64,000 bases of DNA from Balanoglossus misakiensis (GCA_040954595.2 CM082594.2:270208-334207), one strand, 5' to 3'. Positions 1 through 64,000 are shown, counted from the stretch's first letter. Made by a program: numbers and translations. The notes: a model not told the origin generated them from the sequence alone.

Positions 1-1455
1 GTCTGGTGTGTACAAGAGACAGACAGGCTCAGTCTTGGAGAACACATCACCATCACCTCTTGCAAATATATCATTCTGCTTGGTGTATATATGTAATGGA
101 CATTTTGCAACATACACTACAGATAACATTTCTGGCATACCAGCATATTAATCTGCCTTTTCCATACATTGTGTCCTGTGCAAAATGTCCATATAACGAG
201 TGCCGTCTAACAGGACATCAAGTTGTGCATCATCCATTCCTTCAAAGTATATATGATTGGCACGCATTATGTCTACTGTATCTGCTCTTAACTTGTCTGC
301 GAATATTTTCTCTCGGTCAGCTAAAATTGGGTCAGAAGGGAGTCCACTAGGTAGATGATCGCAATTTTGCAATGCAATATCATTTCTCACAGAGATGCTC
401 CTGAAAAAGCACCTTCCACCACCATATATGTTGATTAGCTTAAAATCTTTGACAGTTGAATGTTTGTCATGACTGCCAAAAACAATATCATCAACACTGT
501 TCAAAATTGACTTTGGTTTTGGTTGGACCATTTGATAAGAGGTACCGTGGAAACCTCTGTCCTTTGGATCAGCTCTAGCAGCTGCATATTTAGCTGATTT
601 ATCAATATTGTCAATGGAAGTTATACAAAATGCATTATTTGCAATATTTTCCTCTGTGAAATCAGCTGATGTTCTTTTGTTGATAACTCCCAACATGTAT
701 CTATGCAATGTATCTCCAGAACAAATAATACCAAATCAATTTAGAATTTTCACTAGAGTAGATGACCTACTATAACCTTCAACAATATCAGCCAGGTAAG
801 TATGCAATGGGTAAGTACAATGATCAGAACAAGTGAACAATAGCATACACACAAAACAAACGCCTGAGGAATCGTGCTCTACTCTCCATAGAGTGCTGGT
901 CATAAAATCCATAGTAGTGTTTATTCCATTCAAAGTTGGGGCTTTTTAATTTACTGCATTCACTGTTGTTCAACGTTTTATCACATGAACTGGCCCGTAT
1001 AGCCGCTTGTGTGACGTAGAACAGGTCGAATAAAAAATCCGAATTTACTCCTGTTCTACGTCATCAACCGGAACTATTTACACTGATTCGCCCGTCGCTG
1101 TAACTTTCTTGTGAAATGGAATAAACAAGTGGATGAACCCGTAGTTGTACATAAGTCATATAAAACTGACGGTTCCATGACGGTTCCGTAAGAATATCGC
1201 TGGGTAAAATCAATACGAGAAAGGTAGAATTTGAAACGTCAACGCTACGATCATGAATGTGTGCTTGCAGCTAGCGGGCCTGGTCCCGAGCGAGCCAGCA
1301 CATTGTCTTGATTTTAGGCTTACGGAAGTTACGAGAATGGTTTTGTTCCAGCTGAGCGGGATGACTAACACTCTGTATTCTGTCCACTGGTCAACGATAA
1401 GTATAAGACGTGGAAAAAACATCGCAATTCATTTGTTTGAGAATCGAAAACATTT

Positions 1456-3142
1456 TAGTGGGGCAGTTAACAAAAAAATCGTGCACTTTGGGTTAAAAGC
1501 ATGAAACTTGGTACACTTATGCATTGACCCATGGCGGCCATTTTCTGATATGGATCCAAAATGACAGCGCCCTCTAGTGGCCAGAAACAGACATTCATAC
1601 TTAAAAACCGTGCACTTCAGGTTAAAAGCCTGAAACTTGGTACACTTATGCATTGACCCATGGCGGCCATTTTCTGATATGGATCCAAAATGACAGCGCC
1701 CTCTTGTGGCCAGAAACTGACATTCACACTTTCCCCCCATTAATGGCACTTTTTGGTCATTTGTAACACTCTGAAACAGGAATGTGGGTTGTAAAACATG
1801 CTTGCTACCATACATTCATGTGTATACTGTGGAATACTTTTTGTTCGCGTGGAATTTATTTTGGCTGCTTTCGCGGAGGTAATTTTTGCGCGAAAATTTG
1901 TTCCAGCGGTATGTTTTGAACACAATAGACATGAATATTAATGAGCTAGATCGACTGACGCAGTGACCTTTGACCACTGATTACTTGCATGTTACGTCTA
2001 TGGAAAACAATCTGACACGGAACACGCACTCACGCTCACGCACTCACATGCCGACAGTCATTATCGACACCTAGTAATTGACACCATAACTAAAACTGGT
2101 TAAAAACAATAAAATCAAATGTTTGCCGACTTGATTGACACCCAAAACGCATTGTTTGTCACCTAACGGCAGTCTGTGATGTTTGTGTTTGACGACTTAG
2201 CTTTGTCAACGTCTAATTTCAATTAGCGTACAGCGCCTTGGCTGATGACACTGTAAAGCGATCAGCGCGAAAATAAAGTCGCGCCGACGTATCGATTTTA
2301 TCCATTGCGCGAAAATATATTCCAGCGATAATAAAGTATTCCACAGTATTATCCTAATCCTGATATACATGTATCAGATCAATCTTGATTACATCTTCCT
2401 TCACAGTAACAATGACCACTGCTGTCAGACTAGACCTAAAGCACCTACAGAATCATGTCCATGACTTTTGGCCACTGATTTCCTGAGGTTGACTCTTTTC
2501 TTGGGCTTGACTAAGAGTTGTCCAACTTGATTTCCACTGGGATTCTGTTGGTTTGATATAGCTTTGCTAGGTTTCTCACAGCACATGTTCTTTAGATGCT
2601 GCCTGTATTCTCGAGAATCCTTGACTTTCTGGAGAAGAGGTGTTGTATTATCCCTTTGCATGACTTTGTGTATTGAACTGGTTGTTATTTCGAAGAACAA
2701 ATCGTTCAATTAGTAACATACAAGATTGATCTGATGCATGTACATCAGGATTAGGATAATATTCAAAGGAATGTATGGGAGCAAGCATGTTTTACAACCC
2801 ACATTCCTGTCTCTGAGTGTTAAACTTGCCCAAAAAGAGTCATTAATGGGGGGAAAAGTGTAAATGTCAGTTTCTAGCCACTAGAGGGCGCTGTCTTTTG
2901 GGATCCATATTGGAAAATGTCCGCCATGGGTCAATGAATAATTGTACCAAAGTTCATGATTTTAACCCAAAGTGCACAATTTTTAAGTATGAATGTCTTT
3001 TTCTGGCCACTAGAGGGCGCTGTAATTTTGGATCCATATCAGAAAACGGCCGCCACGGGTCAATGCATAAGTGTACCAAGTTTTATGCTTTTAACCCAAA
3101 GTGCACAATTATGCCAAAATGTGGGGTTTAGCTCCTGCACTA
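1456..3142. mobile_element. Non-autonomous foldback element, Academ-like (TAG...CTA termini, 3-bp TSD TTT)
   Basis: Termini TAGTGGGGCAGTTAA and TTAGCTCCTGCACTA; TTT at 1453-1455 and 3143-3145. About 400-bp inverted arms, each with two ~129-bp subrepeats; the left arm is split by a MITE. Confidence 0.75.
1827..2346. mobile_element. MITE with TA target duplication, nested in the foldback arm
   Basis: TA-CTGTGGAATACTTT ... AAAGTATTCCACAG-TA; removing it restores symmetry with the right arm (2722-2800). Confidence 0.8.
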
Positions 3143-3742
3143 TTTGTCTGGGGTCCAAGGCTGAGATTCTGTACGACGGTTGTATTTCCGCGGAAGCACA
3201 ACTGCGCTGACTAGCCAGGCCGACGCAAACGCAACCTTGAACCTTGAACATCGTTCCTGGACTAATATTTTTAATATCCTGTCACAATAACGGTTTTAGG
3301 ATATATGGCAATGGAACTGTGTTTATTTTTTCATAAATTTTACAGTGAAGTGCGTCATTTTTTCTGTCAAACTGCGACTTGCAGCATAACTTTGCAGGCA
3401 ACTCGACGCGATTAATTGCTAAGATGTTGTGTTGACATGTACACAGCGCGAGACAATGATTGACAGGCAGAATGTATCAAAATTCTGGCCCATGTGACTG
3501 ACTCCGCGAATCTGATTGGTAGACAAGACGCAAAAGTGTAAAAACTTGAAAGTCGATTTCACTTTATGAATGAAAGTGATTCCATAATTAGCATATCTCG
3601 TTGGGGCCACAGATCGTTGCGCAGGGGAAAGAACGTAATCCCGCTAAATAAACTACAAGGCCGCTCGAATATTTTAGCAGGATATTGGAATATTGTATCC
3701 TACCTCTTCTAACGAAAAATAAGAAGACTGTTCATGTGATAA

Positions 3743-3905
3743 ATATATAATCCCATGATATTTTTCTTTATTTAACGTCATCGTATACTCGTGGTTTTCG
3801 CGGAGTCTAGCAACTTCTTGCCTACGGCTCGAAGTTGCACGGCTCTGCGAAAACACTCGTATACGATGACGTCAAACAAAGAAAAATATCATGGGATTAT
3901 ATATA
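3743..3905. repeat. Long palindrome at the end of a Crypton-like insertion interrupting the transposase (copy at ~22806-22967)
   Basis: atatataatcccatgatatttttc...gaaaaatatcatgggattatatat with central cttgcctacggctcgaag. Family label tentative. Confidence 0.6.
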
Positions 3906-5697
3906 AAAATAGTATTCCATAACACAGGGTCAATCTCACTGACAATATATTTAACATCAAGTGTACTCAGATCAACAGTGTTTGTTTTGCAGTAATTACT
4001 GAATTTTTAAGATTGCTGATAAATGCTGACATTTAATTTCACAGCCACCAAATCAAGCATTTTGAAAAAGTCAACGTCAACTTTACTCAAGTCTCATACT
4101 TGCTTTTCAAGCCTCTCTATCTGTTTCTCAGCTTGCACAACATACTGGGGATGTTCGACAAGTGCATTTTGGAGGGCAATAGTGAGATCTGAACCCGTTC
4201 GGTACAAAAAGGTGGAGAACTTTCTACTCACTTTTGATACAACAGAAAGGTGAATTGGATAATACACACATAGAAATTCCCGAATAAGCCAGCTATTAGG
4301 TTTTCTGTGGAATTCCACTGGTTGTACCTTGACCTTGGGTCGCAAAGTCTGATATTCATCGTCTAAACAATCATTGAAATATTGCCTGATGTCAAACAAT
4401 AGAATGGCGTGTTTTCTGAGGAGCACTTCTCCTAAAAAGACAACAGTTTTCCAGCATGCAAAATTCACCAAGTCGGTGTCACAGCTGCAGCCTTTTTGTA
4501 GCATTGTGACATATTTTTTAATTTCTTCAGCAAGTGCTATATCACTCGACATAATTAGGCCTTGTTGAATACTACACGTTGCTTTTTCCGCTAAAGCAAC
4601 AAATGTTTATAACATTTCAAACAAATCAGGCTGTCTTGAGTAAGGGCAAATGGTGTGTTTGTTTGTTGGTGAATTGTTTGCACCATATCAAAATCAGGGA
4701 TTTTAAACAAATTGTTTGCCCGTGATAAGCACGAAGTACACAAGGGATGGCTTTTTCTCACAGCAAGGATGTAGTGATGTTGACACAGTGGAAATGATGA
4801 AAATCCTTTAAAACCTGAGTTGTCTATACTCAATTTTGTACACAGTCCTCCTCGCCTGAAATCAGCTCTATAATGTCGCGTAAAAAAATGGCCTATTTCG
4901 CGACCCTTCAGCGGGGCCCACGGTAACGGCTACATGGTATGAAGTACTTTCCCTCATTAACATATGTTAATGAGTACCATGCGATCTGACTGTACAGACA
5001 CACATGCACAACGAGAGATTAACAGGCAAACACTGGCTGACCCATAAGCTGCCAATGGCATGTGTACTGTACACACAGCAAATGGTCTCTTTAACAGATA
5101 GCCAGTTATGAAAACATGCAGTTACCAATCACTGTTATTATTGACAAATTGCATCCAAGTCCAGACCCAGGCTTGAATACAATTTTTAAACAATAACAAC
5201 ATTGCTTACCCTGCTTCACCGAGCTGAACAAGAAATGATGGTTGATAACCAGCATAATACTGAATAAAAATTCAAAAGTTACAGATATAGGACCTTTCGT
5301 TGCCCATATATTATATTACCATGGTCTGTGCGTTGCATTTTAATTGGTCAAGATGAACGACATCACTGACCACAAATACCCAGTAATGGTTTGTTTACAT
5401 GCCCGTAAATCTGAATAGTAATATTAGCAAATAGTTCAGTGAACACAACATTTTGCATAACACAAGTTCTGGGGCCCCTAGTCTTGTGTGTGGGACATTT
5501 TCATAAATATTGATGGTTTTCTTGAGATTGTTGGTAATGTAATGGAAATAAATGTAGGGCTCGGGCTCTAGGAAAGCCAAATTTCATGGGCTCAGAAGCC
5601 TTGCCCATGAATTTTGGGCTTTCCCCTCGACCTTGCCCAAAAACAAACGTTAATGGTCAGGGCGTTGTGCATTATTTCTATATTGTGTTGATCTTAC

Positions 5698-5814
5698 CTG
5701 TACACTCTCCATTGACCAATCAATATTCCACAGCACAAGTGCAATAAAAAGAGCCTGCTGTATTCACACACTGGCCTCCACAAAGATCTGCTCTCTCCAT
5801 ATATTCATTGACAT
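5698..5814 (-). pseudogene. Calcium-binding EGF pseudo-exon
   Basis: ttcag|...|gtaaga, 117 bp, phase 1-1: DVNEYMERADLCGGQCVNTAGSFYCTCAVEY*LVNGECT (first Cys lost, TGA stop). The copy at 24761-24881 has an altered 5' end. Confidence 0.85.
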
Positions 5815-6144
5815 CTGAAATCAAAGATAGTTATTATTAATAAATTTATTATTATTTATTTCCTAACAAATGTAATACACATCCATCTCAGTGCATTTTC
5901 TACAGAAAATAATAAAATTAGAAAACAAGTGAAAGCTTAAAGGATAAAAATTACACTTAAAAACCCCAAACAAACAGAAACAGTTCTGAAAGACAATCCC
6001 TATAAACCAAAAAAGCAATGGAATAAAATAGTGCTGAATAAAAGGACGAGTCTTAAAAACCCCTTTGAAAACTGTCAATAGATCCAGCATTGTGGATAGA
6101 AGGTGCACAAACACTGAATCCTCTTTAGCCATATGCCTTGTTAA

Positions 6145-6939
6145 GATGGGTCCCCCGTATCTTTTTGCCCGTTGCTATGGGCCTATATAGGACATTACAC
6201 CCCGATTTGGACTAAGCCGTTTTCAGAGTCTAACAAGGGGCTGGCAACAAGTTGAAAATCTGCACGATTGTGAGCGCGCGCCCCCTGACGCCATTGATAT
6301 GCAATTTAGCTAGGTCAAATTTCAAAAAGCCTAAGGCTTTTTATTCCGTGACCTAAAAAACGAACTTGATACGTATTCATTAGTTGCTCGAACCAGGGAA
6401 GATCGTGACGGATTTTGTTTTCGAATATTATCGTTGTATCCTACGATTTCAGCATACCCGTACCACACCTGAAAAAGTCATCGATTTTGGGTGTTTTTGG
6501 ACGCACTATTCCACCGGTATCGCTTCTTAGCACGATGAAAACTGAAAAAACGATCTGTCACACTGTGCGGAAGTACGTTCTCAACAAGCAGGTCAAATTT
6601 GGCTGGCCTACGTCGCCTGTGAAAAAAGGCTTAGGGATTTTTGTGAACGGTGCAAAATCTCTGTGTACAAAACATTGGATTTTTAGCGTTCGATCCAGTT
6701 ACTGTGGTTACGGGACGCGCACGCTATTGCTGACCGCTGCTTTGCCGTATTAGCGTGGCGGCCTATGGCCGGGCGGTAGCTGCCGTAACCATACTCGGAC
6801 AGAGTGTGTGCACACTATCATGCGTATTTTTAACTGGTTACAAGCCCCTTGTCGGACGTTTATAACGGTTTCGATCAAAATTGAGTGTAATGTCCTGTAA
6901 AGGCCCATAGCAATGGGCAAAAAGATAAGGGGTCCCATC
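6145..6939. mobile_element. Non-autonomous Kolobok-like element with TTAA TSD
   Basis: TTAA-GATGGGTCCCCCGTATCTTTTTGCCC ... GGGCAAAAAGATAAGGGGTCCCATC-TTAA. Copy B has a single TTAA at the empty site (25215-25218). Confidence 0.85.
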
Positions 6940-7556
6940 TTAAGTTTTGAAATGATCATTCACGGTGATGAGTTATCAAGAATATACCCGTTAAAAATTA
7001 CTGTACCCTCAGAGAAGCATTTTGTAATGTCTTTAAAATTTGATGAAAACTATATGAATTTTCTAAGTGTATATTTATTCATTTGCAGAGGTAATTTACT
7101 TAGCTATAGGTTGATAATTTATGTTAATTTCAATGAATTATGCAAATAAGTAGTGAAAATACTTGTACATGAATATATCAGACAGTCTTATAGTGTCGTG
7201 TGAGGTTGATGACACATATTCTTAACCACATATTTCTTGATCAATTAATTGTGTTTACACCAAAGTCCTCAATATCCATGGCAATCTCTTCCTAGGAATT
7301 GTGACACTCTCTCCAAAATCCCCTGAAACTTGTGTACCCTGTCAGCAAAACTTTGTCTGATTTTTAAAATACAGATTACTTTTTCACCCTTGCAAACACA
7401 TTTTCAAAGATAAGTTTTCACATTTGTTAATTTGTTTATATTATGCATAATTATAATTGGAACAATTCTAAGATACAATTTCAACAAACATGTGTTCAGT
7501 ACGAGTGTGCGGTTGATTTCAAATTTTAAAATGTGTGCAATGGATAGACAGGATGT

Positions 7557-7753
7557 GTGTTTAGCTGATTGTAACCATAGCAATATGCAATCCCCAAAAA
7601 CAGTGTAGCCACAGAAGAGACCAATGTTTAGCTGATTGTAACCATAGCAATATACAATCCCCAAACAATGTAGCCACAGAAGAGACCAATGTTTAGCTGA
7701 TTGTAACCATAGCAATATACAATCCCCAAATAATGTAGCCACAGAAGAGACCA
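7557..7753. repeat. ~62-bp tandem repeat x3 (also 25820-25874 plus 26623-26765)
   Basis: Repeated tgtttagctgattgtaaccatagcaatatacaatccccaaacaatgtagccacagaagagacc. Confidence 0.9.
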
Positions 7754-7771
7754 AAATCCACAGTTACATAC

Positions 7772-7894
7772 CGCCACATGCATGGCCATCTTCCAGCAGA
7801 TAGAATCCTGGTCTGCAAGCGCAGAGATAACTACCATGGGTATTCTGACAACAGTGTTGACATGCATTTCCACCACTGTGACATTCATTCATAT
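7772..7894 (-). pseudogene. Calcium-binding EGF exon (frame open)
   Basis: ttccag|...|gtatgt, 123 bp, phase 1-1: DMNECHSGGNACQHCCQNTHGSYLCACRPGFYLLEDGHACG. Neighbouring exons are disabled. Confidence 0.85.
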
Positions 7895-8123
7895 CTGGAA
7901 GGTAAGAAGAAATTAGAAATTATTTACAAGCATTACATTATTCAAGATAAGCCTACTCTTGACTACTGGAATCTCACACCAAAGACACCTGGGCTCAGAT
8001 TTATAACAAGATGGGGATAATTTGTCTCAATTTGATCATTTGAGACAAAATATCCCCAAACTTATATATTGTCGATGTAACATTATAATATAGTTATATC
8101 ACTGTCAGGCATTTATGTCCTAC

Positions 8124-8187
8124 AGTCAAGCGGTTTTAGGCACCTGCAGTCATTTTGATGGAGTTGGTTTGAATCCCACCAGTGCCA
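8124..8187 (+). pseudogene. Degenerate tRNA-Leu-like fragment (pseudo-tRNA or SINE head)
   Basis: ttttaggcacctgcagtcattttgatggagttggtttgaatcccaccagtgcca resembles the anticodon, variable arm, T-arm and acceptor end of tRNA-Leu; B-box mutated and 5' half partly deleted. Confidence 0.5.
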
Positions 8188-8899
8188 GAAGTGTGAGATG
8201 GTCAACTGGACTTGAGGCGTTTGAGTTCAACCAAACTTTATTTCTAAGTCTAGGAACTGCATGCACCAACTAAGGCCTACAAAATGGCTTCTGGATTGAA
8301 GAGAACTCACAAACACATGCAATCACTTTTATAGGAGTAAACAGGTGTTAAAATAACATGTAAATTTTAGAGTTTGTTTTTGTTTAATAAGATTTGTATT
8401 CAAATTCTATTTCTGAGTCTTACATAGTGATGACCTTTTGTCATGCATTGATGTCATGCAACCACTCACTAATTACACACATGTGTTGGTGAGTATCTAC
8501 AACCACATGTTGAACCTCTTTAAATTGGACACCTGCAATCCAAACAATTTCTTCAGTCCCTTTGGTGTTAGACGGGTTTGACTGTACTTGAAAGTGCAGT
8601 TGATATACAGAACAAAATGCTAAAAATAGAAATTGCAGACACAGTGACCCTTTAAAGGCCCTGCTCAACAGTTGCGTGCTAACACAAAGGATTTCTTATT
8701 TGTCTTCATTGTTCTGCCCTGAGATTGAGAAAATGGCCTTTAATATGTAAAGTGTCAGTTGCAGGTGCATGGCAGTACAATTGACATGATCCTTTAATTT
8801 TACAGTGCAATTATAAGATAATACTTACAAATCCTCCAGACATTATTCTGAAGAGAGATATGTATGCTTCCTGGCTGTTATTCACAAACTGGAACTCCA

Positions 8900-9302
8900 C
8901 AGTGCGTGAGTTTTGAAACATGGCACCAAGTGATTGCTGTGGGGAAAAAAATTGACTCCAATCACCATCCCTTGTGCAGGCAAAAGATCATGATATTGCC
9001 CTCGCTAACATGTGTTATTATTTAAATATTTCACCTCTACTTATGCAATGAATTAATGAATACAAAGTGTTGTAGGTCATCCAACATGAGAATGTCACTA
9101 ACAAAATTATCATTGAGTTTCAAATCCCAAGTAACAGTGGACTTATATAGTTTATCACCCAGATGAATTTTTTTATCTAAATCTGCTCCTGTCGTATAAG
9201 GTTGCTTTGTTAAGACATACAAAGGGAAATGATTGCATTGCATGTACACTGTGTGCCTCTGGATGAAAGACCAATCTGTGTATTTCCTTGATGGGTACTA
9301 CC
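8900..9302 (-). pseudogene. Decayed peptidase C76-like (herpes tegument USP-type) domain (copy at ~27060-27461)
   Basis: GSTHQGNTQIGLSSRGTQCTCNAIISL, then after a frameshift GADLDKKIHLGDKLYKS..LMLDDL; matches the GS-x-HQG...G-x-QC and D-x-D-x-x-x-x-x-GD-x-LY motifs of C76 domains. Confidence 0.65.
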
Positions 9303-9468
9303 ACACGTTGTTCAGCCAAGCTCATAATTTGTGTAATGTGTACCCTCCAAAGATACATCTGGAAGCACCCTAAAAAATGCTCACTATCCAACATGATCCA
9401 ACCACAATAACCCCATTGACCTACAGTCAATTGTTTTAATTAGTTATTTGTATGTGAGCTGTACACAC

Positions 9469-9637
9469 CTCTTGCCATTCCAAGGCTCCGTGCCAAACAA
9501 CACTTTTCTGCTGTTGTTGTTGTTGTTGTTTTTGTTGTTGTGGATCAACTTGCTGCTGGTGAGTCAACTTGATGCACTTGAGCTGTAGAGGGCACTGGTA
9601 TGTCCAGATCCATCGGTAGTGAAGTACTGGTATTAGC
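9469..9637 (-). pseudogene. MED25: MED25 pseudo-exon (poly-Q linker and start of ACID/PTOV domain), copy A
   Basis: acag|...|gtgtgt, 169 bp (frameshifted), ending QQQQKSVVWHGALEWQE; compare MED25 LAWSGVLEWQE. Confidence 0.75.
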
Positions 9638-9744
9638 CTGTAATAACACATACAAATCATAACTGTAAATAATTCTGTATTATATTATATCATGCTACCG
9701 TCCACAATTCTGATTGGACGAGAGCTCAATCCAGCGATGCTAAA

Positions 9745-9974
9745 ATTAAGCAATAAAACATCCCTAGCCATGGTGTACCACGAGATTTTGACCAGTTCAC
9801 AACATATACGCAAGAGCGATAGCGAGTGCGTATATGGAGTTGAACTGGTCAAAATCTCGTGGTATACCATGGCTGGGGGTGTTTTAATGCTATTATATTA
9901 TGCCAGTATATTGAAACTTTGCATAAAACCTTTTAAAAAGGCATTTTCTTTGACTATGATATATGACTGTGGTA
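9745..9974. repeat. Crypton-like palindromic element, truncated by a deletion (fuller copies at 27924-28240 and inverted at 29779-30093)
   Basis: ttaagcaataaaaca...ccatggt..cgagattttgaccagttc...gaactggtcaaaatctcg..accatgg hairpin. Family label tentative. Confidence 0.65.
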
Positions 9975-10503
9975 AATAAAAATATTACAACCATTTTACG
10001 GAAGTACCGATTTAGGGTAATGAAAATTTTAACAACCACAAAAAAGGTGTTCTACATCACCACAAAATGATGAATTGGTTGTCAATGGCCATGTAAACAA
10101 GTTGTATATTTGTCCTTTGAACTTTAGAATCTGGATTGTATGATTTCAAATATTTGCTTAGCAACAGATACCCAAGCAGTCACGCAGTTACACCCATTGG
10201 AAAATTGTATCACCCACACCAAGGTGGGTGGAAGTTGGTCCTGGTGCTTTTTTTCCCATGATTCAAATTACAGTAAACGCCATATTAGAAATTCTGCCAA
10301 CTTTCCCTCGATTTTGTAAAAAAATATGATGACTTATACATGACAAATATTTTTTTTTCTGAAAGAGTGACCTCAAAGCTACCAAATTATGTAGAAATTA
10401 CCTGGACCGGATTTTCCCTTTAAGGATAGATTGTTCAAGACAAAAGTAATGGCTTGAATAGAATATTACATGCACATTTCTATTAAGGACACCTCTGTAT
10501 TAA

Positions 10504-11034
10504 AGGGACAAAGTCTCTCTCTCGCTGCCCTTTTTTCCATTAATAATGTTTGATACAAGACACTGTTTATGTTAATGTACATGAGTATATGTAGTAAATA
10601 AACGTTCAACCATACACAACTTCCATCCCGCGTGTATGATATGGGAGTAAAAACTCACCCAAAACGAATAAATGGTAGAGACTGATTATTCATTTTGGCG
10701 AGTTTTTTCACTCATGTCCACAAGCAGTATATATGTTACTTTTTATCTACTTTCTGGGGGCATTGCAGGGTTGTTCTTCATTAAGTTTTTGGGATTTTTT
10801 TTTCTTTTGTGTCTTTCTTTTATGGCGTTGTTTCTGGGTTTGTTTTGTATGTTTTTTTTACAGTATGGGCATACGGCCTGAATTAAAGAATAAATAAATA
10901 AATAAATATACTTTGTGTGTGGTTGAATATTGATTCACTATATATCCACATGTAGAATAACATAAATAGTGTCTTGTATCAAATATAATTAATGGAATAA
11001 GGGGCAGCGATCGGGAGAGAGAGCCTGTATCCCT
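10504..11034. mobile_element. Kolobok-like palindromic MITE, TTAA-flanked (copies at 33267-33621 and 60390-60734)
   Basis: TTAA-AGGGACAAAGTCTCTCTCTC ... GAGAGAGCCTGTATCCCT-TTAA with long internal arms. This copy has an extra ~175-bp insert (~10731-10905) ending in (AAAT)n. Confidence 0.75.
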
Positions 11035-11233
11035 TTAAGGACATGTTGTGTGATCCCAGAGGTGCCCTTACTAGGCAGGTTTCAATGTACTTCACATGTG
11101 AGTTGTACTTTACTGTCGGTATGGAATCATTTCCTGGTTGACATGGTGAGCTTTACATACAGATAAACCACCTCAAAAAGTGGGGGCTATAACTAGAGAA
11201 TGATCTTTAACCTCAGAATTTTACCATAATTAC

Positions 11234-11332
11234 CTTGAATATCGTAAACTCTTCATATCGTCAAATAACTGCACTGCAGTACTTAGACCTTCTGAAATCA
11301 TACTGTATTTCTCACCTGCTCCTGACAAAAAT
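11234..11332 (-). pseudogene. MED25: MED25 vWA-domain exon, copy A
   Basis: ttcag|...|gtaatt, 99 bp: [32 protein letters not shown] vs MED25 [31 protein letters not shown]. Confidence 0.85.
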
Positions 11333-11619
11333 CTGAAATACAACACAGTACAATTATTTAACAACAGGTGTATGTAAACAATGTCTACTCCGATTGTAGA
11401 CAGATTTGGTTAAACATTTTACGAAACATTTAAAGGTAGGAACCTCTAATAAAAGCCAGTGAGTCAAAGGACAAAACTGAGTCTTTGAAACAGTAACCCA
11501 TTGCCAAGTGTGACAGGGTGATGCGATCAGGCTAATAAAGGAGTTTTAATTTACCTTAGTATACTAAATTTAGAATAAACGAAAAAATCTACAATTAAAA
11601 AACAACTGTTACAACGGGT

Positions 11620-12655
11620 TGGCGAAAACAAATATAAGGAACCCCCCCCCCTCCCCCCCCAAAAAAAACAAATGTGGTAAAGGGGTCCAACATTTTGCAC
11701 ACCATCACTTTTCGGCAGTCAGTCTGCATTCAAGCCAAAGGAGCAAACCTAATTGCAAGAAATACCACGACAATACTAACCGTATAGTAAATAGGTGAAC
11801 AAGTATCTTCAGGGTGGCTAAAACAAAAATGATTACCCCCCCCCCCCAAGACATGATGGAAGGTTCCAAAAATTTGAATCCCATCATTTTAGTTCTGGTG
11901 GAGCCCCATTGAAACCAAAACATCAAAGAAAAATAATATTTTTAGCAAAATATTGTATGAGAAGGGAGTAAATCGGCCAACAAACAACTTCGGAGTGGCC
12001 AAAATGGAAGTGCCCCCCCCCCCCAATAAAAAATGATGGGGGGCCTATAATTTGCACCCTATTATTTATGGCCAGGTGGGTCCCCTCCAAAGCAAAAACA
12101 ACAAAAACAAATTAATTGTAGCCCAAATTCCCATGATAATAGAGTAAATAGGCCAACAAACAACTTCGGAGTGGCCAAAATGGAAGTGGCCCCTCCCCCA
12201 AATAAAAAATGATGGAGGGGCCCTATAATTTGCACCCAATTATTTTTGGCCAGGTGGGTCCCCTCCAAGGCAAAAACCACAAAAATAAATTCATTGTAGC
12301 CCAAATTCCCATGATGATAGAGTAAATAGGTGAACAAATATCCTCGAGTGACCACAACAGAAGAGACCCCCCGAAAAAAATTGATGGAGGGGCCCTAAAA
12401 ATTGCACCCCATGATTTTTGGGTAGTTGGGTCTCCATTGAAGCCAAACAGCAAAACAAAAAACAATTTTAGCACAAAAATCCTACGGGAATATACATCAT
12501 ACCACAAAATGGAAGTACCCCCCCAGAAAAATATGATGGAGGGGCCCTTAAAATTGCACCCCATCATTTTCGGGTAGTTGGGTCCCCATAGAAGCCAAAA
12601 CAGCAAAAAAATCTATTTTAGCACAAAAATCCTACGGGAATACACATCATACCAC
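11620..12655. repeat. Degenerate ~180-bp tandem repeat array
   Basis: Recurring aaaatggaagt-cccccc-aaaaatgatggagggggccc-aaattgcaccc units. Confidence 0.8.
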
Positions 12656-12813
12656 ACTAACAGGTTTGACTGTATGTTGATCTGTGTCATGAATAGCAGA
12701 CATTTACCAATGACTGATTGTACAATATATGATTTCAGTGTCACATATACATGTATAAGACACTAAGTACAAACCCATACATCTTACTTTCTCTCCAAAT
12801 TGTAGATACTCAC

Positions 12814-12925
12814 AAACGCATGTATGTTGAATCCTGGTCTGCAACCACACTCTGGTAACTGGTTGGTGTGTTGCAATCTACTTGTTGGCATGGTGACCAA
12901 CCAGCTTGATCGCACTCATTGTCAT
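12814..12925 (-). pseudogene. Frameshifted calcium-binding EGF pseudo-exon
   Basis: cgcag|...|gtgagt, 112 bp: DDNECDQAGWSPCQQVDCNTPTSYQ / CGCRPGF / TCV. Confidence 0.75.
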
Positions 12926-13668
12926 CTGCGGGGAAAACACAAATATCATAAAATGTGTTAGAATGAATACATGTGAATTACAGTTTTCTTTGAGTACACA
13001 TTTGAAAATATACGATAAGAGAGCAAAATTGTGTGAAACTTAATAAATATCATCTGGCATATTATAACTTGGTCATTACATATGTTTATCTGTACCAGTA
13101 CTGTATACTGATAAACAAACAATGTAGTAACCACATTACATTTAACAAGGTAGTGTTTGAAAGCCAAAAATATCATGCACGAGACAACAAACTCATTTTT
13201 TGGCTCCGAAGTGTAAACAGGGGAGTCTGTCAAGTTGGGTATGAGCTACTAGTAGGCAACTTTCAGTCTCGAGAGACTATGGCATGATGCACTATGATTT
13301 AAAACAGCTTCGTGAGTGGCTTGTCAGACCAATACGGGAATGACAATCCTTCCTGCAGTTGGAGCACAAGAACTCTGATGCAGCAGTTTCAGTTGCGCAC
13401 TGCATCTTTCGCCGTCTGTCAAACTACTTCCATCCGTCAAGAATTCATACCATTTTCTAGTAGGGGTGTTTTTGGCGGTGGTGTGTAGCTTTGAGGTGTT
13501 GCGGAAGAATTGGAACAGGGGCAGAAATCGGAACGGATTAGCCAGCAGTGTTTTTGCTATCCGCGAGAAAAAAGTTTGGCGAGACGATTTTCATACAAAT
13601 TAGTCAAACTTGCGAAGCACTGCTATCTAACATCGTCGTTTGTTTTGACATGATCAACTTGCCATGAT

Positions 13669-14242
13669 TAGACTGTCGACAGTCCCTCGCGCCTAATGTG
13701 TATCGACTCGGCGTTTCGTTCGAGGGCCGTAAGGCCCGTATCTTTTGAGGGCCGAAGGCCCGATTCGGCGTTTCGTGGTGCGATGGCCGTAAGGCCTCGG
13801 GCGTGGGCGTGGCCCGAGGGACTGTTATACCTTGTTTCGCCCTCACACGGGCACTGTGGGAAAATGCCCCTGTAAAATGATTGACAGTTAATATACGTCA
13901 TAAACTCATAAACGGCAAAGATGTTTTTGTGGCGTCGCCAACGGGCACTGGGAAGTCTTTGGCGTATGAAATCGCACCTTTTCTCTTGGACAGGATCGGC
14001 GAATTTACCGAGGAACCGTCATCGATAGTTTTGGTTGTATCGCCGCTGATTTACGCCCCCATATGCAAATTTTACTACGTCATTTTCTGCACGCATAATT
14101 AATATCAAGGCAAGGCTTACAAGCTATAACAGTCTCTCGGGCCTTACGGCCCTCGCACCACGAAACACCGAATCGGGCCTTCGGCCCTCGCACGAAACGC
14201 CGAATCGATACACATTAGGCGCGAGGGACTGTCGACAGTCTA
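13669..14242 (+). mobile_element. AcademH-like deletion derivative with RecQ-type SF2 helicase remnant
   Basis: TIRs start TAGACTGTCGACAGTCCCTCGCGCCTAATGTGTATCGA (38 bp identical, more than 120 bp imperfect); 8-bp TSD GCCATGAT. Internal GKDVFVASPTGTGKSL...VLVVSPL (helicase motifs I and Ia). Confidence 0.8.
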
Positions 14243-15456
14243 GCCATGATCAGTGCACTACAATGCGTGAAAGTGGACCGCTGTTCTGTTCATTGATCAT
14301 CACCCCCTGTATCATGAACATTGTATAGCAATCCATTGAATTCAGCTCTTCCAGCTAGTGGCCGCACTCGCTTGATTTCCTGTGTGTGTCTCTGGGGACA
14401 CAAATAATGCATATGCGTCTTTTTCTAATTTGCATAGTTTGAATGGGTTAGGTGTGCCCTGACTTGAATGCGTCAAGCATACAGGTTGTTATGGAAGTTT
14501 CTTTTTAGAACCACTAGTGTTAGTCTGTGGGCCCAGCAGCAAAAAAGGTTCTAGAAATGGTATTATGTTGTATAGGAGTTTTGTTCTACATGAAATTAGC
14601 TGGAAATGACGGGTGGGAAACTATTGATGTGAAATCAGGTCACTTCTACCGAAAATGATGGACCAGAGAGCAATGACTATTTTAATTTATTTCATATACT
14701 ATGTTCACAACTGCTATGCTCCCATAAACTGGGGAAACTAAATGATTGTACTTTCTGTTTGAACAATTCATGTATTTTTTTCGCTACCACCTACACTACT
14801 ATAGTCAGCACATGACAGTATATACTTGAATATGGATAAATTTTATCAAAACACTTCAGCTGATCTTGAATGCTGTCTGATATTTTTTTTTCCAAATGTA
14901 TTTCTTTCACTTTTAGACTAGTACTTCTGCTTGCACTGTTTTTTTCAAAACACATTTCTCATAGTTGCACTGGTGCAATTTGATATGACATACACAATGA
15001 ATTCCATCAGTATAACATAAGATACAGAATCTGAGAGGGAAATGACAATATATTTGTGTGAGGCCATTTGTGAGTGCAGGCCATTTTTAAGACTTAATTT
15101 AAAACAGTTATTAGAGCCCAGGACAAGTGGTTTTTCCACCTGTCAAGCACCCACCTTATCAGGCTGCATTCAATATTACATGAGCAAATCAGTTCAGCAT
15201 TTCACTGTGGTGTTTGCACTGTTCTCCAAACATTCTGCTCGTCATCCACTACACACTGAGAGAGCACCAAGTGTCCTTGACGCTATATTTTTAATTTCTA
15301 ACTATGGAAAGTGCCTGATAACTTTAAATTATTTTCTTTTTTAACATGGTGACTGACTGTAATCTCTGCAACTTACAACTTCTGTAAGCACCCTTTTGTG
15401 GCAGGAAATGCAAAGCCATTGTTAGCCTATACCCTCCCCACTCAAAAAAAACTTAC

Positions 15457-15576
15457 CTAAACAATTGACATGATCTGCACTCAGAGAAAAACCATCATCA
15501 CCACAACTACAGCTGAATCCACCCTCTGCATTGTGACAACCTCCAGCACAAACAGAATCTGAACACTCATTCACAT
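15457..15576 (-). pseudogene. Calcium-binding EGF exon (frame open)
   Basis: ttcag|...|gtaagt, 120 bp, phase 1-1: DVNECSDSVCAGGCHNAEGGFSCSCGDDGFSLSADHVNCL. Confidence 0.85.
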
Positions 15577-15894
15577 CTGAAAACAGAAAACAAAAACATC
15601 CATTGTAATTATTCAAGTCAATACCTATCCTCCCTTCCTTTAAAAATTTTCTTAAATTGAACAAATTCACATGGCTTTGAAATTAAGTATTAACAGTGAT
15701 ATTTCTAATATTTCTAACAGGCCTGACTTTTCTAAACGTTCAGTTTCTTTGTGGATTTGTAGAAATGATGTACAAACTGAGCTGTCAGGTCATAACTGTT
15801 TGTGCTTTGGCATGAACACATATCCCAGAATGCCCTACAGGGTTGGCAAAGAAATTGATAAACTCTTCACCTAAAATTTCAAACTCGTAGATCT

Positions 15895-16312
15895 TAATTA
15901 TATAGATTCTCACACTCCTGGCATGCTGAGAGTGTGGGATCAGAGTGTAAGAACAAATCAATCCCACACACTCACTGAATCGAAAGCTGTATATGACGCG
16001 AGCGCTGATTGGATGACAAAGCGTTTTTCAATAACGTGCGCTAAATGTTATCCAATGACAGGATAAAGAAACTACAACATGCCAGATGACAACTCAAGAG
16101 TCATTTATTCAATGTTTTAAGACGAATTTGGCTAATTTGTGCCCGTGTGAGAAATATAATCTCATACACAAAGGACCTAGGATCATATTTCCCACACTTG
16201 TCAGGGATGTTTTGTCCCACATTCGCCTGCGGCTCGTGTGGGACAGAAAATCCCCAACTCATGTCAGAATTATGACCCCTAGTCCTTGGGAGTGTAAGAT
16301 TCTATTAATCTC
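15895..16312. repeat. Crypton-like element with terminal hairpin
   Basis: Hairpin centred on cattcgcctgcggctcgtg; atagattctcacactcc near the start is inverted to ggagtgtaagattctat near the end. Confidence 0.5.
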
Positions 16313-18074
16313 ACAACCTTAGGACCTGGGATAAGATTTCTCAGATGAGTTGGTGAAATTTTTGCTTGTGTTAGTCAACATATACCTGATAAGTGTAAAA
16401 AATTGCATCAAGGACACAGTGGTCCCATTCAGTCTACACGGAGTACATATACACAGTCAGATCGCACGGTGCTCATTTGCATATGAAAGTTTATCAAGCG
16501 AGCGACCGTTAACTTTCAAACAGACTGCAATAGGCCAATTTTCAAGGTGATTTTCAACTTGATTTTTATGCTCTGTTGTGCAATAAAATACCATGTTAGC
16601 TGGATAAATTACGAAAGTGATTCCCATTTTTCACTGCAGACGTAAATTTTATGAAAATCTGTCGGTAATAGTAGAAGTTTTTAACGTGTTTTCAGTGGTA
16701 TGTTGGTGACCCCGAAAGAGACGTCCACAAATGTGTCAAAAATCATTTGAAAACGACCTCGGAAGTTAACCAAACTTTCCTGACAGAGAGGTCTAATATC
16801 GGTCCCGACATCCGTGAAAAGAAATTAATTCGAAATGCTATTTTCCATATTATGATGTTCAGTATCAGTGATTGGTGATGGTGATTCTAATAGTGGTGAC
16901 TTATCTGTATATTTTGGGCATACCCCATACTTTTTCGATGTGGTACAGAATCCAGGGTTCCCATTATGTGGATTACTGCAGTCATTGCATTGACACGCAG
17001 GGCCACAACCATTGTGGGTCTTATAAACATTTACAACATCTGCTATTACAAGTTGGCATCTTTTTGCAGCCACACCCTTTTGTTAGCAACTCCAAATTAT
17101 TTTTCACTTTTTCTAAATTGGCATCACTGTCCCAAATAATATCAAGTTCGCCGTTGCTTAGTCTGTATCCATAATTATTGAATAAGGGAAACGTAACATG
17201 GCACTGATCGGCCTGGGACCATAACTGAGAGACCCAGCATGATCTTTTCCAGTGCAGTTGTAGGGCTTCAAAGGAAGGGATACATTCTTCCTCATACTGG
17301 ATACGTGGCCAAATTGTTTCTCGTATATATGTAAGCCATTTGATGTGGTTATCTTTAAGACTGTTAGTGACACTGGCTACTTGTTGATAAAGTTCAAAAG
17401 GATGAGATGCATCAAATGCTTGGAAATGTTTCTTAACATAAACACTACCTTTTAAACGTATGAAAGCGAAAATTCCATTCCCTACACTGTCTACTGTTGT
17501 GTCTATCAGTGTTCCAGGTATAAGGGTGCCACTAGTTATAAATTCAGGGTATTGAAAAAATGTCTTGTAGAAAGATATCTTTCCGATGCCTGCAAAGTAT
17601 AGTCACAACCTGTGCATATGAACACTGTTTGAAATATTTTGCCTACATATTGGAGGGGAATATGTTGCAAATAAGGGTCTAAATTTAAATCTGATTTGAA
17701 TTGATTCATGTCTAAATAAGTGAGATTGGATAAATCATTATCCAGTTGTACAAATATCTCCTTTTGAACATGTTGATATAGTACTGGGAGGAGAACATGA
17801 TAAGTATCGGTATCAGGGGAGTAAATAACACCTTTCTTGTAAGAGGACTGAACTGCATGAAGGATGCATCTACTGTCAGCTTCTTCATGACAACTTTTGG
17901 CTTCCCACTCAGACACAATTCCATTACTACCGACGAAAAGACTCTTGTCCCTATTTTCCCCATCAAAGCCACCTGCTGTAATGAGGACATGATCACCTTG
18001 CAGAGCCGGTACAATTATTTGTAAAGATGTGGCTGACAAGAAGTTCACTAGTTTTCTCTTGCTTGGCCTACAAT

Positions 18075-19060
18075 TAATGTATGTTTTGAGCTAATATTAT
18101 TGATTTCCTATTTTTATGCATTTGTTTGTATTTTTCCATGTTATTGGTAAAAAGTCTTCATTTCTGAAAGTGATGGGCTTACTTCTTTTAAATTTAGTAT
18201 GAAGCTTCCCAATTGTTGTCTGAGTAACCATAGTTTTGTTCAAATTGTTGCAAAATTTGCATATTTATAATTTTGAGCAATATTTGCCATTTTTGGTCAA
18301 TTTTTTTTTCTTTAAAACCGCATGCCAGATTGCTTTGCAATTTTGTAGGCATGTTCGTAGGTGTAACCCAAATAATATGTTGTAAAAAATGTGAAATTTT
18401 CATAAATGTGTTATAGGGGAAACTTTTTCAATTTTTGTCAAAAATTGTTTTCCTGAAACTGCTTGTCATATTGCATTGACCTTTGGCAGCATGTTCCTTG
18501 TAGTGGTTGAAGTAAGGTATTGTACAATTTTGTGTTTTTGCCACTTTTGAACAAATATTTTTTTGTGAAACTGCTTGTTGATTGCTTTGAAATTTGTTTT
18601 TTCTCTGATTGCTTTGAAATTTAGGATATAATTTCATAACACATACATGTATATGTGCAACTTTTATTCAATTCTGATATCACAAATATTCAATATTTAG
18701 CGAGTTTTTTCTCCTAAACCAATTGTCCAGTTGTTTTGAAAGTTACTGTTTACAAGGAGTTGTTACCCCCAACTTAGACATGTTTACATAACTTCAATAA
18801 GCCAGCTGTTAGAGAGACCATGGGCTATTAAATTGTTTATTACCAGTGGCAGGTCAGTGTGTGTGTCTGTCTGTCTGTCTGTTTCAGAGATGACTGAAAG
18901 AAGTTGCTTCTCATATGTGTTTGTACAGACAATTTTTGGTCAATTTTTTTTCTAGCACTACTTGTAAGACTGTAATGACACATGACAGTTTATTGGGCAT
19001 GTTCCTTGTTAATTTTTTTTACATTCCATATTTCTATATCGTAAGATCATATCTGCTTGC
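18075..19060. repeat. Repeat-derived insertion or intron interrupting the transposase
   Basis: No transposase frame; gattgctttgaaa / ttgtaggcatgttc subrepeats shared with 58850-59585. Confidence 0.55.
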
Positions 19061-21465
19061 AATGTCACCTGTAATTTGTATTGGGGTGTGTCACTGTTTC
19101 CGCATAATCCTCAAATGGGACCACAGTGTCCTTGACGCTATTCTTTGCTGTGTCATCTGAAAATATATTAGTTAGCTCCCTGGCGGTATTATGTGGTGAA
19201 AATACATCAGCACTTTCAAGACAATTGATATACAACCTGCAGTTTGACTCAAGTATTTTATGTACACTAACTGAATTATGGGTTTCATTTTGGAAAGGAA
19301 ATAACTGATCTTTTAGATTCTTGGCAGCCATAGCTCTATAGGGTAAATAAATTGCTATTCTCTCCATTAACCCACCTGTAGAAGTATGCAATGCAGCTTT
19401 AACATCTTTATTGACGCACATTTCATGGGCTTCATCTAGTGCTACATTAACCCAAGTTGAGCCTGACAAATTGCAAACAAAACCACCTGCTTTGAAATGT
19501 AACAACAGAGAGTTTGGCATCTTCAGAAGGTCAGCAAGATTTCTTGGAATTAACCTCAAGTACAGGGATCGGTCATATGCATGGAACAGTGGGTTTATTT
19601 TTTTCAAAGCCGATATTCGAAGGTTCCAATTTCCTGACCTTATTGCAATGTACAAAGACATGTATGCAAACAAATCTTCCTCTATAAATCTAACCCAAAA
19701 TTTGAAAGTTTTGTCTGTATTTGCCCTTCTGCTCAGTACGTGAAATATCCCATAATTCATTCTGATTTGTACAATCAGAGATTACTCAGTCAAACCAGGC
19801 AAAGTTCACATGTGTAGAGAGAATTGTAGACCACTAATAGAAATTTTGAGATCTTACTTTTAAGGTGAATCTTATTGTCAATTACCATTTCAAATGATTT
19901 AGAAAATTATGTATTATTGAGAGAGAAGATACGAATTTTATAAAATAATCAAGCAATTGCATAGCCAGCCATACCAAAAAGTTTGGAGTAAAACAGGGAC
20001 ACTTGAAACACCTGTTTAATCAAACAAAATGATATTGATATTTTCTTTTGACAGAACAATTGAAATTTACATGTTAACTTTCAACAGAGACTGGCCACCT
20101 CAGTCAATCATTGCTTGTTTCCTCATTGCTTGTTTCCTCCAAAGTGTGGCATTTGCAGTACATGAATACTTTGATTCTTATTGCTTTTAAATTTTGATTT
20201 TGGAATTTCACTCTAATTCCTCAACGTACTTTTCCTAGATAAACATAAATAGATTTATATGTACTTCATATCATTGTTAATATCTAAAACAGAAAAAGTT
20301 ATTAAATGGGCAACCTTCGATGATACAAATCATGGAGAATTGTGGGTAAAATATCGTACTGTGTTCTGTCACAAAAAATCTGAAATTCCTCTTGCAAGCG
20401 AGTAAGTTGAGCCTTAAGGTCACCATTAATTTTGTCAATATGATCAGCTTTATCTTCAGTACATTCCAAAGATTTTGTGACAGCTTCTAGTAAACATTTT
20501 TGGACTGTTTCTGTATTTAAGGGACAGTGCTGGGTATTATGGGTGTCACCCCTCTTATTCAAAAAGGAATTGACAATACATCTAAACATACTTTCCCAAA
20601 TTTGTGTTAGGAAGCGATGAGTTAGCTTGAAATTTGTACACTGTACTAGGGTTTCCAAAGTTCCCCCTTTATGATTGAACCCTGCCAGATGTTTTAGGCC
20701 AGCATCCCAGAATATTTTCATGATGACTGGTTGGTAATTTTTTAGAGTGTGCCAGTCTCTGATAAAAGGCTGCAACCAGTCTAAATTTGCACCATACATG
20801 TCTTTTAATTTTATCAGGTGATGGAAAGTTTTCCCATCACCAACCACAACCAGGTATTTTATTCTTACACCAACTCTGAATGTAACATATACAGCTTATT
20901 GATAATGTTATGGAAAGTTTCAATGGTGTCTGCGTGTTCACTTGATATGCCCAAATAAATGACATTTGAGCATTCACTTTCATTACTGTTAGCATTTGTT
21001 GCTAATGTTGATTTAAAATCCCCAAAAACTGTTTCTATATCAGCTCTGTGCATTGCATTTTTCTGTAGAGCAAAAATGAATTGTCAGAAAACAGTTCTGA
21101 CCAAGCAATGGCTTCTTCTTGTTTAATGTCAAAATCTGACAGCGAAATTGATGACCGTGGTTGATGTTGTCTCAGTAGAGGTGGTTTAAATACTACATCA
21201 TTATGAACAGTATCATTGGATTTTTTTCTCCGTAAATGTACGGGCTTTTCTCACAGGTGCACTCAAACCTGTACCAGTATTTTTTTAGATAGATCTGTCA
21301 ACCATGATTTTAGTATTATTTCCACAAATTGCCAAAAATTTCATTCATTTCATAGTCTACTGTATTTTGTGAACAAAAGCCACTGTTTAATTCCTGCCAC
21401 CGTTCAAATGAATTCCGTGCATTTTCACTCACCAGACTATCTTTACTTTTAATTAACTGCCTGTT

Positions 21466-21945
21466 AAGAAGCAAATCATAATGGCCTGGTTGACCTGGCC
21501 TGTCTGGTGTGTACAATAGACAGACAGGCTCAGTCTTGGAGAACACATCACCATCACCTCTTGCAAATATATCATTCTGCTTGGTGTATATATGTAATGG
21601 ACATTTTGCAACATACACTACAGATATCATTTCTGGCATACCAGCATATTCATCTGCCTTTTCCATACATTGTGTTCTGTGCAAAATGTCCATATAACGA
21701 GTGCCGTCTAACAGGACATCAAGTTGTGCATCATCCATTCCTTCAAAGTATATATGATTGGCACGCATTATGTCTACTGTATCTGCTCTTAACTTGTCTG
21801 CGAATATTTTCTCTCGGTCAGCTAAAATTGGGTCAGAAGGGAGTCCACTAGGTAAATGATCGCAATTTTGCAATGCAATATCATTTCTCACAGAGATGCT
21901 CCTGAAAAAGCACCTTCCATCACCATATATGTTGATTAGCTTAAA
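21466..21945 (-). other. OTU-family cysteine protease (deubiquitinase) domain within the transposase ORF 21316..22209
   Basis: IYGDGRCFFRSIS (Asp/Cys box), YAGMPEM (W/Y-G-x-x-E motif) and PGHYDLL (His box), in frame with the upstream DNID/HGT..QP transposase motifs. Confidence 0.85.
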
Positions 21946-24900
21946 ATCTTTGACAGTTGAATGTTTGTCATGACTGCCAAAAACAATATCATCAACACTG
22001 TTCAAAATTGACTTTGGTTTTGGTTGGACCATTTGATAAGAAGTACCGTGGAAACCTCTGTCCTTTGGATCAGCTCTAACAGCTGCATATTTAGCTGATT
22101 TATCAATATTGTCAATGGAAGTTATACAAAATGCATTATTTGCAATATTTTCCTCTGTGAAATCAGCTGATGTTCTTTTGTTGATAACTCCCAACATGTA
22201 TCTATGCAATGTATCTCCAGAACAAATAATACCAAATCAATTTAGAATTTTCACTAGAGTAGATGACCTACTATAACCTTCACCAATGTCAGCCAGGTAA
22301 GTATACAATGGGTAAGTACAATGATCAGAACAAGTGAACAATATCATACACACAAAACAAACGCCTGAGGAATCGTGCTCTACTCTCCATAGAGTGCTGG
22401 TCATAAAATCCATAGTAGTGTTTATTGCATTCAAAGTTGGGGCTTTTTAATTTACTGCATTCACTGTTGTTCAACGAATTGCTAGGACGTTGTGTTGACA
22501 TGTACACAGCGCGAGACAATGATTGACAGGCAGAATGTATCAAAATTCTGGCCCATGTGACTGACTCCGCGAATCTGATTGGTAGACAAGACGCAAAAGT
22601 GTAAAAACTTGAAAGTCGATTTCACTTTATGAATGAAAGTGATTCCATAATTAGCATATCTCGTTGGGGCCACAGATCGTTGCACAGGGGAAAGAACGTA
22701 ATCCCGCTAAATAAACTACAAGGCCGCTCGAATATTTTAGCGGGATATTGGAATATTGTATCCTACCTCTTCTAACGAAAAATAAGAAGACTGTTCATGT
22801 GATAAATATATAATCCCATGATATTTTTCTTTATTTAACGTCATCGTATACTCGTGGTTTTCGCGGAGTCTAGCAACTTCTTGCCTACAGCTCGAAGTTG
22901 CACGGCTCTGCGAAAACACTCGTATACGATGACGTCAAACAAAGAAAAATATCATGGGATTATATATAAAAATAGTATTCCATAACACAGGGTCAATCTC
23001 ACTGACAATATATTCAACATCAAGTGTACTCAGATCAACTGTGTTTGTTTTGCAGTAATTACTGAATTTTTAAGATTGCTGATAAATGCTGACATTTAAT
23101 TTCACAGCCACCAAATCAAGCATTTTGAAAAAGTCAACGTCAACTTTACTCAAGTCTCATACTTGCTTTTCAAGCCTCTCTATCTGTTTCTCAGCTTGCA
23201 CAACATACTGGGGATGTTCGACAAGTGCATTTTGGAGGGAATAGTGAGATCTGAACCCGTTCGGTACAAAAAGGTGGAGAACTTTCTACTCACTTTTGAT
23301 ACAACAGAAAAGTGAATTGGATAATACACACATAGAAATTCCCGAATAAGCCAGCTATTAGGTTTTCTGTGGAATTCCACTGGTTGTACCTTGACCTTGG
23401 GTCGCAAAGTCTGATATTCATCATCTAAACAATCATTGAAATATTGCCTGACGTCAAACAATAGAATGGCGTGTTTTCTGAGGAGCACTTCTCCTAAAAA
23501 GACAGCAGTTTTCCAGCATGCAAAATTCACCAAGTCGGTGTCACAGCTGCAGCCTTTTTGTAGCATTGTGACATATTTTTTAATTTCTTCAGCAAGTGCT
23601 ATATCACTCGACATAATTAGGCCTTGTTGAATACTACACCTTGCTTTTTCCGCTAAAGCAACAAATGTTTTATATCATTTCAAACAAATCAGGCTGTCTT
23701 GAGTAAGGGCAAATGGTGTGTTAGTTTGTTGGTGAAATGTTTGCACCATATCAAAATCAGGGATTTTAAACAAATTGTTTGCCCGCGATAAGCACGAAGT
23801 ACACAAGGGATGGCTTTTTCTCATAGCAAGGATGTACTGACATTGACACAGTGGAAATGATGAAAATCCTTTAAAACCTGAGTTGTCTATACTCAATTTT
23901 GTACACAGTCCTGTTCGCCTGAAATCAGGTCTATAATGTCGCGTAAAAAAATGGCCTATTTCGCGACCCTTCAGCGGGGCCCACGGTAACGGCTACATGG
24001 TATGAAGTACTTTCCCTCATTAACATATGTTAATGAGTACCATGCGATCTGACTGTACAGACACACATACACAACGAGAGATTAACAGGCAAACACTGGC
24101 TGACCCATAAGCTGCCAATGGCATGTGTACTGTACACACAGCAAATGGTCTCTTTAACAGATAGCCAGTTATGAAAACATGCAGTTACCAATCACTGTTA
24201 TTATTGACAAATTGCATCCAAGTCCAGACCCAGGCTTGAATACAATTTTTAAACAATAACAACATTGCTTACCCTGCTTCACCGAGCTGAACAAGAAATG
24301 ATGGTTGATAACAAGCATAATACTGAATAAAAATTCAAAAGTTACAGATATAGGACCTTTCGTTGCCCACATATTATATTACCATGGTCTGTGCGTCGCA
24401 TTTTAATTGGGCAAGATGAACGACATCACTGACCACAAATACCCAGTAATGGTTTGTTTACATGCCCGTAAATCTGAATAGTAATATTAGCAAATAGTTC
24501 AGTGAACACAACATTTTGCATAACACAAGTTCTGGGGCCCCTAGTCTTGTGTGTGGGACATTTTCATAAATATTGATGGTTTTCTTGAGATTGTTGGTAA
24601 TGTAATGGAAATAAATGTAGGGCTCGGGCTCTAGGAAAGCCAAATTTCATGGGCTCAGAAGCCTTGCCCATGAATTTTGGGCTTTCCCCTCGCCCTTGCC
24701 CAAAAACAAACGTTAATGGTCAGGGCGTTGTGCATTATTTCTATATTGTGTTGATCTTACCTGTACACTCTCCATTGACCAATCAATATTCCACAGCACA
24801 AGTGCAATAAAAAGAGCCTGCTGTATTCACACACTGGCCTCCACAAAGATCTGCTCTCTCCATATATTCATTGAGAAAAATCTGAAATCTGAAATCAAAG

Positions 24901-25874
24901 GTAGTTATTATTAATAAATTTATTATTATTTATTTCCTAACAAAAGTAATACACATACATCTCAGTGCATTTTCTACAGAAAATAATAAAATTAGAAAAC
25001 AAGTGAAAGCTTAAAGGATAAAAATTACACTTAAAAACCCCAAACAAACAGAAACAGTCCTGAAAGACAATCCCTATAAACCAAAAAAGCAATGGAATGA
25101 AATAGTGCTGAATAAAAGGACGAGTCTTAAAAACCCCTTTGAAAACTGTCAATAGATCCAGCATTGTGGATAGAAGGTGCACAAACACTGAATCCTCTTT
25201 AGCCATATGCCTTGTTAAGTTTTGAAATGATCATTCACGGTGATGAGTTATCAAGAATATACCCGTTAAAAATTACTGTCCCCTCAGAGAAGCATTTTGT
25301 AATGAGATGAAAACTATATGAATTTTCTAAGTGTATATTTATTCTTTGCAGAGGTAATTTACTTAGCTATAGGTTGATAATTTATGTTAATTTCATTGAA
25401 TTATGCAAATAAGTAGTGAAAATACTTGTACATGAATATATCAGACAGTCTTATAGTGTCGTGTGAGGTTGATGACACATATTCTTAACCACATATTTCT
25501 TGATCAATTAATTGTGTTTACACCAAAGTCCTCAATATCCATGGCAATCTCTTCCTAGGAATTTTAACACTCTCTCCAAAATCCCCTGAAACTTGTGTAC
25601 CCTGTCAGCAAAACTTTGTCTGATTTTTAAAATACAGATTACTTCTTCACCCTTGCAAACACATTTTCAAAGATAAGTTTTCACATTTGTTAATTTGTTT
25701 ATATTATGCATAATTATAATTGGAACAATTCTAAGATACAATTTCAACAAACATGTGTTCAGTATAAGTGTGCGGTTGATTACAAATTTTAAAATGTGTG
25801 CAATGGATAGACAGGATGTGTGTTTAGCTGATTGTAACCATAGCAATATGCAATCCCCAAACAGTGTAGCCACA

Positions 25875-26622
25875 AGTCGCTTGCACACGTGCAATGATTA
25901 GGGCGCCCTTTTTGGGATTATAAAAGTTGGTAAACATTTCTTATCAGCGACTCAAATAGTTTTGCATTCACATGTGTATAAAAGGGACGGGATCACCGCA
26001 CTCAATGCGTCCACAGCAGCGTGGCTAAAGGTCGCAATGGCGGATTCAGTGATGTGTTTACTGTATATGTAGCTCTGGACTTATACCCAAACAGCGTATA
26101 AGTCCAGAGCTACTGTATATGGTACTCCTGAATTTGCTTTTTAAACGTCGCCGACGCCGATTTCATGGGCATTTGAATGAACCGATACCGGTTTATGGTA
26201 ACCTTTCATTGGAGGTTGCGCCTGGAAGTCTGCAGTCCATGCTACTAAATCGTCGTCGGAGGTCGAGTTTGCAATTCCTTTGTATGTGCCTTGGCCATTT
26301 CTGCGTCACTCCAATTGTTGCCTCGAGACACTGCTTCGGCCATTGTTTTAGTAAAGTGAACCTCAACGCTTAATGCAGCGCTTAATGAGACAAACCGCGC
26401 CGGCAGAGTGCGTTTAGATCGGCGTTTAGTGCGGTGTTTCTGTTCACACGTGATTTGAATCGCTGTTTAGTGCGGCGCCCCGACCCAGGTCCCACCCCTC
26501 AACACCGTCACAAAAAAGAGCGGCGCAGGGCCGCTCTCACCTTTTCACACGTGGCACTTACAAATTAACGCCGCCCTAGGGCAGCCGCTGGGGCGGCGTT
26601 GAGGGCACGTGAGAAAGGCACT
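25875..26622. mobile_element. Harbinger-like non-autonomous element with 3-bp TSD ACA
   Basis: AGTCGCTTGCACACGTGC ... GCACGTGAGAAAGGCACT; ACA duplicated at 25872-25874 and 26623-26625; empty site in copy A (~7611). Confidence 0.75.
26070..26112. mobile_element. 43-bp micro-element, TAG...CTA termini, 9-bp TSD (AcademH-like)
   Basis: ctgtatatg-TAGCTCTGGACTTATAC ccaaacagc GTATAAGTCCAGAGCTA-ctgtatatg. Confidence 0.75.
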
Positions 26623-26783
26623 ACAGAAGAGACCAATGTTTAACTGATTGTAACCATAGCAATATATAATCCCCAAACAATGTAGCCACAGAAGAGACCA
26701 ATGTTTAGCTGATTGTAACCATAGCAATATACAATCCCCAAACAATGTAGCCACAGAAGAGACCAAAATCCACAGTTACATAC

Positions 26784-26906
26784 CGCCACATGCATGGCCA
26801 TCTTCCAGCAGATAGAATCCTGGTCTGCAAGCGCAGAGATAACTACCATGGGTATTCATACAACAGTGTTGACATGCATTTCCACCACTGTGACATTCAT
26901 TCATAT
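26784..26906 (-). pseudogene. Calcium-binding EGF exon, copy B
   Basis: Copy of 7772-7894 (DMNECHSGGNACQHCCMNTHGSYLCACRPGF). About 855 bp of upstream intron present in copy A is missing, changing the polypyrimidine tract. Confidence 0.85.
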
Positions 26907-27646
26907 CTGGAGGGTCAGTTGCAGGTGCATGGCAGTACAATTGACATGATCCTTTAATTTTACAGTGCAATTATAAGATAATACTTACAAATCCTCCAGA
27001 CATTATTCTGAAGAGAGATATGTATGCTTCCTGGCTGTTATTCATAAACTGGAACTCCACAGTGCGTGAGTTTTGAAACATGGCACCAAGTGATTGATGT
27101 GGGGAAAAAATTGACTCCAATCACCATCCCTTGTGCAGGCCAAAGATCATGATATTGCCCTCGCTAACATGTGTTATTATTTAAATATTTCACCTCTACT
27201 TATGCAATGAATTAATGAATACAAAGTGTTGTAGGTCATCCAACACGAGAATGTCACTAACAAAATTATCATTGAGTTTCAAATCCCAAGTAACAGTGGA
27301 CTTATATAGTTTATCACCCAGATGAAATTTTTTATCTAAATCTGCTTCTGTCGTATAAGGTTGCTTTGTTAAGACATACAAAGGGAAATGATTGCATTGC
27401 ATGTACACTGTGTGCCTCTGGATGAAAGACCAATCTGTGTACTTCCTTGATGGGTACTACCACACGTTGTTCAGCCAAGCTCATAATTTGTGTAATGTGT
27501 ACCCTCCAAAGATACATCTGGAAGCACCCTAAAAATCAAATCGTTTATCGAAAAATGCTCACTATCCAACATGATCCAACCACAATAACCCCATTGACCT
27601 ACAGTCAATTGTTTTAATTAGTTATTTGTATGTGAGCTGTACACAC

Positions 27647-30600
27647 CTCTTGCCATTCCAAGGCTCCGTGCCAAACAACACTTTTCTGCTGTTGTTGTTG
27701 TTGTTGTTTTTGTTGTTGTGGATCAACTTGCTGCTGGTGAGTCAACTTGATGCACTTGAGCTGTAGAGGGCACTGGTATGTCCAGATCCATCGGTAGTGA
27801 AGTACTGGTATTATCCTGTAATAACACATACAAATCATGACTGTAAATAATTCTGTATTATATTATATCATGCTACCGTCCACAATTCTGATTGGATGAG
27901 AGCTCAATCCAGCGATGCTAAAATTAAGCAATAAAACACCCCCAGCCATGGTATACCACGAGATTTTGACCAGTTCACAACATATACGCACTCGCTATCG
28001 CTTGTGCGTATATGGAGTTGAACTGATCAAAATCGAGTGGTATACCATGGCTGGGGGTGTTTTATTGCTATTATATTATGCCGTTATATTGAAACTTTGC
28101 ATAAAACATTTTAAAAAGGCATTTTCTTTGACTATGATATATGACTGTGGTATATTGCTAATATATCACGGTCACGTGTCGTGTCTCGACCAATCAAATA
28201 GCGTGATTTACACCATCAATATACTGGTATAATATAATACTCAATAATGCACTGCTGAACTAGCATATGGCAGCAAAAATGTGCGGTTAAACCACAGTCG
28301 CGCATGTTTAAATCAAATAAATAAAACAAAAATACTGTTGAATGAACAGATGTTTCATTTTGGAACTGCTCTGTGAAAATATTTGTCACTTTGTCACGCG
28401 CGATGCCCGTCTTGTCACTTTTTGTCGTCTGCTTCATGTTTAATGCTCGATCCCGGCCGCTCGTGTTTACATTCATCGTCGTCATGTTAGTTCACGATCG
28501 TAATTTCAGTTTCGGTAAGAAAATGACACTGATATGCCACAAAAACAATTGTTGATATAATATAATGGCAATAACCCCCGCCTCAGTCGGGTATACACTT
28601 GATTTGGGTACAATTTCCTCCATATAGCACTCGCCTGACGGCTCGTGCTATATGTCTCGAATTGTACCCAAATATCGCGTATACCCGCCTTCAGTGGGGG
28701 TTATTGCTTAAATATCAATCACATGATCTGGCCATGTGACACAAAGCATTGTCATTTCCAGGTAATGGGAAAACAATATTGTGGTATCATGTTTCATTTT
28801 GGAACTGCTCTGTGAAAATATTTGTCACTTTGTCACGCGCGATGCCCGTCTTGTCACTTTTTGTCGTCTGCTTCATGTTTAATGCTCGATCCCGGCCGCT
28901 CGTGTTTACATTCATCGTCGTCATGTTAGTTCACGATCGTAATTTCAGTTTCGGTAAGAAAATGACACTGATATGCCACAAAAACAATTGTTGATATAAT
29001 ATAATGGCAATAACCCCCGCCTCAGTCGGGTATACACTTGATTTGGGTACAATTTCCTCCATATAGCACTCGCCTGACGGCTCGTGCTATATGTCTCGAA
29101 TTGTACCCAAATATCGCGTATACCCGCCTTCAGTGGGGGTTATTGCTTAAATATCAATCACATGATCTGGCCATGTGACACAAAGCATTGTCATTTCCAG
29201 GTAATGGGAAAACAATATTGTGGTATCCCGTATAATATTTTTCCATATGTGTTTATACTTTAGAACCACCAGACAGGTAACATGTATCAGTCATGGTGCC
29301 TCAACAGCATCTTGGCATTCGTCTGCACAGTCGTCATTTGCACCACATTGCTGAAATTCCCCGTTAGCTGGAAATTTGAATGCCAACGGAACTGCGTCTG
29401 ATGTCATTGATATCAAAGAAAATCTTTATCTACTGGTCATCCAATGTCCTCAGTTAAGACATCAAGCTGCCATCTTCTGATGTCATGTTAGGTAACAAAT
29501 TATACAAATGCAGTTCTATTAAAATACTGAAAAGTGATAAAATGTCACTTGCCAGGCAAAAGGGATAGATGGGTATTATAACTCAGTTCATAACATAACA
29601 TACCAATGACTGGTTTTGTACATGTACTTGTGGCTGTGTCAGAGTTCGAACAACATTGGTGCCAGTGGTGACAGGTGGATTCTTGCTAGCAGCTCACATT
29701 AGGTACTGTCGGTTGTGTTGACTGCACTCCTGTTTGCATCGATGACTGCATAAGTAAACAGAGTAGTATTAAATCGTTATTATAGTATACCAGTATATTG
29801 ATGGTGTAAATCACGCTATTTTATTGGTCGAGACACGACACGTGACTGTGATATATTAGTCATATACCACAGTTATTTATCATAGTCAAAGAAAATGCCT
29901 TTTTAAAATGTTTTATGCAAAGTTTCAATATACTGGCATGATATAATAGCAATAAAACACCTCCAGCCATGGTATACCACTCGATTTTGACCAGTTCAAC
30001 TCCATATACGCACTCGCTATCACTCGTGCGTATATGTCATGAACTGGTCAAAATCTCGTGATATACCATGGCTGGGAGTGTTTTATTGCTTAAATAACTC
30101 CAACATTAACTTTGGATATCAGCCGTGATGTCTTATTCTACTCTGTAAAACATTAAGAATTACCGTAATCACGCCAATAATTCAACCAGAAACAAATGGC
30201 TGGAAATTCACAGTAGGCAATTACGCACTGGTCCAACACTTCGAGGTTATAGAATAATTAATTATCGAAAGAATAGTGGAAGGTCGAACTAATGACACGG
30301 TTGAACAGATGGCACGATCAAGGTACTCAGAGTTTGGTTTTCAAACAATGGTGTTCTACATATTGTTCAACATTGTTATTGTTGAAAAATAAATTCTAGT
30401 CTGAGTTCATTTAATATACACAATGCCCATTACTCATGTACAAGTTCTGTTGAAAAGCTAAAGACTGAACATTTCATAAAGCTATCCAGAGCTGAACAAG
30501 AAACTAGGGTTAATTCCTTCAGTGAAAAATACTGAAAAAAAAAACAAATGTTAATTTGCCTTTAGCAGTTAGCAGAAAATGTCACCAAAATTTTACCATG

Positions 30601-33600
30601 ACATTGGCGTATTATACCATTGATAGGAGAATATGAAAAGGGGAACTTGAATATTTTTTTCCTCAGGTTTTGGCAAAGTATAATCAAACCAATCGAAATG
30701 ACTGCAGTGGCAACATAACATATTTGACAGTCAAATCTGCACATTAATTGACCCGTCTATAGAAGCCACCTGTCTATAAATGCCAGTTTAGGAAAGTCCC
30801 TTGACTGGCCAGTATAGACAGGTTTGACTGTACCTACCTCTTTGTGGCTGTGAATCAGTACCTGACCATCTCTAGGGTTTGGAGTTGATAGGATTCACAT
30901 CAGCAATTGGTGGAGTCTTACTGAACTGACTAGCATTTGCCATTTGCATGACACCTTCTACGGCTTTCAGTGCAGCAGCTGGTGCCTGCTGGGAAGTCAT
31001 CTTTGGTGGTGAAATTGCCTGTCCAAAAAGAGTAACAAACCTAGTTAGTATGGAGCATTATCAAGGCCAGTATTCAAACCACCATGTTTAATTCATGACT
31101 TCCAATTTTTAATTCGATGTTGAACTTGCAACTCTTGAAGTCCCATTTTCAACACACACACCGACATTTGGACAGGATTGGGTTTAGGCTTTTCACATTA
31201 ATCTCATTAAAATTGGAATTGATCTCTGAGTCTGTGGCATTATCCAAATAAGTCTTTGCATTGACAGAGTGGGCTTCTAGCAACCAAAACAGAAGTTTTG
31301 AATGTGTTTTGAAAAAAATAGTCTACTTTAAAGGCAATGGTAAGACAAGGCTATGTGAAACAGTCAAAAAAAGCTTTCAATTCACAGGATGGGTAACTAG
31401 AAACAGCTAATTTAAATCTCATAAAGTAGAAGATAGACCACAAGTGTACCTGGGTGGATGAAAATTGTCTCATGGAGATACTTGAAACAGTCACATTGGG
31501 ATGTGTCCTGCTTGCTGTGACAGTGGATACTGGTTGGTTTGGAAAAGCGGTAGGCTGGGCAGAAGGCATTGATGTCCTTTGAACTTGGCCCTGCATCTGG
31601 GGCTGACTTGGTTGAGTCAGTTTCTGTTGAGAGGACGACAGTTTTTTGTGGAGACTGACTTCCAATTTGACTTGGTTGTCCAGGTGACATGTGACAGATG
31701 CTACTCAAGGCATATACAAATACAAGATGGCGTAACTGAATCATAGTAATCTTTCTCATGGTTTTCATACACAGTAAGCTACCATGGGTATACCACACTT
31801 AACTACCAAGTCTGGATTTGTTGCAATCTGTCATGGATATCCCATAGGGTACTTTGACAGAGTAAATCAGACTGCATGAGTATTGGGTGATAAGTAATTA
31901 TAACTTGGGTAATTAAAATAACCAGTGCCTGGGAAAGTCATTAAAACCTGCAACTTGATTTGACTTGGTCAGCCTATAAGTGCTTCCCACTTGTTACAAC
32001 TTAGGATACATCTGATTAAAGCCCATGAGGCTAAGTGATGTTTTTTTCAGGAGGTGCCCCTGCCTGAAATAAACATACCTTGGCAGAGCAGCTTTACATA
32101 ATTCTACTATATATCACACTTCACTTGGAGGTGTAATTATGTGCGGACTTAATTTGACAATGGCTGGGAAGCAACACTGGAGACTTTACCTGGAGATGAT
32201 CTTCCAACAGTTGATTTGAGAGGATTTGAGGTCATACCAGAGGTAGGCCCTGTAACCATGGTAACTGTTGATGCAGGTTTCCGTGGATGTGTTGTGGTAG
32301 TGGTTGTAGTGGTTGCTATGGTTGTAGGTTTCACTATGGCATCCTCTTTCGTATCACCACTAGACACAGATTTTTCTGAAACACAATCATTACAAAAATG
32401 GAGGATTATAGAGTTGATGTAAAATTCTGCTGTGGATTCACACAATGTCACGAAACTTGTCTTGAACCTGTACCAGTGTTTCATCCAGGATTTAACCATG
32501 GAAACTGATTGCCCACCTTCCAACAATTTTCAGGAGGATGTGTAATTCATTGGCCACGCATTGAAATGATGGGGAATAATAGGCTTGGCTTGTGCAAGTA
32601 CTGCAACAGAATACACTGCATCACTCGCGAAATAACTTCTGTAAGCCTCAGATCGTGTGCAGAGGTCATGAAGTTCTGGCATATTTAGTATTAGCCAACC
32701 AAGAGCGAATAATAATATGTGATGTGTAATAAATATTAATAAAAATATTACAACCATTTTACGGAAGTACCGATTTAGGGTAATGAAAATTTTAACAACC
32801 ACAAAAAAGGTGTTCTACATCACCACAATATGATGAATTGGTTGTCAATGGCCATGTAAACAAGTTGTATATTTGTCCTTTGAACTTTAGAATCTGGATT
32901 TTATGATTTCAAATATTTGCTTAGCAACAGATACCCAAGCAGTCACGCAGTTACACCCATTGGAAAATGGTATCACCCACACCAAGGTGGGTGGAAGTTG
33001 GTCCTGGTGCTTTTTTTCCCATGATTCAAATTACAGTAAACGCCATATTAGAAATTCTGCCAACTTTCCCTCGATTTTGTAAAACAATCTGACGACTTAT
33101 ACATGACGAATATTTTTTTTTCTGAAAGAGTGACCTCAAAGCTACCAAATTATGTAGAAATTACCTGGACCGGATTTCCCCTTTAAGGATAGATTGTTCA
33201 AGACAAAAGTAATGGCTTGAATAGAATATTACATGCACATTTCTATTAAGGACACCTCTCTATTAAAGGGACAAAGTCTCTCTCTCGCTGCCCATTTTTC
33301 CATTAATAATGTTTGATACAAGACACTGTTTATGTTAATGTACATGTGTATATGTAGTGAATGAACGTTCAACCATACACAACTTCCATCCCGCGTGTAT
33401 GATATGGGAGTAAAAACTCACCCAAAACGAATAAATGGTAGAGACTGATTATTCATTTTGGCGAGTTTTTTCACTCTCATGTCCACAAGCAGTATATACT
33501 TTGTGTGTGGTTGAATGTTGATTCACTATATATCCACATGTAGAATAACATAAATAGTGTCTTGTAACAAATATAATTAATGGAATAAGGGGCAGCGAGC

Positions 33601-33920
33601 GGGAGAGAGAGCCTGTAACCCTTAAAGGACATGTTGTGTGATCCCAGAGGTGCCCTTACTAGGCAGGTTTCAATGTACTTTACACGTGAGTTGTACTTTA
33701 CTGTCGGTATGGAATCATTTCCTGGTTGACATGGTGAGCTTTACATACAGATAAACCACCTCAAAAAGTGGGGGCTATAACTAGAGAATGATCTTTAACC
33801 TCAGAATTTTACCATAATTACCTTGAATATCGTAAACTCTTCATATCGTCAAATAACTGCAATGCAGTACTCAGACCTTCAGAAATCATACTGTATTTCT
33901 CACCTGCTCCTGACAAAAAT
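27647..33920 (-). pseudogene. MED25: Partial MED25 pseudogene, copy B (exons 33920-33822, 32375-32190, 31700-31450, 31018-30838, 29745-29604, 27815-27647)
   Basis: vWA exon [18 protein letters not shown]; S/T/Q/P-rich exons with GT-AG ends; SQQAPAAALKAVE resembling MED25 AAQVAAQNAVE; last exon VVWHGALEWQE. Frameshifts in at least two exons; other vWA and ACID exons not found. Middle exon boundaries are less certain. Confidence 0.75.
28350..29227. repeat. Apparently perfect 439-bp tandem duplication containing a Crypton-like hairpin
   Basis: 28350-28788 repeated at 28789-29227; hairpin centred on cactcgcctgacggctcgtg ending ttattgcttaa. Confidence 0.9.
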
Positions 33921-34084
33921 CTGAAATACAACACAGTACAATTATTTAACAAAAGGTGTATGTAAACAATGTCTACTCCGATTGTAGACAGATTTTGTTA
34001 AACATTTTATGAAACATTTAAAGGTAGGAACCTCTAATAAAAGCCAGTGAGTCAAAGGACAAAACTGAGACAATGTCCCTTTAA

Positions 34085-34169
34085 CCCTTTCACCCCCAGT
34101 TCCTTCTATACAGGTTGAACCTTTTCATAGATAACAATGGGTTTAGACTGAACCTTGGTTGTGAAAGGG
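34085..34169. mobile_element. 85-bp piggyBac-like MITE
   Basis: TTAA-CCCTTTCAC ... GTGAAAGGG-TTAA. Confidence 0.7.
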
Positions 34170-34218
34170 TTAATGGGCTTCCATAATGAGTGTTCTTTAA
34201 AATAAGAGGGTGTTACTT

Positions 34219-34332
34219 AAGGGTTATTACACTAAGTTTTGCCGATAACGCATCATATTTGAGTGATGTCCGTATTATGGACATCACGAGGATGCATCAC
34301 GTTATCGACCAAACTTAGTGTAATAACCCCTT
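34219..34332. repeat. Imperfect hairpin/palindrome
   Basis: aagggttattacactaagttt ... aaacttagtgtaataacccctt. Confidence 0.75.
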
Positions 34333-35619
34333 TATCATACATGAACAGTAACCCATTGCCAAGTGTGACAGGGTGATGCGATCAGGTGATCAACGTATAG
34401 GCCGTAGTATCATTCTAAGAGGGTTGGTAGCTTTCATTATGATGGGGCATGTGATTCAGGTCCCCCCCCCCATCTACCTTAGCTGAGCTTTGGATCGCTT
34501 CGCCAAAGTTTATATGACAAGGGTGTTAGCCCATTCCTATAACATTTGGCTAGCTATATCGTTTATTATTAATGAATTAATTAATATGACTGACTGACTG
34601 ACTGACTGACTTAATGGATGAATGAATCAATCAATCAATCACCCAGACATGGCCTGGAAGGATTCACCCCCTGTTGAGATGTTGGCACCCCCTAGCAAAT
34701 TGTCATGGGTGGGGTGGTCAGTGGCCCTTAAAATGATGTCACTCACATGATAGAGATATTAATTACATAACTCTTTTCCAGAGTGTGCTCTATTTACAGT
34801 CTGCACTATATACAGATACATGTGTAATGATATTTCAATTACTTTTGGAATCACAGGACAGTAGAAAGGTTGATTGAACAAAAGGTTTTTGAAATTCACT
34901 CACCATGTATTGGAACAGCTCTTACAGACATCACATCATCATTCAACGCTAAATCTTCGTAACTTTTACATACTGTTAATATAAATATAATTACTTTTCT
35001 TTAAATATCATCCAAATATTACAATGTTTCTAGCAATTTCATAAACTGCATTAAGATAATACTGTGTGTATGATATATACTTTGTGGATAGGATACAGAT
35101 CTTTGCTTATTACCAAGAATATAACACCATGTGTTTGGATTTTAAATGCAGTTCGGAGCTGACTGTGTTGCATTTTGACTGCAAAATTAAAATATTTAGT
35201 TACATTTCCTTGCATTTAGTGTTGAAAATGTCACTTTCAGCTTTAAAATGAGCACTGATATCTATGGAACTAGGAGAATTGTGCTTTCTACAACATACAA
35301 TATTTACATTTAATCAAACAACAGGAGGATATTTGACAGTCAATCAATAAATATGACATACATATGAGTTGCATGTACAAAACTAGACACATGTATGCAT
35401 GTGATATTTAAAGGGACATTAACTGTAACATATGCTCTACCCAGAACTCCACTTGTCAACATAATCTGTATGTGTGTAACGGCTATTTAAATGAATTCTA
35501 GTCCAGACTTGAATTCAAATTTAGAATAACAATACTGACTAGACACACCTATATTTCATCATGATTCAGGGATCTGAAGAAGACACTGCAGTAAATACTT
35601 AAAACAAAAATATTGAAAA

Positions 35620-38600
35620 TTAAAGCTGCAAGCAGCGTTGGCGGGGCACAAGCGGTTCCCGTGGTGACCAGCAAATGCCACGGCTGTATCTGCTGGGGAT
35701 ACCAATATATGGGAAAGTAGGTCAAAGGTCACCTGAGGTCACCCCAAATTTGGCCAAAAAAAATTGGACCCCATACTAGTCTAGATCCAACAAAAAACCA
35801 GACCCCTAGCCCTATTGGTTCGCCTGCAATTAGATATGCATATAATTAATGAGGTCTTGTGTAAGACTCCATTATGTGCTCAATCCCCATAAAAGCCAGG
35901 GCTCTAACTGCTCTGGATGCTGAGATATGGGAAAGTAGATCAAAGGTCACCCAAGGTCACCCAAAATTAGGGCATAAAATTTTGATCCCAGAGTGGGCCA
36001 TGTCCAACCAATACCAGACCTCTAGCCCTATTGGGTAGCATGGAATTAGATATGCATAAAAATGATGTTTCAGAAATAGGTCAAAGGTCATTGTCAAAAT
36101 TACCAAAATATTTGTGTCATGTTCTGGCAGCATTGGTACCCATGTCCACAAAATTCATGACTGTGGTGCTTTGACAAGAGGAGGTATGGGGAATATGCAT
36201 ATATAATTATTTGTTTTAAAACTGGGTCAAAGGTCATGTGAAAATTGCCCCGAAAAATTGTGACAACTTCCGGTCATATGATGACTCATATCCAAAAAAA
36301 GAATTTCCATGCTGTCAACATTTTGGCTACAAAACGGAATTATCACTTTTCAATGGTTTTCCGAAAATCCAACATGGCCGCCATAATGATCGACCAATCA
36401 CATTGCGCTTCGCAAACTTGATAGACATAGGTTAGGTGACCACATATCCCAAATCCCGAGACTCGGTAACCGCTGGTTCTGGAGAAGAAGATTTTTAAAG
36501 TTATAAGTAGTTTTTCAGAAAAACAATTGTAGCAAAAAACCTTTATGTATGACGTCATGATTTTATGGGGTAAAATGATGGACATAAGGTAGGCTACCTG
36601 CACACCAAATTTGAACTCGATCGGCCCAGTGGTTTTTAAGAAGGACTCATTTAATGATTTTCAGGAAATCCAATATGGCCGCCAGGTCACGTGACTAATT
36701 AAATATTCACGAGCCACTGCACGTCTACTCATTGGCCCCTACCACCCTACCAAGTTTCAGCCCCCTAGGTGCTGCGGTTTTCCAGATCTACCTGGCCGAT
36801 TATTTGCAGAAGAAGAATAATAATAAAGAATTAAAGCTGCGAGCAGCATTGTCGGGCCCAAGCGCTGATCTTGAATTATATATGCACAGTATGAATTAGA
36901 AGAAACAGAATTTTCTATCGGATGTATTATCTCATGACATAACAAGGATGTGGGTATTTTTGCTGCTGAAATAGGGTGAAGTAGGTCAAAGGTCACCTGA
37001 GGTCACCCAACATTTGGGCAATTTTTTTTATCCATACTGGTCCATGTCCAACAAAAACCAAAACTCTAGCTCTGATGGTTCACCTGTAATTAGGTATGTG
37101 CATATTTAATGAGGTCAGCAGGTGTCACAGGTGACCCAAAAATTTGGCTTTACATTTTGGTCCCATCCTACCAAATGCAATGGCTGTATCTGCTCTGGAT
37201 GCTGAGATATGAGAAAGTAGGTCAAAGGTCACCAGAGGTCACCCAACATTTGGGCAAAAAAATTTGATCCCATACTGGTCCATGTCCAACAAAAACAAAA
37301 CCTCTAGCTCTATTGGTTCGCCTGTAATTAGCTATGTACATAATTAATGAGGTCAGCTGGGGTCAAAGGGGTCATGAAAAGTAGCAAAATATTTTGATCA
37401 CACACTAATTCACATTCATCAAAAACCAAACGTCTAGCCCTATAGGTTAGCCTGGAATTAGATATGCAGAAATAATAACGCGTGATAAGTAGGTCAAAGG
37501 TCATGTGAAAAATCACAAAAAAATTGTAACATATTTTAGTCACATGACGATTGATATCCATAAAAACAATTTGTATGCTATCAAATTTTAGACTAGAAAA
37601 AGGAATTTCAAATTTTCACTGCTTTTTACAAAATCCAATATGGCCGCCATAATCTTCGACCAATCACAATGCTCTTTGCAAACTTGATAGACATCAGTGT
37701 AGTGACCATACTCCCCGAATCTTGCAACTCAGTCATCGCCCGTTCTGGAGAAGAAGATTTTTGGAGTTTAACTATGGTTTTTCGTAAATCCAATATGGCC
37801 GCCATAATCTTCGACCAATCACAATGATCTTCGCAAACTTGATAGACATCAGTTAGGTGACCACATACCCCAAACCTCGTGTCTCGGTTATCACCGGTTC
37901 TGGAGAAGAAGATTTTTGAAATTTTGACCAGATTTCAGAAAAACAACTGTAGCAAAAAAACTGCAACATTGACAGCAAAATATCCAATTACAAAAATGAT
38001 GGGCAGAAGGTACACTACCTGCACACCAAATCTGAAGTCGATCTGACTTGTAGTTTCTGAGATCTGAGATTTGCATTTTTTCAGAAAATCCAATATGGCC
38101 GCCAGGTCACGTGACTAATTACGTATTCACAAGTCACTGCACATCTACTCATTGACCTTGACCACTGTAGCAAGTTTGAGCAGTGTACCTGCAGTAGTTT
38201 CTGAGATTTAGTTGGCCGAAGAATTGACACAAGAAAAAAGAAAGAATTAAAGCTGCAAGCAGCATTGTCGGGCCCAAGCGCTGATCTTGAATTATATATG
38301 CACAGTATGAATGAGAAAAAACAGAATTTTCTATCGTATGTATTATCTGATGACATAACAAGGATGTGTGTATTTTTGCTGCTGAAATAGGGTGAAGTAG
38401 GTCAAAGGTCACCAGAGGTCACGCAACATTTGGGCAAAAAATTTTGATCCCACACTGGTCCATGTCCAACAAAAAACAAAACTCTAGCTCTATTGGTTCG
38501 CCTGTAATTAGGTATGTGCATATTTAATGAGGTCAGCAGGTGTCACAGGTGACTCAAAAATGTGGCTTTACATTTCGGTCCCATCCTACCAAATGCCATG

Positions 38601-41600
38601 GCTGTATCTGCTCTGGATGCTGAGATATGCGAAAGTAGGTCAAAGGTCACCAGAGGTCACGCAACATTTGGGCAAAAATTTTTGATCTCATACTGGTCTG
38701 TGTCCAACAAAAACCAAACCTCTAGCTCTATTGGTTCGCCTGTAATTAGCTATGCACATAATTAATGAGGTCAGCAGAGGTCAAAGGGGTCATGAAAAGT
38801 AGCAAAATATTTTGATCACACACTAATCCACATTCATCAAAAACCAAACGTCTAGCCCTATAGGTTAGCCTGGAATTAGATATGCAGAAATACTAACGCG
38901 TGATAAGTAGGTCAAAGGTCATGTGAAAAATCGCCGAAAAATTGTAACATATTTTAGTCACATGACGATTGATATCCATGAAAAGAATTTGTATGCTATC
39001 AATTTTTAGACTAGAAAAAGGAATTTCAATTTTTCACTGCTTTTTACAAAATCCAATATGGCCGCCATAATCTTCGACCAATCACAATGCTCTTTGCAAA
39101 CTTGATAGACATCAGTGTAGTGACCATACTCCCCGAATCTTGCGACTCAGTCATCGCCCGTTCTGGAGAAGAAGATTTTTGGAGTTTAACTATGGTTTTT
39201 CTAAAATCCAATATGGCCGCCATAATCTTCGACCAATCACAATGATCTTCGCAAACTTGATAGACATCAGTTAGGTGACCACATACCCCAAACCCCGTGT
39301 CTCGGTTATCACTGGTTCTGGAGAAGAAGATTTTTGAAATTTAAGCCAGATTTCAGAAAAAAAATTGTAGCAAAAAAACTGCAACATTGACAGCAAAATT
39401 TCCAATTACAAAAATGATGGGTAGAAGGTAGTCTACCTTCATGCCAAATTTGAAGTCGATCTGACTTGTAGTTTCTGAGATCTGAGATTTGAATTTTTTC
39501 AGAAAATCCAATATGGCCGCCAGGTCACGTGACTAATTAATTATTCACAAGTCACTGCACATCTACTCATTGACCTTGACCACTGTAGCAAGTTTGAGAA
39601 GTGTACCTGCAGTAGTTTCAGAGATCTCGTTGGCCGAAGAAATTGACACAAGAAAAAAGAAAGAAAGATTAAAGCTGCAAGCAGCATTGTCGGGCCCAAG
39701 CGCTGATCTTGAATTATATATGCACAGTGTGAATGAGAAGAAACAGAATTTTCTATAGGATGTATTATCTCATGACATAACAAGGATGTGTGTATTTTTG
39801 CTGCTGAAATAGGGTGAAGTAGGTCAAAGGTCACCTGAGGTCACCCAACATTTGGGTAATTTTTTTTTACCCATACTGGTCCATGTCCAACAAAAACCAA
39901 AACTCTAGCTCTATTGGTTCGCGTGTAATTAGGTATGTGCATATTTAATGAGGTCAGCAGGTGTCACAGGTGACCCAAAAATGTGGCTTTACATTTTGGT
40001 CCCATCCTACCAAATGCCATGGCTGTATCTGCTCTGGATGCTGAGATATGCGAAAGTAGGTCAAAGGTCACCAGAGGTCACGCAACATTTGGGCAAAAAA
40101 TTTTGATTCCATTCTGGTCCATGTCCAACAAAAACCAAACCTCTAGCTGTATTGGTTCGCCTGTAATTAGCTATGCACATAATTAATGAGGTCAGCAGAG
40201 GTCAAAGGGGTCATGAAAAGTAGCAAAATATTTTGATCACACACTAATCCACATTCATCAAAAACCAAACGTCTAGCCCTACAGGTTAGCCTGGAATTAG
40301 ATATGCAGAAATAATAACGCGTGATAAGTAGGTCAAAGGTCATGTGAAAAATCGCCAAAAAATTGTAACACATTTTAGTCACATGACGATTGATATCCAT
40401 AAAAAGAATTTGTATGCAATCAATTTTTAGACTAGAAAAAGGAATTTCAATTTTTCAGTGCTTTTTACAAAATCCAATATGGCCGCCATAATCTTCGACC
40501 AATCACAATGCTCTTTGCAAACTTGATAGACATCAGTGTAGTGACCATACTCCTCGAATCTTGCGACTCAGTCATCGCCCGTTCTGGAGAAGAAGATTTT
40601 TGCAGTTTAACTATGGTTTTTCGAAAATCCAATATGGCCGCCATAATCTTCGACCAATCACAATGATCTTCGCAAACTTGATAGACATCAGTTAGGTGAC
40701 CACATACCCCAAACCCCGTGTCTCGGTTATCACCGGTTATGGAGAAGAAGATTTTTGAAATTTAAGCCAGATTTCAGAAAAAAAATTGTAGCAAAAAAAC
40801 TGCAACATTGACAGCAAAATAGCCAATTACAAAAATGATGGGTAGAAGGTAGTCTACCTGCATGCCAAATTTGAAGTCGATCTGACTTGTAGTTTCTGAG
40901 ATCTGAGATTTGCATTTTTTCAGAAAATCCAATATGGCCGCCAGGTCACGTGACTAATTAAGTATTCACAAGTCACTGCACATCTACTCATAGACCTTGA
41001 CCACTGTAGCAAGTTTGAGCAGTGTACCTGCAGTAGTTTCTGAGATTTAGTTGGCCGAAGAATTGACACAAGAAAAAAGAAAGAAAGAAAGAAAGAAAGA
41101 TTAAAGCTGCAAGCAGCATTGTCCGGGCCCAAGCTCTATTATCTGATCTGATTATTAGATATGCACATAATTAATGAATAGAAACATAATGCTGTGTTTT
41201 ATCCCAAGAAATATCAAGATTATATCTATGTTTGGTGCTGATATAGTGTTAAGTAGGTCAAAGGTCACCCAGGGGTCACCCACAATTTGAGGAGAATATT
41301 TTGACCCATAGTGGTCCATGTCCAATAAAAACCAGACCTCTAGCCCTTTTGGTTAGCCCGGAATTAGGTATGTACATAAATAATGAGTTAAGCAGGTGTC
41401 ACAGGTGACCCAAAACATTGGCTTTTCATTATGGCCCCATATCTCCAAATGCCAAGGCTGTACCTGCTTTGGATGCCGAGATATGCAAAAGTAGGTCAAA
41501 GGTCATAAGAGGTCACCCAAAATTTGGGCAGAAAATGTTTACCCATAGTGGTCCATGTCCAATAAAAACCAGACCTCTAGCTCTATTGGTTCACCTGTAA

Positions 41601-44600
41601 TTAGTTATGCACATAATTAATGAGGTCAGCAGAGGTCACAGGTGACCCAAAACTTTGGCTTTTCATTATGGCCCCATATCTGCAAATGCCAAGGCTGTAC
41701 CTGCTTTGGATGCCGAGATATGCAAAAGTAGGTCAAAGGTCACCGGAGGTCACCCAACATTTGGGCAAAATATTTTGACCCCATACTGATCCATGTCCAA
41801 AAAACCCCAAACCTTTAGGTCTATTGGTTAATCTGTAATTAGGTATGCGCATATTTAATGAGGTCACCAGAGGTCAAAGGGGTCATGAAAAGTAGCAAAA
41901 TTTTTTGATCACATACAAATCCACATACATCAAAAACCAAACTTATAGCCCTATTGGTTAGCCTGGAATTAGATATGCAGAAAAATGATTCGTCAAAAGT
42001 AGGTCAAAGGTCATTGCCAAAATTACCAAAATATTTATAGCTTATTCTTGTCATATGATGATTCATATCCATAAAAAGAATTTCTGTGCTATCAATTTTT
42101 AGGCTAGAAAAGGAATTTTTACTTTTTAATCGTTTTTCACAAAATCCAATATGGCCGCCATAATCTTCGACCAATCACATTCCCCTTCGCAAACTTGATA
42201 GACATCTGTTTAATGATCACACACACCAAATCTTGTGACTCGGTTATCGCCAGTTCTGGAGAAGAAGATTTTTGAAATTTAAGCCAGATTTCAGAAAAAA
42301 AATTGTAGCAAAAAAACTGCAACATTGTCAGCATAATTTCCAATTACAAAAATGATAGGCAGAAGGTAGTCTACCAGCCTGCCAAATTTGAAGTTGATCT
42401 GACTTGTAGTTTCTGAGATCTGAGATTTGCATTTTTTTAGAAAATCCAAGATGGCCGCCAGGTCACGTGACTAATTAAAAATTCACAGGTTCAATGCACG
42501 ACTACTCATTGACCTTGACCACTGTAGCAAGTTTCAGAAGTGTACCTGCAGCGGTGTCTGAGATCTAGAGCGACAAAGAATTGACACAAGAATAAAGAAA
42601 GAAAGAAGAAAGAAGAAAGAAGGAAAGACAGAAAAACCCCAACGAAACCAATAGGGCCCAAGCGCTGGTATGCGCTTGGGCCCTAAAAAACCCCAACGAA
42701 ACCAATAGGGCCCAAGCGCAAGCAAGCGCTTGGGCCCTAATTAAAGCTGCGAGCAGCATTGTCGGGCCCAAGCGCTGATCTTGAATTATATATGCACAGT
42801 ATGAATGAGAAGAAACAGAATTTTCTATCGGATGTATTATCTCATGACATATCAAGGACGTGTGTATTTTTGCTGCTTAAATAGGGTGAAGTAGGTCAAA
42901 GGTCACCTGAGGTCACCCAACATTTGGGCAATTTTTTTTGACCCATACTGGTCCATGTCCAACAAAAACCAAAACTCTAGCTCTATTGGTTCGCCTGTAA
43001 TTAGGTATGTGCATATTTAATGAGGTCAGCAGGTGTCACAGGTGACCCAAAAATGTGGCTTTACATTTTGGTCCCATCCTACCAAATGCCATGGCTGTAT
43101 CTGCTCTGGGTGCTGAGATATGCGAAAGTTGGTCAAAGGTCACCAGAGGTCACGCAACATTTGGGCAAAACATTTTGACCCCATACTGGTCTGTGTCCAA
43201 CAAAAACCAAACCTCTAGCTCTATTGGTTCGCCTGTAATTAGCTATGCACATAATTAATGAGGTCAGCAGAGGTCAAAGGGGTCATGAAAAGTAGCAAAA
43301 TATTTTGATCACACACTAATCCACATTCATCAAAAACCAAACGTCTAGCCCTATAGGTTAGCCTGGAATTAGATATGCAGAAATAATAACGCGTGATAAG
43401 TAGGTCAAAGGTCATGTGAAAAATCGCCAAAAAATTGTAACATATTTTAGTCACATGACGATTGATATCCATAAAAAGAATTTGTATGCTATCAATTTTT
43501 AGACTAGAAAAAGGAATTTCAATTTTTCACTGCTTTTTACAAAATCCAATATGGCCGCCATAATCTTCGACCAATCACAATGCTCTTTGCAAACTTGATA
43601 GACATCAGTGTAGTGACCATACTCCCCGAATCTTGCGACTCAGTCATCGCCCGTTCTGGAGAGGAAGATTTTTGGAGTTTAACAATGGTTTTTCTAAAAT
43701 CCAATATGGCCGCCATAATCTTCGACCAATCACAATGATCTTCGCAAACTTGATAGACATCAGTTAGGTGACCACATACCCCAAACCCCGTGTCTCGGTT
43801 ATCACTGGTTCTGGAGAAGAAGATTTTTGAAATTTAAGCCAGATTTCAGAAAAAAAATTGTAGCAAAAAAACTGCAACATTGACAGCAAAATTTCCAATT
43901 ACAAAATGATGGGTAGAAGGTAGTCTACCTGCATGCCAAATTTGAAGTCGATCTGACTTGTAGTTTCTGAGATCTGAGATTTGAATTTTTTCAGAAAATC
44001 CAATATGGCCGCCAGGTCACGTGACTAATTAATTATTCACAAGTCACTGCACATCTACTCATTGACCTTGACCACTGTATCAAGTTTGAGAAGTGTACCT
44101 GCAGTAGTTTCAGAGATCTCGTTGGCCGAAGAAATTGACACAAGAAAAAAGAAAGAAAGATTAAAGCTGCAAGCAGCATTGTCCGGGCCCAAGCTCTATT
44201 ATCTGATCTGATGCTGATATAGTGTTAAGTAGGTCAAAGGTCACCCGAGGTCACCCAACATTTGGGCAAAATATTTTGACCCCATACTGGTCCATGTATA
44301 ACAAAAACAAAACCTCTAGGTCTATTGGTTCATCTGTAATTAGGTATGTGCATATTTAATGAGGTCAGCAGAGGTCAAAGGGGTCATGAAAAGTAGCAAA
44401 ATTTTTTGATCACATACAAATCCACATACATCAAAAACCAAAATGATAGCCTTAAAGGTTAGCCTGGAATTAGATATGCAGAAAAATGATGCGTCAAAAG
44501 TAGGTCAAAGGTCATTGCCAAAATTACCAAAATATTTATAGCTTATTCTTGTTATATGATGATTCATATCCATAAAAAGAATTTCTGTGCTATCAATTTT

Positions 44601-47600
44601 TAGGCTAGAAAGGGACTTTTTACTTTTTAATCGTTTTTCACAAAATCCAATATGGCCGCCATAATCTTCGACCAATCACATTCCTCTTCGCAAACTTGAT
44701 AGACATCTGTTTATTGACCACACACACTAAATCTTGTGACTCAGTTATCGCCGGTTCTTGAGTAGAAGATTTTTGAAATTTTACTAGGGTTTTTCGAAAA
44801 TCCAATATGGCCGCCATAATCTTCGACCAATCACAATGATCTTCGCAAACTTGATAGACCTCAGTTTGGTGACCACATTTCCCAAACCGCGTGACTCGGT
44901 TATCGTCGGTTCTGGAGAAGAAGATTTTTGAAATTTTGACCAGATTTCAGAAAAACAACTGTAGCAAAAAAACTGCAACATTGACAGCAAAATATCCAAT
45001 TACAAAAATGATGGGCAGAAGGTACACTACCCGCACACCAAATCTGAAGTAAATCTGACTTGTAGTTTCTGAGATCTGAGATTTGCATTTTTTCAGAAAA
45101 TCCAATATGGCCGCCATGTCACGTGACTAATTAAAAATTCAAGAGTTCAATGCACGACTACCCATTGACCTTGACCACTGTAGCAAGTTTTAGAAGTGTA
45201 CCTGCAGCGGTGTCTGAGATCTAGAGCGACAAAGAAATGACACAAGAAAAAAGAAAGAATTAAAGCTGCAAGCAGCATTGTCCGGGCCCAAGCTCTATTA
45301 TCTGATCTGATTATTAGATATGCATATAATTAATGAGTAGAAACATAATGCTGTGTTTTATTCCATGAAATATCAAGGTTATATCTATGCTTGGTGTTGA
45401 TATAGTGTTAAGTAGGTCAAAGGTCACCCAGAGGTCACCCATAATTTTGGCAGAAAATTTTGACCCATAGTCGTCCATGTCCAACAAAAACCAGACCTCT
45501 AGCCCTTTTGGTTAGCCCGGAATTAGGTATGCACATAAATAATGAGTTAAGCAGGTGTCACAGGTGACCCAAAACTTTGGCTTTTCATTATGGCCCCATA
45601 CCTCCAAACACCAAGGCTGTATCTGCTGTGGATGTCGAGATATGCAAAAGTAGGTCAAAGGTCACCCGAGGTCACCCAACATTTGGGCAAAATATTTTGA
45701 CCCCATACTGGTCCATGTATAACAAAAACAAAACCTCTAGGTCTATTGGTTCATCATTAATTAGGTAAGCGCATATTTAATGAGGTCACCAGAGGTCAAA
45801 GGGGTCATGAAAAGTAGCAAAATTTTTTGATCACATACAAATCCACATATATCAAAAAACAAACTTATAGCCCTATTGGTTAGCCTGGAATTAGATATGC
45901 AGAAAAATGATTCGTCAAAAGTAGGTCAAAGGTCATTGCCAAAATTACCAAAATATTTATAGCTTATTCTTGTCATATGATGATTCATATCCATAAAAAG
46001 AATTTCTGTGCTATCAATTTTTAGGCTAGAAAGGGAATTTTTACTGTTTAATCGTTTTTCACAAAATCCAATATGGCCGCCATAATCTTCGACCAATCAC
46101 ATTCCTCTTCGCAAACTTGATAGACATCTGTTGAATGACCACACACACAAAATCTTGTGACTCGGTTATCGCCGGTTCTCGAGAAGAAGATTTTTGAAAT
46201 TTTACTAGGGTTTTTCGAAAATCCAATATGGCCGCCATAATCTTCGACCAATCACAATGATCTTCGCAAACTTGATAGACATTAGTTAGGTGACCACATA
46301 CCCCAAAACCCGTGTCTCGGTTATCACCGGTTCTGGAGAAGAAGATTTTTGAAATTTAAGCCAGATTTCAGAAAAAAAATTGTAGCAAAAAAACTGCAAC
46401 ATTGACAGCATAATTTCCAATTACAAAAATGTTTGACAGAAGGTAGTCTACCTGCACGCCAAATTTGAAGTCGATCTGGCTTGTAGTTTCTGAGATCTGA
46501 GATTTGCATTTTTTCAGAAAATCCAAGATGGCCGCCAGGTCATGTGACTAATTAAAAATTCATGGGTTCAATGCACGACTCCTCATTGACCTTGACCACT
46601 GTAGCAAGTTTGAGAACTGTACCTGCAGTGGTGTCTGAGATCTAGAGCGACAAAGAATTGACAGAAGAATAAAGAAAGAAGAAAGAAAGAAGGAAAGACA
46701 GAAAAACCCCAACGAAACCAATAGGGCCCAAGCGCTGGCTTGCGCTTGGGCCCTAAAGACAGAAAAACCCCAACGAAACCAATAGGGCCCAAGCGCTGGT
46801 ATGCGCTTGGGCCCTAATTAAAGCTGCAAGCAGCATTGTCGGGCCCAAGCGCTGATCCGGAATTATATATGCACAGTATGAATGAGAAGAAACAGAATGC
46901 TCTATCAGGTTTTTTATCTCATGACATAACAAGGACGTTTGTATTTTTGCTGCAGAAATAGAGTAAAGTAGGTAAAAGGTCACCTGAGGTCACCCAAATT
47001 TTGGGAAATTTTTTTTGACCCATATTCGTCCATGTCCAACAAAAACCAAAACTCTAGCTCTATTGGTTCGCCTGTAATTAGGTATGTGCATATTTAATGA
47101 GGTCAGCAGGTGTCACAGGTGACCCCAAAATGTGGCTTTACATTTTGGTCCCATCCTGCCAACTGCCATGGCTGTATCTGTTCTGGATGCTGAGATATGC
47201 GAAAGTAGGTCAAAGGTCACCAGAGGTCATCCAACATTTGGGCAAAAAAAATTGACCCCATACTGGTCCTTGTCCAACAAAAACCAAACCTCTAGCTGTA
47301 TTGGTTCGCCTGTAATTAGCTATGCACATAATTAATGAGGTCAGCAGAGGTCAAAGGGGTCATGAAAAGTAGCAAAATATTTCGATCACACACTAATCCA
47401 CATTCATCAAAAACCAAACGTCTAGCCCTATAGGTTAGCCAGGAATTAGATATGCAGAAATAATAACGCGTGATAAGTAGGTCAAAGGTCATGTGAAAAA
47501 TCGCCAAAAATTTGTAACATATTTTAGTCATATGACGATTGAGATCCATGAAAAGAATTTGTATGCTATCAATTTTTAGACTAGGAAAAGGAATTTCAAT

Positions 47601-50600
47601 TTTTCACTGCTTTTTACAAAATCCAATATGGCCGCCATAATCTTCGACCAATCACAATGCTGTTTGCAAACTTGATAGACATCAGTGTAGTGACCATACT
47701 CCCCGAATCTTGCGACTCAGTCATCGCCCGTTCTGGAGTAGAAGATTTTTGGAGTTTAACTATGGTTTTTCGAAAATCCAATATGGCCGCCATAATCCTC
47801 GACCAATCACAATGATCTTCGCAAACTTGATAGACATCAGTTAGGTGACCACATACCCCAAACCGCGTGACTCGGTTATCGCCGGTTCTGGAGAAGAAGA
47901 TTTTTGAAATTTTGACCAGATTTCAGAAAAACAACTGTAGCAAAAAAACTGCAACATTGACAGCAAAATATCCAATTACAAAAATGATGGGCTGAAGGTA
48001 CACTACCTGCACGCCAAATCTGAAGTCGATCTGACTTGTAGTTTCTGAGATCTGAGATTTGCATTTTTTCAGAAAATCCAATATGGCCGCCATGTCACGT
48101 GACTAATTAAATATTCACAAGCCACTGCACATCTACTCATTGACCTTGACCACTGTAGCAAGTTTGAGAAGTGTACCTGCAGTAGTTTCAGAGATTTAGT
48201 TGGCCGAAGAATTGACACAAGAAAAAAGAAAGAAAGAAAGAAAGAATTAAAGCTGCAAGCAGCATTGTCGGGCCCAAGCGCTGATCTTGAATTATATATG
48301 CACAGTATGAATGAGAAGAAACAGAATTTTCTATCGGGTGTATTATCTCATGACATAACAAGGACGTGTGTATTTTTGCGGCTGAAATAGGGTAAAGTAG
48401 GTCAAAGGTCACCTGAGGTCACACAACATTTGGGCAAAAAATTTTGACCCATGCTGGGCCATGTCCAACAAAAACCAAAACTCTAGCTCTATTGGTTCGC
48501 GTGTAATTAGGTATGTGCATATTTAATGAGGTCAGCAGGTGTCACAGGTTACCCAAAAATTTGGCTTTACATTTAGGTCCCATCCTGCCAAATGCCAAGG
48601 CTGTATCTGGTCTGGACGTTGAGATATGCGAAAGTAGGTCAAAGGTCACCAGAGGTCACCCAACATTTGGGCAAAAATTTTTGACCCCAAACTGGTCCAT
48701 GTTCAACAAAAACCAAACCTCTAGCTGTATTGGTTCGCCTGTAATTAGCTATGCACATAATTAATGAGGTCAGCAGAGGTCAAAGGGGTCATGAAAAGTA
48801 GCAAAATATTTTGATCACACACTAATCCACATGCATCAAAAACCAAACGTCTAGCCCTATAGGTTAGCCTGGAATTAGATATGCAGAAATAATAACGCGT
48901 GATAAGTAGGTCAAAGGTCATTGCCAAAATTACCAAAATATTTATAGCACATTGTAGTCATATGATGATTCATATCCATAAAAAGAATTTCTGTGCTAAC
49001 AATTTTTAGACTAGAAAAAGGAATTTCAATTTTTCACTGCTTTTTACAAAATCCAATATGGCCGCCATAATCTTCGACCAATCACAATGCTCTTTGCAAA
49101 CTTGATAGACATCAGTGTAGTGACCATACTCCCCAAATCTTGCAACTCAGTCATCGCCCGTTCTGGAGAAGAAGATTTTTGGAGTTTAACTATGGTTTTT
49201 CAAAAATCCAATATGGCCGCCATAATCTCCGACCAATCACAATGATCTTCGCAAACTTGATAGACATCAGTTAGGTGACCACATACCCCAAACCCCGTGT
49301 CTCGGTTATCGCCGGTTCTGGAGAAGAAGATTTTTGAAATTTAAGCCAGATTTCAGAAAAAAAATTGTAGCAAAAAAACTGCAACATTGACAGCAAAATT
49401 TCCAATTACAAAAATGATGGGTAGAAGGTAGTCTACCTGCATGCCAAATTTGAAGTCGATCTGACTTGTAGTTTCTGAGATCTGAGATTTGCATTTTTTC
49501 AGAAAATCCAATATGGCCGCCAGGTCACGTGACTAATTAAGTATTCACAAGTCACTGCACATCTACTCATTGACCTTGACCACTGTAGCAAGTTTGAGAA
49601 GTGTACCTGCAGTAGTTTCTGAGATTTAGTTGGCCGAAGAATTGACACAAGAATAAAGAAAGAATTAAAGCTGCGAGCAGCATTGTCGGGCCCAAGCGCT
49701 GATCTTGAATTATATATGCACAGTATGAATGAGAAGAAACAGAATTTTCTATCGGATGTATTATCTCATGACATAACAAGGACGTGTGTATTTTTGCTGC
49801 TTAAATAGGGTGAAGTAGGTCAAAGGTCACCTGAGGTCACCCAACATTTGGGCAATTTTTTTGACCCATACTGGTCCATGTCCAACAAAAACCAAAACTC
49901 TAGCTCTATTGGTTCGCCTGTAATTAGGTATGTGCATATTTAATGAGGTCAGCAGGTGTCACAGGTGACCCAAAAATGTGGCTTTACATTATGGTCCCAT
50001 CCTACCAAATGCCATGGCTGTATCTGCTCTGGATGCTGAGATATGCGAAAGTAGGTCAAAGGTCACCAGAGGTCACCCAACATTTGGGCAAAAAATTTTG
50101 ATCCCATACTGGTCTATGTCCAACAAAAACCAAACCTCTAGCTCTATTGGTTCGCCTGTAATTAGCTATGCACATAATTAATGAGGTCAGCAGAGGTCAA
50201 AGGGGTCATGAAAAGTAGCAAAATATTTTGATCACACACTAATCCACATTCATCAAAAACCAAACGTCTAGCCCTATAGGTTAGCCTGGAATTAGATATG
50301 CAGAAATAATAACGCGTGATAAGTAGGTCAAAGGTCATGTGAAAAATCGCCAAAAAATTGTAACATATTTTAGTCACATGACGATTGATATCCATAAAAA
50401 GAATTTGTATGCTATCAATTTTTAGACTAGAAAAAGGAATTTCAATTTTTCACTGCTTTTTACAAAATCCAATATGGCCGCCATAATCTTCGACCAATCA
50501 CAATGCTCTTTGCAAACTTGATAGACATCAGTGTAGTGACCATACTCCTCGAATCTTGCGACTCAGTCATTGCCCGTTCTGGAGAAGAACATTTTTGCAG

Positions 50601-53160
50601 TTTAACTATGGTTTTTCGAAAATCCAATATGGCCGCCATAATCTTCGACCAATCACAATGATCTTCGCAAACTTGATAGACATCAGTTAGGTGACCACAT
50701 ACCCCAAACCCCGTGTCTCGGTTATCACCGGTTCTGGAGAAGAAGATTTTTGAAATTTAAGCCAGATTTCAGAAAAAAAATTGTAGCAAAAAACTGCAAC
50801 ACTGTAGCAAAATTTCCAATTACAAAAATGATGGGTAGAAGGTAGTCTACCTGCATGCTAAATTTGAAGTCGATCTGACTTGTAGTTTCTGAGATCTGAG
50901 ATTTGAATTTTTTCAGAAAATCCAATATGGCCGCCAGGTCACGTGACTAATAAAGTATTCACAAGTCACTGCACATCTACTCATTGACCTTGACCACTGT
51001 AGCAAGTTTGAGAAGTGTACCTGCAGTAGTTTCAGAGATCTCGTTGGCCGAAGAATTGACACAAGAATAAAGAAAGAAAGAAAGAAAGAAAGAAAAATTC
51101 CAACGAAACCAATAGGGCCCAAGCGCTTGCTTGCGCTTGGGCCCTAAAGAAAGAAAGCAAGCAAGAAAGAAAAATTCCAACGAAACCAATAGGGCCCAAG
51201 CGCTTGCGTGCGCTTGGGCCCTAAAAACCCCAACGAAACCAATAGGGCCCAAGCGCAAGCAAGCGCTTGGGCCCTAAAAAACCCCAACGAAACCAATAGG
51301 GCCCAAGCGCTTGCGTGCGCTTGGGCCCTAAAGAAAGAAAAACCCCAACGAAACCAATAGGGCCCAAGCGCAAGCAAGCGCTTGGGCCCTAATTAAAGCT
51401 GCAAGCAGCATTGTCGGGCCCAAGCGCTGATCTTGAATTATATATGCACAGTATCAATGAGAAGAAACAGAATTTTCTATTGGATGTATTATCTCATGAC
51501 ATAACAAGGATGTGTGTATTTTTGCTGCTGAAATAGGGTGAAGTAGGTCAAAGGTCACCTGAGGTCACCCAACATTTGGGCAATTTTTTTGACCCATACT
51601 GGTCCATGTCCAACAAAAACCAAAACTCTAGCTCTATTGGTTCGCCTGTAATTAGGTATGTGCATATTTAATGAGGTCAGCAGGTGTCACAGGTGACCCA
51701 AAAATTTGGCTTTACATTTTGGTCCCATCCTGCCAAATGCCAAGGCTGTATCTGCTCTGGATGCTGAGATATGCGAAAGTGGGTCAAAGGTCACCTGAGA
51801 TCACCAAACATTTGGGCAAAATTTTTTGACCCATACTGGTCCATGTCAAACAAAAACTAAAACTCTAGCTCTATTGGTTCGCCTGTAATTAGGTATGTGC
51901 ATATTTAATGAGGTCAGCAGGTGTCACAGGTGACCCAAAAATGTGGCTGTACATTTTTGCCCCATCCTGCCAAATGCCAAGGCTGTATCTGCTCTGGATG
52001 CTGAGATATGCGAAAGTGGGTCTAAGGTCACCTGAGGTCACCAAACATTTGGGCAAAATTTTTTGACCCATACTGGTCCATGTCAAACAAAAACTAAAAC
52101 TCTAGCTCTATTGGTTCGCCTGTAATTAGGTATGTGCATATTTAATGAGGTCAGCAGGTGTCACAGGTGACCCAAAAATGTGGCTGTACATTTTGGCCCC
52201 ATCCTGCCAAATGCCAAGGCTGTATCTGCTCTGGATGCTGAGATATGCGAAAGTAGGTCAAAGGTGACCAGAGGTCACCCAACATTTGGGCAAAAAATTT
52301 TGTTCCCATAGTGGTCCATGTCCAACAAAAACCAAATCTCTAGCTCTATTGGTTCGCCTGTAATTAGCTATGTGCATAATTAATGAGGTCAGCAGAGGTC
52401 AAAGGGGTCATGAAAAGTAGCAAAATATTTTGATCACACACTAATCCACATGCATCAAAAACCAAACGTCTAGCCCTATAGGTTAGCCTGGAAATAGATA
52501 TGCAGAAATAATAACGTGTGAAAAGTAGGTCAAAGGTCATGTGAAAAATCGCCAAAAAATTGTAACATAATTTAGTCACATGACGATTGATATCCATAAA
52601 AAGAGTTTGTATGCTATCAATTTTTACACTAGGAAAAGGAATTTCAATTTTTCACTGCTTTTTACATAATCCAATATGGCCGCCATAATCTTCGACCAAT
52701 CACAATGCTCTTTGCAAACTTGATAGACATCAGTGAAGTGACCAAACTCCCCGAATCTTGCGACTCAGTTATCGCCCGTTCTGGAGAAGAAGATTTTTTG
52801 AGTTTTACTATGGTTTTTCGAAAATCCAATATGGCCGCCATAATCTTCGACCAATCACAATGATCTTCGCAAACTTGATAGACATCATTTAGGTGACCAC
52901 ATACACCAAACCCCGTGTCTCGGTTATCACCGGTTCTGGAGAAGAAGATTTTTGAAATTTTGACCAGATTTAAGAAAAAAAATTGTGGCAAAAAAACTGC
53001 AACATTGACAGCATAATTTCCAATTACAAAAATGATGGGCAGAAGGTAGTCTACCTGCACGCCAAATTTGAAGTCGATCTGACTTGTAGTTTCTGAGATC
53101 TGAGATTTGCATTTTTTCAGAAAATCCAAGATGGCCTGAGGGCGCTTGTGCCCCCAACAA
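35620..53160 (+). mobile_element. Array of 12 nested Helentron-like (HINE/DINE-type) non-autonomous elements, ~1.1-1.75 kb each
   Basis: Heads TTAAAGCTGC(A/G)AGCAGC at 35620, 36831, 38247, 39669, 41101, 42741, 44161, 45260, 46818, 48247, 49665, 51393. Subterminal gggcccaagc motif, internal tandem subrepeats, (AAAG)n tract and 3' hairpin tagggcccaagcgc..gcgcttgggcccta. No TSD and no coding capacity seen. Confidence 0.75.
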
Positions 53161-53507
53161 AGTGAAAAGTTGTACAGCTAATGAAGCTTGAAATATGTTC
53201 AGACACAAGTAGAACAGGCAATGAAAACACATTATAAACATTGAGAAAAACACCCAAAGTAACATGTACTACCGGTATCTATGGGGGCTGTTCTGGTCAA
53301 AATTGTAGTTTATTACTAAAACATGTTAGAATTAATTTTATAAAGCCTGGAATTAATTTTACCAGTATGTAGAATTATTTTTTATGTGCTTTAATTATCT
53401 TTTGTAGTCATGCAGAAATCATTTTATGTGTTCTAAATAATTATTTTAGCTTATCTTTGTTAGAAATAATTTTGCCAACAATATCTCAAATAATTTTTAC
53501 GTGTACA

Positions 53508-53655
53508 ATCGAATTAATTACAGGTGTAGTGTCGAATTAATTTTACGTGTTGTGTCGAATTAATTTCACGTGTAGTGTCGAATTAATATCACCTGTTTGG
53601 TCAAATTAATTTCACGTGTTGTGTCGAATTATTTTACGTTGTGTCGAATTAATAT
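53508..53655. repeat. Short tandem repeat of gtgtcgaattaatttcacgt-like units
   Basis: About six imperfect ~24-bp copies. Confidence 0.8.
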
Positions 53656-53908
53656 TGCCCTTAGAATCCTTTCCGCGTAAATCAAGATGGCGGCGGCTGA
53701 GCATGTCTTTCTCGCTGCATAAAGTTCAAAAAGGGGCCGTTGTACAAGTTGTGAGACGTTTTGGGGCGATTTGCTGTCTAATATAAATGCAGTGTGCTCG
53801 AAAACGACGATCGGTGCACGAGTTTTGGTCTACAGACAGAATTTTCTAGTCAAACCACTCAAAACCACTACCAGTTGGTGTAATCGCCAGCCTTGCTATG
53901 GTATAGCC

Positions 53909-53981
53909 TAGCTCTGCGTACAGTGTTCTTGGCGTGGAGGCCGTGTAACGCCGGGAACACACAGACCTGTACGCAGAGCTA
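53909..53981. mobile_element. 73-bp micro-element with TAGCTCTG termini
   Basis: TAGCTCTGCGTACAG ... CTGTACGCAGAGCTA; flanks ggtatagcc / gctgttgcc match only 6/9. Confidence 0.55.
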
Positions 53982-54218
53982 GCTGTTGCCCCGCGTTGCC
54001 AGTTCACCTAGATTGAATAAATTTTGACATCTGAAAATACGAAAATTGTGTTAATTTGTTATTTCCCGAACTAAGAAATAGCTGTAGGGCCAGACCCTGG
54101 GAAACGACAAATAAAGTATTCCTTAATATTTCCTTGTAAACTCAAGTTTTGTGTAAATAAATTTGAATTAAAAGGACAAAGTCTCTCTCTACATAACCAT
54201 ATTTATTGGAAATTTGAT

Positions 54219-54862
54219 AGCTTGCATTCTAGATTTACCTCTGGAGGGGGGGTGGGGCAAGAGAATTCAATTTTTTTACCGCTAAATTTCACATGCCCAC
54301 CGTACACAACGAGAAATATTTTCAAATCCCCCCTTCCGAACTGCCAAAAATTTGAAATTCCCCCATTGTGTCCAAACACATCACCTATCTATCTTGTAAA
54401 AAAGAAAAACTTGTTTTTATTTTTTAAGTATTTGTATTCTGTGCTGGGAGACATTGAAAAACCGAGAATTGAAGGGGATTTTATAAAATACAGAGCTCAA
54501 AGCTGCATTTTAATGAACCTGGCAAAAGCAAATTAACTCAACTACCGGTATGTTGGGGAGGACAAATTTAACTGTCGCCGCTCAAAGTTATCATTGGGTG
54601 GGGTAAGACCCCTGACCTGGGACACTAGCTAAACCAGTCAATGATTGAAAGGTGTTGATGAATGGAGGGGGTGGGTATTAGAAAATTTTGTAAAATAAAG
54701 GGCGCAAAACTGTATTTTTGTGGACTCAAAATAAATATTTAGTCGTCAAAGTTTTCAGTCCCTAAATTATTTCAAATTCCCCCCTTACATACCCTCAATT
54801 TTTTTTCAAATCCCCCACTCAATTCTCCCCCCCCCTGCAGAGGTGTTTGTGAATGCAGCCCT
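54219..54862. mobile_element. Degenerate Harbinger-like MITE
   Basis: tgcattc..acctctggaggggg ... ccccctgcagaggt..gaatgcagccct termini; internal blocks shared with 56938-57573. Confidence 0.55.
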
Positions 54863-56392
54863 ACTGTCTATGTATCTCTGTTTACGTCTATGGTGTGGGG
54901 TAACACAGAAACATAAACAAGTACAGAGATTGTTCAGCAAGTAATGTTAATTGTAGAAAAAAGTATATCAGAACAGCGTTAATGCAAAGTTCCTCAAGAA
55001 AGAGGGACTTTAGTGCTTAATGTTAACAGCTCCTTATGGTGTAACTAGGCCTTTACCGATACCGGCGATGCCTCCACACCATAGTACCACAGCTCACTAG
55101 CATTGCCATAGGCAATGCTGGCGATTATCCCAACTGCGTAGTGACTAGAAAATTCTGTCTGTAGACCAAAACTCGTGCACCGATCGCCGTTTTCTAGCAC
55201 GGAAGAAAACGCCTAGAAAACGCCGTTTTCTAGGAGGAAGAGCTCCCTGTGGTCTTCCCATAAACGTTGGAATCACACTGCAGTGGTCGCCTGATTCAAC
55301 CAGTAAAGGTCACATGAGGTCATCAATTGTTGTCGGTTTTCTGGTTGAATATTCTCTGAAAGCACGCCTTAACATTGATATTTTGCAATTGGTGTCAGTA
55401 GTCATGAACTTTAATGTATGGAGCATCACTCGGCCCCAGTTACTGAGTTGCGATAGGGCGAAATCAACAGCGGAAACTGATTGTCGATCGTCTATGTCTC
55501 AAGCTTACCTTGTTTACGGACTGAATCAGGGGACTGCAGCAGCGTTATTTCGACGAATGTGATTCTACCCACACATTAAGTCGTGAAAACTATCTGTGAT
55601 ATCTTAAAACACACTAAATACTGTAATGTTTCAATACTCACTGCGCCAAATATGTATATAGGAATAATGATGGTGGACAGTGTGGGGGGCATGACTTGCA
55701 GAAAACAGCTGGTTGCTCGCTCCTTGGCTTCGCATGTTTTCCGCTATTCTTTCACAGAAATATTGACACTGTCCTGGATGTGTAACGAACACTGGCCAAG
55801 TAACGTCCATAGAAAAGGCGACATTGGAGTTGACGACAGAAAAAATGTGCCATTAAAACGAACTGGCAGATTCGCTAGCCTGCATCTCAAATGTGTTTAC
55901 AACGAAGACGCTGTAAGGGGTCAAAGTCTACGGGTCGAAGGTCAGCAACAGCGTCCTCGTGGGGTATATTCTGCGGGACAATCCCTCTTTCTGGAGTGTC
56001 CAACGGAAGAAGCGGGTGGGTCTGCTTCTTCCGCTGCACTCTTTTTTGGGAGCGCAGCGGAAGAAGCAGAGGGGTCTGGGTAACCAAACTTGTTATCTGA
56101 GGTATACAAGAAACTTGAGTAAACAAGAGACAATTTCAAAGATCTTTGAAAACACAGATGAGAGCGAAATAGGTCGATAATAAAGGTCGCACCATTCTAG
56201 ATTTCATGAAGTAATTGTAACTAATAACCTGCAATTGCTGAATTTTAACGAAAAGAAATAAAAAAAATCAACAAACTGACTCTATTATGTAACGCTTTGT
56301 GTAAATTGGTACATTAGAGTTGAGTTGATATGCCGAATTATTGCAGAATATAACAGGAAATGGGATGGGAGAACCTCAGGCTACCATGACTA

Positions 56393-56594
56393 CTGTTAGG
56401 CCTAAACACTTTATTTTCGCAAGTTGAAATTTTCGCGATATCGTGAGAGGCCACTGTTTTAATTCCCGAGTTTTAATATTCGCGTTCTCTTATTTCATTC
56501 ACTGCATCGTCATCTTCAAAAAAATTACGCGACTTTTTATTTTCACGCTATTTTGGCTTGCGCGTATTTCGCGAAAATTTATTGTCTTTTACAG
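56393..56594. mobile_element. Degenerate ttcgcg-rich TA-type MITE resembling 1827-2346
   Basis: tactgt...attttcgc...gcgaaaattt...ttttacag. Confidence 0.45.
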
Positions 56595-56937
56595 CGTATA
56601 CAAAGGAGTGGATTTCAGCTCCTAAAGTCAGGGGGTTCCAACACATTTCAGTTCATTCTACACCCTGTTCTACACTAATAAAAGAGTTCGTTCCAGAGTG
56701 GGGTCCAGCCTGGACTACAGGCCTTGTCCAGTATATCCACGGTTGATCCTTTTTGAAATAAAGTCATAGGCCTATCATTGGCGTTTAAATCTACTCTACT
56801 CGTGTTCCCGTCTCTTCATCAACCGACATTCCGACCAGACTCTACGAATTTATCCCACCAATTATGGGCTGAGGGAAATATTTGCCATTTGGGGACAATT
56901 TTCTCTCCAAAATCGGCATGATCGGTACATAATGTTA

Positions 56938-57573
56938 GGGAGCATTCGTTTTTTACAGGGAGGGGGGGGGGGGCGGTGGAATTTGAGTCGCCGACTAAAT
57001 GTAAAAGGCAACCCCCCCCCTCGAAATTACTTTTCTAAAATGTGTCCCCCCCCCTAAATTCTTCAATTGTAAAATGTGACCCCCCCAAAAAAAAGAGTTT
57101 ATCCTCCGGATTAAACTTGAAATGCCCCCCCCCCCCAGTTTCTTTCACAGAGCAAAACACATATATCACCTCTATATCTTGTAAAAAAGAAAAACAGCGC
57201 TCCCATGAAAAGAATTTGAAACCGATGTTTCCCCTCATCATCAAAACTGAACACTGTTTTTATTTTTTAAGTATTTGTATTCTGTGTTGGGAGACATTGT
57301 AAACCGAGAATTGAAGGGGTGGGTTTGGGAGGGGGTGTCCCCCTCCCACATTACAAAATTTTGTAAAATAAAGGGCGTGAAACTGCATTTTTGTGGACTC
57401 AAAATAAATATTTAGCCGTCAAAGTTTCAGTCAAGTCCCCCCCTTTCAGTCCCTATATAATAATCCCTTGATTATAAAATTTGTCCCCCCCTAAAAACTG
57501 CTTTGTAAAAGTAAACCCTCCTCCCTGATTTCCACCGCCCCCCCCCCCCTCCCTGTAAAAAACGAATGCTCCC
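56938..57573. mobile_element. PIF/Harbinger-type MITE with TTA TSD
   Basis: TTA-GGGAGCATTCGTTTTTTACAGGGAGGGG ... CCCTCCCTGTAAAAAACGAATGCTCCC-TTA. Confidence 0.88.
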
Positions 57574-58849
57574 TTACGCATCCGAGCCTACTCGGCGTGA
57601 AAAAATGTTGATTCTGTAGGCCAGTGTAGGCCTAAATTGCTATCAAATACAAGTTTTAAATATCTCAAAATTCATGTTTGGGAATAAAACTTTTGCAGAG
57701 TTCGTCTATTAAAATATGAAAAGACGTTTTACTTTTACAGTTTTACTTTCCAGTACTGGTCTGTTCCCCCGCCCATTCCCACGCTGACTGCGCTATAGGC
57801 TAAAAGGAAAGGATGGCTTTGCTCGTCACCGTGACTGTAGCGAAAGGGAATCGCTATATAACATCCGCTGTATTAGATACACTGCCCGGGGAAACTTTCA
57901 TAGCAGTCTGGGCCATCTGGCCTTATATATTACACGGCTTGCAATGAACACTCGTACTTGGAGCCAGCTGACAAAAAAAAACAAAACATGGCCTTGGGGG
58001 CGCTGTATAGTCGTGGTGTCATGGCGGGGCGATTTGAATCTCTGACTTCCATCGGTCGGATTGAATGGATCGCGAAGCCCTCAAAATGGAATATTATTCC
58101 TGAAATACTGCTTCCAAGTATTCGCCAGAGGTCCAGGTGCAAGTTTTATCATGAACAGTTCAAGTTTCTTGTGTATTTCTAGCGCAGGCAGTGGAAGTTG
58201 TCCAACGTAATGGAATTTTACACGATTGCGTCACAAGGTGTCATGGCGGACTTTATCTCTCTGACGAGAATATTCGGGATGGATGCCGTCACTGAACGCG
58301 AAGAATAGTATATTATGATTTGTGTGCGCGTTTGAATCCAAATGTTATGCTGGAGTCCCTCTGAAGATGTTACACAGTGTGCATGGAATATCGTTGGTCG
58401 ACTTGAACGTTTCAGTGAGTACATTAGGTCCTATTTAATTAAATTTAATATCGTGTTTACGAAAAAACATGCCGTGACATAATTTGTGACCCCGGCCAGC
58501 ATTGACGAAGGATTCAATTTTATTACACATATTCATAGTAAGCGAAAAATTGGGTTTCAGATGCATTTTTAGGCTTTTTATATCATAATAACGAGTTTGT
58601 ATGAATGTTTACTCATAGTCGTATTCATACAACAAGCTAAATAGTCAGTAGTTCCATAGCAAACCAAAACTATCCATATAAAGCATGACTAGACAAATTT
58701 CTATCCGAGCAATTACAACTTGAATTTCACTAGAGTAGCAACGCTCATAAAGTTGACTGAAACGTTGTGTTTAGGTCCCATGGTATGTATGTCAATCCAA
58801 ATAAAAAAACTTGGAAACCACTTGGCATATCACCTTGATATAAACGAAG

Positions 58850-59720
58850 TTGTCATTCTCAAAAATATGCAAATTAGCTTGAAAATGTGAAATTGGTCAA
58901 AACTCCGAAACTCAACAACTATTGGGCAAATTGCTTTGAAAATTGGTATGAATGTACCTTATGTCAACCACTGAACCTCATACAGTCCTCAAAATTTTAG
59001 TTAATATCATGAATTTTCTATTTTTATGAAGATTTTAGTCTTTTTTTTATATTATAGACTGTAAACAATCATGCGTTGATTGCTTTAAAATTTATTATGA
59101 AGCTTCCAATAGGTAATCTAAGTCATTTTTTCCAGTTTGTTGCATAATTTGCATATTTGTAATTTTTGGGTAATTTTTATGATTTTGTGTAAAAAATCAT
59201 TTCTCTGAAACCTCTTGTCCAGAATCATTAGGATTTTGGTAGGCATGTTCCTAGGGATAACCCAAGTAAGCTGTCGTACATACCTTGTTGGTGAAATTTC
59301 CATATTCGTGTTCTTGGGGCAATTTTGGGGGATTTTGCGCAAAAAAATTGTTTTCTATGAAACCGTTTGTCAGATTGCTTTGTATTTTTGTAGGCACATT
59401 CCTTATGGTGATTGAAGTAAGACATTGTACAATTCTGGTGATATTTGCATTCTTGTGTTTTTACCACTTTTGAAGCAATATTGCTGTGACATTTTGTGGG
59501 AATTATCATGTGGGAACTCAAGTAGGTAATGAAAAGTGTTGGTGAAATTTGTGTTCTTAGGGCAATTTTTGGTGTTTTGGGTCTTAATTAGGGACCCAAG
59601 CGCCTAAGGGCGCTTGGGTCCCTACTGTAATTACTGGAGTTTTTTTTTCTTTTTTCTTGAGTCATTTTAATTTTTTGTTCACCTAGATCTCAGAAACTGC
59701 GCTTCTGAACCTTGGCATAT
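58850..59720 (-). repeat. Helentron-like repeat remnants with a terminal hairpin at ~59590-59623
   Basis: Hairpin tagggacccaagcgcctaagggcgcttgggtcccta followed by a T-rich tract and agatctcagaaact, resembling the array 3' end in reverse orientation. Confidence 0.55.
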
Positions 59721-60389
59721 AAAGGTTGGCAAACACATCTGGTCACTGATAACATACTTTGTATAAATAGTGGGACTTTTTTGTTTTGGTTATGTAAATG
59801 TCTCCATACACAATATTTTTAGCCTGTCAATATGATTTTTCCACAGCGGACACAATGTGTGTTTGTGCTGTGGTGAATCTAGGATCAGAGATTTGAGGTC
59901 ATTTTTGCCGGTGGTCTCCACTTTAAGGGCCTTTTGATAATGAGAGGGACATTTTTTCTGTTGCCATTATGACAATCATACTAGTATACAAATATTCATA
60001 AAGTAAGGCAAGATTGAGAGTAAGAATTGCAGAGAATTCCATTGCAGTTTTAGTCTGTACACTGCACTGCAACTACACCCCATGTAAAGTGTAGGAATAA
60101 AATTGTGCTATCTAATCTTTTTTTCGGTGTGATCATGATTATCAATGATGATTTGTGAAGCATTTTCCAATATTTTACAATGTGAGCTGCTGTTCTGAGT
60201 CAATGATCTGAATTGCACATTTGCATAAAGTTCAAAAGAATAGCACCCTTGATTCAAACACCAACTGTATACTCTTAATGTTGAACTGCCTGTGGTAACA
60301 TTTTCTGGGCTTTTACTGAGGAGACTATTGACAATTGACCATGTCTGCGTCTATTCAAGTATTTCAGCATTCTCAGCCTAGGAAGTTAA

Positions 60390-60734
60390 ACGGACAAAGT
60401 CTCTCTCTCCCTGCCCTTTTCCCATTAATTAGGTTTGATACAACACACTGTTTATGTTAATGAACATTTGTATATGTAGTGAATGTACATTCAACAACAC
60501 ACAAATTCCATACCACTTGTATGATATGAGAGTGAAAGCTCACCCAAAATGAATAAATGGTAGACACTGATTATTCATTTTGGCGAGTTTTTCACTCTCA
60601 TGTCTACAAGCGGGATGGAAGTTGTGTGTTTTTGAACGTTGGTTCACTATATATCCACATATACATTAACATAAACGGTGTCTTGTATCAAACATAATTA
60701 TTGGGAAAAGGGTAGCAAAGAGAGACTTTATCCT
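60390..60734. mobile_element. Kolobok-like palindromic MITE (family of 10504-11034)
   Basis: TTAA-acggacaaagtctctctc ... gagagactttatcct-TTAA; long arms. Confidence 0.75.
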
Positions 60735-61699
60735 TTAACTTTCCTGCTTAGAACTATAGTAAATGTTCTCCTAAATTTTAAAATTTAGGATTATAATATA
60801 AGGCTCTGTAGTTATCTCATTTTTATATGTGGATGAGAACTGGCAACAGTTTTATAAACACCTTTATACAAATTTGAAGATGAAAACATATGAGTTCCTC
60901 TTACCCATGATTTCTATATTTTTTGAAAGTTTTGATTTTGTGCTCAAAATTGTTTTCAACTTTCTTAAATTGCAGGAGGAACTTTCCATGTGATCTAGCC
61001 GACAGGACTTGTGGGAAAAAGTTGAAGATTACAGAAATAGATGTACATTATAGCAGCCGAGCTTTGAGCAGGGAAGTAAAATTTTTTATACGATGTACTT
61101 TATTGTTTTACTTGACAGCTTAAATATTGCATAATTGGCAGATGGTGCAAAATTCTGGCTGCCTTTAATAGGTGTTCACTTTGTGCTAGGGGGTCAAATC
61201 ACATTATAATAATTGCATTCTGGGTAAAAAGTCGACAACTCACTGTAGTAAGAGATAGAATAAATGATATGTTTACTGTATGTTATGACTTTCTTTGGTC
61301 AAACATGTCTGTCTTTGTACTTAACATATCAAACTCATTAAACTTTTTTCACATTTTGTTATTTTTTCTGTTACAAAGATTCAGAAAGACTCAATATCAC
61401 TTTAGCTCATGAACTCCCATTTCTTAAACATGGCAAAAATCGGCCATCTTGAAATTGTGTCGACCATATTATGAGATTTTCATCACTCACTTAGGTAGCT
61501 TAAAACCTATTTAAGGTAGGGAGGATTAAAAACGACATGGTAGGCATCTGCTTTTCAGTTTGGATTAACTTCATGATGTTCAAATGCAAATTACGGCAAA
61601 GAGGATGATCACACCAGTCACGTTGAAATTGGAGCAGTAATATTCTTAAAATCAATGACAATTGAAAGACAAATGTAATATGAGAAAAAAATGATTAGG

Positions 61700-61882
61700 A
61701 ATAATAGGATGAATAATAGGAGGATGATAATAAAATAACTAAAAATAATGACTACAATGATGATGATGATAATGATGATTGTGATGATGATGATAATGAT
61801 GATGATGATTATAATGAGGATGATGATGACAATAATGATGATGAAGATGTTACAAAAACAGTAACAATGATGATGATGATTA
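61700..61882. repeat. (GAT/AAT)n microsatellite
   Basis: Visible directly. Confidence 0.9.
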
Positions 61883-62671
61883 GTTCTTTATATCTGTGTA
61901 AGAAAGACACCAATAATAGTAGTTTCTGCAGAGCATATGTCAATGTGGTATTGTCTGGTTTTGGTGAATCTTCAGGATACTTTGAGACGCAATAGGTTGG
62001 AGAATGAATATGTCTTGAGTGGTATAGGTGGTTAATATTTGTTTCTTAGTGGTCTTAATTTACTCCAGAATAATGGGTGTAATGTTGTATCTGTTACTAG
62101 CGTTAGCTTTGGCATTGTGGTTGTAGTGGTATAAAATAACAGAAATAATAATGTAAGTAAAGGTTTAATTTAACCATAAATATACGTTACACAGAGATGT
62201 ATTTTCATCCAGACAATCAGTCACATTCATCTTAAATATTCGTCAGAATTGGTAGCCTAATGTTTATGCATAGTTCAAGTTTGCATTACATACTTTGTGA
62301 TTCTGTGTACAGAGTTTTGCAAAGCAAATGTGTTTGTACAAACCAGGGTAAAATGATCCTAGTACATAGAGCTGTTGGTGAAAATTTATGACTGGTATAG
62401 ATATATATCATTGATATGCCTGTTATTAAATGAATTAAATAAAGTTTTCTTTTTTTCTAGGAATGCACTTCATATGAATCCCTGTTGCCTCGTATCATTT
62501 TAATGTACAAATGTAGCAGCCATTTTGCTTGACATGTAAAATATATCATGTAACGGGTTCGTCTGTGTTTCAGACAAAATGCATGCATGCAAATTTAAAT
62601 ACAGTTACCATGGTAAATGGAGATCTGTACTAACTGGTACAGCAGTTTTAACCGTAACATAGCGGTGTTGA

Positions 62672-63162
62672 ATATGATAATACTGGTGGTGATAATAGTG
62701 ATGACAATGAATGTGAATCTGGTGGTACTGGTGATACTGATTAAGATAATAATGGTGGTGATGGTGATGATGATGGTGATGATGGTGATAATAATGGTGG
62801 TGATGGTGATACTGATGGTGATAATAGTGGTGGTGATGGTGATGATGATGATAATAATGGTGGTGATGGTGATGATGATGGTGATAATAATGGTGGTGAT
62901 GGTGATACTGATGGTGATAATAGTGGTGGTGATGGTGATAATGATGGTGATGATAGTGATAATAATGGTGATGATGGTGATAATGATGGTGATGATGGTG
63001 ATAATAATGGTAGTGATGGTGATACTGATGGTGATGATGGTGATAATAATGGTGGTGATGGTGATAATGATGGTGATGATTGTGATACTGATGGTGATGG
63101 TGGTGATACTGATGGTGATGGTGATAATAATGGTTTAGATGGTGATACTGATGATGATGGTG

Positions 63163-63224
<62 letters not shown>

Positions 63225-63225
63225 A
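62672..63225. repeat. Compound (GAT/GGT/AAT)n trinucleotide repeat
   Basis: Visible directly; produces the spurious M/V/I-only ORF 62617..63138. Confidence 0.95.
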
Positions 63226-63479
63226 CTTATAAAAATAAAAATATCATACTCACATGTAATGACACAAAGCTTTGTAAATGGGTGATCTGCTGGGTGCAGT
63301 CATGCTCTCAGGTGTTTTTTATTAAAACTTGCACACATGTGGGTGTTCCCATTCTGACCTGGCCAGTCAGATTTGGGGATGTCATAACCTTGCACTCTCA
63401 AACATGAAATACCGTATAAGTAACCACGCACTCAGAAGTTTCTGATTTATCAAACTAGTTAATAATATTACACTATGGA

Positions 63480-64000
63480 ATTTGTGGTGTTATAACATGA
63501 ACAGTGTTTCACAATTGTAAACAAACAACCTGTGTGAAACCAGGGTGTTCTTATTGATAATGATGGGGGAAGGGGGTTGTCAGTGATTACAAATTTTTGT
63601 GTCAGGTACTGTAGCTTGATATGAGAACTTTAAACTAACCTGCAGTATTAAAATGCTGCACCATGATGTGATTAATTTCATTAATAATTTTACCAAGCAT
63701 GTGTTCTTAAGGGAACAATGTTTCACAATCGTAAACAAACAACCTGTGTGAACCAATGTGTTCATAATGATGGGGTAGGGGGTTTCAGCTATTACAATTT
63801 TTTGTTTCAGGTACTGTAACTTGATATGAAAACTTTGAACTAATCTGCAGTATTAAAATGCTGCACCATGTTGTGTTGTACCATTAATAATTTTACTATG
63901 CTTGTGTTATTAAGTGAACAGTGTTTCACAATCATAAACGAACAGCCAGTGTGGTAATGATCGGGGGTGGGGGTTGTCAGGGGTGGGGGGTGTCAGCGAT
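63480..64000. repeat. ~205-215-bp tandem repeat (about 2.5 copies visible)
   Basis: aacagtgtttcacaat..aaacaaacaacctgtgtg recurs at ~63501, 63714 and 63918. Confidence 0.85.

Follow-up and report, generated by a model that had tools for sequence, protein, structure and literature searches.

A decayed AcademX-type transposon of Balanoglossus misakiensis with an OTU-fold domain in frame between the first two conserved aspartates of its transposase

Introduction

The AcademX lineage of the Academ superfamily reportedly goes back to the work of Kapitonov and Jurka in 2010 and of Kojima in 2020. AcademX proteins follow the order DDE core, XPG/FEN1-like nuclease and Cys-rich (Cys8) C-terminal finger; AcademH elements are marked by a RecQ-like helicase gene and a target site duplication (TSD) of 9–10 bp. 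OTU or Ulp1 domains have often been acquired by transposons, and many groups carry ubiquitin or SUMO proteases. A passage in PMC10045372 gives AcademX a TSD of 3 or 4 bp and an encoded nuclease. Ginger1 transposons carry OTU or Ulp1 proteases, for which Bao, Kapitonov and Jurka proposed a repair-related role in 2010 (PMC2836005). Helitron VTD proteases have deubiquitinase activity on K48 and K63 chains and were proposed to protect from degradation, and the same 2022 paper describes transposon OTU domains as still untested at that time (PMC9741609). A literature search, which left out Repbase and Kojima 2020, found no Academ-OTU element. Transposon OTUs are already known from Ginger1 and Helitron; the one described here is on an Academ-type element, within the predicted catalytic fold.

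Results

The window, meaning the whole stretch of DNA analysed, is 64,000 nucleotides of Balanoglossus misakiensis (GCA_040954595.2 CM082594.2:270208-334207). A sequence-only reading of it had proposed a 7.6-kb element delimited by terminal inverted repeats (TIRs) and a TACA TSD, and these limits held. The decayed AcademX-type element spans 7,602 bp (16454..24055, minus strand), as placed by its TIRs and TSD and by homologue mapping. The 3' TIR (short end, 16454..16485, plus strand), positioned also by contigs and motif offsets, matches the 5' TIR (long end, 24024..24055, minus strand), positioned also by motif offsets, at 28 of 32 bases, and TACA lies directly outside both (16450..16453 on the 3' side and 24056..24059 on the 5' side), as for one insertion site. 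Subterminal motifs reach ~16540 at the short end and lie 10, 11 and 20 bp further inward at the long end. The Academ end pattern occurs three times in the window and in none of 100 shuffles. In three contigs of run X1 agreement with the window stops at 16453, and the flanks beyond it are mixed. A 33-bp inverted match (16397-16429 / 19114-19146) was rejected as an Academ end, being the end of another repeat family.

The coding parts all lie on the minus strand. The N-terminal remnant (22965..23863), comprising the last Cys pair and a helical part, was located by tblastn with P0184 (residues 125–321 and 358–410) and P0093 (149–235); it contains stops and frameshifts, and the first ~125–150 codons of the homologues are missing. 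Beyond a nested 162-bp MITE recognized by its 55-bp repeat arms (22806..22967), on either side of which the reading frame agrees with homologues, motif positions and homologue matches place the pre-core transposase helices and RNase H strands 1 and 2 at 21952..22398, with one stop (22239-22237). FHGTS belongs to strand 2, and the Asp of SIDNID (codon 22113-22111), the first of the conserved ones, to strand 1. The OTU-fold cysteine protease domain follows in frame (21463..21951), as delimited by a family profile and the predicted structure. The single open frame previously noted from SIDNID into the OTU is indeed uninterrupted, running stop to stop over 306 aa (21316-22236) with SIDNID at 22119, FHGTS at 22053, GDGRC at 21924, YAGMPE at 21648 and GHYDL at 21486.

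The frameshifted region 20868..21462 corresponds to a linker, helical subdomain, RNase H strand 3 and helix A (tblastn with P0005 1126–1188 and P0093 685–734; alignment). Strand 4, the DWH motif and the beginning of a helical insertion domain (20368..20895) were identified by a DUF6589 match (E 1.4e-5) to which no Academ label is attached; strand 4 holds the second conserved Asp (codon 20838-20836, within VGDGKT), and the distance from DNID to GDWH is ~451 codons. The remainder of the insertion domain lies at 19146..19731 together with the DEAHE helix (profile, homologue mapping and motif positions), and the DEAHE Glu (codon 19424-19422) is likely the catalytic Glu. Approximately 1 kb of non-coding, repeat-derived DNA (18091..19145), which matches 59083-59482 at 69%, has high summed contig depth and lacks a counterpart of P0005 1579–1793, takes the place of ~210 codons that should link DEAHE to the XPG-like part, the start of the XPG-like domain among them. 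An XPG/FEN1-like nuclease remnant with the C-terminal helical part (17027..18087), frameshifted at ~17599, was placed by HEEADS, SPDTD and GCDY and by homologue mapping, and it is followed by a Cys-rich CXC/TCR-like tail (16828..17080). The motifs that the sequence-only reading had listed downstream of the OTU thus occur in order: VGDGKT 20844, RDWH 20760, DEAHE 19436, HEEADS 17889, SPDTD 17820, TGCDY 17613 and the Cys tail motif at 17080-16987.

The XPG-like acidic set is kept in 22–24 of 23–24 aligned rows, which presumably fits the FEN1/XPG pattern. For homologue P0155, Atlas gives a lead only, with scores of 0.77–0.82 for clusters of Pox G5 and of XPG; the XPG/PIN nuclease had no Pfam match in the window frames and no PDB profile match, and a sequence search of the PDB with the profile of the whole protein brought up neither PIN/XPG nor transposase chains. 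In the tail, nine Cys are kept in 22–23 of 22–23 rows, with a match to the LIN54 CXC domain (E 4e-5). The element is probably of the AcademX type, judged by its likeness to Academ as described. AcademH was rejected: the TSD is 4 bp, and no helicase family was found in the 11 frames scanned or in the open loci. Ginger1 was likewise rejected, as the core is DUF6589-like/P-element-like with an internal OTU, versus a Gypsy-integrase-type core with a C-terminal OTU/Ulp1.

The window copy is dead, internally deleted and non-autonomous, with frameshifts, deletions and two nested MITEs; the decay noted earlier is confirmed, and the N-terminal and internal codon losses and the two nested elements add to it. 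The second of these is a 632-bp non-autonomous element (19732..20363) whose TIRs (CACAGTACG end) are imperfect and whose duplication, TTCTG, is 5 bp long. We take it to be Transib-like by its end rules; summed contig depth is high at its ends. Contigs from four runs, two samples and two studies cover 30 of 30 bins, none spanning the whole element, and the nested elements are in place in every contig that bridges them. Contigs from both studies have a 144-bp deletion within the OTU, and the one-base frameshift at 17025 in the Cys tail is missing from contigs of all four runs compared. A duplicate of the element's 5' half (1..4992, minus strand) consists of two parts (1-975 and 3414-4992), 98% identical, around a 2.4-kb insert; because the flank is also common to both copies, it is a segmental duplicate and not a second insertion. 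Its OTU has an Asp to Gly change and one stop. The two copies differ by eight changes in 245 codons (four synonymous, four other including the stop), which postdate decay and make dN/dS between the copies uninformative; the window-copy OTU is under no visible selection.

The window OTU contains the catalytic motifs GDGRC and GHYD, with Asp at 21921-21919, Cys at 21912-21910, His at 21483-21481 and a further Asp two residues past the His. The proposal that profile searches would recognize an OTU was borne out in part. Pfam PF02338 stayed below the cut-off (E 0.21, 12.5 bits, gathering cut-off 23.3), and a single-sequence PDB search with the window OTU gave no OTU match; the family profile found OTUD5 (E 6e-7), and Pfam OTU scored above cut-off in four of ten OTU-bearing Academ proteins scanned. 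The predicted structure of the window OTU (pLDDT mostly >90) aligns to OTUD3 (Z 12.6) and OTUD1 (Z 12.3), Foldseek gives E 1.5e-5, and all 31 chains at Z of at least 5 are OTU-family entries, with identity to solved OTUs of 15–24%. Assignment to the OTU fold is supported by these models together with the homologues and not by Pfam alone. GC3 is 0.33 in the OTU, equal to the rest (0.32–0.34 in four downstream parts). No repeats of at least 8 nt were found across the OTU borders, nor termini or a duplication of its own, which speaks against the nested insert that the sequence-only reading had named as a refuting condition; the domain's position is common to 17 relatives.

We examined the architecture in a model of P0014, a sea-star homologue (pLDDT 82). 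Strands are predicted at 441–450, 464–474, 856–863, 893–897 and 919–923, and the OTU (498–665) is positioned between RNase H strands 2 and 3. The P-element transposase aligns over 333–1193 (Z 12.0, 358 residues, rmsd 7.6), Hermes and RAG1 match the core at Z 7.5 and 5.9, and OTUD1 aligns to 480–665 (Z 12.1, rmsd 3.0). The presumed catalytic residues are D445, located on strand 441–450 (39 of 39 aligned rows), D898 (38 of 38) and E1161 (32 of 33). The D-D-E core is predicted to stay folded with the OTU in the strand 2–3 loop. That the OTU lies "inside" the DDE core holds by sequence; the model shows it as a domain of its own, next to linkers of low confidence.

Among 43 stored proteins having both flanking motifs, a sample biased to OTU-bearing proteins because the queries contained the OTU, 17 from amphioxus, an annelid, sea stars and a brittle star have the OTU at the same site, with DNID-to-GDWH spacing of 436–494 aa. 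The placement between the first and second conserved Asp extends from the window to these relatives; another 23 of the 43 have a spacing of 177–272 aa and no OTU profile match. The DNID-OTU junction recurs in homologues at 25–37% identity, and Cys and His are kept in all 16 long-spacing proteins examined (P0178 left out). The catalytic residues are gone in P0025, P0054 and P0108, and P0129, P0118 and P0141 hold weak OTU remnants. OTU-less sisters retain the XPG-like and Cys domains in the same fusion, and the strand 2–3 loop varies in length even among them. An intact layout was also sought, and two loci have it complete, each as a single open frame (2,050 and 2,134 codons), read as coding frames with no TIRs found around either; around open loci L001–L003 the inverted matches that scored best were of low complexity, and alignment with the ends of the window element gave nothing better than shuffles. 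The search returned no relatives of 2,492–5,000 aa and none in viral contigs. OTU-bearing and OTU-less proteins are similar in Lys content (7.8% in 13 of the former, 7.3% in 16 of the latter). UniRef names one OTU-bearing Academ transposase merely "OTU domain-containing protein".

OTU and core trees of 13 elements have 6 of 10 splits in common (Mantel rho 0.90), one well-supported split conflicts (core 98/95 versus OTU 80/92), and the OTU evolves at 1.4 times the rate of the core. Monophyly of the OTU-bearing elements is rejected (p-AU 4e-5), so repeated gain or swapping may also have occurred. Because the OTU tree has no host OTUs and is poorly resolved at depth, it gives neither donor nor direction of transfer. 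On these sequence comparisons, one old OTU gain followed by repeated decay and loss fits best, and the OTU is dispensable, as its loss or degeneration in close sister families shows. With relatives from three phyla, the OTU-in-core architecture is almost certainly real and lineage-wide.

Discussion

We favor, with some reserve, the reading that this decayed Academ-type element, with its in-frame OTU between the first two Asp, derives from a family in which the OTU acts as a tethered deubiquitinase likely to protect the transposase in intact relatives. It is highly probable that the predicted OTU is catalytically active in intact members, and ubiquitin is a probable substrate; that self-protection is the main role of the putative protease is held more tentatively and might well prove wrong. 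A ~2,000-residue transposase-XPG protein would bind the unequal element ends and cut and paste with a 4-bp stagger, while the OTU would trim ubiquitin off the transposase itself (our first choice) or off proteins at the cut ends, prolonging the life of the transposition complex. Gain of the OTU would be helpful but not essential. The idea of countering ubiquitin-dependent turnover or repair signalling was proposed earlier for the Ginger1 and Helitron proteases (PMC2836005, PMC9741609).

An active deubiquitinase might alternatively work on host chromatin or repair proteins (e.g., ubiquitinated H2A or PCNA) at excision and insertion sites, steering break repair with the XPG-like nuclease. The modeled covalent joining of the OTU to a DNA-cutting domain would suit this, as does the repair-related role suggested for the Ginger1 proteases in PMC2836005; we consider it unlikely, because sisters that keep the XPG-like and Cys domains have no OTU, and the repair step would then not need it. 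Absence from over half of the relatives sampled, degeneration in three and remnants in three more, together with the variable loop, could also describe a tolerated passenger or non-catalytic binding module being lost from a permissive surface loop. This is improbable given retention of Cys and His across core distances up to ~2 changes per site, and also in related pogo (9 of 9) and hAT-type (5 of 5) OTU domains.

Some viral OTU-fold proteases process polyproteins, and the one very long open frame invites the same role here, with the OTU cutting transposase and nuclease apart within the 2,000-residue protein. We think this very improbable: self-cleavage motifs were not found, 18 OTU-bearing proteins (27,121 residues) holding two ubiquitin-tail-like motifs, neither of them aligned, and 18 OTU-less proteins (26,939 residues) holding nine, and the same fusion persists in OTU-less sisters. 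Hardly credible is a nested insertion private to the window copy, or a chance motif match. The weak Pfam score, the single-sequence PDB search and the other nested inserts in this copy might suggest it; the same site is occupied in 17 relatives and two open loci, the borders have no repeats, and every chain at the Z threshold belongs to the OTU family.

Beyond the protective deubiquitinase that we prefer lies a more speculative reading, which we regard as doubtful, that a single deubiquitinase subfamily is exchanged in marine invertebrates among the transposases of Academ, pogo and hAT, acquired and discarded time and again in the manner of a counter-defence gene. If so, hosts would hold DNA transposons in check by attaching ubiquitin to the DNA-bound transposase, Academ would answer with an antidote built into the catalytic fold, and OTU-bearing and OTU-less sister families would form a natural experiment. 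The role of transposon-borne ubiquitin/SUMO proteases is a wider question, for which Academ offers sisters whose OTU, always at one fixed site, is intact, degenerate or absent, along with intact single-frame Academ-OTU genes as test material. The strand 2–3 loop of a DDE transposase likely accommodates a whole enzyme with the predicted fold unbroken, a point relevant to the acquisition of functions by transposases and to the choice of domain-fusion sites. Academ-OTU has been overlooked by annotation, the UniRef label giving the OTU alone.

The OTU has the minimal fold of OTUD1, OTUD3, OTUD5/DUBA, yeast Otu2 and nairovirus OTU (4bop, 4bou, 3tmp, 7pl7, 3phu; Z 11–12.6) and their D-G-x-C and H-Y/F-D motifs; beyond its low identity to them, it differs by ~25 additional residues after the Cys helix, and no known subfamily stands out as nearest. 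The P-element transposase (6pe2, 6p5a), Hermes and RAG1 likewise have an RNase H fold in which a large helical insertion precedes the Glu helix, at ~11% identity and rmsd 5–8, but unlike Academ-OTU they have no enzyme domain between the first two Asp. Ginger1 also has an optional transposase-OTU fusion in aquatic invertebrates with the same proposed ubiquitin/repair link; its protease is a C-terminal appendage on an integrase-type core, whereas in Academ, whose transposase is unrelated, the OTU breaks into the catalytic fold. Helitron/Helentron OTU and VTD are also deubiquitinase domains borne by a transposon, but VTD is a different protease family from OTU, and the protein is a rolling-circle RepHel rather than a DDE transposase. 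The element resembles AcademX in being a TIR element with a 4-bp TSD and one large protein comprising a DDE core, presumably XPG/FEN1-like acidic motifs and a Cys-rich tail, and it departs from AcademX as described in the 165-aa OTU and longer linker between RNase H strands 2 and 3.

Identity of the embedded OTU domain

The OTU domain embedded in this Academ-type lineage is real and lineage-wide. The sequence-only reading had called the domain from its motifs, a call that is weak by Pfam alone but clear once relatives are included. The window copy scores only E 0.21 against Pfam OTU, and searching the PDB with the window OTU as a single sequence gave no match; of 10 Academ relatives that bear an OTU, 4 pass the Pfam cut-off. 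A profile of 52 sequences reaches OTUD5 at E 6e-7, and among the matches listed all but those at noise level are OTU proteins or OTU-bearing viral L proteins. The window protein modeled on the same alignment shows pLDDT mostly above 90 across the OTU, with low confidence in the isolated DNID-HGTS part; compared with known structures, the OTU model matches OTUD3 (Z 12.6) and OTUD1 (Z 12.3), and all 31 chains at Z ≥5 are OTU-family entries.

Distribution among relatives

At E ≤0.001 the full search gave 248 proteins, 150 of them listed, and 22 more came from a profile search. Both the DNID motif (first Asp) and the GDWH motif are present in 43 stored proteins, a set that includes near-duplicates and is OTU-enriched through the choice of queries. 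DNID-GDWH spacing is 436–494 residues in 17 of the 43, the long OTU class into which the window element falls (~451), 356–368 in three, and 177–272 in 23, which have no OTU profile match. Because the OTU profile was built from these very proteins, scoring them with it is circular, a problem that the spacing class does not share. Named OTU-bearing sources are Branchiostoma lanceolatum, Owenia fusiformis, Amphiura filiformis, Patiria miniata, Acanthaster planci and Asterias amurensis. Cys and His are retained in 16/16 long-spacing proteins (P0178, which clusters with P0156, is not counted), and the OTU is degenerate in three relatives, P0054 (Ptychodera), P0025 (sea-urchin cluster) and P0108. 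The embedded OTU is a lineage trait of these Academ-type elements.

Three loci were fetched, two of which covered the region, with fully open frames of 2,050 and 2,134 codons that each contain DNID, OTU, GDWH, DEAHE and XPG-like motifs. Since both loci show all motifs in one open frame, the transposase-OTU fusion is not a gene-model artefact. A search for element ends around these two frames found none. SGNH/GDSL hydrolase frames (436–1527 in locus L001, 23–1039 in locus L002) lie 1–1.4 kb upstream of the open transposase frame on the same strand; they are 31% identical (E 4e-16), with Pfam E-values of 5e-5 and 4e-12. Larger autonomous elements may carry the hydrolase as a second gene, and the window gave no SGNH/GDSL match.

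Position in the transposase fold

The sea-star (Patiria) homologue P0014 was modeled from 40 sequences (pLDDT 82, pTM 0.58). The predicted strands are 441–450 (strand 1, containing D445), 464–474 (strand 2), 856–863 (strand 3), 893–897 (strand 4, with D898 next) and 919–923 (strand 5, followed by a helical insertion), with the predicted DEAHE helix starting at 1156 and the OTU at 498–665. P-element transposase aligns with this model over 333–1193 (Z 12.0, 358 residues, rmsd 7.6), the same span is covered by alignments of Hermes, ISCth4, RAG1 and an integrase (Z 5.9–7.5), and OTUD1 aligns on 480–665. From the strand positions and the spans of the P-element and OTUD1 alignments, the OTU is placed, in the predicted model, in the loop between strands 2 and 3 of the RNase H fold; the model and the long spacing class both agree with the placement between the first and second Asp proposed from sequence. 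Model confidence is low at 488–496 and 719–772, and these stretches beside the OTU suggest a tethered domain. D445 is conserved in 39/39 aligned rows, D898 in 38/38 and E1161 of the DEAHE helix in 32/33; we infer the catalytic residues from this conservation and the predicted fold rather than from any published alignment of Academ.

Ends, reading frame and state of the window copy

The element occupies 16454–24055 on the minus strand, and its proposed boundaries hold: 16454–16485 and 24024–24055 form an inverted match at 28/32 positions, with TACA directly outside each. Three occurrences of the end motif were counted in the window, against none in 100 shuffles. At 16453, three contigs of sequencing run X1 depart from the window sequence and continue into mixed flanks, which fits a genuine terminus, although at least one of them may be the element's own opposite end, as in runs X3 and X4. 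The ends (16454–16560 and 23950–24055) are unequal; three motifs located past the 31 bp common to both are set 10, 11 and 20 bp deeper at the 5′ end, offsets of about one and about two helical turns. A perfect 22-bp palindrome at 24018–24039, at the 5′ end of the element, overlaps the TIR.

A single frame is stop-free over 21316–22236 and carries SIDNID, FHGTS, GDGRC, YAGMPE and GHYDL in that order, with VGDGKT, DWH, DEAHE, HEEADS, SPDTD, GCDY and the Cys tail after the OTU frame, all as first read. The copy, described then as decayed, is dead. By comparison with homologues it is without ~125–150 N-terminal codons, and after DEAHE ~210 codons are gone, with 1 kb of repeat-derived DNA in their place. 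Two nested elements interrupt the gene, a 162-bp MITE (22806–22967) and a 632-bp element (19732–20363), and the frame either side of each matches homologues; the 632-bp element has a 5-bp duplication and a CACAGT end and, judged by end rules, is Transib-like. Contigs of four runs (two samples, two studies) contain the same locus, and an OTU form with 144 bp missing from its middle is also found in contigs of all four.

The 5′ half of the element is duplicated at 1–4992 (98% identical). Because the flank common to both extends >1 kb past the end, this copy arose by segmental duplication and does not test the OTU independently; its own OTU has an Asp replaced by Gly and contains a stop. The many-kb segmental duplication pairs 1–7906 with 21502–26918 and 8740–11481 with 26900–34069 at 95–98% identity and is broken by insertions, and a 2.4-kb insert in the duplicate (976–3413) contains a foldback-like unit whose 350-bp inverted arms (1477–1826 and 2760–3110) are made of 129-bp repeats. 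The window also holds a long tandem array at 35600–53200 (unit ~1.4 kb, shorter periods nested, 85–98% identical) and a low-complexity CAT/CAC trinucleotide array at 62600–63400.

History of the domain

The core tree, built from the region downstream of the OTU, has 31 rows, 14 labelled OTU and 17 none, with P0129 and its weak OTU remnant scored as none. Six changes of the OTU label are needed on it, three of them forced by strong branches, and a single OTU-bearing clade was rejected (p-AU 4e-5). For the 13 elements in which OTU and core are each complete, the two trees have 6/10 splits in common, splits found only in the OTU tree have bootstrap ≤83, and OTU and core distances correlate (rho 0.90, p 1e-4). 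OTU codons resemble the remainder of the gene, and a search for border repeats found none, against a nested insert with its own termini. One ancient gain, then losses in several lines, is the simplest reading; repeated gain of the OTU is possible, the core tree being unrooted.

Related OTUs are found behind pogo-type DDE_1 domains, often accompanied by a PHD finger, and ahead of DUF4371 (hAT-type) proteins (P0034, P0106, P0122, P0125 and P0003, P0021, P0100, P0151). P0010 and P0018 have three OTU copies apiece.

Proposed working and comparison with known systems

An intact element would encode one protein of ~2,000 residues that would bind the ends, cut and paste with a 4-bp stagger, and also bear an XPG-like nuclease and a CXC finger, its OTU acting close to the transposition complex. 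The nuclease of AcademX is labelled XPG and its Cys domain Cys8. We favor a reading in which the OTU would strip ubiquitin off the transposase itself, because it is tied in cis and because Helitron VTD enzymes cut K48 chains, as stated in the part of PMC9741609 consulted. Its main rival, action on chromatin or repair proteins, was proposed earlier for Ginger1 (PMC2836005, in part); for a self-processing protease we found no support.

In the literature searched, with Kojima 2020 and Repbase outside its scope, no description was found of an OTU in Academ or within a DDE fold. In the part consulted of PMC5751038, a paper that names both Academ and OTU, the OTU serves only as a filter, and PMC10799480 has no OTU. 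AcademX elements make duplications of 3 or 4 bp and encode a nuclease (PMC10045372, in part). OTU domains are known as C-terminal parts of Ginger1 transposases and also from Helitrons, according to the parts of the same two papers cited for these elements. Transposases often capture OTU domains, and what is new here is the internal position, the deep inheritance and the patchy loss.
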